A DNA stretch of 64,000 nt, taken from positions 68,773-132,772 of IMG/VR virus record IMGVR_UViG_3300044691_000355. One strand, 5' to 3'. Of this stretch, positions 1 through 64,000 are shown piece after piece. The DNA comes from a virus. The notes under the pieces are model-generated. The model searched no databases, was not told the DNA's origin, and saw only the letters and a program-made list of their open reading frames with translations. Every line of letters begins with the position of its first letter. Within the stretch, counting starts at the first letter, position 1. Both the position numbers and the translations under genes were made by a program.

Positions 1-2
1 TT

Positions 3-1100
3 CGCGTCGTCAATCCGCTCACGGAGAAGAAAATTCGCGTGCCTGACGAGGCCACGGCGCGCGCCATCGCTGAGCAGTTCAATGAGCTGCGCTGCATGGA
101 GCATAAGCAAACCGTAGAGCGCCGCTACGGTAAAAAAACCGCCGCCGATGTCGTTGACATGTTTCTCGCCGATGAGGTGCCCGGCAAACCGTGGAAGAAT
201 GGCACGCGCGCCAATCATGTGTACAAGCTCAAGCGCTTTAAGAGGCAATTTGGCGAGCATGAATTCGCACGGGTCGATTGTGTGATGCTGCGCGACTGGC
301 TCAAGAGCTTCGTCCGCTCGGCAGGCCTGTGGGGCAAATACCGCGACACCTTAAGCCTGATGTGGGCGTTTGCCATCAGCGTCAATCTCGTCGGGGAGAA
401 CGAGCCGCTCAAGGTTCTGGCAAAGTACACCGGCCCGAAGGTGGCCGCGAACCGCACCCAGCGCCGCCCGCTCGATGTGGCTGCCTACAAAGCGATCTAT
501 GAGCACGCCCCGGCGTACCTGCGCCTCGCCATGGACTTATCGCTTTTGACCCTCCAGTCGCGCAATGAAATCATCAACATGGAGCACACCGATTTCGATG
601 ATGGCTACCTGTTCGTGATCCGGGAGAAGACCGCCTACAAATCGAACATGGCTTTCATCAAGATCGCCCTGACCGAGGAGTTGAAGTACCTGCGCCAGCG
701 CGGCCGGATGCTCGACAATGCCGCAAGCCCGTACCTCGTCCATCGCAAGCCGTTCAAGAAGTACAAGCGCGCCCCCAGGGAGGGTGAGACCGCCATGCCG
801 CATTGGACGTGGATCACCCCGAACTTCCTCTCCAAGGCGTTCAAAAAGGCGCGCAACAAGACTGGGCTCTGGGAGGGGGTGCCACAGGTGGAGCAGCCGG
901 GCTTTCATATGATCCGCAAATTGGGTGCCCAGCTTGCCGAGGACCGTGGCGTGCCCACCGGGGTCATTCAGGCCCTCATGACGCACTCCAGCCCCGAGAC
1001 CACGATGATCTACCTCGACCGGGGAGAGGCGGCGCTGACGGCCTCTGACTTCGTTCCCACGGCCACCCTGTTCACCCTCAAGGAGGCGCTGGGCCGATGA
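3..1100 (+). CDS. int: Tyrosine integrase 1 (lambda-Int-like), 5' end lies before the window
   Basis: Frame open from base 3 (RVVNPLTEKK, arm-binding-like); catalytic R(QSRNE), K(REKT), HMIR, H(MTHSS), Y(TMIY). Confidence 0.92.
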   Translation, partial: RVVNPLTEKKIRVPDEATARAIAEQFNELRCMEHKQTVERRYGKKTAADVVDMFLADEVPGKPWKNGTRANHVYKLKRFKRQFGEHEFARVDCVMLRDWLKSFVRSAGLWGKYRDTLSLMWAFAISVNLVGENEPLKVLAKYTGPKVAANRTQRRPLDVAAYKAIYEHAPAYLRLAMDLSLLTLQSRNEIINMEHTDFDDGYLFVIREKTAYKSNMAFIKIALTEELKYLRQRGRMLDNAASPYLVHRKPFKKYKRAPREGETAMPHWTWITPNFLSKAFKKARNKTGLWEGVPQVEQPGFHMIRKLGAQLAEDRGVPTGVIQALMTHSSPETTMIYLDRGEAALTASDFVPTATLFTLKEALGR

Positions 1101-1169
1101 TCATCATGGTGTACTTGGGACGCGCTCAATTGAGGCGCGCTGAGCCCTCAAAAGCGGGTCGGTACATCT

Positions 1170-1200
1170 GGGTAAAACGTTTTACCCATAGTTTTACCCA
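1170..1200. repeat. Palindrome GGGTAAAACGTTTTACCC plus direct repeat GTTTTACCCA x2, putative integrase arm-type sites
   Basis: Seen at 1170-1187, 1179-1188 and 1191-1200, between int1 and its att core. Confidence 0.55.
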
Positions 1201-1257
1201 GGCATTTTTCGCGCCGTCGAAAATCGCGGCCAACTACATGAATTTGATCGAGAAAAG

Positions 1258-1302
1258 TGGTGCGCGCTAGTGGGATCGAACCACTGACCCCCACCATGTC
1301 AA
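1258..1302 (-). other. att core 1: 3' half of tRNA-Val(GAC)
   Basis: Minus strand TTGACATGGTGGGGGTCAGTGGTTCGATCCCACTAGCGCGCACCA = anticodon loop GAC, T-arm, CCA; no 5' half. Confidence 0.9.
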
Positions 1303-1426
1303 AATTGGCGCGCACGGCGGGCAATGCCACGGATTCTATAGTAATAGTGGTATTTAGCGCCAGGCTCAAAAGTAACTTGCGTATCCCTAAATTGTCGTTT
1401 AGAAACCATCACGAACAAAGGACACC

Positions 1427-2122
1427 ATGATGGACACAGCCACATCAATTTCACACCCCCACCTCCTGCGCCCTGGCATGCCCCCAGTGCCGCGCCGGAT
1501 GAAAGGCCTACGCATCAGCGACAAGGGGTATCCCGTGCCCTGGTTCGTCGAGTGGATCGACGGCAAGCCGGATTTTCGCGTGATGAGCGCAGAGAAGATG
1601 CTGACCTCTATCAGGTTCGGGAACTGCTGGCTATGCGGCATCCCCGTGGGGGTACACAAGACCTTCGTCATTGGCCCCATGTGCGTGGTCAACCGCACCA
1701 CGGCCGAGCCACCTAGCCACCACGACTGCGCGGCGTTCGCTGCAATGGCCTGCCCGTTCCTGACCCTCCCGAAAGCGAAGCGCCGCGAGGCAAACCTACC
1801 CAACCACGTGGCCCCGGCGGGCTTCATGATCGCTCGCAATCCGGGTGCAACATGCTTGTACACGACGAATTCTTTCAAGCCCTACAAGGCGCACACCGAG
1901 ACCGGTGGCGGCAGTGGCATCCTCATGGAGCTGGGCGAGCCTACCTCCGTCGAGTGGTACGCCCTGGGCCAGCGCTGCGGGCGCGCGGCGGTGCTGGAGT
2001 CAATCGACAGCGGGATGCACCTCCTATGGGCGGCAGCGCACATGGACCGCGACATCATTCAATCGCTGGTGGACCTTGAGAATGCCTACGCGCGCGCGAT
2101 GTCGCTGCTGCCAGCCGAATGA
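1427..2122 (+). CDS. Phage hypothetical protein, putative Zn-binding
   Basis: 231 aa, RBS AAGGA, CWLCG and HHDC...CPFL motifs. Confidence 0.75.
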   Translation: MMDTATSISHPHLLRPGMPPVPRRMKGLRISDKGYPVPWFVEWIDGKPDFRVMSAEKMLTSIRFGNCWLCGIPVGVHKTFVIGPMCVVNRTTAEPPSHHDCAAFAAMACPFLTLPKAKRREANLPNHVAPAGFMIARNPGATCLYTTNSFKPYKAHTETGGGSGILMELGEPTSVEWYALGQRCGRAAVLESIDSGMHLLWAAAHMDRDIIQSLVDLENAYARAMSLLPAE

Positions 2123-2412
2123 GCGCCTACGTGATGCAACTGGTCTGCCTGGCTAACGGCGAGGCATCACCGCACGATGGCACGTACCTAGTGCGGTACG
2201 AACCTCCGGCGATGCGCCCCGATGCCTCGGGCTACGAAGGTGGGACGCTCGTCACCACGCGCGTCGTCGCGGAAGCGCATAAATTTTCCGACTCGGTTGA
2301 GTTGCTTGAGTGCTGGCGCAAAGCCAACGGGACCCGCCCGTATGACGGCAAACCGAATCGGCCGCTGACGGCATACACGGTTGAGGCCGTGCCACTGGAC
2401 GAGCTGAAATGA
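2119..2412 (+). CDS. Phage hypothetical protein
   Basis: ATGA-coupled to upstream ORF. Confidence 0.7.
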   Translation: MSAYVMQLVCLANGEASPHDGTYLVRYEPPAMRPDASGYEGGTLVTTRVVAEAHKFSDSVELLECWRKANGTRPYDGKPNRPLTAYTVEAVPLDELK

Positions 2413-2645
2413 TCGCGAAGTGCCAGCGTTCGCTTTCGACTAACGAACCGGATGGCCCGCAGCTTCTGATCTACAACCATGCCAGAGATTTAATGTGGAT
2501 GGGCGCAATCCCGGATGAGTGGAACGATCTATTCGGACCGACCATCGCGCCGTGGGACAATCGTTTCTTTGCTGAGGTCCGGTGGGCTGACCTTGTTCGC
2601 CCGCCACTATTCGTCCGTAAGCTACCGGAGCAAGACTGGAAATGA
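2409..2645 (+). CDS. Phage hypothetical protein
   Basis: ATGA-coupled at both ends. Confidence 0.65.
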   Translation: MIAKCQRSLSTNEPDGPQLLIYNHARDLMWMGAIPDEWNDLFGPTIAPWDNRFFAEVRWADLVRPPLFVRKLPEQDWK

Positions 2646-3145
2646 CCCCTGAGTTCCGCAAGTTCTACGATTCCATGCTCGAATGCGTCGGCGCGCTGAT
2701 CGCGCTTGACCCGCCAGCCGATTCCCCCGAGGGGCGGTTGCTCGTCGGGCTAGCCACGTCGCTGGAGGAGTTTGAGAAAACCGAGTTCCCGTTCACTGAA
2801 CGGGATGTGCGGACAGCGACAGGGGCGCACCTTGACGCGCTGATGGGTATCCGACCGCCGGGGGTGACTGACGCCGAAGTGCGCAGCCTTTCCGGCATGG
2901 AGGCAATTCTCGCGATTGCCGATCTGCGCGCTCCTGACGGGACCGTGTACCCAGCCGAAGAATTGAAAAGGACGGCTAATGGCCGGACAACATTCTGGGA
3001 CGAAGCGCGCCAAGCATTGATCTATCGCGGGCCGGTGCCGCCACCCTCCTACACCTGCCGGTTCTGCCAGCGCGTCAGCTACAACGGGAACGACATCGCG
3101 CAGCGCTATTGCGGGCACTGCCACAAGTTCGCAATCAACCAATGA
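2642..3145 (+). CDS. Mosaic protein: HigA-N-terminus-like helix plus C-terminal Zn finger
   Basis: DSPEGRLLVGLATSLEEFEK; CRFC...CGHCH. Confidence 0.6.
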   Translation: MTPEFRKFYDSMLECVGALIALDPPADSPEGRLLVGLATSLEEFEKTEFPFTERDVRTATGAHLDALMGIRPPGVTDAEVRSLSGMEAILAIADLRAPDGTVYPAEELKRTANGRTTFWDEARQALIYRGPVPPPSYTCRFCQRVSYNGNDIAQRYCGHCHKFAINQ

Positions 3146-3229
3146 GCGCCGCTGGATGGAACTTGAATACTACCGCGACAAAAGCCACGTGATCGTCATC
3201 GGGCTATTCGAGGATGGTGCCCTGGTTAC

Positions 3230-3574
3230 ATGGGCGATCTTTTGGAATGGGAAGCCGCGCTCAGGCCGATGGCCGAAACGTCGTACTCCCAGCGGAGAGG
3301 TGAAGCCGTGAAGCTACCGGAAGTGGATGCCGTCAATATCAATGAGCTATCGACGGAGGCGCGCACCGCGATTACCGATGCGCTCTTTGATGACGGCTGG
3401 GACGTTGGCAAGTCGTGGATTGACTTCGATATGTGCTGCGGCATCTGGTTCCGATTGAAGTACGCGAAGGATGACCCTGACCTATTCCCCAAGGGCAAGT
3501 GGGCTACCTTGCAGCGTTTCGAGCAATTGATTGAGCAGGCAGTACGCTCACAATCTGATGCCGGGGTGAAGTGA
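3230..3574 (+). CDS. Phage hypothetical protein (start may be GTG 3308)
   Basis: ORF coupled to next gene; GAGG upstream of 3308. Confidence 0.55.
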   Translation: MGDLLEWEAALRPMAETSYSQRRGEAVKLPEVDAVNINELSTEARTAITDALFDDGWDVGKSWIDFDMCCGIWFRLKYAKDDPDLFPKGKWATLQRFEQLIEQAVRSQSDAGVK

Positions 3575-3852
3575 TGGCCATACATATCAAGACGGTCGAA
3601 GACTTGACGAAAGCCCTGGCATTGTTCGATCCGCAGACGCCTATCATATCCGTGTTCGAGGGTATCTTTGGGCCGATCACTGTCTATCGTAGCGACCCGC
3701 AATCCTGGTACGGAAAGCATTTGCCGGGGCCGGTAGCGCATTGTGTGCTTGAGCCGGAGAATTTGACTTACGAGAGCGACACGTCGGACGGGTTCATTCC
3801 TATTGATGATCCTGATGCCGCAACGGTCAAGGCTCCAGGGACTTCGCCATGA
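3571..3852 (+). CDS. Phage hypothetical protein
   Basis: Overlapping start/stop with upstream ORF. Confidence 0.55.
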   Translation: MMAIHIKTVEDLTKALALFDPQTPIISVFEGIFGPITVYRSDPQSWYGKHLPGPVAHCVLEPENLTYESDTSDGFIPIDDPDAATVKAPGTSP

Positions 3853-4033
3853 GATCCCAATACTCAGCCTTTTCAGCAGCGTCCATCCCGGCTTCATCCT
3901 TACCCTTGGCAAGCAGCTCGATCGCGCGTCGCGCCCACTTGTCACGCTTGACGCTGTATTCGACGTGGCGGCGGAAGCGCTCTACGAGGTCTGTTTTTGG
4001 GCGCATGGCTGATTATGCACACGGAAAATTATA

Positions 4034-5866
4034 ATGAAGCAAATACGGATTGGCTCTGTTTCTATCCCGCTCGATAGCTATGTCGTGGGAGGAACTGCGT
4101 TATTGGGAATCAGGGAATCTGGAAAAACCTACGCGGCCAAGGGCATCGCTGAACAACTCCTTGATTATAAGATACCGATTGTCGTCTTCGACGCCATTGG
4201 CGTCTGGAGGCACTTAAAAGTCGCGCGCCCCAGCGCTGGCGGCCGGGGCTTCAAGATCGTCATTGCTGGCGGCGAGAGCGCTGATCTACCACTGACGCCG
4301 GCCAGCGCACCGGCTATTGTTCGCGCCGCGATCGCTGAGAACATCCCGCTCGTCATCGATTTGTACGATCACAAGCTGTCGAAGGCTGACTGGCGTCGCA
4401 TCGTGCAGCATTGCTTCCGCACGTTGCTCTACGAGAACAAGGGGCTGCGCCATATTTTCCTCGAGGAAACCGCGGAGTACGCGCCTCAAAAGGTCATGGA
4501 CGGCGAGACCTATGCCGAGGTAGAGAAACTTGTGCGCATGGGCGGCAACAAGTCGCTTGGTATCACGCTGATCAATCAGCGGGCACAGGAAGTCAACAAG
4601 GCTGTCTTGGATCTCTGCGAAAATCTCGTGCTGATGCGCCAACGCGGCGCCCACGCCATCGGGGCGCTGGAGAAGTGGATCGACAAGCTGGAACCTGATA
4701 TCGCCAAGACCATCGCAACCGAGATGCCGCACATGGAAGCCGGTGACGCCTGGGTATTCAGCGGCAGCGCCGAAACCGCCAAGCGCACACACACTGCGCA
4801 TATCCTTTCGTATCACCCGGATCGCCGCAAACCACAGACGAAGGCGACAGCGCCCGATCGTATTGCTGACACCGTCGACTTTGTGTCGAAGCTCGCTGGA
4901 GAGTTGAAATCGCTGACGGCTGAGGCGGCGGCAAACGATCCATCGACGCTCAAGCGGCGTATAGCCGAGCTGGAGCGCCAGGTGAAGGCGGCGCCCGCCA
5001 AGGCGACAGCAGCGGTCACTGATTCGGCCACCGGCAGACGTCATGCCGCTCAGCTCGTAAAACTCACTGCATTGATCGAGGAGCTTATGAAATTCGTCGT
5101 CACGATCAACGCCAAGGACTTCACGGCCAAGGCCGGCGAGAACGTCGACGGAGATGCGCTACAGAAGGCGATCGAGGCGGCCGTGGTCCGCGCTCGGCAA
5201 CTGATTGAGCAAAGCATGGAGGCGCGTAACCGTGAGCTGCAGGCGCTGCAGCGAGACGGCGGCCGACTGGTGGCACGCGTGCAAAAGCTGCTCGAATCCC
5301 AGGACGTCAAGATCGACGTCGACGTAAAGCACAATGAACCATTCACCGTGGCGCCGACGCAGCGGCCAGCGCCGGCAGCCAGAAAGACCAATGGGTCATC
5401 CAGCGATATTGGCTCTGGCGGCAAGCGTCGAATGCTCACCGTACTGGCGCAGTACCCTGAAGGTATGCACCACGGCAAGCTGTCGATTCTTACGGGCCTT
5501 TCGTCGCGCTCCGGCACCTGGAGCACCTATCTGGGAGAACTTCGCACCAAAGGATGGGTGGAGGGGCGCGACCATCTGAAAGTCACGGAAGACGGATTGC
5601 AGGCGCTAGGCGATTGGCAGCCACTGCCGACAGGCCAACAATTGATTGAGTATTGGCGGCAACGGCTGGGCGACAGCGGCAAGCGAAAGATATTTGATGT
5701 CGCAGTAGCGGCCTATCCGAATGCTGTCGTCACCGAAGAGGTAGCCGAGCAAACCGGTTTATCTGCGCGCAGCGGAACGTGGAGTACATATCTCGGCGAG
5801 CTGCGCACGCTCGGGCTCATAACCGGCCGCGGCGAAGTGCGCGCCAGTGAGGATTTGTTCTCATGA
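4034..5866 (+). CDS. HerA/FtsK-like (DUF87-type) ATPase with coiled coil and two C-terminal winged-helix repeats
   Basis: Walker A GIRESGKT, Walker B IFLEE, LINQR; duplicated GLSxRSGTWSTYLGELRT. Confidence 0.8.
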   Translation: MKQIRIGSVSIPLDSYVVGGTALLGIRESGKTYAAKGIAEQLLDYKIPIVVFDAIGVWRHLKVARPSAGGRGFKIVIAGGESADLPLTPASAPAIVRAAIAENIPLVIDLYDHKLSKADWRRIVQHCFRTLLYENKGLRHIFLEETAEYAPQKVMDGETYAEVEKLVRMGGNKSLGITLINQRAQEVNKAVLDLCENLVLMRQRGAHAIGALEKWIDKLEPDIAKTIATEMPHMEAGDAWVFSGSAETAKRTHTAHILSYHPDRRKPQTKATAPDRIADTVDFVSKLAGELKSLTAEAAANDPSTLKRRIAELERQVKAAPAKATAAVTDSATGRRHAAQLVKLTALIEELMKFVVTINAKDFTAKAGENVDGDALQKAIEAAVVRARQLIEQSMEARNRELQALQRDGGRLVARVQKLLESQDVKIDVDVKHNEPFTVAPTQRPAPAARKTNGSSSDIGSGGKRRMLTVLAQYPEGMHHGKLSILTGLSSRSGTWSTYLGELRTKGWVEGRDHLKVTEDGLQALGDWQPLPTGQQLIEYWRQRLGDSGKRKIFDVAVAAYPNAVVTEEVAEQTGLSARSGTWSTYLGELRTLGLITGRGEVRASEDLFS

Positions 5867-6027
5867 TGTTCGACGCCCGCCTACGCGAGATCAAAAAACG
5901 CAACCTTGAGCATTTCAAGAAGTTCGGGGCGCTGTCTTCCGATCCGCAGGCCAACGATATCCGCGACATATTGGAGCATGTTGATGAGTTGAATGAGGAA
6001 TTGGACCGCGTTGGTGAGGAGTATTAG
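5863..6027 (+). CDS. Small hypothetical protein (54 aa, below ORF-track cutoff)
   Basis: ATGA-coupled, MMFDARLREIKKRN..., stop TAG just before next start. Confidence 0.55.
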   Translation: MMFDARLREIKKRNLEHFKKFGALSSDPQANDIRDILEHVDELNEELDRVGEEY

Positions 6028-6029
6028 AG

Positions 6030-6527
6030 GTGACGGGATTCCTCACTGATGAACAAGTGCGGGACTACACCGGGAAGTTGCAGCCAGCAGCTCAAGTGCG
6101 CGTGTTGAACAAGCACGGCATCCGGCACAAGGTAACGGACTTCAATCGCGTTCTAGTCACGTGGAATGCCGTCAACGGGATAGAGGACGAGCCCATGCCA
6201 AACGCCGCGACCGAGGCCGCGCGCGCACCGCTACTGAGCTTGGATGCGCTACGCGTGTTGCCCACTGATCTTCATCATGTCGGGAGCGGCGTGTATTTTT
6301 TGTGGGATCAAGAGTGGCTTGTGTACGTTGGGCAATCTAATTGCATTCCAGATCGAATCCGCGCGCATCGCAACGCGAGGAACGGTCTGCGCCCAGGCAG
6401 GGTTATTCACTTCGACAGGCACACCTATCTGCTGCTTGAGAGCGCTGGCGATATGGATACCGTCGAGGCTCGGTATATCCATCATTACAATCCTGAGTTC
6501 AATGTGCATTGCCGAAGTGACACATGA
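6030..6527 (+). CDS. DUF4224-like (excisionase-like) domain fused to GIY-YIG nuclease domain
   Basis: N-term FLTDEQVRDYTG..QPAAQVRVLNKHGI; C-term GVYFL..LVYVGQS..RI..H..E..YI...P.FN. Confidence 0.7.
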   Translation: MTGFLTDEQVRDYTGKLQPAAQVRVLNKHGIRHKVTDFNRVLVTWNAVNGIEDEPMPNAATEAARAPLLSLDALRVLPTDLHHVGSGVYFLWDQEWLVYVGQSNCIPDRIRAHRNARNGLRPGRVIHFDRHTYLLLESAGDMDTVEARYIHHYNPEFNVHCRSDT

Positions 6528-6904
6528 ACGAAGAAAACCCTATGAGCGAAAATCACACGATGAGTTTGGCGCAAGCCGCTGAATTCCTGCGGATTCACCC
6601 TGAGACTCTTGCGGCTCGCGCCAGGGCTAACGAGATCCCTGGTTGCAAGGTTGGCAGGTCCTGGGTTTTCATGCCTGAATTATTGAGGGAGTACCTGAGA
6701 TGTCGATCTACCGCCGCAAAGGAACGCCCAACTGGTGGATCAGCATCAGCGTCGCTGGCCGAAAGACTCGCCGGACGACTGGCACAGCGGACCGCGAAAA
6801 AGCAAAGGAGTTCGAGACAAGCGAGCGCGAACGGCTCTGGCGAGTCCACAAGCTCGGTGATACAGGTTACGTTCGGTGGGCCGAAGCGGCAGCAAGATGG
6901 TTAG
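6524..6904 (+). CDS. xis: Excisionase-like HTH protein
   Basis: MSLAQAAEFLRIHPETLAARARANEIPGCKVGRSWVF; directly upstream of and overlapping int2. Confidence 0.8.
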   Translation: MNEENPMSENHTMSLAQAAEFLRIHPETLAARARANEIPGCKVGRSWVFMPELLREYLRCRSTAAKERPTGGSASASLAERLAGRLAQRTAKKQRSSRQASANGSGESTSSVIQVTFGGPKRQQDG

Positions 6905-7734
6905 CCGATGTTCCAGAGTCATCGAAGGCGAAAGAGCTTTCGGTACTCAACTGGTTCAAACAGCACCTTGAGCATGAGCCGCTACGCGCGATCGACCGCG
7001 ACGCCATCCAGGTGCTCCGTGAGCTCTGCCTCGACGGCCGCGCCAAATCCACGGTCGATAGACATATGGCCATCCTCCGCGCGGTACTTCGTAAGTGCGT
7101 CGAGTGGGGATACCTCGAGGCTGCGCCGCCGGTTCCGATGTACAACGCGCGCCAGGGAGATTTTCGTTGGCTCACTCATGCAGAGTTCGACGCCCTACAT
7201 AAGGAACTGCCTCCACACCTTCAGCTTGCAGCTGACTGCGCCGTACGCACCGGCCTGCGGATGCGCTCCATGCTTCGGCTCACGTGGGACCGTATCGACC
7301 TTCGCAAGAAACGGTTTTGGGTACCAGGCATGCAAATGAAAGGCAAGTTCGCCCACGGCATGCCGATCAATCGTGAGATGGCCAAATTGTTCCGCAAGCT
7401 CAAGACCGCGAACCCATCTGGCGATCGCGTCTTTCAGTTCAACGGCGAACCCATCGATGATTGCAACACGGAGGCGTTTAAGAAGGCCGTGGCGCGGTCC
7501 GGCGTCGGGCCGCTACGTTGGCATGACCTACGCCACACGTTCGCTTCGTGGGCTGTGCAGAATGGCGTTACGCTGCAAGAACTCATGCAGCTCGGCGGCT
7601 GGAAAACGTTCTCGTCGGTCCTTCGATACGCGCATTTGGCGCCGGATCACCTAGCTGAAGCAGCAGAACTGGTGCGACATTCAGGACACAGTAGACACAG
7701 GAGTTCTCCACGTGGAACGCGAAAAACTCCTTAA
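6700..7734 (+). CDS. int: Tyrosine integrase 2
   Basis: TGLR, K(MKGK), HDLRHT, LGGW, RYAH catalytic motifs; arm-binding N-terminus. Confidence 0.95.
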   Translation: MSIYRRKGTPNWWISISVAGRKTRRTTGTADREKAKEFETSERERLWRVHKLGDTGYVRWAEAAARWLADVPESSKAKELSVLNWFKQHLEHEPLRAIDRDAIQVLRELCLDGRAKSTVDRHMAILRAVLRKCVEWGYLEAAPPVPMYNARQGDFRWLTHAEFDALHKELPPHLQLAADCAVRTGLRMRSMLRLTWDRIDLRKKRFWVPGMQMKGKFAHGMPINREMAKLFRKLKTANPSGDRVFQFNGEPIDDCNTEAFKKAVARSGVGPLRWHDLRHTFASWAVQNGVTLQELMQLGGWKTFSSVLRYAHLAPDHLAEAAELVRHSGHSRHRSSPRGTRKTP

Positions 7735-7740
7735 GAATCA

Positions 7741-7788
7741 TGGTGGAGGAGAAGGGGATCGAACCCTCGACCTTCGCATTGCGAATGC
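7741..7788 (-). other. att core 2: 3' half of tRNA-Ala(CGC)
   Basis: Minus strand GCATTCGCAATGCGAAGGTCGAGGGTTCGATCCCCTTCTCCTCCACCA; anticodon CGC, U70, CCA; D-arm/5' half absent. Confidence 0.9.
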
Positions 7789-7812
7789 TATCTGGCGTCC
7801 GCTTGATAAGCA

Positions 7813-7825
7813 AATCAATCACTTA
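7813..7825 (+). promoter_or_regulatory. IHF binding site flanking att core 2
   Basis: AATCAATCACTTA matches WATCAANNNNTTR exactly. Confidence 0.7.
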
Positions 7826-7970
7826 TGGATGGTCAAAACAGTAGTATCCAGCGTATTCCAGTCAAGCAATAGCACGATCCGGCCACACCAAAAAGGGACG
7901 CGAATCAGGGGCACCCTGCACACCGTCCACGGCTAGAATGCGCACCATCGCAGGGACATGGAGAATCGCG

Positions 7971-8075
7971 ATGCTTGAAACGGAACCCAATAAAGGGAAT
8001 CTCCGCCGCCGTGACTACGTGTTTTTAATTATCGCCATCGCAATTCTTGCGTGGTTTGGGATCACGCTTCCGTGA
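7971..8075 (+). CDS. 34-aa single-TM membrane peptide
   Basis: GGAG RBS; MLETEPNKGNLRRRDYVFLIIAIAILAWFGITLP. Confidence 0.45.
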   Translation: MLETEPNKGNLRRRDYVFLIIAIAILAWFGITLP

Positions 8076-8131
8076 GCGACGCAGTGTGGGCTAAAAAGCT
8101 CTGCATCGGATGCTGATCGGAAAAAAACCGG

Positions 8132-8171
8132 TTGACATTTCGCGACCGCTGTTTTGGAGCGGTGGTATAAT
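8132..8171 (+). promoter_or_regulatory. Sigma70 extended -10 promoter (TGGTATAAT) with TTGACA 28 bp upstream
   Basis: TTGACA 8132-8137, TATAAT 8166-8171, inverted repeat ACCGCT/AGCGGT between them. Confidence 0.6.
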
Positions 8172-8325
8172 TGCGGGCAACGCGGTGTAACAAGCACCGC
8201 GCGCCCTAAGCACAACGATCTGGATTGGAGAACGCCATGCCTGCCTCGAAGAATATCACCAACTGTTTTCTCCACCGGCATTTGTCGGCCGATGGCACGT
8301 TGCTGTAAAAAGACAGAAGCGAATC

Positions 8326-9135
8326 ATGGCGCATAACTCCACAGTGCCCGAATGTCTCAGCGACTGGTCTAAGCACCAATGGGAAAATTCCTCCAACCCG
8401 AATCACAAGCATATCTGCAAGCTGTGCGGCACTTACGAATTGAAGCCCGTAAGGACTTGGGAAGCGAGTCTCGAAGCATGCGCTAGTAGCGTGACCGTCA
8501 AGCCGGGCGATACCGTCGAAGCTGTGCTTGAGTTCACCGAAGGTGATTGCGTCGCCAAGGTCGTGGGAATCAGTGTTAAAGAACAGCGGGCGCCTAAAAC
8601 CGTGGCAACGCCTGAGCGATTGAAGCTCGAACAGCAGGCCGAAGCGCTGTACGAGTTCTATCGCAAAGAGCATCAGGGCACGTGCCCTGACGTTCCGTGG
8701 ATTGGCCTGTTTGGCGATACGCAGGAAATGTGGATAAAGGAAGCTGAGAAGGCGAATAAGCTGTCGATAAGCGATGACGCGGCGGCGGAAGCGGATATCA
8801 GACGCGGCGAACAGACCTTACGCTATCACCTTAAATTCGGCGTGGATGAATATGAGCAGGTATCGCGTTCGGCTTACGAGTACGCGCTTGCCTACATCGC
8901 AACTTTAGAATCGACGTTGCGCAAAGAATGGCAGTCGATTCAGACCGCGCCGAAAGATCAAACAGACGTGCTGGTTTGGCTGCGCGGCAATCGCTCTGAG
9001 CAATTCAACGAGCGCGCCATGGTATGCCGCCACGATGGCTATTCTGGCTGGTGCATCCCAGGAGTCGGCGGCTTGTCGGCGTCGCATTGGATGGCTGCTC
9101 CGTGCGCGCCAGACGCAGCGGTTAAGCAGCCGTGA
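8326..9135 (+). CDS. Phage protein with C-terminal DUF551-like domain
   Basis: WQSIQTAPKDQTDVLVW...SHWMAAP. Confidence 0.7.
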   Translation: MAHNSTVPECLSDWSKHQWENSSNPNHKHICKLCGTYELKPVRTWEASLEACASSVTVKPGDTVEAVLEFTEGDCVAKVVGISVKEQRAPKTVATPERLKLEQQAEALYEFYRKEHQGTCPDVPWIGLFGDTQEMWIKEAEKANKLSISDDAAAEADIRRGEQTLRYHLKFGVDEYEQVSRSAYEYALAYIATLESTLRKEWQSIQTAPKDQTDVLVWLRGNRSEQFNERAMVCRHDGYSGWCIPGVGGLSASHWMAAPCAPDAAVKQP

Positions 9136-9440
9136 GCGAAGACATCGAGAAACTTAGAGCGTTCGCCGAAGCGTTGGCCGCTCCTGAAAAGCTATCGCGA
9201 CTTTTCACAGCGGTTTGCAATGAGAACGCCGAGCTGAAACGCCTGTTGGTTGCCGCCATCGAGCACTTGAATTTTTGCGTGCGTGGCTATGAGCGTGGAT
9301 ATCCCAAGTTTAAGGATTCCTGCACGCGCGAGGTAATCAAACACTGGGAAGTTGAGGCGAGAAAATTGGCTCCGAAAGATTCGAGTCACGTTATTCTCGA
9401 AGACTGCGCTGGCGATACAGGAGCGGGTCATGCCGATTGA
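9132..9440 (+). CDS. Phage hypothetical protein
   Basis: GTGA-coupled. Confidence 0.6.
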   Translation: MSEDIEKLRAFAEALAAPEKLSRLFTAVCNENAELKRLLVAAIEHLNFCVRGYERGYPKFKDSCTREVIKHWEVEARKLAPKDSSHVILEDCAGDTGAGHAD

Positions 9441-9612
9441 CAATGCTGCTTTTACGAAGTGGCTGACTGAGTTTGAGGCTGCTCTGATTGAGAGTGGTAT
9501 GCCGGAACCGCAGGCCAAGCGCTTCCGCGGCGAGTACTTCAACGACGCACTGGCGCATTTCGCAGCGGGCGACAGTCCATCCGATGCCGCCGTCAAACAA
9601 CTGCTTGGTTAA
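9430..9612 (+). CDS. Phage hypothetical protein (MPIDNAAF...)
   Basis: AGGAG RBS upstream of ATG 9430. Confidence 0.6.
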   Translation: MPIDNAAFTKWLTEFEAALIESGMPEPQAKRFRGEYFNDALAHFAAGDSPSDAAVKQLLG

Positions 9613-9627
9613 CGACGCAGGCAGCAA

Positions 9628-9825
9628 ATGACCCAAGTCCATCAATGCGGTTGCTATCACTGCGCGAGCGGCAGGACCGATCCAACCTCAGGATGGCCAG
9701 AGACCATGACTCGCATGATCGTATGCGCGACCTGCGGCAACAAGCGGTGTCCTAAATCAACTCACCACAAAAACGCCTGCACCAATTCTAACGATGCAGG
9801 TCAACCGGGAAGTCGATACGCATGA
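9628..9825 (+). CDS. Small Cys-rich Zn-binding phage protein
   Basis: CGCYHC, CATCGNKRCP, H..AC. Confidence 0.7.
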   Translation: MTQVHQCGCYHCASGRTDPTSGWPETMTRMIVCATCGNKRCPKSTHHKNACTNSNDAGQPGSRYA

Positions 9826-10025
9826 CCGACGAAGAGGCATTTTTTGAGGTTTGGTTCCAACTTTACCGGCGCGACCAGTGGAAGATATCTCGACCGGATC
9901 GGGCCAACGAGCCGCCTAGCGAAGCCTTTTGCATGGGGCTGCGCGGGCATTACCTTACTGGTTGGCTGGCCCGCGCGTCGCTACACGTGACACAAGCAGA
10001 ACGAGCTATCCCCAAGGCTTCTTGA
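9822..10025 (+). CDS. Phage hypothetical protein, last gene of + strand run
   Basis: ATGA-coupled; converges on late operon. Confidence 0.55.
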   Translation: MTDEEAFFEVWFQLYRRDQWKISRPDRANEPPSEAFCMGLRGHYLTGWLARASLHVTQAERAIPKAS

Positions 10026-10257
10026 ATATCCGCAGGATATTTGATGCGGTCGTGTCGGTCTCTTCGACCTGCACGCCTGTCTGACGCGCATCGATCGGCT
10101 GGGTTCTGTCGAAGTTCGGCATGCGCTGTTGAGTAGGCGGCGGATTCGGCGCGGCTTTCTTGGACTGATAGTCAAACCAATCCTGCGACGTCACGGAGCT
10201 GGGCCGCGCCCTGGCATCCCTGACTGAAGTCCTGCGGTTCGTGGCGATGGGTTTCAT
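10006..10257 (-). CDS. Hypothetical protein at end of late operon
   Basis: ATGA-coupled to upstream minus-strand ORF. Confidence 0.5.
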   Translation of the reverse strand: MKPIATNRRTSVRDARARPSSVTSQDWFDYQSKKAAPNPPPTQQRMPNFDRTQPIDARQTGVQVEETDTTASNILRIFKKPWG

Positions 10258-10499
10258 GCGGCGGCCTTGCGCGCCACGCTACGCATTTCGATCGGCCTAC
10301 CGAAACAGCGGGCAAAGGCTTGGCCGTAATCCATGCCGCTATCGCGGAACGGCGCGCGCACGAGTTTGCCTGCATAGATCGCGACGCGGATGCGTTCGCT
10401 GCGATCGATTAGGCTCAAGCCTGTTAGGCAGCCGCCGACAGAGAATTCCCTGATGAAGTCTATCTCCAGATCGCGGTCAATATGCGTGAGGCGGATCAT
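10254..10499 (-). CDS. Hypothetical protein (MIRLTHIDRD...)
   Basis: C-terminal part of ORF 10254..10670 looks coding; start uncertain. Confidence 0.5.
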   Translation of the reverse strand: MIRLTHIDRDLEIDFIREFSVGGCLTGLSLIDRSERIRVAIYAGKLVRAPFRDSGMDYGQAFARCFGRPIEMRSVARKAAA

Positions 10500-10653
10500 G
10501 CAGCCAGCCGTCGCATGGGTTCCGGCAGATAGGCGCGCGGCGGCACTACCTGCGTTCGCGCCGCATAGATGGCCTCGATACGCGCATACCAACGGGCAAC
10601 TTCCGCGGCGCTCAAATAGCATATGTGGTAGCGCGTCGAGCGCTCGCGCGCAT

Positions 10654-11154
10654 TCAAGACTTGCCGCCACACAGCTTGTACTGGGCCTCGAGCAAACTAT
10701 GGAGGTAGGTTACTTCGGCGTCGGCGTTGTGTCCGGACTGCACGTCGGATCGCTCAATGGCCTTCCAGTCAGGTTGCACCACGCTTGGCGTCTCTGGAGT
10801 TCGTAGGACGGCGGCTGGAGCGCTCGGGCTGGAATGGCTTCGGGCAGCGGGCACGGCGCTTGGACAAGCCTGGGGCTGCACGCTTGGAGGCAGGGAAGGC
10901 AAAGCGCCAATAGGATCTGATAGGGACGCATCAAGTTTAGCTCCTGCTTTCTTGTCGTCGGCCGATTGCGTGGCCTCGACCTGGGTGTTATGAACTTCCG
11001 CCTTGGCGACGACGGTCGCATCGGCCTTTTCGATCTTCTGCTCCCCCACCGATCGCTCGTGGAGCGTGTATACGCCAAATGCCGCCAGCAGCACCGCTAC
11101 CGCGGCGATCTTGATGTACGTGAGGTACGGATTGATCAGCGTTGCAATGCTCAT
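10654..11154 (-). CDS. i-spanin (Rz-like)
   Basis: N-terminal TM helix, periplasmic tail, downstream of endolysin, embeds a lipoprotein ORF. Confidence 0.7.
   Translation of the reverse strand: MSIATLINPYLTYIKIAAVAVLLAAFGVYTLHERSVGEQKIEKADATVVAKAEVHNTQVEATQSADDKKAGAKLDASLSDPIGALPSLPPSVQPQACPSAVPAARSHSSPSAPAAVLRTPETPSVVQPDWKAIERSDVQSGHNADAEVTYLHSLLEAQYKLCGGKS
10710..10931 (-). CDS. o-spanin (Rz1-like lipoprotein) embedded in i-spanin
   Basis: MRPYQILLALCLPCLQAC lipobox, Pro-rich, alternate frame within Rz. Confidence 0.7.
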   Translation of the reverse strand: MRPYQILLALCLPCLQACSPRLVQAPCPLPEAIPARALQPPSYELQRRQAWCNLTGRPLSDPTCSPDTTPTPK

Positions 11155-11510
11155 TGCGTGTCGTCCTTCAATTTAGCCTTCGGCGCATCCTTCGGCGGGT
11201 TGACGATTTTGATGAGCATCTTGACCATGCTGTCATACAGCCCGAACAGGCCATACAGCAGCCCCTTATTCATCTCAGTCTCGTGGGCGAGGCTGCCAAA
11301 CGTGTTGGTGACATGCTGCCGGGTCATCTCTTGCTGGTCGGCGACGATTTTGTGAAGCGCGCCGACATCTCCCTGCGGAATGCCGCCGATGTGCGCGCCT
11401 AGCCTATCGATGTGGTGCTTGTACCAAAACAGCCCCACCAGCAGGCATAGCAACAGGAAGACGCTCAAGCCTGAAAGCCAGAGTGTCAATTCTGCGTGGT
11501 CTGTCATCAT
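11151..11510 (-). CDS. Membrane protein of lysis cassette
   Basis: One N-terminal TM; coupled to neighbours. Confidence 0.6.
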   Translation of the reverse strand: MMTDHAELTLWLSGLSVFLLLCLLVGLFWYKHHIDRLGAHIGGIPQGDVGALHKIVADQQEMTRQHVTNTFGSLAHETEMNKGLLYGLFGLYDSMVKMLIKIVNPPKDAPKAKLKDDTQ

Positions 11511-11881
11511 CGGCGTCTCCTTCCTGCTTCGTATTCTATTTTTTCGCGCCACTCACGCTGGCGGTCAACCTCTGTTTTGATGGTGTCCACTGAGCCATTC
11601 ATGACGGCCTGCCCGGTAACGAGCTGCTGCAACAGTTCGTCGGTTTTCTGTTCATGCGCTTGCTGCTGAGCGGATAACTCTTGAAGGTGCGCAATGTTCT
11701 TTTGCGTCCCCACCCACGCCGTGACGGCAAACACGAGCATCCCGCCAGTGCCGACAATGGCGCCCCACGCAGCCGCAGGGGTGAGGCGGTCCCTGACGAT
11801 CCTAGGCAGCCAGGCGAGGCCTGGAGCGTAGCGTTGGACCGCCGCGGTGGCGCCAAAGTCGTGCTCGCCATTCTCACTCAC
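11507..11881 (-). CDS. Membrane protein with coiled coil (holin-like)
   Basis: TM AWGAIVGTGGMLVFAVTAWV plus coiled coil. Confidence 0.6.
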   Translation of the reverse strand: MSENGEHDFGATAAVQRYAPGLAWLPRIVRDRLTPAAAWGAIVGTGGMLVFAVTAWVGTQKNIAHLQELSAQQQAHEQKTDELLQQLVTGQAVMNGSVDTIKTEVDRQREWREKIEYEAGRRRR

Positions 11882-11906
11882 GGCCGCCCTCGATCGCTGC
11901 GCGCCG

Positions 11907-12158
11907 TTACGCGGCTGGCGGTTGAGCGGCTTGGATCTGCTTTGCCTTTTTCCCCGTAAACCAGCCGCGCAGAATCACCAGCCCGAACAACGCAATCCCG
12001 ATCTTTGGCGCCCACTGCTGGCCCAGGTACGTCTGCGCCGCATCCCGTATCGGCGCGGGGTCCATCAGCGCGACCGTCATGGTGCCGCCGCCGAGTGCGC
12101 CCAGTGCTTTGGTGAGGTGATCGGCAATATATCGGTAGACAGTTTTCAGCGCATTCAT
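11907..12158 (-). CDS. Putative holin
   Basis: Two hydrophobic segments, basic C-terminus, next to endolysin. Confidence 0.6.
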   Translation of the reverse strand: MNALKTVYRYIADHLTKALGALGGGTMTVALMDPAPIRDAAQTYLGQQWAPKIGIALFGLVILRGWFTGKKAKQIQAAQPPAA

Positions 12159-12224
12159 GGAACACCGCAAGTGAGAACGACGCTGCGTTATAGCGTCCCG
12201 CGACGTGTGTTGCCATGCCGTGGT

Positions 12225-12776
12225 TCACGCAATCGCCTCGACGAATTGCGCGATTCTGTTGGCCCATCCCAAGGCGTTGTCGGCCTGCAATTCAAAGCCC
12301 GCCAGCTTTGCCAGCGCCAGTTTGGCGTCATGCGTCACCAGCGCGCCGTAGAGGCGGATCCGCGCACCGCACACCAGCATGCGCAGCGCCAAAGGGTCAT
12401 GAGAATTGATCGCCGACAGCGAGACAGGGCCCAAATGGCCATCGGGAAATACGCCAACCGCACGCTGCACCATCTTGGACGCCTCTTCCTGGCTATGCTG
12501 GACCCCGGCATCGACCACCAGCGCCTGCAGGTTGTGGTCCGTAATCTGGCCGAACCCTGGCGCGTCGACGTACATGTGCTGGTAGATGCTGCGCGCCGTC
12601 TGTGGGTCCAGCTTCCTGAGGTCGTCCACCGACGTAGCCGCTGGCGCACGGTAGGCGCGTAGCGTCGCGAGCGTGATGCCGCAGCACGTGGGACCCCCTT
12701 TGTCGTCCGGCCGGTCGGTGAACTTCACGCCTTCGGCAACCAGGATCGCGTCGATGATGTCGCTGGCCAGGATCAC
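12225..12776 (-). CDS. Endolysin, glycoside hydrolase family 108
   Basis: AEG...DRPDDKGGPTCCGIT, VDAGVQH, GWANR; GTG start coupled to upstream gene. Confidence 0.85.
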   Translation of the reverse strand: MILASDIIDAILVAEGVKFTDRPDDKGGPTCCGITLATLRAYRAPAATSVDDLRKLDPQTARSIYQHMYVDAPGFGQITDHNLQALVVDAGVQHSQEEASKMVQRAVGVFPDGHLGPVSLSAINSHDPLALRMLVCGARIRLYGALVTHDAKLALAKLAGFELQADNALGWANRIAQFVEAIA

Positions 12777-12964
12777 GCGTGCGGTCCACGAATCACGTAC
12801 CCAAGCAGCGTTCCGATGAGTAGCCCAACTGCCAGCGCTATGCATACGAGCACGATCGCTTCCTCGCGATTCGCCGCGAACCACAGTTTTGCTTTCGACG
12901 TTTGCTTGTCGAGTTCGGCTTTGGCCGCTGCCTCAGCCTTTTTTTCCAAGTCAGATAAGCCCAT
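12773..12964 (-). CDS. Small tail-anchored membrane protein
   Basis: Charged helix followed by C-terminal TM. Confidence 0.6.
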   Translation of the reverse strand: MGLSDLEKKAEAAAKAELDKQTSKAKLWFAANREEAIVLVCIALAVGLLIGTLLGYVIRGPHA

Positions 12965-12965
12965 T

Positions 12966-13127
12966 TTACAATCTCCCTGCGAGTAACAAAATTATCAGGA
13001 TCAGCAGCAATAGCCCACCGCCGCAGAATCCATAGGTATGCGGGTAAAATCCGCCGAAGCCGCCCGCAAGAATGAGCACGATCAGCACGATCAGCACAAT
13101 GGTGAGTGCGCTTGTTCTGATTTTCAC
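12966..13127 (-). CDS. DUF3309-like small membrane protein (53 aa, not in ORF track)
   Basis: AGGAG RBS; MKIRTSALTIVLIVLIVLILAGGFGGFYPHTYGFCGGGLLLLILIILLLAGRL. Confidence 0.65.
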   Translation of the reverse strand: MKIRTSALTIVLIVLIVLILAGGFGGFYPHTYGFCGGGLLLLILIILLLAGRL

Positions 13128-13139
13128 GGTAAGTTCTCC

Positions 13140-13304
13140 TTATATAAAAAATGGGAACAAAAACGCCACCACCACGGAGGCGTAGCCTAGCGAATCCCAA
13201 TTAGGTGTAGTGCGTGGCGCTGCAAATGCAAACCTAAAACCGTTGAACAAGAAAAACACGAACGCGAGAACCAAGAAACCATTATGAACATAGGTCGTAT
13301 GCAT
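13140..13304 (-). CDS. Small two-TM membrane protein
   Basis: AAGGAG RBS before ATG 13304. Confidence 0.55.
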   Translation of the reverse strand: MHTTYVHNGFLVLAFVFFLFNGFRFAFAAPRTTPNWDSLGYASVVVAFLFPFFI

Positions 13305-13314
13305 GGAATTCTCC

Positions 13315-14157
13315 TTACGTTGCCGTGAAAACAATCGACTGTGAGGCGCCTCCCGCACCAGCCGCCTGGATGACGCCCATCGTGCGCAGCTGCGACTTTC
13401 TCCGGAACAGCTGCAGGCGGTCCTGGTAGAGGCTCAGGATCTCGCCAGGGGTTAGCATGCGACGCCAGATGGCGATTATCTCGACCTGCTCTGTCAACGA
13501 TACCGCGCCGCTCATGCCGGACTGATTGCCGCCGAGATAGAGCGTCTGCGCGGCGTCGGACCCCTGAATGCCGGAACCGGCGGACAGGGTTATAGAAGAT
13601 GCCTGTCGGCCATTGATGTAGGGAATGCCGCAGCCAGCCGTGGCGGTGTCAGTGCCGTCATTGACTACGCATGCGTGAACCACTTCGCCGGTTACACCGG
13701 CGAGACTCGTCGCACACAGCCAGTTAGAGGCAGCATGTTCTTTTCGTAGCCGTATCGCGGCGCCGCTGATATCAAAATCCCAACCCGCGTTGACCGAGTT
13801 GTTATCGTTGCGCGCGGCCAAAGGGCCTGACTGAGTATTGTACTTAAACACGGCATAGGCAGTCATCGGCGCATTGCGCCCAATGTCCACGTTCTGCGAA
13901 TTGGCGCCCAGGGCGATGTAGCTCGCCGTAGCGCTCGCGCCACCGTTGAACTTCATAACGCGCCCACCGCCAGCGCCGCCAGCGTTAACCGCCATAAAGT
14001 CCTGCGTCGGTGGCGTTGTCCCGGAGAGCACGCCGAAAGCGCCGCTGATCAGCTCGCGGTTGCCTGCACCGTGCCACAAGATCGCAAGCTGGTCACAGAT
14101 AGGACTCGCTCGATCGAACCAGAAGGGTGAGAAAGAATCGCGTTGTAAGCCGCGCAT
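13315..14157 (-). CDS. LamG/concanavalin-like virion protein
   Basis: Beta-rich; YING..., IAIWRRMLTPGEILSLY typical of LamG-like C-termini. Confidence 0.65.
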   Translation of the reverse strand: MRGLQRDSFSPFWFDRASPICDQLAILWHGAGNRELISGAFGVLSGTTPPTQDFMAVNAGGAGGGRVMKFNGGASATASYIALGANSQNVDIGRNAPMTAYAVFKYNTQSGPLAARNDNNSVNAGWDFDISGAAIRLRKEHAASNWLCATSLAGVTGEVVHACVVNDGTDTATAGCGIPYINGRQASSITLSAGSGIQGSDAAQTLYLGGNQSGMSGAVSLTEQVEIIAIWRRMLTPGEILSLYQDRLQLFRRKSQLRTMGVIQAAGAGGASQSIVFTAT

Positions 14158-14160
14158 CGC

Positions 14161-14625
14161 TTAGCCCACCGTGCCCCAAACTTCGGTCGTCGTGCAGCTA
14201 TTGCCGCTCCCTGATAAGGCCGCGCCAGAGTCGTTCTTAACTACAATCTTGAAGTACGGTGGTGGCGTACCGCCAAAAGCCGCGGCAACAGAAAACTGTC
14301 GGCGCACTAACTCTGAGTTGTTCGGGCAAGGCATCACGCCGAGTACCTGCATCATCGTATCGTGCGTCGTGTCGGTGACGCCGGAATTCGCGGTGTCGTA
14401 ATTAGTGCCGTCGCGACTGCCGATGATAAAGATAATGATCTGCTTGTTGCCGGCAACCGTGCCGACGGTAACGCCCAACTCGAGGATCACGTCCAGCGGA
14501 TTATCAGTGCTGATCTGAAATGCGCTACTGGTCGCATAGTTTGGACCTGCCGCCAGCGAATTGAGCGTGATCGTCAACGCCGCCGCCACGCTGTTATAAC
14601 TAGCTTTTACTGCACTGCTTGGCAT
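14161..14625 (-). CDS. Virion structural protein (beta-sandwich)
   Basis: Beta-rich, GAGG RBS, in tail module. Confidence 0.65.
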   Translation of the reverse strand: MPSSAVKASYNSVAAALTITLNSLAAGPNYATSSAFQISTDNPLDVILELGVTVGTVAGNKQIIIFIIGSRDGTNYDTANSGVTDTTHDTMMQVLGVMPCPNNSELVRRQFSVAAAFGGTPPPYFKIVVKNDSGAALSGSGNSCTTTEVWGTVG

Positions 14626-14649
14626 AAATAAAACCTCTTTAAATGATGA

Positions 14650-16203
14650 TTACCGTGTTCCAGCGAAGGCCCAGCCCATATTGTCGGCCGTCACATCTGG
14701 CGTCGCTGGCAACACAAGGTCGAACGTATCGCCTGCAGCAAAGGTTTTCGACGTGCCGCCGCTCGTCACGAACGTTGCCACGCTACCGCCGATGGCGAAA
14801 GTGGCCGTGCCGATCGACGAGCCATTTTTCTGCACGTCAACAGCGAGCGAGGCGGTTGCCGTCGTGCCGCGTAACTTCATGTAGCAACCTGCGAAGTTCG
14901 CCGCAAACGTCACCGCTTGCAAGATGGGAACCGACATGATGACTTTACTTGCCGCCGCGGTCGGCATTCCTGAAAAGAAACCACTTGGTGCATACGGCGC
15001 GCTCACCCACAGCGGATCTGCGCCAGTTCCCTGCGTTTGCAGGAACTGCCCTTGCGTACCAGCAGCGAGCGCAGCCCACGCCGAGGCGCCGCGATAGAGC
15101 GTCATGCCGCGCGTCGAGCCTAAGATGTGATCGAGGATCGCGGTCAGTGTGCCGGCGGCGGCGGCCGCGGAACCGCCTGACACATTGGCAAGAATCGTGC
15201 TGTCAGCTTGTGCCGCAAGCGTAGGATTTGGGTACGTCCCCGCCAATGCGCCACCCGCCGCGCCACTCGGTGCCGCGCCCGTGATGGCAACAGACGCCGC
15301 AGCCGTTAAACGCCCTGCCGCGTTGACCGTGAACTGCCCGACGTGCGTGCCGTCGCCATAGGAGGCGGCGGTTACAGTGGTTGCTGCCAGCGTGGGGTTA
15401 GGGTAGGTGCCGGTGAGCTCACCGCCTGCTGACCCGCTCGGGGCTGCTCCAGTAATCGCTACAGAAGCTGCGGCGGTCAGTCGTCCATCGGCGTCGACCG
15501 TGAATTGACCGGTGTGGGTTCCGTCTCCGTAACTGCCCGCCGTGACTGCGGTAGCCGGTAGATCCGCCGCAACCAGTGACCGAAATGCCGGTGTGGCAGA
15601 GGCGCCGGTAGTAGGCCCTGCGTAAATCTTATTGGCAGTCTGATTGCCGGTGACGCCGACAATCAACGTCTCATCGGCTTCGAGACGATCATCGAGCGAA
15701 TCGTAAGTGGCGCTCAACGCAGTGCTCGATTGCGCGTCTTCCCAATCCTGGTAACTCCACACGATCGGCGCTATCGCAGTGATCGCGCCAAATGCCGTGC
15801 CGGTCCATACGACGGAATACAGCGCCAATATTGATGTCGCTTGAATGGACGGCGAACCGACCGCATCGACTCCGATGTAATAAGTGCCAGCCGCCTGGCC
15901 GCTGAAATTAATATCTGTCGTGCTGAATTTATTGACGATCTTGCCAAGGTCTGGACGCCACACATAGCCTGCCTGCAATGTCATGATCGTGGTGGCAGTC
16001 GTTTGAGCGTAGCTGTTTGAACCGATAAATGCGGTTTGTATGCCGAACAGTGCATTCAAATATGGACCGGGACTGGCGCCTGTGACTGAGATCGCCATCT
16101 GTAGCGCGTTGATCGACAACCGCAAAGCGGCATTGTTGGCGTCGTGCTTGGCAATATAGTTGATGTCACCATTGGCAAAGTCTTGGAGCACGATATCCGT
16201 CAT
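14650..16203 (-). CDS. Tail fibre protein
   Basis: Ala/Gly/Thr-rich, fibre motifs [11 protein letters not shown] and AGGxLxGTYPNP. Confidence 0.75.
15213..15554 (-). repeat. Two tandem ~57-aa repeats in tail fibre
   Basis: [55 protein letters not shown] twice; boundaries approximate. Confidence 0.85.
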
Positions 16204-16718
16204 GAGGTAATTTCCTTGAGTACGCCGCCTTGAAATAAGCCGACAGCCCCGTAGGGGATGATTCCGTAAGTGCCGTAAATCATGAGTTCGCCGTAGGTGA
16301 GCGGTCGCGCCACGAGCGAAAGGTCTTGAATCGTGCCGAAAGCGAAGGTGTCTAGGTTCACTGTGAACCGCGTATAGGTACCCGGCATCTCACTTGAGAA
16401 GCCCACCACCTGATAGAAGCCGTTGGCCGTGCGCCTCAAAGTCACCGCGCTCCCGGCATCAGCAAAAATCAAGTCGCGGTTATTGCGAGCGATCTGCACA
16501 TTGCGCAGAATCGCATCGAGCCCAACCCCTTCTGTGGTGATGGGATTTCCGAGACTGTCAAACCCAGCCGGAGGTTGTAACCCGATATCCACGTCAACGA
16601 CGTACACGACGTTAGTGCCATCCGTGGTCAGCAGCGCAGGTCGCGACAGCACCTTGCCCTGAATCTCCGTGGCCGACTCGGTGATCTGGTTTTGGGTCAG
16701 GTAGGTGAGAACTGACAT
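16200..16718 (-). CDS. Tail tip/structural protein
   Basis: Coupled within tail operon. Confidence 0.65.
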
Positions 16719-18191
16719 TTAAGCCCTAAAGCCATTGATGTTTAGCAGCGCTGAAGCGCCATACGTTAAATTGCGCTGGTAGTCCGTCACGTAAATGCGT
16801 GAACCGTCCGGCAGCTCCACGATGTCGCCGGGCTCGATGCGCGGGTCATCGAGGATCTGCGCGTTATAGGTCGCAGACGCGCGGAACAGGTAGATCAGTT
16901 CACGCGCGGCAAACGCCCTGGCGTGCGCTTCATTCATCACGAAATCATTCGCGATATCCTGATTCTGAATCAGCCAATCTGGCACACCGGACGCGATCGC
17001 TTCTGTCGTATTGCGCGCATTGACAAAATCGTACGGCACCCCGCGTATCTCATATATGCCTGTGCCCAAGCTCATCATGGTGAGCAGCACGGCGACAGTA
17101 CCAAGCGTTTCGATTAGACGCCCTATCGGTATGGTGAAACCGGCAGACGCAATAAATCCGCCGACAACCACACCGTCAGGAATGAATGACGAAGCAATCA
17201 TGGCGCCTAGCCCAACCGTTGCAAGTGTCGGTGCCCATGCCGACGTGTGGACTTGTATCTGCCCATGAACCTGATCAAACACGACATAATTTTCTGAGCA
17301 AAACGAAAACAATCCAGAATTAGCAGACTGCCTGATGACCAGATAGGTATTTTTGGCGCGCTGCGTATGATCCTGACTGAACCATATGTCCAAATTCTGA
17401 TGTAGTTGAAAAAATCCGGCCGTGATGTTGGCCGTAGCGATCACCTGATCCTGATGCACGACTTCAGACAGATTAGGATCGAGCCACAGAATCCGCACAG
17501 ACGTAAACGCGGTGGTCTTCTTTGACCCGGTGATAGCGATCACGCGGTCTTGCGTCAGCACAATATCGGAAGCCCTCGCAAGGTTGCGCGAGATGCCTTT
17601 GAGCACGCCGCGCGCGTCCACGAAGGGATCGATGCCAGATGAGAGCAATGCGCCCGTCAGCATGCCCCAAGCGTCCATGTTGGATAACTGCAAGTTGGTG
17701 TGCACAGTGTAGATGCTCGTCATCGGTAGCGCTATTTCGAGCGGCGTCAATCCGACCGATGCCGCGATGTCTGTGGCGATCTGGATGACGGGCGTTCCGG
17801 CGGCATATAGGTTGGTGACACGCTTGATGCTCTTCCACGCCGGTGTGTTGTCGCGCGAGTACGCCTTGATGCTCAGCAAGTGATTGCCGCTCTCCATGGT
17901 GTAATTGCTGATCGAGTCGATGATGCCGACCCACAGCGTTTGTCCGAGCATCTGCACCTCGATCAGTTCGCCGGTCTGCGGCTGGTTGGTGCCGTTTAAT
18001 TGCGTGTGATAGGTGAATTTGATATCGGCGTCTTTGGAGGTGTGCTTGCTTCCCGCAGACACGTATGCCGTTAAGTCGATGGCATCTGTCGCGGTGCCAT
18101 TGATAATTTGCGCAAACGTCGCCGTGGGGTGGCGGATCACGCTGAATGAGCGATTAGAGTCTTTCGGGAATGGCTGCCAGCGCGGGTCCAT
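16719..18191 (-). CDS. Tail tip/baseplate hub-like protein
   Basis: Start MDPRW at 18191; C-term DPRIEPGDIVEL typical of hub proteins. Confidence 0.65.
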   Translation of the reverse strand: MDPRWQPFPKDSNRSFSVIRHPTATFAQIINGTATDAIDLTAYVSAGSKHTSKDADIKFTYHTQLNGTNQPQTGELIEVQMLGQTLWVGIIDSISNYTMESGNHLLSIKAYSRDNTPAWKSIKRVTNLYAAGTPVIQIATDIAASVGLTPLEIALPMTSIYTVHTNLQLSNMDAWGMLTGALLSSGIDPFVDARGVLKGISRNLARASDIVLTQDRVIAITGSKKTTAFTSVRILWLDPNLSEVVHQDQVIATANITAGFFQLHQNLDIWFSQDHTQRAKNTYLVIRQSANSGLFSFCSENYVVFDQVHGQIQVHTSAWAPTLATVGLGAMIASSFIPDGVVVGGFIASAGFTIPIGRLIETLGTVAVLLTMMSLGTGIYEIRGVPYDFVNARNTTEAIASGVPDWLIQNQDIANDFVMNEAHARAFAARELIYLFRASATYNAQILDDPRIEPGDIVELPDGSRIYVTDYQRNLTYGASALLNINGFRA

Positions 18192-18757
18192 CAGGGTGCT
18201 CTTCCTAAGATGCGCATGGTCAAGGTCACTGGCTCCGTCACCCAATTGTCATCGTTGGCGTAATGGTTGAGCACCGTGCCGTCGTAGCGCTCGCGGATGT
18301 TTTTTAAGCCTGAGCCAACGCACACATTGATCATGATCACTTGAAAGCCAAGCGTTGTCGCGTAGTTGGGCCACCACTGCACGGGTGTACCTGTCACAGG
18401 GTCAGGTGGGTTTTGCCAGAATGCGAGTACATGACGCAGCCACGTGGCGCTGACGTTAGGGTCATTAATCCAGTGCTCCTCGACGATTACGTCGCGGATA
18501 TCGCCCTGCCACAGCGTGTTGATGGCGCCTTGCAGCGTCTTCTGCGTGCTCCACGTCGGCGCGATGATCACGTCCTGGTCGAGATTCACCCACTCATCCG
18601 GCGAGTAGTCGTAGTCAAGGGTGCCAAGCGTCGGATGAATCAGCCGACCGAGGCCGGTGCCAGGCGAGATGAGCGGCAGGATCGGAATCGGTACGGTTTC
18701 GGTGACGACAGAACCCGCACCGATGGTAAAGGTAGAGGAACTTGAAAGTGTGCTCAT
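18191..18757 (-). CDS. Tail tip structural protein
   Basis: Coupled within tail operon. Confidence 0.6.
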   Translation of the reverse strand: MSTLSSSSTFTIGAGSVVTETVPIPILPLISPGTGLGRLIHPTLGTLDYDYSPDEWVNLDQDVIIAPTWSTQKTLQGAINTLWQGDIRDVIVEEHWINDPNVSATWLRHVLAFWQNPPDPVTGTPVQWWPNYATTLGFQVIMINVCVGSGLKNIRERYDGTVLNHYANDDNWVTEPVTLTMRILGRAP

Positions 18758-20325
18758 GAGTGGTGTGCCGGTGCTGATAGGTAGGCCACGTTCGTCGTGT
18801 TGCCGCTGTTGTCTTCAATGCTCAAGCCGCCGATCGTCGCGCCGCTGACACCAAGATCAGCCAACGGAATCTCATACACGGTGTAGTTAGGCGAACCGCT
18901 GCTCCAGTTGATGCCGTAGTCCGCATCGCAGTAGGTGAGGCTTCCCGCGGAGATCGTGATCGGTGTGCCGGTGGGTGAACCTGAAGTGTCGTAATACTGA
19001 ACTTTCCAGTCATTGCCGGTCAGTGTCGGCGTGATTGCGAAGGTCAAATGAGTATGCGGCGTAAGATCGAAGCCGCCCGCAAAGTTCACGCGCCACTTGG
19101 CGTGGGCGGCGGTCATGGTGAGTTTGATCGCCTGCATCTGCGTTTGCAGCCAAGTACTGCAACAGCTTTGGCCGGTGAAATTGCCGCCCGGCGAGCTGAC
19201 CGTCCACGACGTACCGGAACCGCTGGCTATCGTGCCCCACACGACGGGCTGTGCGCCGGTCTGGAAGTAGACTAATTGCTCACCGATGACGGGCGTAGAG
19301 CCTGTCAACCCCGATATCGTCAAAGCCGAACCGATTAGCGTGCCGGTGAAAGAATTGGCCTTTGGCGGCTGATTGCACGAGTACAGCGCGGAGTTGACGG
19401 TGGTCGGATTGAACGCATAGTTCGCGGTTAGGCCTGTGCTCGCATCCGTCCATCCCGCTTGAAGTCCCGCAACGTTCGGATCACCGTTGTGAATCCACGA
19501 AAGATTTCCGGCGACAAACTGAACGTTGTCCAATTGAAAACTTAGGCCAGTCGGGAAATTGCCATTGTCTTGCATCGCGAACTTGTAGTAGTTTCCCGAA
19601 CCCAGCACGCCGAAAAATGACAGCGGGACCTTCAAGCCGGTAAGCCACGTGTTAGGCGTCAGCGTGCCGATGCCGGGAACGTTTGGCAGCGAGTTGCAGT
19701 AGGCGCAGACATTGATGTCGTTGCCAGTCGAGCGGGTTGCGTGGCCGCTGACGCCGATGTTCGACCCAGTGGCGCAGTACAGGTCAAACTGCAGGTACGT
19801 ATACTGAGATATGTCCTGTCCGTTCGGGGGCGACACCGCCCAGTTGGTGGCCTGCTGCCAGCCGCTAGCCGGATGCACCAAATTAGATTGGGTATGACCA
19901 GGTTGCGGATTCCCGGTGTAATTATAATCGTGCGCCGGTGTGGCGCCGTACGAGTAATCAGTAAACGCAGGCCACTTGCTCGTATCAATCACGCCGTTCG
20001 AGTACATCATCAAATTGCCGCCGCCGCCGATGATGTATGAGGCGCTGCCGATGGAACTTGGCGTATGGCCCGGCGCGGTTGCGAGCACTCTAAGGATTTG
20101 GCTTGAACTCACCGTGATCGGTGTCGCATACACCGTACTTCCGGTTGTCGGCGTCGAACCGTCGACGGTGTAGTACATCGTGTTACTTGGCGTCGCACAC
20201 GATGGTGTCACGGTCTGCGCAGTTAAATATGAACCGGCAGCTGGCGAGAACGTGGGTGTCGCCGTTTGCGGAAGCGATGCCGCGACCACGTTTAAGTGAT
20301 ACGTCTTCGTGATCGAGCTTGGCAT
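18754..20325 (-). CDS. Virion decoration/adhesin: FN3-associated (chitobiase C-term-like) domain plus two CBM-like domains
   Basis: ATPTFSPAAGSY..YYTVDGSTPT; DISQYTYLQFDL and FDLTPHTHLTFAI..YEIPLADLG. Confidence 0.7.
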   Translation of the reverse strand: MPSSITKTYHLNVVAASLPQTATPTFSPAAGSYLTAQTVTPSCATPSNTMYYTVDGSTPTTGSTVYATPITVSSSQILRVLATAPGHTPSSIGSASYIIGGGGNLMMYSNGVIDTSKWPAFTDYSYGATPAHDYNYTGNPQPGHTQSNLVHPASGWQQATNWAVSPPNGQDISQYTYLQFDLYCATGSNIGVSGHATRSTGNDINVCAYCNSLPNVPGIGTLTPNTWLTGLKVPLSFFGVLGSGNYYKFAMQDNGNFPTGLSFQLDNVQFVAGNLSWIHNGDPNVAGLQAGWTDASTGLTANYAFNPTTVNSALYSCNQPPKANSFTGTLIGSALTISGLTGSTPVIGEQLVYFQTGAQPVVWGTIASGSGTSWTVSSPGGNFTGQSCCSTWLQTQMQAIKLTMTAAHAKWRVNFAGGFDLTPHTHLTFAITPTLTGNDWKVQYYDTSGSPTGTPITISAGSLTYCDADYGINWSSGSPNYTVYEIPLADLGVSGATIGGLSIEDNSGNTTNVAYLSAPAHHS

Positions 20326-20335
20326 TAGATATTCC

Positions 20336-23113
20336 TCATGAACTGTCCGTGAGCGTCACAGCAATGGTGTTCATCGATGTGCTCATCGGCGGCATACCGG
20401 TTATCGTCCATGTCGTCGTATCGCTACTAATCGTCGGCGGCGTTGCCCATGACGGAACCCCTGTAGCGCCCCATACATACGGCTTCACGCCACCACTGCC
20501 GGTGAGCGTTTGCGTATACGCCACGCCTTCTTCTGCATCGGGGAAATCTGGCGATGGCTCCATATCCAATGGATCTGGCGTCGGCGCGACACTGCCGCTC
20601 CAATAGGTGTAGTCGAGCGTGCCCGCAGGATCGCCCGCAGATCCAAATATCTGCACGGCAGCCGATGCAGAAATAACCGTGGTCGTGCCGCGATTCAGTT
20701 TCAGTATCGGAGTACCGGCTGCGAGCGGCATCGTGTACACGCTCAATCCGGCAGCAGCCGCGAACGTTGCGGATGCCGTCCCCACGCTGATCGTGATCGT
20801 GCCCGGCGCCGTCAGCATCGCGACCACTTCTATCAGATCGGACGGCGTACCAGCGACGCACGTGAAGTTGTCCACTTGACTCGGATGCGCGGCGCCGATC
20901 GGCATGCGTCTATAAAAATAGTACAGCCGATCTGCAACAATGGTCGGTGGCGATCCGGTCAAATACGATGCGGCGTAATACGCGCCCAGGTCTGAAAACC
21001 CATTGCCCATGTTTGGATTCAGCGTCGCATCCGTGCACGGCTGGATTTGGCTTGACTCTGAGAAGTCGCTCCACGTCACATACTGCACCCAGTCCGAGCC
21101 GCCATTAATCGCGCTCTCCCACGACTTGCGCATGGTTTGGCTATTGTTAGCTTCCCAAAATATTTGGTCTTTCGACCTGAATTGCTGCATCGAAATCGGC
21201 ATCATGTACTTGAGGCCGTTGCCGTGGGCGATCGTAGGATTCGGCTGTAGCGCGATCGCGGCACTCGGTATCGCGGTTCCCCATGCGCCGAGGCCATAGC
21301 TCACCGGATCAAGAGAACCCGCATCGGACGGACCACCGAGCAACACAGGAATGAATTTGGTGGTGATGCCAGCGCCAGCCAAAGTGGTCATCATCGACGT
21401 CCAATACGATGCCGCCTGCAGGTCTGCCTTATAGGCCGCGAATAAAATCTCACCGGTCGATAGCGTGTAGATGCATGGCTTGCTGGCGACCGCTTCAATA
21501 ATCGACGCTGCGTCTGCCGCGCTGATCGCGCCCAATGACACCATGTCGAGCATGACCATAATCATGAATCGAGCGTCAACCACCGCAGCCGCCGCCAACA
21601 ACGTTTGCAGTTTGCCGGTAGGGCTCAAGGCATCGGCGAGATTTAAGACATCGAATGCGAACGCCGTGATGCCGCGCGCCATCGCCATGCGAACTTCAGT
21701 TTCCATGTTGTCTTGCACGTAGGTGCTTGGCGACCCAGGCACTACCGGCAGCGGCCGCTGCCGCAAATAGCCGCCGTATGCCTCGTGACTGCCTGCCTCG
21801 CCCAGGGGGTCAAGAAACTGATTGTTGTAGTAGTCCATCGCCGCTGGCAGGTTGTCGAACGACAGTGGGAAGAAACCAAAATAATGGGCAAATACGACTT
21901 TGGATGACCCGAACATCGTGGCCAAATCCGGCATCAGGAAGGGCAAGCCAGCGACAACTCCACCTCCGCCGCCACCACCTCCGCCGCCACCACCTCCGCC
22001 GCCACCACCTCCGCCGCCGCCCGTTCCATCATCGAGCGACGCCGTCACGACTACAGTTCCCGAGTCTAGGTCCGTCATCATGGAAACCGCCTCACCATCG
22101 CCATCGGTGATTGCCGGGAAGCCCACGAATTCGACGATATCGGTACTCGGCGTGAAATCGATGATGGCACCGCCGATCGGTTCTCCAAGATCACCGAACA
22201 GGCGTGTCAACACCGGCACTGAGTTGTATTTGCGCGGTGCTGCTAGCGGAATCGGGTCCATCAAGCCGGTAGCAATCGGCATCGGAAAATAGCCGTTGAT
22301 CGTGCTGGTGTTTTGCCCAGTGGTATCTGGCGGCGTGTAAACCCAGGATAAAAAGCGTCGATACTTCGTGTCCCACGTGACGGTGACGCCAGGTAGCGCT
22401 GGATTGAACGCATCTTGAATCCGAAAGGAGGACAGCACGATGCCTAACGTGTAGTCGATCAAGCACATCACATGATCCGCGGTCATCACGTAGCAGCGGC
22501 CCGTGGACTCAGGCATGATCTGCACCAGATTGGCGGGCAGCGTGACGGTGCTAATCAATGCGCCTGTGGCCAAATTGTGGATACGCAACTGATTGGCGAC
22601 GTTCGCGCCCAGCAGCACTAAGTTATTGGAGGCGTCAATATTGAAAGCATCCACCGACGTAATGCCCGCGAACAACGAGAAGTCAAAAGCCACGACGCCA
22701 TCGCTGGTGACGCCAAGCACAGGGTCCACCTGGCACTTGAAGACTTTAAACGTCTCATCACAGCGGTAGATGGTGCCGTCGAGCGCTTGCGCGAATCGCG
22801 AGAAAATAAACAGCGTTGCTGTCGAATCGATGCGGCCTAAGTATTCACCTGTGGTCGCGTTGAAGCGATACAGCGTGTAGTTAAAGCCTGGAAAGAACAC
22901 CATGTTTTGCGTAAGCCACAAGTAGATCACTTCGTAGCCGTCAACCAATTGCTCTTGGTTCAAGAAAATGACCGTGACACCTAAGCCGTCATACTCTTCG
23001 CCATAGATGCGCGGCGGCGTGGTCAACTCGGAGTGATAGATTTGCGCGCCGCCCGAGATGTTTCCTGGCAAGCGGTAAGCGAAGGGCTGAGATTGAAAGG
23101 TTTCGAGCAGCAT
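20336..23113 (-). CDS. Tail protein: propeller-like N-term, poly-Gly linker, GH71-like glucanase domain, C-terminal Ig-like domain
   Basis: KVVFAHY, GITAFAFD, QYVTWSDFSESSQIQP, LYYFYR motifs of GH71; He_PIG-like C-terminus. Confidence 0.75.
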   Translation of the reverse strand: MLLETFQSQPFAYRLPGNISGGAQIYHSELTTPPRIYGEEYDGLGVTVIFLNQEQLVDGYEVIYLWLTQNMVFFPGFNYTLYRFNATTGEYLGRIDSTATLFIFSRFAQALDGTIYRCDETFKVFKCQVDPVLGVTSDGVVAFDFSLFAGITSVDAFNIDASNNLVLLGANVANQLRIHNLATGALISTVTLPANLVQIMPESTGRCYVMTADHVMCLIDYTLGIVLSSFRIQDAFNPALPGVTVTWDTKYRRFLSWVYTPPDTTGQNTSTINGYFPMPIATGLMDPIPLAAPRKYNSVPVLTRLFGDLGEPIGGAIIDFTPSTDIVEFVGFPAITDGDGEAVSMMTDLDSGTVVVTASLDDGTGGGGGGGGGGGGGGGGGGGGGVVAGLPFLMPDLATMFGSSKVVFAHYFGFFPLSFDNLPAAMDYYNNQFLDPLGEAGSHEAYGGYLRQRPLPVVPGSPSTYVQDNMETEVRMAMARGITAFAFDVLNLADALSPTGKLQTLLAAAAVVDARFMIMVMLDMVSLGAISAADAASIIEAVASKPCIYTLSTGEILFAAYKADLQAASYWTSMMTTLAGAGITTKFIPVLLGGPSDAGSLDPVSYGLGAWGTAIPSAAIALQPNPTIAHGNGLKYMMPISMQQFRSKDQIFWEANNSQTMRKSWESAINGGSDWVQYVTWSDFSESSQIQPCTDATLNPNMGNGFSDLGAYYAASYLTGSPPTIVADRLYYFYRRMPIGAAHPSQVDNFTCVAGTPSDLIEVVAMLTAPGTITISVGTASATFAAAAGLSVYTMPLAAGTPILKLNRGTTTVISASAAVQIFGSAGDPAGTLDYTYWSGSVAPTPDPLDMEPSPDFPDAEEGVAYTQTLTGSGGVKPYVWGATGVPSWATPPTISSDTTTWTITGMPPMSTSMNTIAVTLTDSS
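21959..22021 (-). repeat. 15-bp tandem repeat (GGCGGCGGAGGTGGT, ~4 copies) encoding 21 consecutive Gly
   Basis: Directly visible. Confidence 0.95.
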
Positions 23114-24039
23114 CAGAAGTTAAACTGCGCGTCGACGGCGACGCTTCCCGATGAGCCCACAGGGATGATCAATGTGTTGATGGCGGTCCCAGTGGCATCG
23201 GTCGCGCTTTGTGGTTCAGCCAATGTTCCGGTACCCGACCCAATTGACCAATTGATCAATTCGCCTACACACGGCTCACTTTGCGCGCCGAGTAATTGCA
23301 CGCTGACTTGAGAGGCGATACCTGCCCCGACAGAAGGTGAGGCAACAGGGTTTGATAACGAATCCGGTGCCGTCGCATCCGCCAAGATTTTTATCTGCTG
23401 AGATTTCATCTCGACAAAGACATCGTACTTCGGCACATACCAACAGCCGTCTGGCGCCTCACCGATAAATAACGTCGCGCCAATTTGCGTTTTTAAGGAC
23501 ACATCATAAAAGCGTATCTGCCCGGCATTGAAGATGAGGCAAATTTCGGTGGTCGAGCGCCCGCGCGACACATTGACCAGCGTGCCGCCCGTGAAAGGTG
23601 CGGCAAAGGTGTACTCAGGCGTAAACGTCGTGCCGTCGTGCGTGGCCAGCACTTGCACATCGGAACCGGTGTTATAGAAAGCCAAATACCGATCCGCTGC
23701 GATCACCTTGATGCGAAATACTGAAACGCCCGTGAGCAAAGAAACTGGGTCCGGATTGCCAGCCAGATAATTGAAGTTGAAAAGATCCGTGACCGTGGCG
23801 ACCGCAAGACCGCGGACACTGCGAAGGTCGAGGACGGGGCTAAAGCTCGAGCCGTTGAAAGTGCTGCGCGGACCTTGCGCATTGCCGTCCATCTGCACCG
23901 CGTAGAATCCATAGGCTGAAACAGGATTTACTACTGCCAGCAGCCCCAACCCCCGCATCCACGTATAGCCGGTGACGGATGCGACCGGCACACCGCCGAC
24001 GTTGACATTCACAGGTCCGTATAAGACCTCAAGCGCCAT
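23113..24039 (-). CDS. Tail protein with C-terminal Ig-like (Big_1-type) domain
   Basis: GELINWS..GTL..STDATGTA. Confidence 0.65.
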   Translation of the reverse strand: MALEVLYGPVNVNVGGVPVASVTGYTWMRGLGLLAVVNPVSAYGFYAVQMDGNAQGPRSTFNGSSFSPVLDLRSVRGLAVATVTDLFNFNYLAGNPDPVSLLTGVSVFRIKVIAADRYLAFYNTGSDVQVLATHDGTTFTPEYTFAAPFTGGTLVNVSRGRSTTEICLIFNAGQIRFYDVSLKTQIGATLFIGEAPDGCWYVPKYDVFVEMKSQQIKILADATAPDSLSNPVASPSVGAGIASQVSVQLLGAQSEPCVGELINWSIGSGTGTLAEPQSATDATGTAINTLIIPVGSSGSVAVDAQFNF

Positions 24040-24250
24040 ACTGCGCCTCGATCACCGCCGTGGTGCCGGATGTACCTGGGACGTACTTCGCCGCAGCTCG
24101 CCCCTGGGCATCGGTGAAATGAGTGATCGGCGTTAAGGTGCCGTCTCCGGAGGCGATCGACCACGTAACCGCTCGATTCGGCAAGCCTGACAGCACCACC
24201 ATAGCCCCGGTCGAATCGGCGTAGACGCTGGACGGATAGACGGTCAGCAT
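24029..24250 (-). CDS. Small stand-alone Ig-like tail protein
   Basis: VTWSI..GTLTP..TDAQGRA. Confidence 0.65.
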   Translation of the reverse strand: MLTVYPSSVYADSTGAMVVLSGLPNRAVTWSIASGDGTLTPITHFTDAQGRAAAKYVPGTSGTTAVIEAQYGA

Positions 24251-27200
24251 CAGCGTTTCGCGTACGCGTCGACGATGTAGCGGTCGATGAAATCCTGCAT
24301 CGTCATGTTCGCGTGTTCAGACGACAGGACCAAATTGACAGCGGTCGGAGCGCCCTGGCCGGCGTAGCGTGGCGCGCCGACGCCTCCAGACACTTGCCCA
24401 GCCGCTCGTGGCATCGACACGCTTGGCGTGTTCGTGGCGGGCGCCGCAGGTAGCACGATGCCGCCGTCGGCATAGCCTTGCGCAGAGAACATCCGTGGCA
24501 CGGCGTAAGCGCTGCCGAGCTGCGCCAGCCTGCCGGTGCTTTCAGGCCCGGTCGGGCCGCCCGGATAGACGAAGCCGCCGCTGGAATAGCCGCCCTCGCC
24601 CCAGGACGACACCGCGGCCATGCCCTTGTCATTGAAGGCGGTCAGGAACTGCATGGCCCCTGGCTGACTCACCACTTCGGCCCGATGCACGAATTCACCG
24701 GCATGCACGACGCCTGCAGGCTCGTATTTGCCGCCGGCCCCGGTGTAGCCGCCGGCGTCGTAAACCGGTGGCAACGTCGAGGCAAGGCCTGAGATGGTAG
24801 TGGGATCCAAGGCTGGCGCGGTGGCTGAGATGGCGCCGCTAGTCAGGTCCGGACCCGCACCGCTCGAGGGTCCTTTGAGCCCCTTCGTCGCTATGCCCGC
24901 GAGGCCCATCACCAATGAAAAAATGCCCTTATCGCTGTTCGTTTTGCTGTAGGTATTACTGCCGCCCGCAGCCAAGCCCGTGCCCGGTTGTGTCGCGGCG
25001 TTACCCAGGCTGGCGATAAATTGGGTGATCGTCTGTCCGGCGATCTGCCCGCCTTGCGCCATCGAGGCGGTAAGCGTGCTACCCGCTTGGTTGCCGCCCG
25101 TGTTGAGCGCCGTGTTGATCGTGGCGCCGACCTGATTGACCGATGTCGGCGAGATTGTGGCGGCCGGCGCATCCGCGGGGGTCAATCCCGAAAAGGCAGG
25201 CGATTTGACCGCGCCGCCATCGGCGTAGCCAGCTCCCTTGACGAACCCGCCGCCCGCGTAACCAGCGACAGCTTGCATGCCGCGATCGTTGAAGTCAGAC
25301 AGGAATGACAGCGCGCCGGGCTGCCTGACGACCTCAGCGCGGTGCACGAACTCCTGGCCATGCACGATGCCCGCCGGTTCTCGCGTACTACCTGAGCCCG
25401 TGTAGCCGCCCGTGGCAAGGGGCACCAACAGCGATGTAGCGTCCGGGCTTACCGCAGGCGTCCCGCCGCCAAGCCCGAACAGAGGGCCTAAGTCGCTTCC
25501 GCCGACAGAGCTCGGATTGGCGCCCGACAGCGATTCGGTGATGGCGGTCGCCAAGGTGGTCGCGCCGGTCGCGAAAGATGCGCTTAAGGCCGTCGACACG
25601 GTGCTCGAGCCAGCGGTGAACGCCGCTGAGATGGGCGCCGCGCTGGCCGCCGCACCCGCGATCCCCGTGGCACCGGCAACGCCAGCCGTCGGCGGTTTGA
25701 TACCGAAAAACCCAGCAACGGACGGCAGCACGCCTGCAAAGCCACTCGGCTGCGCGCCACCTGGAGCCGATCGAGGGCTGAACAGTGACGTGCTCAAATC
25801 GTTGACCAGCCCCTTGGTGAACGTCGAGACAAAGGCATGCTCCAGCGACTTCTCGATATTCTTGACCGCTTGATTGGCCGTCTCGGTTTTCTCGATCACG
25901 CCATCGAGCGCGGAGGACACAGAGCTTTCAAACGCGCCCTTCATCGCGGCGGTCAGTTCGCTTGTGTGCGTCTTAAGCTCAAGTATCTTGAGGCTTAGCT
26001 CACCGATTTTTTCACGGTACGCATCGGCCGCTGGTCCGCTTTGCGCATTGGCCAATGCCTGGTAGATCGGGATTTGTTTAGCGAGTGATTCAGCTTCGGC
26101 ATCGTTAGCGGCGATGATTTTTTGTTGAGCCGCGGCGTGCGAGATTAACCCGGCAGACTCTTCGATCTGCACGGTCTTGGACACCGTGGCGTTGGCCTTT
26201 TCCGAAACAGAGATGGCTTTGTCAGCCTCGGTGGCCTTATCGGCAAGCTGAGCCACCGCTTGTAATTGCGTGGTCGCATCCTTCAACTGACCCACAAGTC
26301 CGATAAACGCGGCCTTGCCGGAAGCCTGGGATTCGGCTTCCAAGTCCTTGAGCGTCCTATCCCACTGTTTATGAAACGCATCGATTTCGGATTGCGCCGT
26401 GTTGCCTTGAAGCCGGGCGGTCTGCGCCTGCACACCTTCGATCTGGCCCGGCAATGTGGCCTGATCTTTTTCGGCACGAAGGTCGGCCGCTGCCTTGTCG
26501 GCCGCTGCGGCGTCGGCGAGATACTTAGTTCGCAGCGACAGGGCGGTATTGATGCCTGCGGCGGTTTTTAAGTACTCATTCGCAGCGTCAACGTTTTTAG
26601 TTTCCGCAGAAGCAAGGCCCGCGGCGACGGCGAGGCGCTCAGATTCCGTGCGACTGATTTCCTCTTGCAAGGTAAGGTCTTTGGCATTTAGCGATTTGTC
26701 TGCGGTGGCACCTTGCTCGGCGACATCGGCACGCGTGGCCTTTTGAAACAGCACCGCGCGTTCCGGCTGGCTGATCTTGGAGGCTTTGGTGGCATCCGCG
26801 AGGTATATCTTCAACGCCTCGACGTTCTTATTCTCATCCGCGACCAGACCTTGGGAGATGTTGCGCCGCTCGTTTTGCGCGCGGTTGATCGCTTCATCCA
26901 ACTGCAGGCTCTTTTCCTTGAACGTGTTTTCCTGCTTGCCGAGCTGCTGGTTGATCGCGGTAATACGATCTTGGAATACCGCGCGATTCGCAGGATCAGT
27001 GATTTCACCCGGCGTATTCAGGGCCTTTTGCAGCGCCTCACGCTTTACGATCAGTTCTTGTATGACGGCTGATTGCGAGCGCAAGCCTTGCGTCAATTTA
27101 TCGACGCGCTGAAATTCTTGGGCGAGCGATGCTGCGGTGGCTTGTGATTGCGCGGTAGCGGCTGCTTTCGAGGCGGTGTTGGCTTGCTCGGTACCGGTGC

Positions 27201-29124
27201 TTGCCGTGACACGACCCGGGCCGCCTGCCGTGGTCTGCGCCCTGCCTGCCAATGCCTGTAATGGGCCGGGCAGAATGGCGGTAATCGCCGGATTGGCGAA
27301 TATGGCTGCAAAGGTATCATCCAGACCCTTGCTGCCATCGCGTACCGCATTGATGGCCTTCGCCATGGCGTTGAATGATCCGGTCAGCGTGGCAAGCACA
27401 CCCGTGATCACTGCTGACTCTGAGAACTGCGTCGATGCGCCGTGCCACGCATTGCCGAGATTTTGAATCGAGGTCTGAAGCGGCGTTAGGTTCTGCTGTG
27501 CCAACCCCTTCGTTTTTTCCTGCAAGGCATCGATAAGCGCCGCGCTGGCTTCGGCTTCCTTGCCCTCATTGTGCAAGCGCTCAATGGTCAACTGCTGATC
27601 CGGGGTGAGCGCAATATGCGCCTGCTGCAAGCGGCGCAGACCTTCGATCGGGCTTTCGAGCGCTCCCGACAGAACTTTCGCAGCTTCCGGTACCTTGACA
27701 CCGAGCGCTGCGGCTAGATCACCGAGAATCGATGCGGCTTCCTTAAATTGAGCCACGTCCGCGAACGGCGCACGGACCAACGCATCAACCGACGCAGTGG
27801 CTTCCCCGCGATTGACGCCGTGCAATTGCTGGATGAGATCGATGGTCTGGCGAATCTGATCATCCGAGACCAACGCGCTTTTGCCCGTCGCGGTCAGTGC
27901 AGTCTGAATGAGTTTGACAGACTCGGCGGCCTTTTCGGCCTGATAGCTGAGGACGCCCAACGTTGCTGCGGTTGCGGTAGCCGCGACGCCTGCGATGATC
28001 AGTGGGCTAGACAATGCCGCCATCGCAAGCGCAGCGAGATTGCCTTGCTGCGCGAGAAGCGTGAACGATCCTGGGATTCGCGAGTAACGACCCGCCGACA
28101 ACTCGCGCAAGATCGTGAGGCTTTCACGGATCTGCAGCGAACTCAACTGCACGGCCTTACCGCCTTCCTTGACGGCTTTGCCAAGCAAATCTTCGGCCTT
28201 GGCTGCGGCTTTCGCTTCGGCTTCACTCGCCTGCAGCGCGGTCAGCTTGTTGGCGAGACCCACTGCCAGCGTCGATTCTTCCTGGCTTAAGCCTGCCTGC
28301 GCCGCGCGGTAGGCGGCGACTTCTGCGGGCGATTTACCGAACAGGTCAACTTGTTCTTTGAGTCCCGCGGTGAGCGGCGATAAATTCGTATTCGCGGCTT
28401 GCGCCGCGCGGCCAACGTCGGCATACGCCGTCTCCATCTGCTTGTTCTGCGCGATGACAGTGCCAGCGGTACCGGTAAAACTGCTTGCCGCGCGCTCCGC
28501 TTCAGTGACCGTGTTGCTGAGCGAAGCGGAACGGATGATGGCCACGCGCTTAAGTTCGTTCTCAACTGCCGCAGTCGCCGTTTCCGCAGCAACCACACGC
28601 TCCGCCGACGCAGAGAGCGCCTTGCTGTCATCCTCGATCTGCTTGGCATCGCTCGCCGCGGCGACGCCTCCGCCAGCCGCTGGATTGATAGCGGCGGCCA
28701 CCGATGCAACCGCGACAGCAGTGCGGTCCGGTATCGCACCAGCCGGGGCAAGCTCAGCCGGCGTCTGCGCAACAAAACGCCCGCTGGCATCCCGCCCAGC
28801 TCGCGCGGTGGCCTGCTGCGCACTCGCAAGATTCTTCTCAGCGCTCGCCGCCTGGTTGGCCGCTGTCGCTTCATCCTTGAGCTTTTGCGCCAACTGGCTC
28901 GAGCTGCTGATCTCTTGCGTGGTGGCTTTGGTGGCGTCGGTTACCGCCGACGTCATCGCTTTGGTTTGCGACGTGGCGGAGGACTGCGAACCCTTCAACG
29001 CATTGGTAGCCGCATCCGCACGCGCAGCCGATGCCGTGAATTTGTCGAGCGCCGCAGCTCCTGCAGTTGCACTGGTCGCATCGACTGCGATCTTTAGGCC
29101 AGCGACTTCGGTTGACTCAGCCAT
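24250..29124 (-). CDS. Tape measure protein
   Basis: >1600 aa Ala-rich helical; lambda gpH-like motifs (TLLAQQG; GGYTG..EPAGxVH.EFV); start MAESTEV at 29124 after GAGGG. Confidence 0.92.
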   Translation of the reverse strand: MAESTEVAGLKIAVDATSATAGAAALDKFTASAARADAATNALKGSQSSATSQTKAMTSAVTDATKATTQEISSSSQLAQKLKDEATAANQAASAEKNLASAQQATARAGRDASGRFVAQTPAELAPAGAIPDRTAVAVASVAAAINPAAGGGVAAASDAKQIEDDSKALSASAERVVAAETATAAVENELKRVAIIRSASLSNTVTEAERAASSFTGTAGTVIAQNKQMETAYADVGRAAQAANTNLSPLTAGLKEQVDLFGKSPAEVAAYRAAQAGLSQEESTLAVGLANKLTALQASEAEAKAAAKAEDLLGKAVKEGGKAVQLSSLQIRESLTILRELSAGRYSRIPGSFTLLAQQGNLAALAMAALSSPLIIAGVAATATAATLGVLSYQAEKAAESVKLIQTALTATGKSALVSDDQIRQTIDLIQQLHGVNRGEATASVDALVRAPFADVAQFKEAASILGDLAAALGVKVPEAAKVLSGALESPIEGLRRLQQAHIALTPDQQLTIERLHNEGKEAEASAALIDALQEKTKGLAQQNLTPLQTSIQNLGNAWHGASTQFSESAVITGVLATLTGSFNAMAKAINAVRDGSKGLDDTFAAIFANPAITAILPGPLQALAGRAQTTAGGPGRVTASTGTEQANTASKAAATAQSQATAASLAQEFQRVDKLTQGLRSQSAVIQELIVKREALQKALNTPGEITDPANRAVFQDRITAINQQLGKQENTFKEKSLQLDEAINRAQNERRNISQGLVADENKNVEALKIYLADATKASKISQPERAVLFQKATRADVAEQGATADKSLNAKDLTLQEEISRTESERLAVAAGLASAETKNVDAANEYLKTAAGINTALSLRTKYLADAAAADKAAADLRAEKDQATLPGQIEGVQAQTARLQGNTAQSEIDAFHKQWDRTLKDLEAESQASGKAAFIGLVGQLKDATTQLQAVAQLADKATEADKAISVSEKANATVSKTVQIEESAGLISHAAAQQKIIAANDAEAESLAKQIPIYQALANAQSGPAADAYREKIGELSLKILELKTHTSELTAAMKGAFESSVSSALDGVIEKTETANQAVKNIEKSLEHAFVSTFTKGLVNDLSTSLFSPRSAPGGAQPSGFAGVLPSVAGFFGIKPPTAGVAGATGIAGAAASAAPISAAFTAGSSTVSTALSASFATGATTLATAITESLSGANPSSVGGSDLGPLFGLGGGTPAVSPDATSLLVPLATGGYTGSGSTREPAGIVHGQEFVHRAEVVRQPGALSFLSDFNDRGMQAVAGYAGGGFVKGAGYADGGAVKSPAFSGLTPADAPAATISPTSVNQVGATINTALNTGGNQAGSTLTASMAQGGQIAGQTITQFIASLGNAATQPGTGLAAGGSNTYSKTNSDKGIFSLVMGLAGIATKGLKGPSSGAGPDLTSGAISATAPALDPTTISGLASTLPPVYDAGGYTGAGGKYEPAGVVHAGEFVHRAEVVSQPGAMQFLTAFNDKGMAAVSSWGEGGYSSGGFVYPGGPTGPESTGRLAQLGSAYAVPRMFSAQGYADGGIVLPAAPATNTPSVSMPRAAGQVSGGVGAPRYAGQGAPTAVNLVLSSEHANMTMQDFIDRYIVDAYAKR

Positions 29125-29811
29125 TGCTCGATTTCCCTCTAATCCCATCCAACGTCATCAGTGCCATCGCTTCCCACGGTGCGAGCCGCCGTCCTGTCAT
29201 CGCACACCACGCCTGAATCGACTGCCAAGTGATCGTCCCTGTCGAAAACTCCTGCAAATACTCGATCAAATACGCGAACTCTGCAGGCTGCTCTGTGAAC
29301 GTAATGCCTAGCCGGCTTTGCGCTCTTTCAACATCGGCAGCTCCGATATGTCGCTCACTGGCACCTGCGAGTCGGCGTCGCTCGTCGGCCCAGGCGTAGA
29401 GGCTGGCGAGTCGAGGCCGAAAAAACGGCTGCGGTCCGTCGTGACGTTCGGAATCGCGAGCTTGATGGTCGGCGAGTTCTCCAGCAGCGCGCGCAGTGCC
29501 GTGGGTGTGAACTCATCCTCGAAGCTCCAGCCGATCACCAGCTTCTCGACGTAATCGACCAGCAGTTCATCCGCCAGCGCGTCGCGCAGTTCTTTGTCTT
29601 CATCCTTCTCGTCGGTTGCATCCTTTGGCGCCGAGGACTTCAAGTCCGCAAGTCCGCGGTTCAGTTCCGCGACCGCTTTGCCGAACCGCTTGCTATCGGG
29701 CCCGATGACCAAGAGCCATTCGTCAGACTCTGTTTTGCCGTCTGCCTTGAGCAAGGGGACCTTGATTCCCGCTTCGCTTTTCGGAACCGTGTAAAAATCT
29801 GTGACCTTCAT
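29117..29811 (-). CDS. Tail assembly chaperone gpG (29308..29811) and -1 frameshift product gpGT (ends 29117)
   Basis: Slippery T TTT TTC at 29425-29419; -1 frame open to TGA 29117, encoding ITWQSIQAWCAMTGRRLAPWE..LD. Confidence 0.85.
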
Positions 29812-30365
29812 TCGCCTGCCCTCTTAAGTGATTTCACCGCGTCTTTTGCTTGATCGCCGCCACTGAATCCCAAACTGACGTCCACGATGCGCGCGACTCG
29901 TTCGCGGCTCGACAGCCTGCCGATGGCATCGTGGAATAAGTACACCTGGCGCAAGGTGTAATTTCTGATCTTGTCGAGCGTGTGGCCGTGGGAGATGAGG
30001 CCCTGCATGACGCTCGACCAGCGCTCGGTTGAGCGTCCTGGCTTCGGCGCTTCCTGCGTAAACCAACTCTTGTTCGCGCGCTCGAACGTAACGGCCAGCG
30101 CCGTCAACGTCGCGTCATTCAAACCGGCGATTTCCAGCGGATCGCGACCGCAGTTCTCCGCGATCAGATAGATGAGGTCCGCGCTATCGCCTTCCTTGTA
30201 TTTATCAACCGCTTTGCGCGCCGCTTCGCCTAAGCGCAGGCCCTCGATGATGGTGTACTCGTGTATTTCGTAGCGAATAGAGGACACGGAGACGGAAAAC
30301 TCCGGGAACAGTATCTCGAAGTCTTCCGCCCCGCGGTTTACCCGCGGCGCGATCTGCCGCGCCAT
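29808..30365 (-). CDS. Second tail assembly chaperone-like protein (G- and T-like parts in one frame)
   Basis: Position after tail tube; EDFEILFP N-term; W...LISHGH...I..YT..Q..F C-term. Confidence 0.6.
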   Translation of the reverse strand: MARQIAPRVNRGAEDFEILFPEFSVSVSSIRYEIHEYTIIEGLRLGEAARKAVDKYKEGDSADLIYLIAENCGRDPLEIAGLNDATLTALAVTFERANKSWFTQEAPKPGRSTERWSSVMQGLISHGHTLDKIRNYTLRQVYLFHDAIGRLSSRERVARIVDVSLGFSGGDQAKDAVKSLKRAGE

Positions 30366-30368
30366 TGA

Positions 30369-31127
30369 CTACACTGCTACTTCGTTGGTGACGATCCGCC
30401 CGAATCCACCCATGTTGGCGATATTCGCGTTGATGGTGTCGTACAGGATTGCGCCGGTAAGATCGAAGCCGCCCCAGTCGGCATCAATCAAGCCAAACAC
30501 CTTCGCAGGCGTGAACTGCACTCGGAACAAATCCACATGCACTGCATCGCCCGTGAACGTGTTGACGCCATCGAATATCACGTACCGCTCTGGCGGCGTG
30601 ACCTGGCTCATCATTTCGATTGCCTCGACCGTCGCGTAGGTATATGCAGCGTGGTACGGCTGCACACCGATGGCTGTAAGCATCGTCACGACGCTACCGG
30701 TCAGGGAGTAGTCGGTGCCCGCCACGAGTGTGATAGGTGAGCCGGTGCTATCGGTTATCACCAGCGCGGAAACGGCCGTATTCGCGAGTTGCACCGCATC
30801 TCCAGCGACGAGACCAGTCGGGAATGCTTCCGCCGTTACCGTGCCACCTGCAATCGATGCCTTTGAACCGTACAGAGCCAACACGAGATTTTCCCAATGG
30901 AACTCGGTAATTGACATGTTCAATTCGCCCTTGCGCTCTTTCATGAGGCGGCCATACAGCAAGCGCTGCCCACTGAATGACTCGTACTTGTCGCTGATGT
31001 TCGGCGTCAAAGCGACTTCGGCTTTTTCGGTGTTGCCGAGCCAGGTCAGCTTGCCGGGCTTGCCGGTCGTGCCGTCGCGCAAAGCGGTGTACACCTTGCC
31101 CTGTAGAGAAAATAATTGGTTAGACAT
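30369..31127 (-). CDS. Major tail tube protein
   Basis: AGGAG RBS, MSNQLFSLQGKVY..WLGN..; VDLFRVQFTP. Confidence 0.8.
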   Translation of the reverse strand: MSNQLFSLQGKVYTALRDGTTGKPGKLTWLGNTEKAEVALTPNISDKYESFSGQRLLYGRLMKERKGELNMSITEFHWENLVLALYGSKASIAGGTVTAEAFPTGLVAGDAVQLANTAVSALVITDSTGSPITLVAGTDYSLTGSVVTMLTAIGVQPYHAAYTYATVEAIEMMSQVTPPERYVIFDGVNTFTGDAVHVDLFRVQFTPAKVFGLIDADWGGFDLTGAILYDTINANIANMGGFGRIVTNEVAV

Positions 31128-31253
31128 CGCGGTAAAACTCCTAGGAAATATAGGGGGGTTAAAACGGACCTGGTATTCAACGTTGCCGCAGTCACCGACC
31201 GCGAAGAAACACCCGGCCGCGCACCGCGAGGCCAGAAACAAAAAACTGAAAAC

Positions 31254-31826
31254 TCAAACTTTCGCATCGCGAATGATTCCCCCGATGCGCGCAATATTCG
31301 TGCGGACCATGCCGTGTGGCGCTTGCCGCGAGTAGCCACCGCTCGAACGGATTTCGTAGACTGCTGGTTCGCGCGTTCTGGAACCCAGTGCGAGCGATTG
31401 CCGCAGGCCGATGTTGCCGGAAAAGCCACTGAGGCCAAGCGAACTCACCGCCGCACCGCGACTGACGAGCGTCCCGCGCTTCGGCGGATTCGGGTATCCG
31501 CCGAATTCGAGCACGGTGATGTAGGGAAGATTGTTGGTGAGCCACGTGATCTTGCCTGCGCCGCCCATGTTGGCTGTGATCTCGCCAATCGCAGCAGAGC
31601 CAGATGGGTCCAAGCGCTCCACCGTGCCGGTCGCGGCAGTTCCAACGGTCGTCTGCCAATTTCCGCGTGCTCGCCCGGTGTCTACAGGTGTCGCCTTGAT
31701 GATTCCGCTGAACAGAGCCAAAGTGATGCCGCGCACGTTCTTATCGACGCTCCCCTTCGCCTTCTTCGCCCATTCGGCGACTTGGAGGCCGAAAGAACCG
31801 CCTTGCAAATTGATGGTATCTGCCAT
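31254..31826 (-). CDS. Neck/tail completion protein (HK97 gp10-like)
   Basis: TPVDTGRARGNW, NNLPY..LEFG, SRQAPHGMV. Confidence 0.85.
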   Translation of the reverse strand: MADTINLQGGSFGLQVAEWAKKAKGSVDKNVRGITLALFSGIIKATPVDTGRARGNWQTTVGTAATGTVERLDPSGSAAIGEITANMGGAGKITWLTNNLPYITVLEFGGYPNPPKRGTLVSRGAAVSSLGLSGFSGNIGLRQSLALGSRTREPAVYEIRSSGGYSRQAPHGMVRTNIARIGGIIRDAKV

Positions 31827-31829
31827 GGA

Positions 31830-32102
31830 TTACTCGCGCGGCGCGTTGAATCCGGCATTGATGTTGATCGTCACTTGCCGAAATCCTTCCGGTGTCGCAT
31901 GAACAGAGCCGTTCACCGACAACCCGCAGTCACACGTCGGATCATCCATCAGCACATTGGTGAACGCCGCGACCGCTTCGCGCGCCGCTGGCATATCGGC
32001 GGCGTGTACAGGCTGCGCCAGCAAGATCGCATCGAACTGCTCGTTCGCCAGGGTGACGGCTTCCGCCTTCGTGGCGGCCTTTACTGAAAATGAATAGCTC
32101 AT
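31830..32102 (-). CDS. Small hypothetical protein inserted in neck module
   Basis: AGGAG RBS, 90 aa. Confidence 0.7.
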   Translation of the reverse strand: MSYSFSVKAATKAEAVTLANEQFDAILLAQPVHAADMPAAREAVAAFTNVLMDDPTCDCGLSVNGSVHATPEGFRQVTININAGFNAPRE

Positions 32103-32120
32103 GTTTATTCTCCTGTGATT

Positions 32121-32534
32121 TTAAGAAAATTCCCGATCGACGCTGCCGTCGAACGTGATGGATACCGCTGCGCTTTGATAGCCGCCGTAAATGCGGATCA
32201 CGCCATCATCTGATTTCTTGACGCGCAATTTTTGCGTACCCGCCGTGTTGGTGAATAGCCGGCGCGGCTTGTAATAACTCAAGATCTGATCGATCAAGCC
32301 GGCCAGATCCCCGGTGCCAACATTCATGTCGCCATTGCAGTCGACCTGCAAAATGCGAATGTACTTATCGGCGGTTTGCAGGCGCTGATCGCTGCTGACC
32401 GGCATGATCGTCGCGTAGGCCCACAACCCAGCATCGGGCGGAGTAAACGCAACACCCTCATAGCCGACCGGACACGCCAGTCCTAAATCCTTGAAGGACT
32501 TCATGATGACGCCGTTGAGCGCGGTGATGCTCAT
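32121..32534 (-). CDS. Tail terminator-like protein
   Basis: EGVAFTPP..LW, ILQVD; position in neck cluster. Confidence 0.7.
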   Translation of the reverse strand: MSITALNGVIMKSFKDLGLACPVGYEGVAFTPPDAGLWAYATIMPVSSDQRLQTADKYIRILQVDCNGDMNVGTGDLAGLIDQILSYYKPRRLFTNTAGTQKLRVKKSDDGVIRIYGGYQSAAVSITFDGSVDREFS

Positions 32535-33190
32535 TTGCGCATTGTCAGCACGTAGGCGATGGCTACTGTGGTCGGCTTGATGATCTTCGGCTCACTTAAG
32601 ATCTGCCACGTCTCAGAGCTATCAGCGAGTGACAGAACGATGGTATCCATCTCGGTGTCCATCGGCGGCGTGCCAGATAGCGTCCAGGTCGTGGTATCGA
32701 GACTGATGGTCACCGTTGCCCACGAGGGCACGCCAGTGGCCGACCAGATGTAACGTGGTGTGCCACCGATTGCGGTTTTGGTCGCGGTGTAAAACACGCC
32801 TTCGATCGCATCCGTAAAGTCGGCATCCGGCGTCATCGTCAGCGCCACGGCGGGAACGGGTACGACGATCTTGTCGGTGAGCAGGGGCTCGACGGTGCTG
32901 CCGTCAGGGTTCACAGCCGCGATGATCATCTGCCGATCCTGGCTTAAGACGTCGCTTACTTTCGCGACACCGCCGACGCCGCGGCCAACCACTTGATAGT
33001 CCGCGGAACGCGCCTGCCACAATCCTATCGCCGGCAAATCTACTGTGGTCTCGCCCGTGATTTTCCCTGACTCTGGATCGTAGGTGCCGGGCACTTTACG
33101 GCGCACGATTACGGGCATGCCGCTACCTTTGGGCGGTGGACTGAGCAGCCGCGTCGCAATCTTAGCCATTTTGTTGTAGTCGATCGCCAT
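32531..33190 (-). CDS. Head closure (stopper) protein with inserted Ig-like domain
   Basis: GTYDPESG, P..DKIV / TWQI..IKP..YVLTMRK interrupted by ~77-aa He_PIG-like insert (32615-32845). Confidence 0.75.
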   Translation of the reverse strand: MAIDYNKMAKIATRLLSPPPKGSGMPVIVRRKVPGTYDPESGKITGETTVDLPAIGLWQARSADYQVVGRGVGGVAKVSDVLSQDRQMIIAAVNPDGSTVEPLLTDKIVVPVPAVALTMTPDADFTDAIEGVFYTATKTAIGGTPRYIWSATGVPSWATVTISLDTTTWTLSGTPPMDTEMDTIVLSLADSSETWQILSEPKIIKPTTVAIAYVLTMRK

Positions 33191-33708
33191 CAGGCACGTA
33201 TCGCGCGGATGTAGCGCGGAGTTGTCAGCGCGATTACATAGCGCTCCGCTTTTTCGATGACGGCGTATTTCAGCACGCGCGCGTTATTTTCGTAGGTCTC
33301 AGTTACCGCGCCAGAGATTGCGTCAGAAGCGATGCTGCCGTGATCATTCGGAAAAGCGGTCGGCATTACATCCTGGCCAGCGAGCGCATACAACTCGCAC
33401 GCTACAATATCCTGGAGGATGAGCAGCTGCTTCGGCAGTTCGGTGTATTTGTAACAGTATCCTTCAACATTGACCTCGCGACGAGGCCACGCGACGTCCT
33501 GGTCACGGGAGTATTTGAATCCCAACCAATTCATCCCGCAGCGCCGCTCCATATAGTCCATCGAGTTGAGCAGCAGCACCCCGCAGTCATCGTCCGAGGT
33601 CGGCAGCGGCAGAGCACGCTCCGCGGCGAATGAACGGAGGTCGGCGACCGATTGATATGAATTAGCATTCGCGACGACGGTGCCGTCCTCGACGACTATC
33701 GTAGTCAT
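33190..33708 (-). CDS. Head-tail adaptor (DnaT_2-like family)
   Basis: VEDGT..ANSY, Q..AWPR motifs. Confidence 0.75.
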   Translation of the reverse strand: MTTIVVEDGTVVANANSYQSVADLRSFAAERALPLPTSDDDCGVLLLNSMDYMERRCGMNWLGFKYSRDQDVAWPRREVNVEGYCYKYTELPKQLLILQDIVACELYALAGQDVMPTAFPNDHGSIASDAISGAVTETYENNARVLKYAVIEKAERYVIALTTPRYIRAIRA

Positions 33709-34562
33709 CGGCGTCCCCTACGAAATGCAGGCTTCGACGGTTCAGGCGGCGAAGGCAGCGGCGCCTCTTCAGTCAGCACTGGGAGCGCCTCGACAGCTTC
33801 AGGCGGCGTGCCGGTGAGTAAATGCAGCGTCACGAAACGCGCCGCGCTCCCTTCACTCATTTCCTCAACGGTCCACTGCCCGTACGCGAGCCGCGCGAAA
33901 TACTCATGCCGATTGTCCGGCGTTACATCCTTGTACATCGCATCCGGCGCGTGCGCCTCGACCCACACTCCGGCCAACCAGGCTTCATTGCCCAAGTTGG
34001 AGTTCCACGTCACGATCTTGCCTGCACGCGCCAGCAGCTCAGCCACTGATTCCTTCGGCGCTTCCTCACCCATTAGCGGGTGCGCACGGTACTCGATGTC
34101 GGGAAACTGAGATACAAAGGCATTCCATTTCTTTTCCGTGTCGAAAGGGTGCGCCTGATCCCCAATCAACTGCCCTGCCAGCACCGCAGGTCCATCGCCA
34201 TCACGCATGGCTTGCATCGGTAACCCAAGCGCAACGAAGCGATCATCGGAACATGGGAAGACGGGGATGCGATTGAGTCCGCCCAGCGACAATTGCCAAT
34301 ACTCATCGCGCTTCAAGTACCCAAAGTCGAGCACGAGCACAGGCACGCCCGCGCGCTCGTATTCATCCAAGATCACTTTTCCCTTGCCGCGCAGCCCAAA
34401 CACCGCCACCAGCGTGAAAATCGATTCGCGATCATTCGCGCCAAAATCGGAGAGCGAACGGTGAGACACCGTATAACCCACAGAGGCGAATCCCCGCCCC
34501 AGCGCGATCGCCGGGGGGAAGGAGCCGTGTGATGAGTAAATGCCGATTCTTAAAGGAGCCAT
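33705..34562 (-). CDS. Glycosyltransferase-like protein (KpsS/capsule-biosynthesis-like GT-B)
   Basis: LDFGYL, GQLIGD, YRAHP, IVTWNSNLGNEAWLAGV, LAYGQWT. Confidence 0.6.
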   Translation of the reverse strand: MAPLRIGIYSSHGSFPPAIALGRGFASVGYTVSHRSLSDFGANDRESIFTLVAVFGLRGKGKVILDEYERAGVPVLVLDFGYLKRDEYWQLSLGGLNRIPVFPCSDDRFVALGLPMQAMRDGDGPAVLAGQLIGDQAHPFDTEKKWNAFVSQFPDIEYRAHPLMGEEAPKESVAELLARAGKIVTWNSNLGNEAWLAGVWVEAHAPDAMYKDVTPDNRHEYFARLAYGQWTVEEMSEGSAARFVTLHLLTGTPPEAVEALPVLTEEAPLPSPPEPSKPAFRRGRR

Positions 34563-34587
34563 TCGCCCTCCTGCTTTGGCAGCAAGC

Positions 34588-35580
34588 TCAACGGGATTGA
34601 ATCGTGACGCCCGCCCAGTTCTTGAACGAGGTCATCGCAGTGTCCCAATTGGAACCGGTGGCAATGGCTGAATCGGCCGGATTGGCGCCGCCGTTGGTGA
34701 TGTCGTATTTGAAGCCCTTGACGCCAAGGTTGTACGCAAATTCCCCCTGGTAACGCACCACCAAGTTCTCAAGGCCTGTGATGTCGATCACCACCAATTC
34801 CTCCTGCTCCGTGCTCTCGACCAATGCACCACCCACCGTCAACCCCAGCGTGTAGTAGTTCGTAAACGCCGTCGAACCCGAGCCACCCGAGACGACCAAG
34901 GCATCGGAGTCGGTGACGATGACCGGGCGATTCATGGTGACCGGCTGGCCCTGGGCCACGTTGAAGTTAGACACGTTTAAGATGTTCGCCGTGATCTGAT
35001 TAGCAACCAGGTCATAGTACGGTTTCGAGTGCATGATCCAGGCGACGACCTGATCGGCCGCATCACCGAACTTGGAAAGTCCAGATACCAGCCCTGCGGT
35101 ATTGAGCGTGCCGTTGGTCGGCACCGTGTACAGGTTGGTGGCCTGATTGGCGAGCGCTGAACGCGTCGCGCGCAACGCACTGTTGAGCATGTCGAGCTGC
35201 ATCGCAATTGCCGACTGCTGACCCAGGATGAACGACAGTTCCTCGCTGGTCTTACCCATCGCGATCTTACGGAATGCGTCGCGGGTTTGACCGACAGGGC
35301 CGATCTTCCGATTGAGCTTAACGCTGATGATCTCATTCTCGGCCAACGCCAAATCGGTCGCCGCGCTCGTGGAAGTCGTATCGCGCCGAGAAATGAGGTT
35401 GGTGACGCTCGAGAAGAATGCAGCCTGTGAGAAATCTCCGCGCCGCGAGATCGTGTTCAACACGATTGCCCCACGCGAAGCGTCGTTGAACGCCTTACTG
35501 TTCTGCGTGAGGACTTCGACAATACCGGACTGGTACTGTTCTTGGTAGACGACGAAATCTGATGCTTTACCGATAGCCAT
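34588..35580 (-). CDS. Major capsid protein
   Basis: 330 aa after scaffold; FNDASRGAIVL, KFGD, IMHS, YNLGVKGFKYD. Confidence 0.85.
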   Translation of the reverse strand: MAIGKASDFVVYQEQYQSGIVEVLTQNSKAFNDASRGAIVLNTISRRGDFSQAAFFSSVTNLISRRDTTSTSAATDLALAENEIISVKLNRKIGPVGQTRDAFRKIAMGKTSEELSFILGQQSAIAMQLDMLNSALRATRSALANQATNLYTVPTNGTLNTAGLVSGLSKFGDAADQVVAWIMHSKPYYDLVANQITANILNVSNFNVAQGQPVTMNRPVIVTDSDALVVSGGSGSTAFTNYYTLGLTVGGALVESTEQEELVVIDITGLENLVVRYQGEFAYNLGVKGFKYDITNGGANPADSAIATGSNWDTAMTSFKNWAGVTIQSR

Positions 35581-35622
35581 GACGATTTTGCTCCGTAAAA
35601 ATTAAAAGATGGGGAAATGCCT

Positions 35623-36378
35623 TTAGTCCATCGGCAGTTTTTCGTATTCCTGCCGACCGTGCTCACTGATGTATTCGGACTTCTCTTTCGTCGACATCTT
35701 TGAGCGCGGCTTATTGCCTGGAGTGGCACCGCCACCTTTGCCTCCGCCGGAACCTCCGCCAGAAGCCCTCGATCCGACCAACAGCGGTGCAAACCGCGTA
35801 TCGGCCATAAATTCTTTTTTCAAATCATCGATCGTCATCGCGGAAGCCTTGCCTTCCTTGTCAACGACCACAGTCGTGCGCTTCCCGTCGCGCGTCTCAA
35901 TGCGCAAACGCCGTTGTATGTGAGGGAATAACACATCCTCACTTCCCGGCAATGCAATCGACGCAGCGAGCGATGTCGCATGACGGTCGACCATCTCCCG
36001 CGTCAAATCCGCCTCCATCGAGGCAAGTGCGGGCTTGTACTCGTTATCTTTGGCGGCCTGAGCGGCTTCAAATTTCTCCTGCCAACTCTTGTTCAGCGAG
36101 TCAACATCACCCGACTTCTTTGCCAATTCCAATTTCGCCACCCGTGTCTCTTCGTCCTTCACCGCCTGCGCCGTTTCTATATCAGACAACTTCTTGGCGA
36201 GCGCCTTGCGTTCGGTTTTTTCGCGCTCGTGCGCCCGGCGCAGCTCCGCGGTGTCCTCCGCCCCTCCGCTGTTAGGCTCAATCGCCAACTTGAATCCCAA
36301 TTCCGCGTCTTGGACGTATTCACCGCGAAACGCTTCTGGGACTTCTTCGAGTGTTTTTACTGCAAATTTCAAAGACAT
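35623..36378 (-). CDS. Head scaffolding protein
   Basis: AGGAG RBS before MSLKF; coiled coil, ASGGG linker, basic C-terminal helix. Confidence 0.8.
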   Translation of the reverse strand: MSLKFAVKTLEEVPEAFRGEYVQDAELGFKLAIEPNSGGAEDTAELRRAHEREKTERKALAKKLSDIETAQAVKDEETRVAKLELAKKSGDVDSLNKSWQEKFEAAQAAKDNEYKPALASMEADLTREMVDRHATSLAASIALPGSEDVLFPHIQRRLRIETRDGKRTTVVVDKEGKASAMTIDDLKKEFMADTRFAPLLVGSRASGGGSGGGKGGGATPGNKPRSKMSTKEKSEYISEHGRQEYEKLPMD

Positions 36379-36391
36379 GTGAGCACCGCTC

Positions 36392-36616
36392 CTAGTGTAA
36401 AAATACGGGCAGTGCCCGCGTGACGGCGTGTGCATCGCACGCGCCAAGATTCTCGTCATCCTCGTGAACGATGATCCGTGCGTCCACAGGATCTCGGTAC
36501 GGACGGCACCAGCACCACAGCGCCGGATAGTGCGCGACGGCTATATCGTCTGCGTCGACTGGCAGCACGTGCTTATCGTCGCAATCCTCGTCAACGAACA
36601 CGCCCCAGCGGTTCAT
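36392..36616 (-). CDS. Small His/Cys-motif phage protein
   Basis: HVLPVD..H...CWCRP..IVH; ATGA-coupled. Confidence 0.65.
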   Translation of the reverse strand: MNRWGVFVDEDCDDKHVLPVDADDIAVAHYPALWCWCRPYRDPVDARIIVHEDDENLGACDAHAVTRALPVFLH

Positions 36617-38649
36617 AGGCCGGCTCGCTTGAATGCAATTGGATCGCTGGCGCGCATCTCATCGAGGGTCATTGGGGCGAACTTCTTATCGACTTGAAGT
36701 GCTGAAAAGCGCTCCGCTGATAGGCCGCCGTCGCGCAACAGCTTGCCGCGGGTGGGTCCGATCGCGAGGTCTTGGAAATTTGCTGGTTGGGTTTTCAGCC
36801 AATCGTAATAGCTCAAATCCGCAGAGACTTGCTGACCGCCTTCAGCACCTTTGGATGCGCGCGTCGCTCCCTCGTCTAAAAACGCGTACTCGTCTTTCAG
36901 AACCGGGACCATTGTGCAGCGACAGTTGTGCGTTATAATTCCATTCGCGACGTAAAATCCTTTTTCAGTCTCAAGGTTGTACACGTGACCAGAAAACTTA
37001 CGCACTTCAATCCCGACGACGTTGTCAAACTCTACCGCTCCAAAATGCCCACTGGAGATATCTGCGCCAAGCTGCGCATCTCCAAAACCGTCATGTACAG
37101 GGCGCTCACCGAAAAGCACTGCAAGATGTTTTCCAAAAGAGAGATCGCGCAGGGCGCTGTTCCAACCCAGCGAATTCTTTCGCTTTACCGTAGCGGCATT
37201 GGAATGAGCGGCATCCAAAAGAAAACCGGCGTCGGCCGGGTTGCCGTCAAATCCATCTTGCGCAAAAATGGCGTCAGTATTAGGGGGCGGTCGGATCAGC
37301 AACAAGCGAGAATGGATCGCGCAACACCGGAAGAACGCAAGCGGCTCACTAAACCATCGCACGATGCGGCCCGCGGCAGTACGCACACCGAAGAGCATCG
37401 TTGCAAACATGCAAAGACACGAGAGGATCGGCAAACACACATTTCCGAATACGAGAGGCTCCTTGCAATTGCGCTCAAACAACGAGGACTCACGCCCATC
37501 TGCCAAAAAGCGGTTGGTCGCTACAATTGCGATATCGCCATCGATTCCATCGCCGTGGAAATCTTCGGCGGTGGTTGGCACTGGCATGGCGCGCATCTCG
37601 ATGGAAGCGAAAAACGCATACGCTATATCCTCAATGCGGGCTGGCACTTGCTGATGATTCACATCACCGATGACGCTGGTTTCGACGGCATCGCAAACCA
37701 CGTCGTCGCCTTCCGCGATGAGATGCGCAGCGATCCAGCCGCGACTCGTCAATACCGGGTGATTCGCAGTAACGGACAGGCTCTTTCCGCCGGCCGTGCG
37801 AATGACGACAAGATGTCCATCGAATGGGCGTTTACTAACACCCGTGATCTTGTAACGGGACGATACAAGAGCGTCCCCAGGCACGCAATTAATATGGAGG
37901 GGCGGGCGGGGTCCGCGATCAGCGGGGAACTGCCGTAGGTCGAGGCTGCGACAGCTCGGACAGCTTCTTTTATCGAGCACGCTCAACCATTGATACGCCT
38001 TGATGATGTCGGCATTGGCGGCGAATGATTCCAAGCGCGCCACCGTCGCCACATGCTGAACTGCGGTGCGTACAACCGCTTCGGCATGGCGCGAGGTGAC
38101 GTTGAGAAGCCCATCCTGATAGTTGCGCGCATGCGAGCCTCGCAGCTCTGAAATGATCGACTGATTGGTCTTGCCCTCAAACACACCGCGGCGAATCGTG
38201 CCGTTCACGCCGCGAACTTCCGTTTGCGTCCAGTTCTCGATGAATGACTTCAGAAGCGCGCCGCGGCCGCTGCCTTTCACGCCCAATGGCGTTGCAAGAA
38301 TGGCCGCGCGAATCTGCGTGATGCTAGGAATGACGGCATCGAAGGTTGTGGCGGCGTCTAGCGCACCAGATGAAAATCGCGCTTCATGCCGCGCGAATTC
38401 CTCCAAGTTGAGCAGCAGTTGCTTCGAGTAGCGGTTCAGAATCCCATCCATCAACGTATCAACCGTCGATAGCAGTTGCTCCATGCGCTCGCGCGCTAGG
38501 CCGGTGACGCTAGAGTCCGCCATGGCATCGCGCAGCGCGCGGTCCATTTCCTTCAGAAACGGCTTGAACTTCGCGACCTCGCTGCTCGATAGGCGCTGAA
38601 TCAGTACCTGATGACGCAGAAGCGCATCTTGTAGCGGGACGGCGGCCAT
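36613..38649 (-). CDS. MuF/SPP1 gp7-like minor head protein, intein-containing (357 aa after splicing)
   Basis: VRTA, W.SVLDKRSCPSCRSLD, PPLHIN|CRC restored on intein removal. Confidence 0.9.
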   Translation of the reverse strand: MAAVPLQDALLRHQVLIQRLSSSEVAKFKPFLKEMDRALRDAMADSSVTGLARERMEQLLSTVDTLMDGILNRYSKQLLLNLEEFARHEARFSSGALDAATTFDAVIPSITQIRAAILATPLGVKGSGRGALLKSFIENWTQTEVRGVNGTIRRGVFEGKTNQSIISELRGSHARNYQDGLLNVTSRHAEAVVRTAVQHVATVARLESFAANADIIKAYQWLSVLDKRSCPSCRSLDLRQFPADRGPRPPLHINCVPGDALVSSRYKITGVSKRPFDGHLVVIRTAGGKSLSVTANHPVLTSRGWIAAHLIAEGDDVVCDAVETSVIGDVNHQQVPARIEDIAYAFFASIEMRAMPVPTTAEDFHGDGIDGDIAIVATNRFLADGRESSLFERNCKEPLVFGNVCLPILSCLCMFATMLFGVRTAAGRIVRWFSEPLAFFRCCAIHSRLLLIRPPPNTDAIFAQDGFDGNPADAGFLLDAAHSNAATVKRKNSLGWNSALRDLSFGKHLAVLFGERPVHDGFGDAQLGADISSGHFGAVEFDNVVGIEVRKFSGHVYNLETEKGFYVANGIITHNCRCTMVPVLKDEYAFLDEGATRASKGAEGGQQVSADLSYYDWLKTQPANFQDLAIGPTRGKLLRDGGLSAERFSALQVDKKFAPMTLDEMRASDPIAFKRAGL
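36912..36939 (+). promoter_or_regulatory. Candidate antisense sigma70 promoter TTGTGC-N16-TATAAT
   Basis: Perfect TATAAT at 36934-36939, 46 nt before GTG 36985; -35 is weak. Confidence 0.5.
36925..37887 (-). mobile_element. Intein (321 aa, residues 255-575)
   Basis: Block A CVPGDALV, block B TANHPVLT, block F VYNLET, block G GIITHN followed by Cys+1. Confidence 0.92.
36985..37938 (+). CDS. Antisense endonuclease: 2x HTH + NUMOD3-like + DUF559/Vsr-like PD-(D/E)xK domain
   Basis: SEYERLL..QKAVGRYNCDIAIDSIAVEIFGGGWH..AGWHLL; frame open from 36928; AAGG before GTG 36985. Confidence 0.8.
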   Translation: MTRKLTHFNPDDVVKLYRSKMPTGDICAKLRISKTVMYRALTEKHCKMFSKREIAQGAVPTQRILSLYRSGIGMSGIQKKTGVGRVAVKSILRKNGVSIRGRSDQQQARMDRATPEERKRLTKPSHDAARGSTHTEEHRCKHAKTREDRQTHISEYERLLAIALKQRGLTPICQKAVGRYNCDIAIDSIAVEIFGGGWHWHGAHLDGSEKRIRYILNAGWHLLMIHITDDAGFDGIANHVVAFRDEMRSDPAATRQYRVIRSNGQALSAGRANDDKMSIEWAFTNTRDLVTGRYKSVPRHAINMEGRAGSAISGELP

Positions 38650-38852
38650 TATTTGCGCACCTTTGCGCCCCTGGCAAAGCCTTTTCGCTTTTTATTTTTA
38701 AAAGCAGCAATGACTTCCTTTTTCGGATTTACGAGCGACCGCAGCGCTTCATTATCTCCACGACGAATGCCGCGTGTAACAGTAGTTTGCGTGCCTTTGC
38801 CCGCTGGATGATGTTTCTTCTCGCCGCCTGCGTTGAAGTTGGGAATCTTCAT
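38649..38852 (-). CDS. Small basic protein
   Basis: Coupled both sides, Lys/Arg-rich. Confidence 0.55.
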   Translation of the reverse strand: MKIPNFNAGGEKKHHPAGKGTQTTVTRGIRRGDNEALRSLVNPKKEVIAAFKNKKRKGFARGAKVRK

Positions 38853-39187
38853 GGCTCGTCATTCCCGCCGGTATCGACGCAGCGGCCCGCGCGAATGTAT
38901 CCATGCCAGCCGCAGTGCGCAGAGCAGTTGATCGAGGGTGAGAACGTGGGGCACTGCCGATCGCCGTCCCAATCCCACTGCGGCCGGCCGCCGTTATTGC
39001 CTTGAGGGTCGCGCGGAATGTTGTGACCTGAGTTCGCAATCAGCAGATTGCCGCAGGTCATCGGCTCCATGGCAGCATGCCGGTTGCGGTTACCACGTAC
39101 ACAGCGAAACGTGAAGCGCTGCGGCACTTCGCCGGGTGGGCAGTGTTCGGCGTCGAGGCGCAAGAATTGCACGTGCGCTTTGCTCAT
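38849..39187 (-). CDS. DUF6527-like Zn-binding protein
   Basis: WDWDGD..PTFSPSINC..CGWHGYIRAG. Confidence 0.65.
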   Translation of the reverse strand: MSKAHVQFLRLDAEHCPPGEVPQRFTFRCVRGNRNRHAAMEPMTCGNLLIANSGHNIPRDPQGNNGGRPQWDWDGDRQCPTFSPSINCSAHCGWHGYIRAGRCVDTGGNDEP

Positions 39188-39423
39188 TGCCGGATCGCCC
39201 GTCCGATCGGCGTGTCTTTATTGGCCAGCGGGATTTTCAAATCGCAATGCTCGGAACGGCACGAAGGACTCGTTTGCCGATGATCGTTGCAGACAGATTC
39301 CTGCACGTGGTGCATCCACGCCACCACGTCTTCGCCAACACTGCGCTCACGCACGTGAATCTCACGCTCATTCACGCCGCAGTGGCGGCATGTATAGACG
39401 ATGGGGACGGTGATGCCGGTCAT
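39184..39423 (-). CDS. Small Zn-binding protein
   Basis: CRHC...H...SPSC. Confidence 0.6.
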   Translation of the reverse strand: MTGITVPIVYTCRHCGVNEREIHVRERSVGEDVVAWMHHVQESVCNDHRQTSPSCRSEHCDLKIPLANKDTPIGRAIRQ

Positions 39424-39424
39424 G

Positions 39425-39607
39425 TCAATGGCTACTCACGCGTTGCCAAGTTATGGTTTGAATCACCCGCTGGCAGCGCGAACAATGAACGGTGCCGTCA
39501 TCATTCAAGAAGAAAAGTTGCGATTCGCATGCGCCGCACGTCCAGACGCCATCGCGCTCCAGCACGACGCGCTCTATCCCTTTCTCTCTGACCAATGCAC
39601 CGCTCAT
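39425..39607 (-). CDS. Small Zn-ribbon protein
   Basis: WTCGAC..FFL..CSRC; GAGG RBS. Confidence 0.6.
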   Translation of the reverse strand: MSGALVREKGIERVVLERDGVWTCGACESQLFFLNDDGTVHCSRCQRVIQTITWQRVSSH

Positions 39608-39752
39608 GAGCGATTCCTCTTTCGCGCAGCACGCGCAGCCTTAGCTTTGGCGCGACTGGCGGTGCGGCGCTTAGCAAACTCAACGGTTTCACCCAATCGA
39701 CGGTGCTCTTTGGTCAAGCGTATCGGGCCGTGATATTCGCCGGTGAGTACGC

Positions 39753-41381
39753 TCATAGCGCGCCGCCCACGTCATTCGGTTCATTCGGGGCGCCCTCTGA
39801 CTTATTGGCCGCGAGTGCGGTAGGCAACAGCGCGCCACCAAATAACGGTGGTGGCCGTACGGGGTCCTGTGAATCCAGTTCCTCCTGAATCTCTTCGTCC
39901 GTTTTCTCAGGATCAATCAGCTCCATGTTGCGCAGCGCTTGCCAGAAATCGGACTCCGGCAGCTTGCCTGCCTGCACCATGGTTAGCAGCGCTGACAAGG
40001 TTGGCGCATCGATATTCGTGCCCAAGAAGTTCGTGTTGATCTCGAAGGAATTATCATCCGCATCATCATCGCCGTCGGCATTCGCGACAAGCGTCACATT
40101 CTCGAACTTCGCCGCCCACGACAAGCATTTCGAGAGCGCCATCGACACGTTGTTACAACTCAACGTCAGCACCGAATGCGCGCTCGCATCCTCGCTATTT
40201 TGCTGCGTAGCAGTCTTGACGACACCATTGTTGTTGAGTAGTCGCGCGCCCAAGGAAGCCATCTGCTGCTCTTTGTCGAGCATGGCCATGCGCGCGAGCG
40301 TGTTGGGCTGCGCCTGGAGCACACCCGCGGATCCGCCGACTGGAATCGGCAAGATAGAACGCGAGCCGACCACGATGCCTTTTTCCTCGAGGTCAGTGAG
40401 CCAACGCTCATCCATCCCCGACATCCAGAACTGCGGCTGTCCGACGATGTACGCCGAGTCCTCATAATCGGCAGAGTTGCGGTAGTGCGCGATGTTGAGC
40501 GAACACAAATCAAACAGCGGAATGGGTCCGATGTAGTGACTGTTGTTGTGCGCACCAATAAAGGAAAACGGGATTTCATCCCACGGATTTCCGGCACCAT
40601 CAAACACCACGGACGGCCCCTCGTGCATGTACCAGCCTTGCGAGGAGATGCGCCAGAGCTCTTGCGTGTAAACGCGCCCTTTACCGTTCCAGTTCAACGT
40701 CGACAAGGTAGAATCTTCCCAGGGCAAATACGCTGCATCGCCATCGATCAAGCGCAGCACCCGATACTGATCCATGCATGGCGCCACCCACTGCGTATCT
40801 TCTTCCCACGTCTCGCGCAGCACCAAGAGCGCGGTCAGCTGCTTGGCGCCGCGCTTCACGGAGCGCCAGTTGATGATGTCGCGCGCGCCGTAGAAGTTCA
40901 CGATCACGCGTGAATCTCCCGCGATCTGCTGCGCTTTCGACACCAGCCCATTGGTCTGCGGATAATCAACCAGCACACCCGCACGCCCCATTTGCAGCAC
41001 TTCAGCAAGGCATTGCTGCGCAAGCTGCACGAGCGAAAGGCCTGAGCCGGTGATGTCGGTCGACAGGAACTCGAGCGGCGGCGGCAGGGTCAGCGTCGGA
41101 TCTTGATTGAACGCGAGTCCAAGCAACGCCGACAGCGTGCGACCGCTGGCGTTGTAGTAAACGGCGCGTTTGACGTACTGGCTGTAGCGAAGCTTGTTGT
41201 CTTCGGACTTATCGTGCGGATTTGGCTTCGGCAGGTAGCGCTCGGGAAAGAGCTTGACGGCCGCCTCACCAGCGCACGCATCCGCAACCAAGTCCCACTG
41301 CCATAAGTGCATCGCGTATTCGTTGCGCGGCGTCTCGACCGAGTTTGGTCTGACTGAGGCGAGTTCAGCGGGTACGCTCAT
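39753..41381 (-). CDS. Portal protein (DUF4055 type)
   Basis: YLP, RAVYYN, GRAGVLVD, HYRNSADYE, LGARL, KTATQ. Confidence 0.88.
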   Translation of the reverse strand: MSVPAELASVRPNSVETPRNEYAMHLWQWDLVADACAGEAAVKLFPERYLPKPNPHDKSEDNKLRYSQYVKRAVYYNASGRTLSALLGLAFNQDPTLTLPPPLEFLSTDITGSGLSLVQLAQQCLAEVLQMGRAGVLVDYPQTNGLVSKAQQIAGDSRVIVNFYGARDIINWRSVKRGAKQLTALLVLRETWEEDTQWVAPCMDQYRVLRLIDGDAAYLPWEDSTLSTLNWNGKGRVYTQELWRISSQGWYMHEGPSVVFDGAGNPWDEIPFSFIGAHNNSHYIGPIPLFDLCSLNIAHYRNSADYEDSAYIVGQPQFWMSGMDERWLTDLEEKGIVVGSRSILPIPVGGSAGVLQAQPNTLARMAMLDKEQQMASLGARLLNNNGVVKTATQQNSEDASAHSVLTLSCNNVSMALSKCLSWAAKFENVTLVANADGDDDADDNSFEINTNFLGTNIDAPTLSALLTMVQAGKLPESDFWQALRNMELIDPEKTDEEIQEELDSQDPVRPPPLFGGALLPTALAANKSEGAPNEPNDVGGAL

Positions 41382-42832
41382 TACATTGCGGTCCTCAAAT
41401 TGATTGACATAACAGTCGGTTTGGTGGCGAGAATGCGATACTTGGCGGCGTCAAAATCGTGGTCCTCAGAATTCGTATCGACAACATCAGGATCCTGTTT
41501 GTCCCTCGGTAGCACGGGCCAATGCGCAAGCGCGGCCCGGCAATGCTCCATGATGTACAGCGCGGCATCCTCCGGGCGGGCTTTCCCGGCTTCCCGAATT
41601 CGTGCCCGCATCAGCTCGAGGCCGATCTTTCTGGTACCGGGCGACTTATCGCTTTTCTCCCAACTGACGCCCTCTTTCAGCATCTCATCGGCAATCGTTG
41701 GGGTTCCTGGCATATTGACGGCACTGATCTGGTTGTCAGCAGGACCGGGCCGGGGATGACTCGCAAACCATTTCGCCGTGACCAATTCCAACTCCCGCGC
41801 CTTGATGCCCTTCGCGACATCCCGCGGCGACATTTTTATTCCCTTGTTGGTTTCTCCGGCCAGCGCGCCGTACCACTCATGCGCAAGAATCAGCGAGCCC
41901 TTCGGTGGGCAGAACACCCGGGCGTCGGGGAGCCTCGCTTCCGTCCCATCTGCCTGGCCCCACCACAGCACCGAGAAAGGATGCGAGCCACCCCAGTCGT
42001 GCGAGCGATCCAGGCGCCAGGAATGCGGGATGGCGAACCGCGGCAGTATCAACCGCTCGCTCCACACGTCATCGAGTGCGCCGCCGGCGACGATGTTCCA
42101 GTCGCCCCCGAGCATCGCCTTCACCAGCGCGGCATTGCCTAAGCCTGCAAGGCGATCCTCATACCCCGAGTTGTAGGTAATCGGGTTGTCCTTGAGCAGC
42201 GCCGGGATGAACTGGCGAAGCATGCCGCCTTCTTTCGCGGGCATCCGTGAGATGGCCATCGGAGCGGCGAGGTCCACAAATGCGGCCTTGACCCAGTTGT
42301 GCCCAATGCCGCCGGGGTTTGTTCCGGCCAGCATCCGCGGGAATTGGCCGCGAAATTGCTCCGGGATATCCAAACTGCCCAACCGCAACCGGCCGCGCAA
42401 GAATCGATACATCGAATCCGGCCAGTGCGTAATTTCGTCGATCATCAGGACGTGGATGTCAGCGCCCTGGTAATTGAAAACATCCTTCTCGTGCTGGCAG
42501 TGGCACAAGTGGATCCGCGAGCCGTTCCAAAAGCTGATCCCGCGCCGCTCGCCGCCGAAGTTCACCGAAGCAATCTTGTCCTCAATCCACGGCGCCAAAA
42601 GCTCGAGGAAGCTGCCAGCGCCTTCCATGTGGTTCTGCCACAGTTCCGGGAAGGTCCGCCGGAACAGGTACACCTGCAGGCCTGGTATCGCGCCACACCA
42701 GATAATCGCAGCCACTCGCATCAAATAACTTTTGCCCGGGCCAGCAGCGCCGCCGAATAAAACCTCAGTCGCTTTTGACTGGAGCGCCTGCACCTGCTTC
42801 GGGAACATCCCCAAGTTCAGTTCTGCTGCCAT
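41381..42832 (-). CDS. terL: Terminase large subunit
   Basis: GGAAGPGKS, YQG, IDE, NPGG, GDW, EDHDFDAAKY. Confidence 0.93.
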   Translation of the reverse strand: MAAELNLGMFPKQVQALQSKATEVLFGGAAGPGKSYLMRVAAIIWCGAIPGLQVYLFRRTFPELWQNHMEGAGSFLELLAPWIEDKIASVNFGGERRGISFWNGSRIHLCHCQHEKDVFNYQGADIHVLMIDEITHWPDSMYRFLRGRLRLGSLDIPEQFRGQFPRMLAGTNPGGIGHNWVKAAFVDLAAPMAISRMPAKEGGMLRQFIPALLKDNPITYNSGYEDRLAGLGNAALVKAMLGGDWNIVAGGALDDVWSERLILPRFAIPHSWRLDRSHDWGGSHPFSVLWWGQADGTEARLPDARVFCPPKGSLILAHEWYGALAGETNKGIKMSPRDVAKGIKARELELVTAKWFASHPRPGPADNQISAVNMPGTPTIADEMLKEGVSWEKSDKSPGTRKIGLELMRARIREAGKARPEDAALYIMEHCRAALAHWPVLPRDKQDPDVVDTNSEDHDFDAAKYRILATKPTVMSINLRTAM

Positions 42833-43295
42833 CTTTCATCACCACGTTGATGACAGGAATGAGGGGGATACCGTCCTTACCGGTCAGTTCGTGAACCTGC
42901 TTGGCCCGCCACTCTTCACCGCGCCGATTGGTGAGCCACAAGGTTGCCGCACCGACATCCGGCGGCACATGTTCGGTGTAGGGCACGATGACCGGCACGC
43001 CCTCGTATTGCATGATCTTCACCGCCGCGTGCGAGTAGCCAACCGCGCGGTGGTAGAGGGATGATTCGACTCGATCGTCGGATAATTCCTTGCCCACCTT
43101 GAGCGCCTGACTAAATTCTGGGAATAGCGCTTTCCATCGGTAGAGGGTCCGGACACAAACGCCTAGGTCCTCGGCCACCTCAAAATCAGTTGCTCCGCCG
43201 ATGCACAGATTCGCCGCACGCTGACAGAACTCAGGCTCGTAGTCGGTTGGTCTGCCGACCGGAAGCAGGTCCTCCGGATCCTTTGGCTGGGTCAT
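42765..43295 (-). CDS. terS: Terminase small subunit
   Basis: GRPTDY, HTH, LYHRAVGY, PPDVGAATLWLTNR. Confidence 0.88.
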   Translation of the reverse strand: MTQPKDPEDLLPVGRPTDYEPEFCQRAANLCIGGATDFEVAEDLGVCVRTLYRWKALFPEFSQALKVGKELSDDRVESSLYHRAVGYSHAAVKIMQYEGVPVIVPYTEHVPPDVGAATLWLTNRRGEEWRAKQVHELTGKDGIPLIPVINVVMKDGSRTELGDVPEAGAGAPVKSD

Positions 43296-43298
43296 GAA

Positions 43299-43523
43299 TC
43301 AACCCGTTATCTTGGCGACCGCCGCCAGTATCGCCGCGGCATCCAGTGCGGAACGATCGGCAGCTTCGGTTCGTTCTTGAGCTTTACCAGCCAACCAGCT
43401 CGCTAGTTCCTCAGGTGGAAACCCCACGAAACTATCCTCGACCGGCGCTTTGAACATACGCACCGCGAACAGCGCAGCGGTCAAAAGCGCTAATTGCTCC
43501 TGTGAGCTGAGATCCTCCGCCAT
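43299..43523 (-). CDS. Small hypothetical protein
   Basis: GGAG RBS before ATG 43523. Confidence 0.5.
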   Translation of the reverse strand: MAEDLSSQEQLALLTAALFAVRMFKAPVEDSFVGFPPEELASWLAGKAQERTEAADRSALDAAAILAAVAKITG

Positions 43524-43541
43524 ATCAACCACTCCGAAGGT

Positions 43542-43567
43542 AAAAAAGAGCCGACATTCATCGGCTC
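43542..43567 (-). terminator. Intrinsic terminator in late leader
   Basis: GAGCCGA-TGAATG-TCGGCTC-TTTTTT. Confidence 0.75.
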
Positions 43568-43776
43568 CAAGGTTTGGGACCGCTCGCACAGAAGGGGATG
43601 GGAAATCTGTCGATCCCAAAAACAGTTATGAAAACCCCACGGCCCGTACATGCTTGGGCTCGCGGCTGTGCCGCTCCAATTCCCTCACGGTATTTTGGAG
43701 ATGTTGAGCCATTGCAGTTATGTGCGCCGTGGGATTTGGTCAACGAAATCAGTCGAACCAGCCGCTCCTGAAACGC

Positions 43777-43806
43777 AAAAAGCCACGCTTTTTAGGCGCG
43801 GCTTTC
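43777..43806 (-). terminator. tR'-like terminator just downstream of late promoter
   Basis: AAAGCCGCGC-loop-GCGTGGCTTTTT. Confidence 0.6.
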
Positions 43807-44208
43807 GGTTCCAAATCCTGAAGAGACAGTTTTTGAGCTTGCGCGCTTTATACCCCCTGATGGTGCGCCGACGCAAGGGTTTCGCGCCAATTCGTGATGG
43901 ACTGCTACTTCGGCACGCTTTAGACGCTTCATCGCCGACCATCGACTACGTCCCAATCTTTGCCCTATTTTGCTGAAAGATCGGTGCCGTTGGTAGCGCT
44001 GAATGATCACGTCGCGATCCTCGTACGGCACGCGGCAGATGGCTTCCTCAATCAGCCAGACATCTGGCGGCACGTTGCCCAAGCCTATCAGCGGACTTCG
44101 CAACGCGCGGTTGCCGAAACCTGGGCTATCGACCGGATATCCGATGTGGTGCGCTTCGCCCCAGTTGGCCCAGGCCACCAGGAGCTTGATCGTGCCGATC
44201 ACGCTCAT
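43792..44208 (-). CDS. Q-like antiterminator / late regulator
   Basis: L..WANW N-term, sigma-4-like HTH C-term, position before late operon. Confidence 0.65.
   Translation of the reverse strand: MSVIGTIKLLVAWANWGEAHHIGYPVDSPGFGNRALRSPLIGLGNVPPDVWLIEEAICRVPYEDRDVIIQRYQRHRSFSKIGQRLGRSRWSAMKRLKRAEVAVHHELARNPCVGAPSGGIKRASSKTVSSGFGTESRA
43847..43876 (-). promoter_or_regulatory. Candidate late promoter (pR'-like) TTGCGT-N18-TATAAA
   Basis: At 3' end of Q-like gene, followed by terminators then terminase genes. Confidence 0.5.
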
Positions 44209-44705
44209 GCGACAGTCACCAAAGACAGTTGCGCTTGCTCGACTTGACGAATCTCGATGCGCACACCCGGCGAGTTAAGCGCGTCGACATCCTCACCAGG
44301 ATATACTTTGGCCAAACGAGAATATTCAACCACCCTCGCGTCATCTGCCCAAATTCCTGCAGTTGTGAGTGCGTCACAAGTGGACCGCGCCAACTTATCC
44401 AAATCGGGAGTACGCATCGGCCACGTGCGCTTGCGTTTCGGCGCTGACTGCGGCTTGGGCATCGTGAACACCATGCGAACGATAAGCGCGCCGTCGAGTG
44501 GCGCAGCACCGTTCTTCGCTTCGATCGCTGCGGCCACAACGTCTTGGCGCCACGGGCGAACTTTTTTAGACGACTCTACGAGCTTCGCGTGTTCGCGACC
44601 GTCTTTGCCGGTGAACGTGCCGACATAGCGTTTTGACCCCTGAGGTCCTGGTGAACCCATAACGATTATGAGCATTGAACGCTCGCTAGTTTCCTCTGTC
44701 TCCAT
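44205..44705 (-). CDS. rusA: RusA Holliday junction resolvase
   Basis: PQGSKR, PDLDKL..DALT..DDARVV. Confidence 0.88.
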   Translation of the reverse strand: METEETSERSMLIIVMGSPGPQGSKRYVGTFTGKDGREHAKLVESSKKVRPWRQDVVAAAIEAKNGAAPLDGALIVRMVFTMPKPQSAPKRKRTWPMRTPDLDKLARSTCDALTTAGIWADDARVVEYSRLAKVYPGEDVDALNSPGVRIEIRQVEQAQLSLVTVA

Positions 44706-45151
44706 TGACGCAAATAAGCAATCCGCGCTTCACGAGTCGCCTCGTTGTACTCAGCCAAGCACACTGGGCAACGCCTTTGATGGCCGTTGTGAACAAACGC
44801 ATGACCTTTTACGCAAGTCATTCGTCCAGCGGGAGTGAGCGGCGAACGCAATAAATTTTCTAAGTAAGTTACAGGCTCAAGATGATTTGGATTTACGCAA
44901 TGGCGAATCCTGCACAGATGATCTAACAATAAACCTGAAGGTGTAACACCACGCAACAGCTTATAAAGCAACACATGTGCCTGATAGGTTTTATTGTTCA
45001 GGCTTGCCCAGCCATAACCATCATCACTCTTCGATCTAGTCCACAACCAACAATCACCAGGACCAGCGGCTATATTGCGGCGTATATGACGTGGCAGCGA
45101 TTCTGGCAATGTGGTTGATTGCCACTCTGTCAACGGCAGAGGTTTACTCAT
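44666..45151 (-). CDS. HNH endonuclease (free-standing, lower GC)
   Basis: CWLW, GYG, DHLC..CVNPNHLEPVT..EN, C.KGH. Confidence 0.88.
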   Translation of the reverse strand: MSKPLPLTEWQSTTLPESLPRHIRRNIAAGPGDCWLWTRSKSDDGYGWASLNNKTYQAHVLLYKLLRGVTPSGLLLDHLCRIRHCVNPNHLEPVTYLENLLRSPLTPAGRMTCVKGHAFVHNGHQRRCPVCLAEYNEATREARIAYLRQWRQRKLASVQCS

Positions 45152-45193
45152 ACCACCCCCGTTTCTGGCATGCCGTGAACGATAATGAGCATT

Positions 45194-45391
45194 TTATTTC
45201 TTGGGCTCACTGGTCTGGATTACCCAATCAAGGAATTTCAAGAAAACGGCGACCGGCAGATAGATCCAAAACAGAAATATCTGCAGATCCCCGGCGCCGC
45301 TGTGCTTGAGCAACCAGTAAAGCAGGTAATACCAAATCGGCACGACGATCATGAGCGTGAGCAGACTGGATATTATTTTTGCAGCTTTCAT
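45194..45391 (-). CDS. Small two-TM membrane protein
   Basis: GAGG RBS, hydrophobic segments. Confidence 0.6.
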   Translation of the reverse strand: MKAAKIISSLLTLMIVVPIWYYLLYWLLKHSGAGDLQIFLFWIYLPVAVFLKFLDWVIQTSEPKK

Positions 45392-45392
45392 C

Positions 45393-45601
45393 TCACGTAA
45401 CCTCTGCAGTTCTGCAAACACGCCGTTTCGTCGATTTCAGCCACCGCAAAAACGTCTTCACCTGGCACTCCCTGTGAACATCGCCGCCGCGCGAATAGAT
45501 CACGTGACCGTTACCGACCGCGAGCACATAGCGCATCCGCTTGCCGACGATGTAGCGCCGCTCGACTTCGATTGGGGGGGGGTAGACGCATCGTCGCTCA
45601 C
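45393..45601 (-). pseudogene. Small gene out of frame at a C9 tract (45574-45582); 69 aa if C10
   Basis: GTGA-coupled start; distal frame RYVLAVGNGHVIYSRGGDVHRECQVKTFLRW has no start before the tract. Confidence 0.5.
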
Positions 45602-46176
45602 GAGTTCAGGCCCGCTCGATCCTGCGCCGGCTTGCGGTGGGTGCGCTTCGGTGGCTTCACCGACGCAGCGGCCTTCTCCCGCGGCTCAAAATCAAAATAC
45701 AACTGCCCCGACGATTCCACCAGCCGCCGCGCCTGCATGACTTCCGGACTCGCCTCGCCATGGCGCTGCGCAACCTCATCGAACCACCCAAAAAATCTAT
45801 CATGCTTGCGCATCAGCAGTTTCGGCCGGTCGAGAACATCGCACACCATTTCGCCAGTGTCCTTGTCGATCTTGCGCGTAAGGTGGGTCAACTCGTGATC
45901 GACCAGCGCGTCGCGCTGACGTTGCGAAAGAGCTAACCAGCCAGCTCGGTCAATCACAATCGTTGCGTCAGCAATACCCAACGCGCGATCCTTGAGCGGC
46001 GTGATGCGCACGACTGCGCCCGCCGGATATCCTTGGTGTTTCAGCACTGGGAACGTTGACTCTAAGTCGAAAATGAAAAGCGCTGAGACGGTCACGTCCT
46101 CGAGATCCGTGTGGTGGGCGGCTTGGATTTTCTCGATGCAGGTGGTTGCGTCAGGTGCTTGGCTGTAGGTTTTCAT
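45598..46176 (-). CDS. Putative phage metallopeptidase
   Basis: LVDHELTH, KHD, V.RHG. Confidence 0.75.
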   Translation of the reverse strand: MKTYSQAPDATTCIEKIQAAHHTDLEDVTVSALFIFDLESTFPVLKHQGYPAGAVVRITPLKDRALGIADATIVIDRAGWLALSQRQRDALVDHELTHLTRKIDKDTGEMVCDVLDRPKLLMRKHDRFFGWFDEVAQRHGEASPEVMQARRLVESSGQLYFDFEPREKAAASVKPPKRTHRKPAQDRAGLNS

Positions 46177-46438
46177 GCTTGGTTCGCTTTGCGTTTATTT
46201 CCAGTGGTTGACCGAATGCTTTTGCGAACAACGCGGCAAACGTCGCATGCCCGCGCTCGCCGTACGTCGTGTGCATCAAACTCAAATCATGCTCGATGAT
46301 CGCAGCGGCCAGTCGATTACGAGCCGCGGTAAAATCTCCGCCGATGCATACCGGGATTCCAAATTGCTTGCGCAAGCGGCTCGCGAAAAACAGCAGTTTG
46401 TCGAGCTCGGTGAACTGGTCTTGCGCGACGGTGCTCAT
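46151..46438 (-). CDS. Phage hypothetical protein
   Basis: ATGA-coupled. Confidence 0.6.
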   Translation of the reverse strand: MSTVAQDQFTELDKLLFFASRLRKQFGIPVCIGGDFTAARNRLAAAIIEHDLSLMHTTYGERGHATFAALFAKAFGQPLEINAKRTKHENLQPST

Positions 46439-47040
46439 GCGTGTAAGTCCGGTAATTGTTCCTGCACGGCTTCGGCGTTGCGCTGCTGATGTGGGGTTGG
46501 CCCGCGGCGAAAACTACTCATGGCTTCGCGGTGCACGTCGGTATCAGCCAGCATTGCGGCGACGCTGAATCCAAGCCTCGTGCCATCATCGAAATCAATG
46601 ACGACGCCCGTGCATTCGGCGCATTTCTCGAATCCCTTTGGTCTGGTTGCGTCCCACCATTCGCGATAGACATACGTCCAAGGTCGTGAGTATTGCCAGA
46701 GTTTCTTTAGGTCGTTCTCAACCACAGCGGCTGAAAATTTTTGGTGCATTTTCAGCATCGCGTATTCGCAAAGTTGCTCTTGCAACGTCGCAATTGGCTT
46801 GGTCTGCGCGATCGGCATGTTGACGCAGGTCTGCAGGAACTGACCTAACGTCGGCGGGTGTATCGGGCTTACCGAGATGATTGCCCTGATGCCGTACGTG
46901 ATCTGCTCATCCGTCAGATCGTCAACGGCGTCTTGCCATGGCTTAGGTATGTCGGCGCCGTAGGTTTCGGCAATACGGGTTCCGTAGCTTTGAATCAATC
47001 GGTCCCAAAGCCGGTCGGCGCGTTTATTCTTGGTTGCCAT
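46435..47040 (-). CDS. Replication accessory protein (P-like position)
   Basis: AGGA RBS; W..L..YG, PPTLGQF..C; follows initiator. Confidence 0.6.
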   Translation of the reverse strand: MATKNKRADRLWDRLIQSYGTRIAETYGADIPKPWQDAVDDLTDEQITYGIRAIISVSPIHPPTLGQFLQTCVNMPIAQTKPIATLQEQLCEYAMLKMHQKFSAAVVENDLKKLWQYSRPWTYVYREWWDATRPKGFEKCAECTGVVIDFDDGTRLGFSVAAMLADTDVHREAMSSFRRGPTPHQQRNAEAVQEQLPDLHA

Positions 47041-47776
47041 TGCGCATGTCCTGAATTTCTTGGAAGCGGGTTTTGCGCGGCGGCTTTCCTTGCGGTGAGC
47101 GCTCCTGTCGATCGCGCATTCGGTTGCGCCAAGTGGCAATCCAGTCGGCTTTTTTTCCCTTGGCGCCTGGCACACCCTTCCAGTAGTCGACGAATTCAGC
47201 GGTCGCCTCGTCAAGATTGACGTTCGGCGCTTTGACCTTAGCCCACTCTCGCAGCTCGCCTGTTATCTCAAACGGAAGCGGTATCCTAGTCCCGGCATCA
47301 GCGCGCTGGCGCGCATCTGATTTGTCTTTATCTTTGTCTTTTCTTAATTCTTCATTGGAGTCTGGAGTCTGGATAGTGGAGTCTGGAGTCTGGATAGCTT
47401 TAGACCTGGGTTCTTTTTTTAAACCCACTGGGTTTTTAGTTGATAACCCACTGGGTTTCTTAGGTCTTCCACCCTTGCTACCGTTTTCGCGGGCTATGTC
47501 ACTCAATTCACTAGCTAAAGTCATTTCCTCGAAAGCGCGTCCATTCACAAATCCGCTTTCAGTTCGCGTCCAAAATAGAGCCGCTACTTTATCAATGGCT
47601 TGACGCTCTTTTTTTTCAAACGCGCGACAAATTCGATACAAATCGCGTCCAATCGGAAGCGGTTTCTCGGTTCCATAGTAAGCGTGGAGCATCAAAAGAT
47701 ATGCGCCGTGCTCGATCATCGACAGCGATCCGGTCTTCTTGGCGTAGTCCCCAATGTGGTGCTTGTAGAAATTCAC
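47024..47776 (-). CDS. Replication initiator (DUF1376/YdaU-like)
   Basis: FYKHHIGDY, EHGAY, NGSKGGRP, FVDYW, DWIATWRN. Confidence 0.85.
   Translation of the reverse strand: MNFYKHHIGDYAKKTGSLSMIEHGAYLLMLHAYYGTEKPLPIGRDLYRICRAFEKKERQAIDKVAALFWTRTESGFVNGRAFEEMTLASELSDIARENGSKGGRPKKPSGLSTKNPVGLKKEPRSKAIQTPDSTIQTPDSNEELRKDKDKDKSDARQRADAGTRIPLPFEITGELREWAKVKAPNVNLDEATAEFVDYWKGVPGAKGKKADWIATWRNRMRDRQERSPQGKPPRKTRFQEIQDMRNGNQE
47321..47458. repeat. Putative replication origin inside initiator gene
   Basis: AACCCACTGGGTT x2 (47422, 47445), 21-bp direct repeat x2 (47356-47397), AT-rich flank. Confidence 0.65.
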
Positions 47777-48093
47777 TGGAGCGCCACACGCCAACCATAC
47801 GGCCTGTGATCAATGGTTTCTGGTCCCTTGGACGAATTACGCCAAGCACAAAGAGGCTGGATGTTGTCGATACCGTCTGATCCGCACAGGTAGATTGGGA
47901 CGATGTGATCACGATCCTGATGCCCATCGCGGCCACAGCGAACGCATTGGAATTGACAGAATCGCCGCAGCGCCTGCCACTGCGCCGGCGTGTGTGTGGC
48001 AATGGATCGCGCTGCCTTGAGTCGCGCGTGCCTGATCTGACGCAGTTGCCGCCGTTGCAAATAGCGATCATGGTCTGAAGTAAGCGCCATCAC
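47773..48093 (-). CDS. HNH endonuclease (second CxxC degenerate)
   Basis: CVRCG, DHIVP, NIQPLCAWRNSSKG. Confidence 0.75.
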   Translation of the reverse strand: MMALTSDHDRYLQRRQLRQIRHARLKAARSIATHTPAQWQALRRFCQFQCVRCGRDGHQDRDHIVPIYLCGSDGIDNIQPLCAWRNSSKGPETIDHRPYGWRVALQ

Positions 48094-48581
48094 CTCCGCA
48101 CCCTCGCCCGCCGGTTAGCGTAACGCTGCAGCCGATACCAAATACACAATCGGCATTCGTACGTATCAGCCAGGATCATGAGCCGCCCTATGCGCGCGAT
48201 CATCCGGTCGTTGGCGGCTGGCGTCATGATGGGATGGCTCCGCGCGCTGTGGGGTACCTGACAAAAGCGCATGCGCTATCGACGGAGACGAGTACCTGGC
48301 ACAGCTTGCGGCTGCCGTAACTCATTCTGGCTTGCTGAGCGGGATCGGTCACAACGGTTGGAGCCGGAAAAGATAAGTGCCGCAGGGGCGGGAGGGATAC
48401 TCCATGCGCCCCATTGGCTTCGCGTGTACGGGAACCGGCACCGCAAGCACTCCGGTGATCGGCGGCGTCCCGCTCGAGCCGGCTACAGAGATTCCACGCG
48501 CTTGCGGACACTGGAATCGGTATGACTCTTTCAGGGCTGCCGCCCCAAGGTCCCCTTGTGTATTTGTGTTTGCGGCTCGCG

Positions 48582-49133
48582 TCATCGCCGCCCTCCCCGT
48601 CTCATCCCGTTGTCTTCCGTGGGCGTCCCGCCTAATTCGGTCTGCGTACCGTTGGCGCGGGGAACCACCCAAAGCGCCGGGCCGCGCCGCACGTTGCAGT
48701 GGTGACATACCGCGTCGACCTGCAGCGGCTTTAAATAATCTCGATGGTCGTAGACTGTTGCGCGTTTACGCTTGCAATCTACGCAGATGGTAGTGCCATC
48801 GAGATAAGGAAGCTTTCCAGTTGCCTTGGCAATGGATACCAACGCGATCGCGCGGCGCTGAGCCTGTTTGTAGGTTGATGCCGTGGCCCTAACCGCGGGC
48901 GCAAGCAGCCCAAGTTTTCGTAACGCCTCGCGATGAACTGCGCGTCGTTCACTTGCTAGTTGGCGCTGGCATGCATTGCATACCGTTGTTAGTTTGCGAC
49001 TGAACATCGGTTCCGTGCACCGCGGGCACGCATGCAACTGTCGTTGCGATGAGCCGCGCTGACACCATCGAGCCGACGCCCAGTTGAATCGAGCCACCGG
49101 CTTCGGGCGATTCCATACGAGATGCGGCCTCAT
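48582..49133 (-). CDS. Zn-finger/HNH-like protein
   Basis: CPRC, CNAC, CVDC, YDHRDYLKPLQVDAVCHHCN. Confidence 0.65.
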   Translation of the reverse strand: MRPHLVWNRPKPVARFNWASARWCQRGSSQRQLHACPRCTEPMFSRKLTTVCNACQRQLASERRAVHREALRKLGLLAPAVRATASTYKQAQRRAIALVSIAKATGKLPYLDGTTICVDCKRKRATVYDHRDYLKPLQVDAVCHHCNVRRGPALWVVPRANGTQTELGGTPTEDNGMRRGGRR

Positions 49134-49360
49134 TTGCGCCGACTCCCTGACTGTCCCTGCGAATCCCCGTCATGGCCCTCGCTTGGGGCCAGCGCCAGAA
49201 GTAACTTGGCCTTCCGCACGGCAACAATGGCTATCTTGTGCATTTCGTCTCTAAGGACTTCCTGCTTGGTTCGCCCACTTTCGCGCGCTTCGGATTCCAG
49301 ATAAGCCATCGTTTCATTGGTGATTTTCAGCCGTTTCAAGTCGTCGAGAGGCAGGCTCAT
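49130..49360 (-). CDS. CII-position small regulator (ribbon-helix-helix-like)
   Basis: AAGGA RBS; downstream of cro. Confidence 0.55.
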   Translation of the reverse strand: MSLPLDDLKRLKITNETMAYLESEARESGRTKQEVLRDEMHKIAIVAVRKAKLLLALAPSEGHDGDSQGQSGSRRK

Positions 49361-49457
49361 GCGCGCAGTCCTTCGCGAAAATATGTCCAGTTAATTGATG
49401 AATATGTGCAGTCACGCGGTTTGAGGTATCCCTGTCCCATTCGAGGCGCGGCCGCGG

Positions 49458-49649
49458 TTAGACGACGGCTTGATCGTGAAAATAGGCCGCGAGCTTTTCG
49501 ATATGGCTCACGCCAGGATCCGCAATTTCCCCGCTGGCGATCTTTTGAATCGTGCGATTCGATACGCCAGTGGCTTCCGCAATCGCTGGCCAAGTGCCCT
49601 TGCTGTCTTGAAGACGCGAGATGACGAACTCGTATAGCGACTGTTTCAT
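49458..49649 (-). CDS. cro: Cro-like HTH repressor
   Basis: IAEATGVSNRTIQKIASGEIADPG; divergent from cI. Confidence 0.8.
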   Translation of the reverse strand: MKQSLYEFVISRLQDSKGTWPAIAEATGVSNRTIQKIASGEIADPGVSHIEKLAAYFHDQAVV

Positions 49650-49663
49650 GCGGTCGAATCGTA

Positions 49664-49679
49664 TACCCAACTTTGGGTA
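49664..49679. promoter_or_regulatory. Operator TACCCAACTTTGGGTA upstream of cro
   Basis: Near-palindrome, identical copy at 50197-50212. Confidence 0.8.
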
Positions 49680-49725
49680 CACGCAACCCAGAAACGAAGT
49701 TGGCGATGAAATATTGTTTGCGCGT

Positions 49726-50082
49726 ATGCCAAAAAAAGAAGGCAAGCGGGGGACGCGGCCAGCATCTGCACCGGCGAAAAAATTGCGAGGCATCTTAGCG
49801 CGTAACGTCGAGCTATTGATTGATCGCGATTACCCCGCCAATCGGTATTCAACCGAGTCCGCGCGCCTGCAGAAGGTGGCGACTGATGCCGGAGTATCCT
49901 GGTCATCCGTGCAGCGCGCCCTTAATCCCAATGTTGGCAATACGCTGGACGTGCTCGCCGACTTGGCCGGACTGTTCACCATAAAACCGCACGAATTGCT
50001 CGACCCGGAGCTCGCCGATCGCCTCGCAGAGGCCATCGAGGAAAGCGCCAAAAAACCAGGATCACAGGGCAATCCATCCTGA
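49726..50082 (+). CDS. cI: CI-like XRE repressor without peptidase domain
   Basis: ILARNV, VATDAGVSWSSVQR, TLDVLADLA; flanked by operators. Confidence 0.75.
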   Translation: MPKKEGKRGTRPASAPAKKLRGILARNVELLIDRDYPANRYSTESARLQKVATDAGVSWSSVQRALNPNVGNTLDVLADLAGLFTIKPHELLDPELADRLAEAIEESAKKPGSQGNPS

Positions 50083-50175
50083 ACGATAGCGAGGTTTTGA
50101 GCCTCCTAGAATCGGGGAAACTCCCCGCCTCCGCATGCCGGGATCCCTCACACCTTAAAAATAAATTTTAGCTCA

Positions 50176-50218
50176 TACCCATTTATGGGTTGACTGTACC
50201 CAACTTTGGGTATAGTGT
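50176..50218 (+). promoter_or_regulatory. Early promoter TTGACT-N17-TAGTGT overlapped by two operators
   Basis: TACCCATTTATGGGTT 50176-50191 and TACCCAACTTTGGGTA 50197-50212. Confidence 0.75.
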
Positions 50219-50224
50219 CGTTAC

Positions 50225-52140
50225 ATGGTCAACAAAGACGACATGAGCGAACACGACTTGGCACTGCGAACCGCCCAAGGCTTCGCCAAGCTATTGCGCG
50301 ACATCTATTCCGAGGAAACACTGCTGGATCTGGCCGCGCTGAAATTGAAGCGCATGTCGACGCCTGACGGTGAGACGCTGCCGGGGCACGAACGCGCCCG
50401 CTCCTGGTTCGACGAGACCATGCGCCGCGGCTGCACGGATGAGGCGCCGCCGCTATGACCAAACTGCACCCAATCTTTGAGCAGGCGCTTGCGCCGTTCT
50501 TCCCGCCCATCGCGGATCGTAGCGTACGCATGGCCCGCTGCGGCTGCGGCAAGACAGAGCCATCATCAAGCAAGCTCGCGTTCTTTGAGCCGTGCGGCGA
50601 TGGCTCAAAAGTGGCGACCGAGACCTGCACGTGCGGCTATCACCGCGTCGCGCACCGGCCGGATTTCCAGCATGCATGCGCGCAGTTCAAAGCGAAAGGC
50701 GCGCAGCAATTTGACCGCTTTTATTGTGGCTGTCGCGGGTGGGACTGAGATGACCAGTTCCTCCCTCCGCCTCGCCGCCCTGGTCGTAATCTCCGTCGTG
50801 ATGGGCCTGGGCTATGCGCCGGTCGCTGAATTCATCGCGCGGAGCATCTGGCATCTCGCACGCATCGTCGGGGGTGGCACGTGAGCGGCACGGATCTCAG
50901 GCTCAAGGGTAAGTCTCCGTTCAGTCGACTGCTCGACCTGCAGGCGTACGGTAACGTCTATCTACACGCCTCGGTCTATCTGCGCGCCAAGTGCCCGAAG
51001 ATGGTGGCGTACGCCAGTGCAAAGCTATCCGACTGCTATCTCTTATTGCGCAAACATGGCAGTCCGTATAGCCACGGCCTGTGGGTGGGACACGCCTGCT
51101 TTGACGTGAGCGAGGGCGAAGCGCAGCAAATTCGCGCGATGTTTGAGCCGCTTGGCCTTCGCATCGAGAGCGAGATGGCGCGGGGAATCGAACTGCGATC
51201 GAGCGCGGACGCGGCGGTGCATCCGTGAGCCTCGTCGACCAAACCGCGACACTGATGGCCGCGCAGCTCGTGGAGTTGAACAGAATCGTCAACTCACCGC
51301 GTTCAAGCGCTGAGATACGCTCGCTCGCCCTCTCGCTTGCCTACGAGTACGGCAAGCTCGATGGCCGAAAGCTAGCCGCGGACAACATCGCGCGAACGTT
51401 GCATATCGGCGCGGTGCGGCCGTGAGCCGTCGCCGAATCCGTAGCGTCGAATATCGCGCGCGCCGCCAAACGCTTCACGCCGGCCGCCATTACTTCATCG
51501 ATGAGCCGCTGCCCGGCGGCGGTGAGCCCGCGCCGTATCTTGCGGGATCGCGCGTGACCGAATACCGCCGCGGCGTCATCGTTTCGGTCGACATCGATCC
51601 TGGCGCGCATGCCGACGGCGTGTCGATCAAGCGCAGCATGTCGGTGCCGTCATGAAATCGCCGTCAATCTCGGGTGAGGCGTTTGCGGGGAAGCCAGCCT
51701 ATGTAGGTAAGTCGCTGCACGTCGCTGTTGACGCTCTTAGTCGCGACCAACGCTATTCAGTCTGGACGAACGATGGAGAAAATCCCATCGCGTACTGCGT
51801 CGACGCGGGTACTGCGCACTTGCTGGCCGCCGCGCCCGATCTGGCCGATGCCACGCGTGATCTGCTCAAGGCGTTTCGAGATTGCGTCGGTGCCGCGGCA
51901 TTTTGGGAATTTGAGCAGGGCAACCGGGCTGTACGCGCTGCGCAACGCGCGCTCGCGAAGGTGTCCGCATGAGCCTGGAACTCGCCGCCGCCCTAGCGCT
52001 GCTGATCACTTGCATCGTCGGCGTTGGCGTCTGCGTAATCATCAAACGCCGCAAGCCAACGCTTCTACAAGCCCCTGAGCGCGCGGCTATTCGCGAAGTC
52101 TACGAGCATGCGCACCGCGTCGGGAATATGCGGGGGGTGA
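50225..52140 (+). other. Run of small coupled early hypothetical genes (50225, 50455, 50750, 50881, 51225, 51422, 51652, 51969)
   Basis: Successive ATGA/GTGA overlaps on + strand. Confidence 0.65.
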
Positions 52141-52141
52141 A

Positions 52142-53131
52142 ATGAACGCAGCGCTCATCGATGTAGGGACGCTCGATCGCCAGACCTACTTGGGCGGCGG
52201 CGATATCGCAGGCGTCCTAGGGTTATCGCCCTGGACGTCGCGCCTCGGCGTGTTCCAGAAAAAGACTGAAGTTCAAGAGGATCGACCGTCTTCAGGCAAG
52301 AAGAAACTCTTCAGCCGCGGCAAGGTGTGGGAAAAAGTCGTAGGCGAAATGCTCGTCGCCGAACTCGAAGCGCGCGAGCACACCGTTGAAGTCTTGAGCA
52401 CCAATCACCGCTATCTCGATCCCGCTGTACCCTACTTCGCCGCGGAGATCGACTACGAGATACGGCTCGACGATATTCCCGGCATCGTCAACGTGGAATT
52501 GAAGACAGTCCATCCAAACGCATCGCGCGAGTGGGGAGAGTCGGATACGGACGAATGCCCTGTGCACTACGCCGCGCAAGCCATGTGGGGCTTAGGTATC
52601 ACGGGGCGCACGTGCTGCCTGGTCGCGCCGCTGTTTGGCGCCGATGAAATCCGCGTGTATCCGATCGTGCGTGACGAGGCGACCATCGAGGGCATGCGCA
52701 AAATGGCGCGCGAGTTTTGGGAGCAGCACGTCATTGCACGCGTGGCGCCGGAGCCAGTCGATCTGCGCGACGTCGACCGGCTGTTTAAGCGCGAGGCCGA
52801 TAGAGGTGTTGTCGCTGACGAGTGGGCGGTCGAACGGCTCATGCGCTACCGCGCCTGCGATGCGGAAATCGAGGCGCGAGCGCTGGAGCGCGATGTACTT
52901 GAATTTCAGCTTAAGCGCTATATGGGCGCTGCGAACACGCTCACCCTGCACGGATCGGATACGCCAGCGATCACCTGGAAATCAAGGCCGAACGCGCATT
53001 TAGATCAAGAACGCCTCAAGGCCGAATATCCGAAGCTGCACGCGCAATTCTTAAAGCGCGGCACCTCACGAGTTTTTCAAGTCAAGACAACGGCTGCGAG
53101 CAAAGCGGTCAACACCATAGGAAACGTATGA
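52142..53131 (+). CDS. YqaJ-like (lambda-exo family) recombination exonuclease
   Basis: LGGGDIA, IDY..VELKT, Y..Q, FWE.HV. Confidence 0.88.
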   Translation: MNAALIDVGTLDRQTYLGGGDIAGVLGLSPWTSRLGVFQKKTEVQEDRPSSGKKKLFSRGKVWEKVVGEMLVAELEAREHTVEVLSTNHRYLDPAVPYFAAEIDYEIRLDDIPGIVNVELKTVHPNASREWGESDTDECPVHYAAQAMWGLGITGRTCCLVAPLFGADEIRVYPIVRDEATIEGMRKMAREFWEQHVIARVAPEPVDLRDVDRLFKREADRGVVADEWAVERLMRYRACDAEIEARALERDVLEFQLKRYMGAANTLTLHGSDTPAITWKSRPNAHLDQERLKAEYPKLHAQFLKRGTSRVFQVKTTAASKAVNTIGNV

Positions 53132-54204
53132 ACCAACCCATATCATCGGCGGATCGATTGCGTTCGGCTGCGACCGGGCAAGTCGCGAAGCGCGTACCCG
53201 AAAGCCTGCCGGAAATGCTGAACGCCTACGGCTCGCAGATCGCCGCTGCGCTCCCGCGTCACATCACCAAGGAGCGCATGATTCGCATCGCCCTCACCGC
53301 GTTTCGGCAAAACCCGAAGCTCGCGGCCTGCGATCCGAAGTCAGTCTTTGCCTGCGTCATCATGTCGGCGCAATTGGGGCTCGAGGTCGGTGTGCTCGGT
53401 CAAGCATACTTGGTGCCCTACAAGCAGCGTGACGGCAGTTTTATTTGCACATTCATCCCCGGCTGGCAGGGATTGCAGGACCTGGTGAACCGCTCAGGCC
53501 GGGCGACGACGTGGACGGGCGCGGTCTACGCTGGCGATGAGTTTGATTACGAATACGGCTCTAGCCCGATGATCCATCACAAGCCCTGCGGCGAGGATGA
53601 CCCGGCGGCGATGACGCACGCGTATGCAATTGGCCGCGTGCGCGGCGGCGAGTACCCGATCATCGAGGTGTGGCCGGCGCTGAAAATCAAACGCCACCGT
53701 GACCGGTACAACAAGGTCGGCGATAAGCACTATTCGTATGAGAACGCGGAGATGTACGCGCGCAAAGTGCCGCTCATGCAAGTGTTCAAGTACGTGCCGA
53801 AGTCGGTCGAGATGGCCACTGCGCTGGGGCTTGACTTCGCGGCCGACGCCGGTACGCAGATGATCGACTTGAAGGATGCGGTCGAAGGTAATTTCCTACC
53901 ACCTGTCGCCGAGCAAGACCCGGCGCAGGAAACCGAGAAAACGGGTAGCGATGCGGGCAATGGCGCGATGCCGTCAACTGGCAGCACGGAATCCGTCGAC
54001 CCTCGCCGCGAAATCGACCAGCCAGGAATCATCGCGACGCTGCGCAAGGCTGCTACCACCGACGAGCTGGCCACGCAATGGGATCTGGTGCGCTCGATCT
54101 ATAAGGCCGCCGGCAAAGAAATTCCGATAGATATCGAGGCCTGCAAGCACGATCACGGAGAAACGCTCAAGCAGCGCGAAGCCAAGGCGACGAAAGGCAA
54201 ATGA
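53128..54204 (+). CDS. recT: RecT single-strand annealing protein
   Basis: AQLGLE, AYLVPY, GWQGL, VY.GD.F, EM.RK..K.PKS. Confidence 0.92.
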   Translation: MNQPISSADRLRSAATGQVAKRVPESLPEMLNAYGSQIAAALPRHITKERMIRIALTAFRQNPKLAACDPKSVFACVIMSAQLGLEVGVLGQAYLVPYKQRDGSFICTFIPGWQGLQDLVNRSGRATTWTGAVYAGDEFDYEYGSSPMIHHKPCGEDDPAAMTHAYAIGRVRGGEYPIIEVWPALKIKRHRDRYNKVGDKHYSYENAEMYARKVPLMQVFKYVPKSVEMATALGLDFAADAGTQMIDLKDAVEGNFLPPVAEQDPAQETEKTGSDAGNGAMPSTGSTESVDPRREIDQPGIIATLRKAATTDELATQWDLVRSIYKAAGKEIPIDIEACKHDHGETLKQREAKATKGK

Positions 54205-54246
54205 TCCGCGTTCCTCAGCGCCAAAGCAATCACAGGAGAATAATTC

Positions 54247-55569
54247 ATGCGCATCGTCCGACTTGAGTCAGAAGGGATAAAACGCCTCTACGCGGTGTCG
54301 ATCACGCCAGATGGCAATGTGGTCGAGGTCACTGGAAAAAACGGCGAGGGGAAAAGCAGCACTCTCGATTCGATATGGTATGCCGTCGGCGGCTCGGCTA
54401 ATATCCCCGCGCAGCCGATCCGCAAGGGCGCGCAAGAGGCCCGCATCCGTCTCGACATGGGCGAAATCATCGTCACGCGCAAGTTCAAGCGCAAAGGCGA
54501 GCACGAGTACACGACGTCCGTGACTGTCGAGAATGCCGACGGCGCGCTGTTCAAGAGCCCGCAAGAGCGGCTGAATGCGCTGTTCTCCGCGCTGACTTTC
54601 GATCCGCTGGATTTTCTGCGCGCGAAGCCCAAAGACCAGTACGACATGGTGCGTGTCTTCGTGCCCGACATCGATTTCCAATTGATCGAGGATCAGAACC
54701 GCGGTGACTTCGAGCGGCGCACCGAAGCCAATAAGCGCCTTGCTGAAGCCAAGGCGGCAGCGGGGCTGATCGTCATTCCCAATGATTTGCCTGACGAGGC
54801 GGACGAAGCGGCGTTACTCGACCAGATGACGAACGCAGCCCAGCATAACTCCAACATCGAGCGCGAGAGCGAGCATCGACAGCAGCGCGCCGCCGACATC
54901 GAGCGTGCGCTTTTGAAGGTTGGCCAATATCGCGATGAGCGGGATGCGCTTCGCAAAAAGGCGGAGGCGATGGAGGCGGCTGCAGTCGCGCTGGAGCAGC
55001 AAATTGCGTTGGATGAGACGAGCCTGAAATCCGCCGGATCGCTGGCCAAGCCCATCGACGTGGCCCAGGTCCGCCTGCAGCACGCCCAAGCCCAGGCGGC
55101 AAACCAGCGCATCGCTAAGGCCGCGGAAGACCAGCGCCGCAAATCATCGCTTGAAAAAGTGGCTGGCGATGCCGCGCTGCTGTCGGATGAACTCACGAAC
55201 CGGATCGCGGCGCGCAACAAGACGAAGCACGACGCCATTGCAGCGGCGAAAATGCCGGTCGAAGGGTTGGGATTCGGTGACGGCTACATCACGCTGAATG
55301 ACCTGCCGTTTGATCAGGCATCCAGTGCCGAGCAATTGAAGGCGTCGGTGGGCATCGCCATGCGCACCAATTCCAAGCTGCGCGTGATCCTGATCAAAGA
55401 CGGCTCGCTGCTGGATGCTGATAGTTTCGCGCTGCTGACGGAGCTGGCGGAAGAAAACGGATTTCAGGTGTGGGTTGAATCGGTGTTCGCGCATAGCGAA
55501 GCGGCGCTAGTCATCGAGGACGGGCGCGTGAGGGCAAAGGTCAACGCCGAAGAAGAAGCGACCGCATGA
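54247..55569 (+). CDS. SMC/Rad50-like ABC ATPase
   Basis: GKNGEGKSS, coiled coil, ASSAEQ, ILIKDGSLLD. Confidence 0.85.
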   Translation: MRIVRLESEGIKRLYAVSITPDGNVVEVTGKNGEGKSSTLDSIWYAVGGSANIPAQPIRKGAQEARIRLDMGEIIVTRKFKRKGEHEYTTSVTVENADGALFKSPQERLNALFSALTFDPLDFLRAKPKDQYDMVRVFVPDIDFQLIEDQNRGDFERRTEANKRLAEAKAAAGLIVIPNDLPDEADEAALLDQMTNAAQHNSNIERESEHRQQRAADIERALLKVGQYRDERDALRKKAEAMEAAAVALEQQIALDETSLKSAGSLAKPIDVAQVRLQHAQAQAANQRIAKAAEDQRRKSSLEKVAGDAALLSDELTNRIAARNKTKHDAIAAAKMPVEGLGFGDGYITLNDLPFDQASSAEQLKASVGIAMRTNSKLRVILIKDGSLLDADSFALLTELAEENGFQVWVESVFAHSEAALVIEDGRVRAKVNAEEEATA

Positions 55570-56255
55570 ACGCTGTCGTGATAGATACAGAAACGACCGG
55601 CGTCGGCGACGAGGATCAGATCCTTGAGGCGGCATGGACAGAAACAATGCCCGCGCCACGCGCGCTCGACGACTTCTCGCCGGTACAGGTCACATCGAAG
55701 CGCTACGGGGTAACGCGGCCGATAGGGCTCGGCGCAATGGCCACTCACCACATTATTGAGACCGACGTTGATGGTTTGGCGCAGTTCCCCGGCTTCCATC
55801 CGGTCGATGACATCGAGTACATCGTTGCGCATAACGTCGATTTTGATTGGCGGATGATGGGCTCCCCGAAGGTGCGCCGCATCTGCACGCTCGCCCTTGC
55901 CCGCTCGCTGTGGCCCGACATCGACTCTCACTCACTCGGCGCGATGGTCTATCACTTATCCCGCGACAAAGCCCGCGCCCGCGAAATCGTCAAAGGCGCG
56001 CATTCCGCCGAGGCTGACGTGCGGATGATTGTCGATGTCTTGCTGCCGGAAATCCAGATCAAGTTATTGCCGCGCGCCGAGACCTGGGCGCAGTTGTGGG
56101 AGATTTCGGAGGCGGCGCGAATCCCGACGGTAATGACATTTGGCAAACACAAGGGCACGCCAATGGGAAATGTGCCCGCCGATTACAAGCGCTGGCTCCT
56201 GAATCAGCCGGACGTCGATCCGTATTTGGCGATTGCGTTGAGGGCGCGGTCGTGA
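55566..56255 (+). CDS. exoX: Exonuclease X-like DEDDh 3'-5' exonuclease
   Basis: DTETTG, AHNVDFD, AHSAEAD, MTFGKHKG. Confidence 0.88.
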   Translation: MNAVVIDTETTGVGDEDQILEAAWTETMPAPRALDDFSPVQVTSKRYGVTRPIGLGAMATHHIIETDVDGLAQFPGFHPVDDIEYIVAHNVDFDWRMMGSPKVRRICTLALARSLWPDIDSHSLGAMVYHLSRDKARAREIVKGAHSAEADVRMIVDVLLPEIQIKLLPRAETWAQLWEISEAARIPTVMTFGKHKGTPMGNVPADYKRWLLNQPDVDPYLAIALRARS

Positions 56256-58296
56256 TCGTCACGGAAGCCGAGGCGAAAAACCTGTGGTGCCCAATGGCGC
56301 GCATCGCCCCTGTCTATCTAAATAATAAAGAACCGGCTCCCAACATCCCCGCCGCCAATCGCTTCGGTGACGAGTTCGCTAAATGCATCGCGTCTGAGTG
56401 CATGTTTTGGAAGTTCGTCCACCACCCAGACGGGGGCAACGCCGAAGCATACGGCACCTGCGGTTTCGCCAACGAAGTGCTGCCGGTGGTCCTGTGAGCC
56501 GCGAGGATCTTGTCGTCGACATCGTGCTAGACCGCCTAGACGATCTGTTCGACAGGCGCCGCAGAAAGCCGCACTCGATATCGCGGGCGATCATGAAAGA
56601 CGCGGTGCTGCGCGCGGCCATCACGATCGCGGAAAGCGTCAAAGACGGTGAGAAAAATAAGGTGAACGGGTGAACGCGCGCGCAGACTTCGATGGGCCCG
56701 ACTACTCGCGCACGCTCGACCATGCGCGACTCACCGGCCAACTATCGCGCGTGTTCACGCTGATGGTTGATCGTCAGTGGCGCACGCTGGATGAAATTGC
56801 GCGGGCGACTGGTGCCCCGGCCGCGAGCGTCAGCGCGCAGTTACGGAATTTACGCAAACAACGCTTTGGTGGCCACGCTGTTGAGCGCCGCGCGCGCGGG
56901 AATCGCGAGCATGGTTTGCACGAGTACCGACTGATCGTGCGCGTCGTTGAGCCCACTGAGCAAATGGCACTTATATGAGCTATGTGTACAGGCAAACCGA
57001 GCAGAAACTATGGACCGTGGGTTACTACGACCCCAAAGATAAATGGCATTCGGAAAGCGATCACGCATCGTCCGACGCGGCGGCTGATCGCACCGCGTGG
57101 CTCAACGGCTCGACGGTTCAAAAACTTGGTGTGTCGGCTGATGCAAAGGAAGCTAAGTGATGAACATCAAGCAATCTGATGGATACAAAACACTGCTGGC
57201 CGCGGTGGAGCGTGACGAGCAGAAACACCCGCGCTTCCACGACTACCGCGCAAAGCTCGCGTGGACCGTTGCCCGCGCGCAGCACTACGCGGATAAGACT
57301 GGCATCCCGGCTTCTGAAATTCTTGATGCGTGGGAGAAGTCACGCAATTACTGGTATATGAATTTCTACCAGGAGAGTTGCCAGCCCGAAATCAAGGAAG
57401 GAAACGTTCGTGTTTTCGATACTGTCGGGGCAATGCTGGAATCTGTCGGTAAGGCAGGATTCCGCTGCCCGATGTGCGGCGCGGTATCGAAATCGCCCTA
57501 TGAATGCTCGGTCGCGCCGTGCGACTGGAAGGTGTACGGGCTGTTCCGCGCACTTGGAAAAGGCGTTTACGTGTTTGTCAAAGAGAAGATAAAGGGCGAA
57601 CTTATGTTCATGCCAATTGCATGGGAAAGCTCCACTTTGCAACAGGAAATAGCCCAATGAATGATTGGGTAATTTACGTTCACGGCTATGGCGCCTTCAT
57701 GTTCGAGGGAGACGAGACAGAAGCCGAAAAGATGCGCGCTCACAAAGCGAACTGGGAAGGCGGCATCGGCAAGAAACGCCTTGCAACCGACGAGGAACAT
57801 CGTAGCCGTAAGCCGTCCGAGTGCATCAACCATCCTGGTTTCAAGAATCGAGGCGTGTACGCGGATTGCGGCTGTGGTGCGTGCTCGGCACAGCAAAAGG
57901 AAATAGTCAAATGAAATACGTCCGATGGGCTGTGACGATCGCGCTACTAGTCGTCGTGTGGTTCCACGCGCATTGGTCAGTGGCTTTATCGCTGACATTG
58001 ATGGCGATTGCCGTCGAGCTGCTGATACTTGTAATCCGCAAAGCGGGAAGGCTTGACACGCGATGATGCTCGATCAAGAAACGCTAGTTTGGTACAGCGC
58101 CGATGCGCCGCCGGACGATGACACGACGGTGATGATCAACATGCCGAAATCAGACGAGCCGGTCTGGCTAGGCTGGCACGAGGGAATACAGTGCTGGCAT
58201 ACGATCGAGGGCGCAGAGCTGGCGCGCGGCACAGTCACAGCTTGGGCTGCAATGCCTACCGGCGCGGTTCGCGCGGAGGACGCTCAGCATGGATAG
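56252..58296 (+). other. Run of small coupled hypothetical genes (56252, 56494, 56670 wHTH, 56975, 57157, 57657, 57911, 58063)
   Basis: Successive overlaps; 56670..56978 has HTH WRTLDEIA..SVSAQLRNLRK. Confidence 0.65.
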
Positions 58297-58864
58297 GCCC
58301 ATCCTTTTTTCCACGCCCATGGTCAATGCTCTGTTGGCAGGCGCCAAGACACAGACCAGGCGCGTTGCAAAATTGAATGCCAGCGGCCGCGTCGAGAAAG
58401 GCGGTAGAAATTGGCACGTCGAAGATGCGTCTGCAGTCATCGCATGCCCGCATGGTCACTGTGGCGATACCTTATGGGTGCGAGAGGCCTTCCGTATCGA
58501 GCAGCGTGGCAATAGGCAGACCGGCGAGAAGTTCGACGTGTTGGTTTACCGCGCCGATTCGCGGATGCGCCCTGAGTTCGACCCGCTCCGCTACAAGCCC
58601 TCGATCCACATGCCGCGCGCCGCCTCGCGTCTCACGCTGCGCATCACCGACGTGCGCATCGAGCGCCTGCAGGAGATCAGCGCTGACGACGCCGAGGCGG
58701 AGGGCTGGCCGGGCCCCGATGAGGCGAACACGATTCGCAGCGCCTATCCCATCGCGTGGTATTCGCATCTGTGGGACCGGATCAACGGCAAGCGGCATCC
58801 GTGGGAATCGAATCCATGGGTTTGGGTTGTCGGCTTCGCGCTGCAAAAGGAAACGCCAAAATGA
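58289..58864 (+). CDS. ASCH-like phage protein
   Basis: RPILFS, KTQTRR, LWVRE, PSIHMPR, NPWVWV. Confidence 0.8.
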   Translation: MDRPILFSTPMVNALLAGAKTQTRRVAKLNASGRVEKGGRNWHVEDASAVIACPHGHCGDTLWVREAFRIEQRGNRQTGEKFDVLVYRADSRMRPEFDPLRYKPSIHMPRAASRLTLRITDVRIERLQEISADDAEAEGWPGPDEANTIRSAYPIAWYSHLWDRINGKRHPWESNPWVWVVGFALQKETPK

Positions 58865-58952
58865 TCTGGCTCTGCCGGGTATTCGGCCACAAATATTCGT
58901 ATTACTGGATCTGTACACGCTGCGGACATTGGCCTGGCAAGGATTGCTGCAA

Positions 58953-59333
58953 ATGAGCGACAGCAAGCGCGTGATTGCCACGACGGAAGGCGCGCAAGCG
59001 CTGATGGCTCGCCTTCAGCAGCTCGGTATAGCGGCTAAGATCACCGTCAACGCTGACGGCCGCTTCGACGTTGCGCCCGCTGACGGTAAGCACACCTGTC
59101 ACTGGCCGGGCTGCGACAAGCCCGTACCGCCCGCCATGTGGGGCTGCAAGGGCCATTGGTTCACGCTGCCCAAGACGCTGCGGGATCGAATCTGGTCAAC
59201 GTACCGACGTGGGCAGGAAATAACCAAGTCGCCGAGTCCTGAATACATCGCCGTGGCGTTGGAGGTCCAAGAATGGATCAGCCAGTTTCAGCAGAACATG
59301 CGGCACGCGGGATCAAAGGCGGGAAAGCCTTGA
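58953..59333 (+). CDS. Zn-binding phage protein
   Basis: HTCHWPGC..MWGCKGHW; true start ATG 58953. Confidence 0.7.
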   Translation: MSDSKRVIATTEGAQALMARLQQLGIAAKITVNADGRFDVAPADGKHTCHWPGCDKPVPPAMWGCKGHWFTLPKTLRDRIWSTYRRGQEITKSPSPEYIAVALEVQEWISQFQQNMRHAGSKAGKP

Positions 59334-59905
59334 TGTGGAATGAGCGCACCATAGGCAAGGCGTTGCAGCACCAGGTCTTTAACCGCGCCGTGTGCGTCGT
59401 CGACAATTGCATCTGGACCGGCTTCGAGGCCGATTTGTTGATTGTCGAACCGAAGCTGCGCATCATCGATGTTGAGATAAAGATCAGTCGCGCCGACCTG
59501 AAGGCCGATTTCCACAAAGACAAATGGCTTGATTTTGGTAATCACCAATTCGGTAGGACGCGCGAACTACTACCCCGCAAGTTGTGGCCTCGCCAGGTAT
59601 GGAAGCACTACTACGCGGTCCCTCAAGAAGTCTGGAATGACAATCTGCTGCCATTTTTAGGCAGTCCCAATTCCGGCGTGCTGCTGTTGCGCGAGAAGGA
59701 TGGCGTTGTCCGTATACGCTGCCATAAGCGCACCAAGCCAAACAGGGACGCCAAGAAGATAACACCGGAACAGGTATTGGACGTTGCGCGGCTGGCATCG
59801 CTGCGACTTTGGAACTCCTATGACGCAGTGCGTCGTGCTCACGAAGATAACCTGAAAACACGCGAAATGTATGAATGCTCCGCACTGCAAAGAGACCCGA
59901 AATGA
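59333..59905 (+). CDS. PD-(D/E)xK nuclease-like (MmcB-like) protein
   Basis: EADLL..DVEIKISRADLKAD..K, YYAVP. Confidence 0.75.
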   Translation: MWNERTIGKALQHQVFNRAVCVVDNCIWTGFEADLLIVEPKLRIIDVEIKISRADLKADFHKDKWLDFGNHQFGRTRELLPRKLWPRQVWKHYYAVPQEVWNDNLLPFLGSPNSGVLLLREKDGVVRIRCHKRTKPNRDAKKITPEQVLDVARLASLRLWNSYDAVRRAHEDNLKTREMYECSALQRDPK

Positions 59906-60404
59906 TGGACGGCGCGGATGACAATCGCCTGCCTCACGATGACGTCGAACTGGACGACGATGCCGCGCTATCGGCAGCAGCCAAGATCATTGAGCGCAAG
60001 GATGACACCATCCGCTCGCTGTGCCGCGAACTGAATATTGCCGAGGCACGTATTCGCATTCTAGAACTGCGACAGCAAGCGGCGTTGCGCAACGTTTTTG
60101 ATCTGAGCGATGACGCAGTGTCCATGTTCCATCGTCGGCAGGCAGATTGAATTATGAAACCTTGGCTCATCGTCGCCTCACCGTTAATTTTGGGCGCCGC
60201 CATCATCGCCGCCCTCAATGTGTGTAAGTGGCTGGATAAGCACTGGGAGCGCAAAGCATCATGAAAATCTTTCTGTTCATTGTGGGCGGCATCCTCGCGA
60301 TCGACGTAGCGTTTGTCTGGTTGCGATGTTCCGGGCACTCGTCGAAGCCAGCGCCGGTCTTTAAGCGAACGCGCCGGTTTTATCAAAGCTAAGGGTGTGA
60401 ATAG

Positions 60405-60644
60405 ATGAAGCGTAAGGATCGAACGCCACTAAAGCTGCCAGACATTTCCGAATGTCCGTTTTGCGGTAGCGATAAATTAACCGTGCAACAGACGTCCACA
60501 GAAGATCGCGGCGACGGTTACGTGATCGACTGTAATCACTGTGGCGCAAGCGGGCCGCAAAAAGCTGGCATGGCGAATGCGTGCCTTGCGTGGAACGCAA
60601 GATCGCAAGCTGGGAGTATCAAAGTGAGGAGCGCCAAGCCGTGA
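60405..60644 (+). CDS. lar: Lar-family restriction alleviation protein
   Basis: CPFCG, CNHCGASGP, AWNAR. Confidence 0.75.
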   Translation: MKRKDRTPLKLPDISECPFCGSDKLTVQQTSTEDRGDGYVIDCNHCGASGPQKAGMANACLAWNARSQAGSIKVRSAKP

Positions 60645-62099
60645 GTAATTATCCACACAGCGTCACCGAAGCAATCGAAATACTGCGACTGATCGAGCAA
60701 GCAGTCGTCGAGGACAGCCTCGCGAAAAACAACATCGTTCGGACGGAGATGAGCAGCTTTGTTGAGGCGCAGCGTTATCGAGTGGCGAATGCAGTGCGTA
60801 TCTTTTGCGCCGGGATGCTTCAAAAATCATGAGCCGCATGATTCCAGCCATGACCGATCAGATGGGCCGCTATTGGAATCAGCCTGACCCTGCCGCGATC
60901 CTGATCGACGACACGCACGCTCTGATGGCTGCGGCGACGTTCAATCAGCTCGCCGAGTACTCTGGCAGTCTTCCGACAGGCGTATATGCGGGGAAGATGT
61001 GGCGCAGGCACGATGGGATTTTCGACAGGAACGCTAAGCGCCGCCGCTGGCTGCTGTGCTGGTTTGGCGAAGTGAATGATGGGAAATGTGAGATTGAGTT
61101 TCGTGAGGTGCTGCTCGCCGATTCATCGAGCGATACGCAATGATCCCCGTTCAATTCCCCGAAGCCAACGGCGTTCTCGCACGCAATCAAAGCGACTACG
61201 AACCAATGGCGATCTATGCATTCCACGACGAGCAAGGGCGCGTGGTGTGTTGCTTCAGGCTGTCGGATGCGGAGATCGAGGAAATCGTTCGCACGCGCAC
61301 GGTGTGGCTGCAGCAGTTGACCTTCGGCGAGCGCTTTCAGCCGATCGGGCTCTCGACGCAGCGGCCGGATGATCTGCCTCAGTCTGCGGGAGAGAAAAAG
61401 GAACCCATCTCTCGGCAACAGCGCGCAGCGAACTACCAAACCCACAAGCCGCGCTATTCGGATTCGTCGTTATACGATGAAGTTTGCACGGTGTGCGGCG
61501 CCAGGGACTATTCGAGCGGCCCTGACGAGCTATCTGACCGGCCATGCACCACTGCTCAGTCAGCAAAACCACAATGAACGCCGAACTGACCATCTTCCTG
61601 CTGCACTTTCGCCGACAACTGGTCGAGTATCGAGTAAGTTCGGCGATCGATACGGCAACGCCTGGCGAAGTCATCGACGTCGTGGTGCGCAGTTTGGATC
61701 AGGCGCTCAAGGCTACGAGGGGGCAATAGTGAACCGAACCTGCTCTACCTGCCGACACTTCGCAGAGACCGCCGTAAAACCCGTGCCGGCGAGTCGCGGC
61801 GAGTGTCGGCGCTATCCCCAACCCGTCGGACCGATCAGCCGCGCGCACTGGTGCGGGGAATGGTTTCTCAAGGGCAAATCATGAACAACGAAGCCGCAGC
61901 CATGCAACGCGTAACCGTCAAAGATCACTGGGTGCAAGTGACCGGCGAGGAAGCCGTAGCACTTCGCAGCACGATAGGAAAATGGCGCGATAATTTACCG
62001 ACCACGGTTCTGCGAGACGGCGTGCTGTATGCGCTGGTGGATGAGGCGCTGAAGGTTTGGCGCGCAGAGCGTGTTTCAAGCGGGAAAACCAGGTGTTAA
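60641..62099 (+). other. Run of small coupled hypothetical genes (60641, 60829, 61140, 61574, 61729, 61881)
   Basis: Successive overlaps on + strand. Confidence 0.6.
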
Positions 62100-62119
62100 A
62101 AGTGAACCAGACTGTGAGC

Positions 62120-62647
62120 ATGGAAATCGGGAAGTACTACGAAGTTACGGCCGTCAATGTAATCGATTGGCATGGCTTCAAGGGTTGGCTGCCGATCATT
62201 GGGCCGAAGCATGAAGACGCGGAAATAGTCGGCTTCCCGTGGGAGCACTATCACATTGATTGGCGCTTTGCGCCCAAAAGCGTGTTCAAGGATCTGTGCG
62301 GGCGTAGAGCGGGGCCAGGTTACGTCTACGCATATCCCATTCAGACGCCAGACGGTAGCGGCAATCCGTCGCTTGTCGGTGGCCCAGAGACTCGCCGCAT
62401 GCTTTGTAAACGCGGGCTACCTCAGTTTCCGATTACGGAAAGGCATGGGAGCGGCGCATGGGTCCATAAGCTTCGCGAGGCATTCTGCGGGACGTCGATG
62501 GTCAAAGGCGTTTGCCCTCACCGCGGTATACCGGCGTCCGCAATGATCCGCGAAGGCGACGTGCTGACGTGCCCAGGACATGGACTGCGTTTCAACGCGA
62601 CCACCGGCGAAGCACTCTCACCACAATCTGCAGGGAAAACAGGCTGA
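62120..62647 (+). CDS. Protein with C-terminal Rieske-type [2Fe-2S] motif
   Basis: CPH-x16-CPGH followed by GLRFN..TG; start uncertain. Confidence 0.75.
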   Translation: MEIGKYYEVTAVNVIDWHGFKGWLPIIGPKHEDAEIVGFPWEHYHIDWRFAPKSVFKDLCGRRAGPGYVYAYPIQTPDGSGNPSLVGGPETRRMLCKRGLPQFPITERHGSGAWVHKLREAFCGTSMVKGVCPHRGIPASAMIREGDVLTCPGHGLRFNATTGEALSPQSAGKTG

Positions 62648-62835
62648 TGCCGCCAATCAAGCTATTCGAGTTCGATGGCCGAAGCATGACTCTGCGCCAG
62701 TGGGCCAACGAAACTGGGCTGCGTTATTCGTGCGTGCAGTCTCGATTCAAACAGGGCACGCCTCTAGATAAACCAAGGTCCAAGCGCGGCCGGCCGCTAG
62801 GCTCTACGAATGCAAAGTCAGTGGATGCAAAATGA
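62647..62835 (+). CDS. Small HTH protein
   Basis: MTLRQWANETGLRYSCVQSR. Confidence 0.6.
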   Translation: MPPIKLFEFDGRSMTLRQWANETGLRYSCVQSRFKQGTPLDKPRSKRGRPLGSTNAKSVDAK

Positions 62836-63256
62836 ACCGCTCTGGTGGCTCACGAAGGACGGGGACAAGGATTGTCTCGCCATGTACAACCGGCATTACA
62901 GCGCCTATCGGTACGTGGATGGTCGAAAGCGTACCCAATTCGTCGGGCCTGGAGAAAAGGTTGTTCTCAGGACTGAGAAAGCGGATGCGGTCTGGGTCTG
63001 GCGTAAGTTCTACGATGACAGCGGGCAGCAAGGCGTCAACTGCGCCGTCTTTAGGAGCGAGTCATCGCATCGCAGCTCGCACCTCATACGCCAAGCGGAT
63101 CAAATCGCTGATTGCCTCTGGCCTGGTAGCCGGCATTACACCTACGTCAACGCGGAAAGGATCGCCTCAAAGAACCCTGGATATTGTTTTTTCCGGGCTG
63201 GCTGGCACAAATGCGGCCGAACCAAAAGCGGATTGATCATCATGGAGCGCTCGTGA
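62825..63256 (+). CDS. Mom-like GNAT-fold DNA modification protein (putative)
   Basis: RHYS, CAVFR.E, YTYV, NPGYCF.RAGW..CG. Confidence 0.55.
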   Translation: MQNEPLWWLTKDGDKDCLAMYNRHYSAYRYVDGRKRTQFVGPGEKVVLRTEKADAVWVWRKFYDDSGQQGVNCAVFRSESSHRSSHLIRQADQIADCLWPGSRHYTYVNAERIASKNPGYCFFRAGWHKCGRTKSGLIIMERS

Positions 63257-63689
63257 CTGACGAAACTGGTTGGTTGATTGAAATGGCCGAAGGACCGCCA
63301 GCCTACTGGGCTGCGGTTCCCGATCCTCGCGCCATCGGGGGCTTTGACCCTGACGTGAATAAAGCGACTCGGTTCTCCCGCAAGAAAGACGCCGAGGACA
63401 TGGCGCTGTTTCTCCATGTGAAGGGTGCGCAAGCGTTCGTCGAGATTCACCGCGTTAGGATCACCGAGCATATGTGGACCGATGCATCACAGTCGCAAAG
63501 ACCAGGTGTCACATGACCTACGTCCTTATCGTTTGGCTGATCTACAGCGTTGGCAACGCGCCGCCGGTTGTGGTCGGTCTCTACGACTCGCAGAAAGCTT
63601 GCGAGACTGCGGGTGATCGGTGGGAGCAGGTACAGCATGGCGACGGGCAGCACCACGCGTGCCTGCCGCAAAGAGAGGTATCCAAGTGA
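63253..63689 (+). other. Two small hypothetical genes (63253..63516, 63513..63689); a further ORF runs off the window end
   Basis: GTGA/ATGA coupling. Confidence 0.55.
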
Positions 63690-64000
63690 GCGCCAAGGAA
63701 TACGAGAACGTCTGGCGAGGTAGCCGACCTTCATTGGAAGATGCTAACGGCGCAATGGCTCCGTGGAGTACGGACGAACGCGCCAGCCATTATGTCGATT
63801 CTGCCGCATACGACGCCCTCGCCGCTCGCTTCTCGGCTGAAGAGGAAGCCCATGCGCAGCTTCAAAGTCGATGCTTCGACCAGGGCAGCCAGTCGGTGTT
63901 TGATCGCGTCAAGGAGCTGGAGGAGGCGCTGCGCTGGTCGCTTCGCCGGACGCTACCGAAAGACAATGCCGAGGAAGCGCTATTCCAGCAGTACCGCGAA

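Follow-up and report, generated by a model that had tools for sequence, protein, structure and literature searches.

A He_PIG-type immunoglobulin-like domain probably divided between two adjacent tail genes of an uncultured soil phage, and a candidate donor-strand joint for a carbohydrate-binding protein

Results

A tail domain cut by a stop codon

Does a stop codon inside the last Ig-like domain of a phage tail protein mark damage to a single gene, or does it separate two proteins that are joined again after synthesis? The question is raised by two adjacent genes, P0002 and P0001, in the window, by which we mean the whole 64,000-nucleotide stretch of DNA analysed here, part of the 132,772-base record of an uncultured soil phage. 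In our judgement the products of P0002 and P0001 are probably separate proteins joined non-covalently by strand completion, so that a lectin with several carbohydrate-binding modules (CBMs) would be attached to the tail depolymerase. The features of the pair are as follows.

20336-23113, minus strand: P0002, gene of a 925-aa tail protein
22022-23113, minus strand: N-terminal anchor region of P0002, residues 1-364, with a Big_1-like domain at 308-364
21959-22021, minus strand: 21-residue glycine run of P0002, residues 365-385, tether of the GH71-Ig module to the N-terminal anchor
20666-21739, minus strand: GH71 (alpha-1,3-glucanase family) catalytic domain, P0002 residues 459-816 (Pfam PF03659, E 1.4e-34)
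20339-20590, minus strand: socket 1, the C-terminal He_PIG-type Ig domain, P0002 residues 842-925
20326-20338, minus strand: junction, with the TGA stop (20336-20338) overlapping the Shine-Dalgarno GAGGA (20333-20337), then a 10-nt spacer and ATG
18754-20325, minus strand: P0001, gene of a 523-aa protein
20278-20325, minus strand: plug, the first 16 codons of P0001 (MPSSITKTYHLNVVAA), candidate missing strand G
20050-20244, minus strand: CHB_HEX_C_1 / Fn3_assoc beta-sandwich, P0001 residues 28-92 (Pfam, E 1.1e-15 and 7.4e-12)
18754-20013, minus strand: CBM-like beta-sandwich region, P0001 residues 105-523 plus stop (AF2, Foldseek)

In the mechanism that we propose, a He_PIG-type Ig domain would have been split between the two tail genes and the split maintained. 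P0002 would consist of an anchor, a polyglycine tether, a GH71 glucanase and six Ig strands, one strand short of a full sandwich; P0001, translated separately from its own ribosome-binding site, would begin with a free 14-residue extension equivalent to the missing strand G, followed by the CHB_HEX_C domain and the CBM-like beta-sandwiches. After synthesis, the extension would insert beside strand F of P0002 and complete the sandwich, a non-covalent donor-strand complementation. With the lectin-like P0001 hung on the depolymerase, glycan binding and cutting would be combined at the tail tip. The binding of P0001 to P0002, its stoichiometry and the glycan target are what we infer here.

The catalytic domain of P0002 matches Agn1 of S. 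pombe (8yfh_A, chain residues 8-376, E 1.1e-14). Its C-terminus reads ...VTLTDSS and is followed at once by TGA, which cuts the Ig domain after strand F. This end is conserved in the relatives P0124/P0182 and P0262, the metagenome proteins P0182 and P0262 likewise ending in TLTDSS. P0124 has a DUF2460 domain in place of the N-terminal anchor of P0002, and a run of 13 glycines at the position equivalent to the glycine tether.

P0001 starts with MPSSITKTYHLNVV, which continues the Ig domain of P0002 in exact register. The GAGGA lies 7 nt before the P0001 ATG at 20325, and the P0001 reading frame is one base off that of P0002. We read the register with a position matrix built from 773 distinct 20-residue stretches found downstream of complete homologous repeats. 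Pro2 of P0001 falls on the first matrix column after Ser925 of P0002, with no residue lost or gained at the cut, and the four columns that carry most information are occupied by K7, Y9, L11 and V13. By matrix score the P0001 N-terminus ranked third among the 812 ORF N-termini of the genome, a modest test given a peptide of 14 residues. An earlier note on this DNA had proposed that the next gene, with its own GAGGA and in a different frame, starts with the missing strand, and both the register and the rank agree with it. The same note had considered an indel at 20326-20338; a second assembly of the one sequencing run in which the stretch was located, probably the source sample, was identical over 20100-20600 at a word depth of 57. 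No RNA data set was listed as containing the stretch.

The AF2 model of P0001, made from a 14-row alignment, has a mean pLDDT of 81.2, and residues 1-18 are modelled below 50 with no secondary structure. As 4 of the 14 rows carry the plug, the shallow alignment may be part of the cause of this disorder. A Pfam search found no domain in the plug, and no PDB chain matched P0001 by sequence at E 0.01. By structure, Foldseek matched the CBM-like region to the CBM8 7t7y (E 8.2e-7, TM 0.78 on the target) and further to CBM51, CBM22 and CBM11, a fold likeness that favours the predicted carbohydrate-binding role of P0001.

A second junction and selection on the plug

DNA sequence was available for two junctions, that of the window and that of contig L003, whose plug protein is 81% identical to P0001. 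The L003 arrangement is as in the window: ...TLTDSS, TGA, 10 nt, ATG and MPSSITKTYHLNVV. The socket protein of L003 carries a DUF2460 anchor, unlike P0002. TGAGGA and the 10-nt distance are identical in the two, with 3 of the 10 spacer bases differing. The three differences nearest to the stop on its upstream side are third-position changes, each synonymous in the upstream frame. In both contigs the P0001 ATG is the first start codon of its ORF and the GAGGA is conserved. Across plug codons 1-14, eight codons are identical and six differ synonymously, with none non-synonymous. Compared with L003, codons 1-16 of P0001 give dN 0.028 and dS 1.30, against dN 0.255 and dS 1.13 for codons 17-95; by this comparison, purifying selection acts much more strongly on the plug than on the adjoining domain.

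IMG/VR scans with P0001 as query, with the socket alignment and with a degenerate DNA pattern of the plug gave no junction beyond L003. The G001 fragment that represents L003 (29.6 kb) is without the stopper gene discussed below, and G002 and G003 are without the tail region.

Homologues of the CBM part of P0001 carry different N-termini. P0005, P0006 and P0007 have the plug alone, and P0007 has lost CHB_HEX_C and kept the plug. In P0032 and P0039, complete He_PIG domains (E 1.6e-20, profile positions 4-96 of 96) are fused in cis to the CBM part, and the position of the plug in these distant homologues is that of the cis strand G of the complete domain. The bacterial homologues P0009, P0012 and L004 have a lipoprotein signal peptide at the N-terminus; a metagenome scan gave two loci, both bacterial lipoprotein homologues of the CBM part without the plug, and a search of genome contigs with the CBM alignment found one homologue, in a Labilithrix MAG. 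The split-domain reading of the tail pair thus gains from the L003 junction with its other anchor, from the selection on the plug, from the disorder of the plug in the monomer model and from the cis strand of the fused homologues.

A second strand-less domain in the head-closure protein

The domain at the end of P0002 has a second copy in the neck.

32531-33190, minus strand: P0003, head-closure (stopper, Hc1) gene, 219 aa (phrog_161, E 2e-10)
32615-32860, minus strand: socket 2, a He_PIG-type Ig without strand G, an 82-aa insert at P0003 residues 111-192

P0003 is a head-closure (stopper) protein by its profile, its fold and its place in the neck module, between the Ad1 adaptor and the tail terminator. 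VIA-align gave Z 11.0 and rmsd 3.2 over 115 residues aligned to the FCWL1 head-to-tail chain 9jlf_C, and Z 8.6 to the GTA chain 6tba_3A; Foldseek matched the stopper of phage 812. The insert ends in ...SLADSS and is followed by ETWQILSEPKII, which we count as part of the stopper fold because eight insert-less homologues of 132-139 aa read ...DDKVVVEG|QAWQILSEPKII. The AF2 model shows six strands in the insert, its structural neighbours are cadherin-like and I-set Ig modules, and the alignment of single-domain Ig chains (96-99 residues long) to it stops at their residues 82-90. The earlier note was thus right that both copies end at DSS, where strand F ends, with strand G absent.

It was also right that the two distant proteins share a domain: BLASTP of P0002 against P0003 gave 56/107 identities over it (E 3e-24). 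A six-frame search of the whole record found exactly two copies, the second at 62% identity (E 4.9e-25), and the copies in P0002 and P0003 are 60-62% identical overall. A phmmer search with the 84-aa socket gave 2176 proteins at E<=1e-3; among the best 150 of these, 148 contained 5-46 matched stretches each, and all four relatives that were scanned with Pfam proved to be He_PIG repeat proteins (E 4e-80 to 3e-139). Pfam He_PIG itself (PF05345) reached 13.1 bits on the stopper insert (E 0.13, profile positions 15-77 of 96), below its gathering cut-off of 24 bits, and did not match the tail copy. The last ~19 profile positions have no counterpart in the socket. The socket is a truncated He_PIG derivative, not a complete member of the family, since it has six strands only and the same end point in P0002. 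Among GenBank phages, we found no match to P0001, to P0003 or to the socket.

P0001 has a plug and no strand-less Ig, and P0002 and P0003 have sockets and no plug. The earlier note had P0001 clip onto both the neck and the tail tip. In a complex prediction, stopper residues 100-205 with plug residues 1-30 scored 0.44 against 0.01 for the best control, a weak pass, which leaves the neck part of that claim less firm than the tail part. Together with the homology of the two sockets, this prediction makes docking of P0001 on the neck stopper possible, though less likely than not. The same holds for a wider reading, in which one plug serves two sockets: the socket would be a portable docking module, and this phage lineage would have placed a copy of the tail-enzyme domain in a hairpin that points outward from the head-closure ring. 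P0001 would then be bound at the tail tip and also at the neck, where it would form a collar of sugar-binding whiskers.

By blastp-short and matrix scoring, no other credible plug was found in the phage genome. MPSSAVKASY (14161-14625), matched by blastp-short, had a low matrix score (4.3); a 161-aa ORF at genome position 5122, overlapped by an antisense gene, is probably non-coding; and a 90-aa neck ORF (31830-32102) reached 7.8 only with a wider range of offsets. A 73-aa ORF after the tape measure, considered as a second split Ig, is a complete Big_1-like domain. Among stopper relatives, IMG/VR scans recovered the fragments L007 and L008, and the stopper alignment had no match in the genome contig search. 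The stopper P0126, from a contig of 65.6 kb, has the insert, and the stopper P0128, from one of 76 kb, is without it.

The two strand-less domains might instead be self-sufficient six-stranded decorations, for instance weak glycan adhesins, a role that has been proposed for other phage Ig-like domains. The loss of strand G would then be an adaptation to placement in a hairpin or at a C-terminus, and the peptide that opens P0001 would attach the protein elsewhere or have another role. AF2 does fold the stopper insert confidently on its own, with block pLDDT means of 70-92 over residues 111-200; in the stopper homologues P0135 and P0137 this site holds an unrelated ~65-aa insert, as if it displayed domains as such; and the empty Pfam result for the plug would fit. 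We nevertheless think this unlikely, for it leaves unexplained why the next gene supplies the missing strand in exact register, why 14 of 14 plug residues are identical over a dS of 1.3 and why P0007 has kept the plug after losing the next domain, and the same position is the cis strand G in the fused homologues.

One protein or two

The strand could also be supplied in cis. Were ribosomes programmed to shift to the +1 frame where P0002 ends, the two genes would yield a single product of ~1450 aa, its Ig domain whole. The downstream frame is indeed +1, and ahead of the ATG it has 10 open codons in the window and 19 in L003, and -1 and +1 frameshifting is a known route to phage Ig-like extensions, as summarised in PMC5009743 with reference to Fraser et al. 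2006. Since substitutions stay synonymous in the upstream frame up to the stop, a shift would be possible only at the last codon. This sense codon reads TCA in the window and TCT in L003, slippery in neither, and the 7-codon overlap contains neither an X_XXY_YYZ nor a CCC/CUU_UGA motif. The conserved TGAGGA, 7-nt spacing and ATG are what is expected of independent or coupled initiation; three database proteins are called from the same Met as P0001; and no fused form appeared among proteins of 917-2615 aa, the best 120 of 202 matches covering 15-35% of the query. We consider a frameshift very improbable.

For two chains, the plug and socket might still be locked covalently by an intermolecular isopeptide bond of the SpyTag/SpyCatcher kind. 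The idea comes from the tag/catcher analogy of the earlier note, and the plug does contain Lys7 and Asn12. A Lys is, however, the top log-odds residue of matrix column 6 over the 773 repeats, hence a general feature of He_PIG strand G, and the cadherin-like and I-set neighbours of the insert speak against such a bond as well. Nothing points to it, and we give it very little credence. An assembly error, or a mutation that recently inactivated what was one gene, is suggested by the bare fact of a stop inside a domain, and is hardly credible with the same junction in the independently assembled L003 at dS > 1, an identical second assembly (depth 57) of what is probably the source sample, and a plug under purifying selection.

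Discussion

Relation to known joints

In chaperone-usher pili (Fim, Pap, Caf1, Saf), subunits have an Ig-like fold without the C-terminal strand G, and another protein fills the gap in trans with its N-terminal extension, a segment with hydrophobic residues at alternating positions and no structure of its own. The proposed joint between P0002 and P0001 is alike in its acceptor, an Ig-like fold without strand G, and in its donor, the P0001 N-terminus, which fits the missing strand and is disordered in the monomer model. It differs in several ways. A search for the PapD-like chaperone (PF00345) gave no match in the 132,772-base record, with 3 of 14 control genomes positive; there is presumably no usher either, and assembly would be cytoplasmic. 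Pilus subunits carry both plug and socket, whereas the phage proteins would form no polymer, and the phage domain is of the He_PIG type, not a pilin. The phage joint would work like donor-strand complementation and is not a member of the chaperone-usher system.

Another precedent is the solved baseplate joint BppU-BppA of Lactococcus phage Tuc2009. According to PMC4742702, its crystal structure shows a CBM-bearing accessory protein fixed to a siphophage baseplate protein by two-chain completion of an Ig-like (titin-like) beta-sandwich, in which the incomplete sandwich belongs to the CBM protein and the anchor BppU contributes a beta-hairpin from its C-terminus. The polarity is reversed in our phage, where the anchor would be the socket and the CBM protein would give a single N-terminal strand, and Tuc2009 is not known to have a second socket in its neck. 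Phage structural proteins also acquire Ig-like domains, in some cases through programmed frameshifting (Fraser et al. 2006, cited in PMC5009743). Mobile Ig-like modules on tail and head-tail proteins, and out-of-frame junctions from non-homologous recombination, both resemble the locus described here. Unlike in those extensions, the cut here falls within the domain, and the downstream frame starts from a conserved codon of its own, with no slippery site. A literature search, with most subscription journals outside its coverage, returned no paper with a title on a phage joint by donor strand or strand complementation.

Implications

If the proposal holds, splitting a small Ig domain gives phages a means of adding accessory proteins, whether receptor-binding or lectin. 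An enzyme with a socket and a plug with a lectin would then form a two-gene cassette that can be moved between tail architectures, as a comparison of the window with L003 suggests, and the orphan-like look of plug genes would be explained. Should the stopper socket also prove functional, it would provide a simple rule by which one protein decorates two places on the virion, that is, a natural, genetically encoded, non-covalent tag-and-socket system for different virion parts. A natural tag of 14 residues with a socket of ~80 residues could in turn serve for display on phage particles.

Annotators who meet a stop codon within an Ig-like domain, with a beta-strand at the start of the next gene, should check before calling a pseudogene or a frameshift. 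The source's own gene call for P0001 begins at Met50, which hides the plug.

Genome setting and structural module

The 132,772-b IMG/VR virus record that contains the window (its bases 68773-132772) has a CheckV completeness of 96%, and the sole sequencing run holding this stretch is a soil metagenome, probably the source of the record. Its minus strand carries a structural module of siphovirus type.

Structural module, in listed order
minus strand, major capsid protein (Gp13-like)
minus strand, Ad1 adaptor
32531-33190, minus strand, head-closure/stopper protein P0003
minus strand, tail terminator
31830-32102, minus strand, 90-aa ORF
minus strand, Neck1/tail completion protein
minus strand, major tail protein with Ig-like domain
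minus strand, chaperones
minus strand, tape measure, 1632 aa
24029-24250, minus strand, 73-aa Ig protein
minus strand, 308-aa protein
20336-23113, minus strand, tail protein P0002, 925 aa
18754-20325, minus strand, P0001, 523 aa, directly after P0002, with further tail genes beyond

The 73-aa Ig protein is Big_1-like (Pfam E 1e-5, under the cut-off), begins on the final base of the tape-measure gene and shares 11 nt with the gene that follows (23113-24039). It was rejected as a second split Ig; it looks like a complete domain.

An Ig domain shared by tail and stopper

The earlier note had claimed that two distant proteins share a He_PIG-like domain, that both copies stop at DSS without strand G, and that the next gene, with its own GAGGA ribosome-binding site in a different frame, begins with the missing strand; each of these points holds. 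P0002 and P0003 share the domain with 56/107 identities (E 3e-24), and a six-frame search of the whole virus record found exactly two copies. The tail copy forms the C-terminus of P0002 (residues 842-925) and ends ...VTLTDSS, followed by TGA. In P0003 the residues after DSS, ETWQILS, belong to the stopper core and not to a strand G, since 8 of 16 relatives lack any insert and run on without a break (...DDKVVVEG continued by QAWQILSEPKII...).

Pfam recognizes He_PIG only weakly in the stopper insert (13.1 bits where the cut-off is 24, over profile positions 15-77 of 96). A phmmer search with the 84-aa truncated domain, or socket, against 1.84 billion representatives gave 2176 matches, and 148 of the best 150 contain 5-46 tandem copies. 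All four relatives scanned with Pfam are He_PIG proteins whose repeats cover profile positions 3-95, and in such repeats the sequence continues past the DSS equivalent (e.g. ...IELTDAAS continued by VVTTKAFTLTVDPA). Pairwise identity among the tail and stopper copies is 54-66% throughout and does not divide them cleanly into two groups. Among 50,697 GenBank phage records there was no match for P0001, P0003 or the shared domain.

The junction between P0002 and P0001

P0001 starts 13 nt past the first base of the P0002 TGA, one base out of frame, at an ATG that is the first start codon in its ORF and lies 7 nt behind GAGGA. We built a strand-G log-odds matrix from 828 stretches (773 distinct), the 20 residues after each repeat copy in 148 homologues with several repeats. 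When aligned to it, Pro2 of P0001 falls in the first column past Ser925 of P0002, and K7, Y9, L11 and V13 occupy the four most informative columns (K/R/Q, F/Y, L/I, I/V). The score, 9.0, ranks third among the N-termini of 812 genome ORFs of at least 60 aa (mean -4.2, SD 4.6). Taken alone this sequence match is modest evidence; it weighs more because the candidate strand, or plug, lies directly behind the truncated domain. The database copy of P0001 (P0004, 474 aa) is called from Met50, a start that truncates the CHB_HEX_C domain and leaves the plug unseen; plugs of this kind may often be overlooked by automatic gene calling.

In the AF2 model of P0001 (mean pLDDT 81.2, pTM 0.82, 14-row alignment), residues 1-18 have pLDDT below 50 and no secondary structure, and folded beta-sandwiches begin at residue 25; the plug is thus predicted to be free in the monomer. 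The carbohydrate-binding role claimed for P0001 finds support in the fold of this model, which Foldseek matched to the CBM8 7t7y (E 8.2e-7, TM 0.78 on the target) and also to CBM51, CBM22 and CBM11; its sequence had no match among PDB chains. P0002 has a GH71 domain (Pfam E 1.4e-34) that aligns with nearly the whole chain of S. pombe Agn1 (8yfh_A, E 1.1e-14) and is preceded by a 21-glycine tether (21959-22021, minus strand).

A second phage contig, L003 from IMG/VR, encodes a plug protein (P0005) 81% identical to P0001, behind a junction of identical layout (...TLTDSS, TGA, 10 nt, ATG, MPSSITKTYHLNVV). The two contigs are well diverged around the junction: the last codons ahead of the stop show three differences, all synonymous in the upstream frame, and the spacer differs at 3/10 bases, while TGAGGA is identical. 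Plug codons 1-14 have six synonymous and no non-synonymous differences; dN and dS are 0.028 and 1.30 over codons 1-16, against 0.255 and 1.13 in the CHB_HEX_C region (codons 17-95).

A ribosomal frameshift could join P0002 and P0001 into one chain, and Ig-like extensions of phage proteins do sometimes arise by -1 or +1 frameshifting (PMC5009743). It would, however, have to occur at the last sense codon of the upstream gene; the two contigs differ there (TCA and TCT), and neither codon is slippery. The start signals of the downstream gene are conserved between the two; we regard a frameshift as very improbable. Among proteins of 917-2615 aa the search turned up no fused form, a blank that is weak evidence: it gave 202 matches, and the best 120 of these cover just 15-35% of the query, the CHB_HEX_C part. 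An assembly error is excluded by the independent relative L003, which has the same junction; in addition, another assembly of the soil sequencing run, probably the same sample, is identical at depth 57.

The best-supported reading is that P0001 and P0002 are separately made proteins joined by strand completion. They would be translated separately, and the overlap of the stop with the ribosome-binding site makes translational coupling probable. The lectin-like P0001 would then use its N-terminal strand to complete the Ig sandwich in which the glucanase P0002 ends.

Homologues and known systems

In L003 the socket protein (P0124, 770 aa) combines the poly-Gly, GH71 and Ig module of P0002 with another anchor. 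That anchor is a distal-tail-protein domain, DUF2460, and the gene belongs to an RcGTA-like set of tail genes (second DUF2460, Gp84_N hub, NlpC/P60, Phage-tail_3). With a common module on different anchors, the two-gene cassette has therefore passed from one tail type to another without losing its split. The two DUF2460 paralogues are adjacent (L003 3045-5990), the second being fused to GH71 and socket in an 'evolved Dit'-type arrangement. The glycine run between anchor and GH71-Ig module, 21 residues in P0002 and 13 in P0124 (residues 214-226), is an unusually long homopolymer tether whose position is conserved across the two anchors.

Two metagenome proteins (P0182 and P0262) also end in TLTDSS, and the plug opens three proteins (P0005, P0006 and P0007), of which P0007 no longer has the CHB_HEX_C domain and keeps the plug immediately ahead of the CBM region. 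At the plug position, the distant homologues P0032 and P0039 carry complete He_PIG domains in cis (...VNDSLGAPASKVFNITINAASANL...; Pfam E 1.6e-20, profile 4-96/96), and in bacterial homologues a lipoprotein signal peptide stands there instead. In the hit lists, the CHB_HEX_C part has named relatives that are mostly labelled Acidobacteriota (Terracidiphilus, Acidobacteriaceae); these, the 55-64% GC and the soil source are hints of an acidobacterial host.

The principle that two chains together complete one Ig-like fold is already known from pili and Tuc2009. The P0001/P0002 joint would work in the same way as pilus donor-strand complementation but is not a member of that system; the phage genome has no PapD-like chaperone, and no polymer is expected because no phage protein carries both plug and socket. 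The closest solved phage precedent is Tuc2009 (PMC4742702), with reversed polarity. What is new is a He_PIG socket carried by an enzyme, a mobile two-gene cassette and a socket copy within a head-closure protein. In the literature searched, with most subscription journals outside it, no title concerned a phage joint by donor strand in an Ig-like tail domain, and nothing was found on strand complementation with Ig-like domains in a bacteriophage virion.

The stopper insert and the neck socket

The core of the AF2 model of P0003 (mean pLDDT 77.4) matches 9jlf_C best among solved stoppers in VIA-align (Z 11.0, rmsd 3.2, 115 residues aligned; GTA chain 6tba_3A, Z 8.6), and residues 112-192 match cadherin-like and I-set Ig modules. 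In the model the insert has six strands (118-120, 134-141, 147-152, 159-162, 168-173, 185-190). Its alignment to five single-domain Ig chains of 96-99 residues (7y4x_B, 2wp3_T, 6hci_A, 7y95_B, 4x5l_A) stops in all five at their residues 82-90, as expected for an absent last strand. Besides the eight insert-less proteins, the 16 relatives include five with the Ig insert (P0003 itself counted), one matching through the Ig part only (P0139) and two (P0135 and P0137) with an unrelated insert of ~65 aa at the same site. The latter has no Pfam match at E<=1 and fills exactly the hairpin that houses the Ig socket of P0003; this loop is a hot spot for displayed domains. Identity to P0003 in insert and core is 74% and 77% for P0126, 62% and 59% for P0129, 56% and 69% for P0127, and 74% and 95% for P0125; in three of these four comparisons the insert is about as constrained as the core.

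Docking of P0001 on this neck socket is possible but less likely than not. The genome has no other credible plug gene. Complex prediction of stopper residues 100-205 with plug residues 1-30 scored 0.44 (runs 0.44, 0.45, 0.44), against 0.01 for the best of three controls, with at least 91% contact agreement between runs and partner pLDDT of at least 58. The mark is reached by 116/157 solved complexes and 2/215 mismatched pairs, and at scores of 0.60 or less by 18/157 solved complexes and both passing mismatches, counts that hold roughly here, custom alignments having been used. The prediction gives weak support for binding, and such a score may arise from resemblance to complete Ig domains. In the modelling check suggested by the earlier note, the stopper copy passes weakly with the peptide; against neck docking, AF2 is satisfied with the six-strand insert on its own. 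Also against it, the unrelated insert in P0135 and P0137 shows that this stopper loop can simply display a domain.

The 90-aa ORF between tail terminator and Neck1 gene has a strand-like N-terminus (MSYSFSV) and might serve the neck socket as an alternative plug; it reaches a matrix score of 7.8 just with a wider offset range. A 154-aa ORF (14161-14625, minus strand) that follows a 517-aa fibre-like gene starts MPSSAVKASY, sharing its first four residues with the plug; it was rejected, its matrix score being low (4.3) and the likeness probably due to chance. Downstream of the tail genes, a 219-aa ORF (12225-12884, minus strand) beside small ORFs with hydrophobic stretches resembles by eye an endolysin/lysis cassette.

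Follow-up and report, generated by a model that had tools for sequence, protein, structure and literature searches.

A MuF-type phage intein with a predicted Vsr-like homing endonuclease gene on its complementary strand

Antisense VSR-like homing endonucleases (HENs) have been described in full inteins of actinobacteriophages by Gosselin, Arsenault and Gogarten (bioRxiv 10.1101/2025.01.02.630785). According to that preprint, the hosts of its non-canonical HENs include minor capsid proteins, the minor-capsid intein of Rhodococcus phage REQ3 being named, and most of the VSR-like cases look vertically inherited; in the authors' view their own sampling is sparse and the kind is suspected to be commoner than found. 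The preprint also cites inteins with antisense LAGLIDADG nucleases, in Synechocystis DnaX and a Chloroflexus SpoVR-like protein (Gorbalenya 1998; Gogarten et al. 2002). In fractured genes, a free-standing Vsr-like or GIY-YIG endonuclease gene lies between the halves of a split intein (Dassa et al. 2009, PMC2677866). The prototype of the EDxHD homing endonuclease family is I-Bth0305I (Taylor et al. 2011, PMC3239194; PDB 3R3P).

Here, an intein of this sort is analyzed in a 64,000-nucleotide stretch of viral DNA (the window; IMG/VR record IMGVR_UViG_3300044691_000355, positions 68,773 to 132,772). A preliminary description knew of no earlier account of the architecture, but one is given by the 2025 preprint with its antisense VSR-like HENs in full inteins (10.1101/2025.01.02.630785). 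With a contiguous intein frame and a VSR-like ORF on the complementary strand, the window intein is of the kind set out there, and its nuclease has an antisense match (E value of 2e-6) in the minor head protein gene of REQ3. The antisense-nuclease intein is thus already known in kind, and the window holds a further member from outside the actinobacteriophages.

The minus-strand MuF gene and the plus-strand ORF

The intein interrupts a minus-strand gene and is covered by a plus-strand ORF. The two frames are codon aligned, plus residue n lying opposite intein residue 321-n. The features, with the basis of each, are the following:

36613 to 38649, minus strand: MuF-like head morphogenesis/minor capsid gene with intein, encoding a 678-aa precursor (ORF, family matches)
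37888 to 38649, minus strand: N-extein, 254 aa, with the C-terminal end ...PPLHIN (sequence, alignment)
36925 to 37887, minus strand: class-1 intein, 321 aa (intein models, fold, conserved residues)
36613 to 36924, minus strand: C-extein CRCTMVPV..., 103 aa plus stop (sequence, alignment)
37081 to 37569, minus strand: intein centre, residues 107-269, read-through filler (low pLDDT, plus-strand selection)
36985 to 37938, plus strand: putative antisense homing endonuclease gene, 317 aa (GTG start at 36985, TAG stop at 37936-37938)
37012 to 37272, plus strand: helix-turn-helix (HTH) DNA-binding modules, residues 29-115 in 336-aa numbering (HTH profiles, fold)
37435 to 37812, plus strand: predicted Vsr/EDxHD-type (PD-(D/E)xK) nuclease domain, residues 170-295 (fold, conserved columns)
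37588 to 37812, both strands: doubly structured overlap of approximately 75 codons (both AF2 models mostly confident)
36934 to 36939, plus strand: candidate -10 box TATAAT, antisense of the I-I codons in the intein end G-I-I-T-H-N
36973 to 36987, plus strand: Shine-Dalgarno AAGG (36973-36976), 8-nt spacer and GTG (36985-36987), antisense of block F

The minus-strand protein matched Phage_Mu_F (9e-10), phrog_241 (3.5e-128) and TIGR01641 (3.2e-13), as well as the N- and C-terminal intein models TIGR01443 and TIGR01445; family searches of this protein found no endonuclease family. The positions of Cys1 (antisense of GCA, 37885-37887), the terminal Asn (antisense of GTT, 36925-36927) and the +1 Cys (antisense of ACA, 36922-36924) place the intein at 36925-37887, splitting ...PPLHIN/CRC... 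(a slash marks a junction). Its motifs comprise block B T40-A-N-H43 (T-x-x-H), block F GHVYNLET and the terminal H320-N321, followed by Cys+1. Across 38 intein sequences C1, N42, H43, T307 and N321 were invariant, while T40 and H320 were at least 90% conserved. A single-sequence search of the PDB gave Hint matches only, among them the Mtu RecA mini-intein (6.6e-4). In the AF2 model of the intein, 10-residue-block pLDDT means were 83-98 over residues 1-70, 81-100 and 281-321, and the top Foldseek matches of the minus-strand model were all inteins (Mtu RecA, Mxe GyrA and Pho RadA; probability 1.00). The closest MuF homologues of the carrier are from Pseudomonas phages (45-47% identity); the closest intein-free ones, from Pseudomonas phages phiAH14a (362 aa) and Medea1 (361 aa), align end to end but for the 321-aa insertion, and the spliced product is predicted to be 357 aa. 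ORF, motifs, intein models and intein-free homologues therefore agree on the complete 321-aa intein that the preliminary description had placed in the MuF-like gene. Judged by its nucleophiles, block B, terminal His-Asn, Hint fold and in-frame insertion, it is a class-1 intein, with splicing predicted. A split intein was ruled out because the minus frame is continuous.

On the plus strand, the stop-free, codon-aligned ORF that had been reported over the intein can be read directly in the sequence; from the first GTG it covers 36928-37938 (336 aa), its 3' end extending 51 nt into the N-extein. The HTHs claimed for it were recovered by matches to HTH_7 (4e-5, above its cut-off) and phrog_1303 (3e-10) and by profile matches to the tandem-HTH protein 2lvs (3e-7) and to resolvase HTH domains; superposition on the gamma-delta resolvase HTH gave a Z of 5.2 and an rmsd of 0.8 over 39 residues. 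A NUMOD3-like segment, claimed alongside them, was confirmed by no search. Using VIA-align, the nuclease domain aligned with Vsr (1cw0_A; Z 10.7, rmsd 2.3, 112 aligned residues; 1vsr, Z 10.1), I-Bth0305I (3r3p_A; Z 9.4, rmsd 2.7, 93 aligned) and the DUF559-type protein 3hrl (Z 9.0, rmsd 1.7), on a scale on which unrelated nucleases score at most 6.3 against the plus-strand model and two mitoribosomal proteins reach 8.3-9.1. The proposed DUF559/Vsr-like nuclease is therefore upheld by its modelled fold, with scores below the Pfam gathering cut-offs for both Vsr (PF03852; 12.1 against 27 bits) and MTES_1575 (PF18741; 17.6 against 38.2), and below that of TIGR00632 (16.7 against 97.85). Precomputed PF18741 matches are present in many relatives of the protein, and several of its 47 database homologues are named by their sources as very-short-patch-repair endonucleases. 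The protein is predicted to work like the Vsr and MTES_1575 families and stands outside membership by their thresholds.

The AF2 model of the plus-strand protein has a mean pLDDT of 83, with values above 90 in the HTH helices. The top Foldseek match of the whole model was 3r3p, with weak E values (best, 7.7e-3), and a profile search of the PDB returned 3hrl (4.4e-4) and 3r3p (0.081); the single-sequence PDB search gave an HTH match only and no nuclease. Residues D202, E211 and H218 were invariant and E176 nearly invariant across 27 sequences, and the first three align with the D, E and H of 3hrl in the profile alignment. The composite E-D-x-H-D motif could be mapped in part only, its final Asp not being among the mapped residues. 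In a Salmonella/E. coli (Jerseyvirus/Kagunavirus) subgroup, the nuclease-motif His that is invariant elsewhere is missing, and some members therefore need not be active nucleases.

Strand-specific selection and embedded signals

That the intein centre is filler rather than an endonuclease had been proposed from the sequence, and the models support it: the AF2 pLDDT was below 50 throughout residues 107-269, and family, PDB and Foldseek searches of the centre gave no family or fold match besides Hint. Across 67 distinct inteins, amino acid identity over residues 1-60 and 301-321 was 0.42-0.60 in the minus frame versus 0.33-0.40 in the plus frame, while over residues 61-280 the plus frame was the more conserved (for example, 0.47 versus 0.26) and nucleotide identity at minus position 1 was approximately 0.32. 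For the centre, the ranges were 0.19-0.47 (plus) and 0.13-0.26 (minus), and minus codon position 1 was wobble-like. In unsaturated close pairs, 60-61 differences in the centre fell at minus position 1 and 23-24 at position 3, and the 132 codons compared had 67-70 amino acid changes in the minus frame and 27-30 in the plus frame; in Hint-C the pattern was the opposite of that in the centre (1-2 versus 8-10). The check for strand-specific selection suggested beforehand thus found purifying selection on the plus frame in the centre and on the minus frame at the ends: the intein centre evolves as a plus-strand gene and the intein ends as a minus-strand gene. Within the window, the strands could not be told apart by GC content at the three codon positions of the MuF gene.

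Codons TTA, CTA and TCA were absent from the plus frame of the intein centre against approximately 271 expected over the 67 inteins, a zero that is partly built in because the inteins were delimited inside one open minus frame, 6 of 85 loci (L003, L025, L039, L040, L042 and L077) having been dropped beforehand. The same codons were absent from the minus frame over intein residues 16-60 (59.3 expected). As the 67 inteins are relatives, codon counts among them are not independent events. The intein centre is constrained only against stop codons and reads as filler.

In the overlap at 37588-37812, the Hint N-subdomain (intein residues 26-100) on the minus strand lies opposite the C-terminal half of the nuclease core (residues 221-295) on the plus strand. 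The 10-residue pLDDT means are mainly above 80 here, with dips to 58 (intein residues 71-80) and 76 (plus residues 211-220), and the structural alignment with Vsr extends to plus residue 289. Over intein codons 1-100, substitutions at position 1 were about as numerous as those at position 3 (11-14 versus 14-17).

The candidate signals of the plus-strand gene lie inside the splicing blocks. In block F (G-H-V-Y-N-L-E), the Shine-Dalgarno sequence is the antisense of N-L and the start codon that of His. A start codon at a fixed 60 nt inside the intein 3' end was found in 52 of the 67 relatives (ATG in 46, GTG in 5 and TTG in 1); 13 of the remaining 15 have an ATG two codons downstream, the exceptions being L028 and L053. 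GAGG, AAGG or GGAGG precedes the start by 8-9 nt in nearly all 67, as judged by eye and untallied. The minus-frame codons are biased accordingly, with block F Leu being CTC or CTT in 60 of 66 (23.1 expected) and block F His being CAT in 46 of 51 (22.3 expected). The plus-strand stop is the antisense of block A Leu-2 in 48 of 67 (CTA in 27, TTA in 21). At the offset of TATAAT, a TANNNT hexamer is present in 46 of 67 inteins; the codon at intein residue -4 ends in A in 50 of 64 (8.1 expected), and Thr -3 is ACA in 27 of 47 (7.5 expected). A sigma-70 scan of the window called no complete promoter at 36934-36939 because an adequate -35 is absent, and upstream of the candidate TATAAT the TG of the consensus extended -10 is absent; the scan's one 9-of-12 match (37500-37527) was within shuffle expectation. 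A search for RNA runs containing the stretch gave none. From the conserved signals we infer that the nuclease may be expressed independently of the late host gene.

Distribution of the layout and alternative readings

At least 561 relatives of the plus-strand ORF were identified in IMG/VR. A codon-aligned minus-strand ORF of 363-1,272 aa lay over the middle of the plus match in all 80 IMG/VR loci examined (GC of 37-69%), and the plus frame was open over the whole ORF in all 67 delimited inteins, so that the proposed check of homologous inteins came out in favour of a conserved antisense frame. The two-frame layout was also seen in 9 of 9 inspected cultured-phage loci (Salmonella, Vibrio, Idiomarinaceae, two from Gordonia, E. 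coli, Pseudomonas, Rhodococcus and Salmonella SE1) and two MAG contigs. Relatives occur in Salmonella, E. coli, Vibrio, Pseudomonas, Aggregatibacter and Cronobacter phages as well. The insertion site is constant (...H-x-x/C...[HSR]N/C). Locus L077 has stops in both frames, on a contig 99.6% identical to that of intact L058. Among the 60 of 110 phage matches listed, the stretch that covers the ORF is MuF-type, structural, hypothetical or unannotated, in no case an annotated endonuclease; in the inspected records the antisense nuclease is unannotated as such, being at most a partial "hypothetical protein."

The plus-strand ORF is present in 124 phage records and, by tblastn, a MuF N-extein homologue in 1,046. 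The inteins of Salmonella phage sam and E. coli phage Snoke are 95.7% identical and their C-exteins 79%; a second soil metagenome shows differences of 0-1 bases among intein pieces and of 5-15% among extein pieces. No contig skipping the intein was found in four DNA metagenome runs. The element is sporadic in distribution and much more similar between phages than its flanks.

Taken together, the locus is very probably a mobile MuF-gene intein whose homing endonuclease, by predicted function, is a separate gene on the complementary strand, codon aligned with the intein frame, and some 900-950 bp appear to be coding on both strands. Late minus-strand mRNA would be translated into the 678-aa precursor, in which the Hint domain (intein residues ~1-100 and 281-321) would fold around an unstructured linker of approximately 165 residues with a sequence dictated by the opposite strand, and the intein would splice out to leave the 357-aa MuF protein. 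The plus-strand gene would be expressed from signals inside the intein (-10 box in block G, Shine-Dalgarno and start in block F and, in most relatives, stop in block A Leu-2), and its 317-aa product would combine tandem HTH modules with a Vsr/EDxHD-type nuclease. During mixed infection, this nuclease could cut intein-free MuF alleles near the conserved H-x-N/C-x-C site, and recombinational repair would copy intein and nuclease gene together. None of three findings named in advance as speaking against such an arrangement was obtained, namely antisense stops in homologous inteins, a plus-strand product lacking a nuclease fold, or an insert folded as an endonuclease.

The plus-strand protein might be real and not, or no longer, a homing nuclease. 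It would then be a DNA-binding regulator or domesticated factor, acting for example in late-gene control directly or by antisense transcription, in an intein that is mostly vertically inherited. Its strongest sequence-family matches are indeed HTH domains, the Jerseyvirus/Kagunavirus subgroup is without the nuclease-motif His, and the VSR-like cases of the preprint mostly appear vertical (10.1101/2025.01.02.630785). We consider this improbable, as the window protein keeps D202, E211, H218 and the nearly invariant E176 in a confident Vsr-type fold, the element is in only 124 of the 1,046 MuF-bearing phage records, and the intein is far closer than its flanks both between two phage genera and in the second metagenome. 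Much less probable still is that a free-standing nuclease gene once entered a mini-intein in reverse orientation and that the plus-strand ORF is its decaying or silent relic, open only through composition and minus-frame constraints. At 58% GC, other genes of the window also have codon-aligned antisense frames that stay open for as many as 290 codons, and the sigma-70 scan called no complete promoter. The window alone does not place the antisense ORF beyond chance; the related loci make it far more than that. Loci of 37-43% GC keep an open plus frame, and for the converse case their extein codon usage predicts 5.6-13.7 blocking codons in each intein; the plus frame and not the minus frame is under purifying selection in the centre; start, Shine-Dalgarno and stop positions are fixed, backed by biased synonymous minus-frame codons; and the AF2 fold is confident. 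Elsewhere in the window, a further long antisense open frame (4289-5158), lying opposite 4013-5863, was examined as a potential second case; it was treated as chance because it had no family match.

The reverse arrangement, with a functional domain (endonuclease or DNA-binding module) in the centre of the minus frame and the plus frame as its shadow, could draw on a nearly invariant minus-frame motif, P..EDFHGDG, and on an AF2 helix and strand with a pLDDT of approximately 90 at intein residues 85-101. Read on the other strand, however, this motif is the nuclease core strand ...AVEIFGG.WH; the centre is modelled at a pLDDT below 50 with Hint as the only family or fold match, and variability peaks at minus codon position 1, contrary to what a coding frame would show. 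This arrangement is the least likely of all, and a novel in-frame endonuclease was ruled out by strand-specific selection and the low pLDDT of the centre.

Returning to the mobile intein with a complementary-strand nuclease gene, we lean towards regarding the two strands as one co-adapted unit, given the ~75 dual codons and the embedded signals, and the family may be the largest well-supported long (~0.8-1 kb) antisense-overlap family of prokaryotic viruses. It would then be a natural example of a single DNA segment whose two strands each specify a folded domain. The window and its relatives make the layout a common one, fixed at one MuF-type site in phages whose hosts are Proteobacteria, Actinobacteria or uncultured. 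Work on antisense nuclease expression, on splicing through a filler of ~165 residues and on homing would have tractable systems in this family, for instance Salmonella Jerseyviruses and E. coli phage Snoke. To the debate over antisense gene overlap, the family contributes an example in which purifying selection can be assigned to a strand and both products have a predicted fold. As regards intein engineering, it indicates a Hint domain that tolerates a long, sequence-unconstrained insert, with splicing predicted.

Comparison with known systems

Like I-Bth0305I (PMC3239194), the window nuclease carries a modular DNA-binding region at its N terminus and a Vsr-like catalytic domain at its C terminus, and it is located in an intervening sequence of a phage gene. 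I-Bth0305I is, however, encoded in a recA group I intron and the window nuclease in an intein, the DNA-binding part here consists of resolvase-type HTH modules, and the sequence similarity between the two is marginal (profile E value of 0.081). With fractured genes (PMC2677866), the window shares a phage-associated Vsr-like homing endonuclease that is housed in an intein as a separate gene rather than an in-frame domain and has its own expression signals (candidates here). Fractured genes have two trans-splicing ORFs, and their nuclease gene overlaps the downstream half by 6-69 bp only, whereas the window intein frame is continuous and the entire nuclease gene is read through on the other strand. 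The antisense LAGLIDADG inteins, as cited in 10.1101/2025.01.02.630785, likewise encode a nuclease opposite a contiguous intein, but differ from the window in nuclease type (Vsr-like here), host genes and organisms.

The closest match is with the inteins of the Gosselin et al. preprint (10.1101/2025.01.02.630785), which share a contiguous, non-split intein, an antisense VSR-like nuclease ORF of the 3R3P/EDxHD family and an in-frame centre without recognisable structure. The terms "promoter," "ribosom" and "start codon" do not occur in the main text of the preprint, and its supplements may hold more, including on the extent of overlap. Unlike the cases in the preprint, the carrier in the window is not an actinobacteriophage. 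Set against what the preprint describes, the plus-strand ORF here spans intein residues 2-300 in most relatives and has approximately 75 codons in common with confidently folded Hint strands. What the present analysis adds to the kind is its breadth, the embedded signals and, according to the models, some 75 codons that encode folded parts of both proteins.

The MuF-type gene, its intein and the opposite reading frame

The virus record holding the window comprises 132,772 bases and is estimated to be ~96% complete. The features under study are:

36613-38649, - strand: MuF-type head morphogenesis/minor capsid gene, an ORF of 678 aa amid head genes
36925-37887, - strand: intein of 321 residues, with Cys1, T40-A-N-H43, GHVYNLET and the terminal H320-N321, followed by Cys+1
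36985-37938, + strand: antisense ORF of the predicted nuclease, with a GTG start at 36985 placed by comparison with relatives and a TAG stop at 37936-37938

In family searches, the 678-aa protein matched Phage_Mu_F (9e-10), phrog_241 (3.5e-128) and TIGR01641 (3.2e-13), and its MuF motif PPLHIN|CRC is split by the intein. The closest cultured-phage MuF homologues, from Pseudomonas phages phiAH14a (362 aa) and Medea1 (361 aa), share 45-47% identity, and their alignments continue straight through the junction with the 321 residues missing; the insertion is thus clean, with a predicted spliced product of 357 aa. The splicing motifs and these intein-free alignments confirm the complete intein reported in the preliminary description. 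In the AF2 model from a 38-sequence alignment, the intein adopts a Hint fold, with 10-residue pLDDT means of 83-98 at residues 1-70, 81-100 and 281-321 and pLDDT below 50 throughout residues 107-269, and the best Foldseek matches were inteins without exception. In the GenBank phage records listed or opened, MuF homologues carry various labels, including head morphogenesis, minor capsid, structural protein, NAD+--asparagine ADP-ribosyltransferase and type III effector.

The sequence also bears out a codon-aligned + strand frame without stops over the whole intein, ending 51 nt into the N-extein, with + residue n opposite intein residue 321-n. Its protein was modeled by AF2 from a 27-sequence alignment with a mean pLDDT of 83; in the prediction, a helical linker joins resolvase-type helix-turn-helix (HTH) modules to an alpha/beta domain spanning residues 170-295. 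This domain superposed on Vsr (1cw0_A) with a Z of 10.7 and an rmsd of 2.3 over 112 residues, on I-Bth0305I (3r3p_A) with a Z of 9.4 and on the DUF559-type protein 3hrl with a Z of 9.0, giving computational support to the HTH and Vsr/DUF559-like nuclease first proposed. The top Foldseek match of the model was 3r3p, and the nuclease family profile matched 3hrl at 4.4e-4 and 3r3p at 0.081. All 27 sequences share D202, E211 and H218, and E176 is nearly invariant. The window protein scored below the Pfam and NCBIfam cut-offs for Vsr and MTES_1575 and by these thresholds belongs to neither family. As the predicted nuclease fold extends to + residue 289-295, which corresponds to intein residue 26-32, ~75 codons (37588-37812) fall within largely confident parts of both predicted models.

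Among the GenBank phage rows listed and records opened, the antisense gene is nowhere labeled a nuclease; the most that is annotated over it is a partial "hypothetical protein", e.g., ORF43 of phage sam. The nuclease core of Salmonella phages sam and SE1 and Escherichia coli phage Snoke reads ...VAVEVFGGGWAC... and lacks the His conserved in all 27 aligned sequences. Despite the missing His, this element looks recently transferred, as the inteins of sam and Snoke are 95.7% identical and their C-exteins 79%; either the base is a different residue here or the lineage has another mode of spread.

Relatives and strand-specific selection

Length alone does not prove a gene, since antisense frames in codon register with other genes of the window (58% GC) stay open for as many as 290 codons; the case therefore depends on relatives. 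The second long stretch, at 4289-5158 (-, 290 codons) inside a 617-aa ORF at 4013-5863 (+), had no Pfam match in its own frame and only a sub-threshold HerA match in the sense frame. Without a family match, it was attributed to chance in GC-rich DNA rather than to a second antisense gene.

Using tblastn, 124 cultured-phage records were found to match the + strand protein, and a pattern scan identified at least 561 relatives in IMG/VR, of which the best 80 were analyzed. In answer to whether homologous inteins are also open on the antisense strand, both frames were open at the middle of the match in 80/80 IMG/VR loci (GC 37-69%), where a codon-aligned - strand ORF of 363 to 1,272 aa spans it; the same two-strand layout was present in 9/9 GenBank loci opened and in two MAG contigs. 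From 85 loci (the 80, the window and L001-L004), the intein could be delimited in 79, yielding 67 distinct DNA sequences; contig ends truncate L025 and L042, the motif rule failed for L003, L039 and L040, and both frames of L077 contain stops. The insertion site in the delimited inteins was without exception ...H-x-x|C...N|C. At seven loci (L043, L049, L066, L071, L072, L076 and L080) the same intein lies at the same H-x-x|C site in host ORFs of 939 to 1,272 aa, in which the MuF domain is probably fused to other modules. L077, the sole broken copy among the 80 loci, is on a contig 99.6% identical to that of L058 over 1,400 bases; two close substitutions (L077:2579-2586) create stops in adjacent codons that break both frames, which points to an inactivated element or else to a mistake in assembly.

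Codon alignments of the 67 inteins gave the same outcome whichever frame guided them. At intein residues 1-60 and 301-321, identity was 0.42-0.60 in the - frame versus 0.33-0.40 in the + frame. Across residues 61-280 the + frame was better conserved, e.g., 0.47 versus 0.26 and 0.35 versus 0.16, and nucleotide identity at - codon position 1 was ~0.32, the behavior of a wobble site. Together with the low pLDDT at residues 107-269, this supports the earlier view of the intein center as filler. An unsaturated comparison was provided by the three close inteins of sam, SE1 and Snoke. In their centers, 60-61 differences were at - position 1 versus 23-24 at position 3, and 132 codons held 67-70 amino acid changes in the - frame versus 27-30 in the + frame. 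This was reversed in the C-terminal Hint part (1-2 at - position 1 versus 8-10 at position 3), while over residues 1-100 the two positions were near equal (11-14 versus 14-17), as dual-frame constraint would give. The control C-extein had the ordinary pattern (9-15 / 5-13 / 51-66 across the codon positions). TTA, CTA and TCA were absent from the + frame of the 67 centers, with ~271 expected from per-locus extein codon usage; this zero is partly by construction, yet the - frame was broken in only 1/80 loci. The same codons were absent from the - frame at residues 16-60 (59.3 expected), which is not by construction. Stop-codon avoidance thus agrees with the substitution pattern on which strand is selected where.

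Candidate expression signals and mobility

The start position, a codon 60 nt inside the intein 3' boundary, lies opposite the residue preceding V-Y-N-L-E-T in 67/67 inteins, and holds ATG in 46, GTG in 5 (the window included) and TTG in 1. In 13 of the remaining 15, ATG follows two codons downstream, again antisense of His; L028 and L053 are the exceptions. The block F His codon was CAT in 46/51 versus 22.3 expected from extein usage, although, as for all signal codons, such counts are not independent because the 67 inteins are kin; with inteins 30-45% identical in protein, synonymous sites should have randomised. The block F Leu was CTC or CTT in 60/66 (23.1 expected), providing a candidate Shine-Dalgarno sequence, GAGG or AAGG, 8-9 nt ahead of the start. 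A candidate -10 hexamer, TANNNT (consensus TTATAAT), occurs at one fixed offset in 46/67 inteins; it needs an NNA codon at intein residue -4, found in 50/64 (8.1 expected), and the adjacent Thr, residue -3, was ACA in 27/47 (7.5 expected), supplying the TG of an extended -10. The + strand stop is antisense of intein residue 2 in 48/67, through Leu codons CTA (27) and TTA (21). Residue 2 is Val in the window, and the + ORF therefore reads 17 codons further. The candidate -10 of the window is TATAAT (36934-36939); neither a good -35 nor a TG near the hexamer was found, and a simple scan called no promoter there.

The + ORF was present in 124 phage records, compared with 1,046 holding a MuF N-extein homologue. 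In a second soil metagenome, across window positions 36000-39300, three intein contig pieces from single low-depth contigs were 0-1 bases off the window and extein pieces were 5-15% off, the first among the differences listed being at 37888, the first extein base. A near-identical intein within divergent MuF exteins would fit a recent homing event.

Comparison with known systems

Computation supports the biological interpretation of an intein with a predicted nuclease gene on the opposite strand; the suggestion that this architecture was undescribed does not stand. Gosselin, Arsenault and Gogarten (bioRxiv 10.1101/2025.01.02.630785, version October 2025) surveyed actinobacteriophage inteins and, in the text available to us, report 63 with noncanonical homing endonucleases (HENs), some of which are antisense-encoded HENs of the LAGLIDADG or VSR-like type, in four host protein types including minor capsid proteins. 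Their VSR-like HEN matches 3R3P, the in-frame center lacks recognizable structure, and continuing transfer is indicated for some groups; antisense LAGLIDADG inteins are credited to Gorbalenya 1998 and Gogarten et al. 2002. The same nuclease family was described between split-intein halves (Dassa et al. 2009, PMC2677866), and I-Bth0305I has been characterized (Taylor et al. 2011, PMC3239194).

Within the main text of the preprint available to us, we found no account of the breadth of the MuF-intein nuclease family, the conservation of one insertion site across MuF-type genes, strand-resolved substitution patterns, expression signals within blocks A, F and G, or a long overlap of the nuclease with the splicing domain. 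A Vsr-like query matched the antisense strand of MuF-type genes in Gordonia phages Angelicage (gp15, L093), Affeca and Keitabear (E of 5e-13 to 1e-2), and the preprint places a cluster with phages of such names under endonuclease VII-like HENs; this mismatch may reflect different genes or a different classification. A further antisense match of the window nuclease lies in the gene for the minor head protein of Rhodococcus phage REQ3; the minor-capsid intein of this phage is named in the preprint. The layout of an intein with an antisense HEN is thus already known and recently described, and the window is not the first of its sort; whereas the inteins of the preprint are from actinobacteriophages, the carrier in the window lies outside this group and is a further case.
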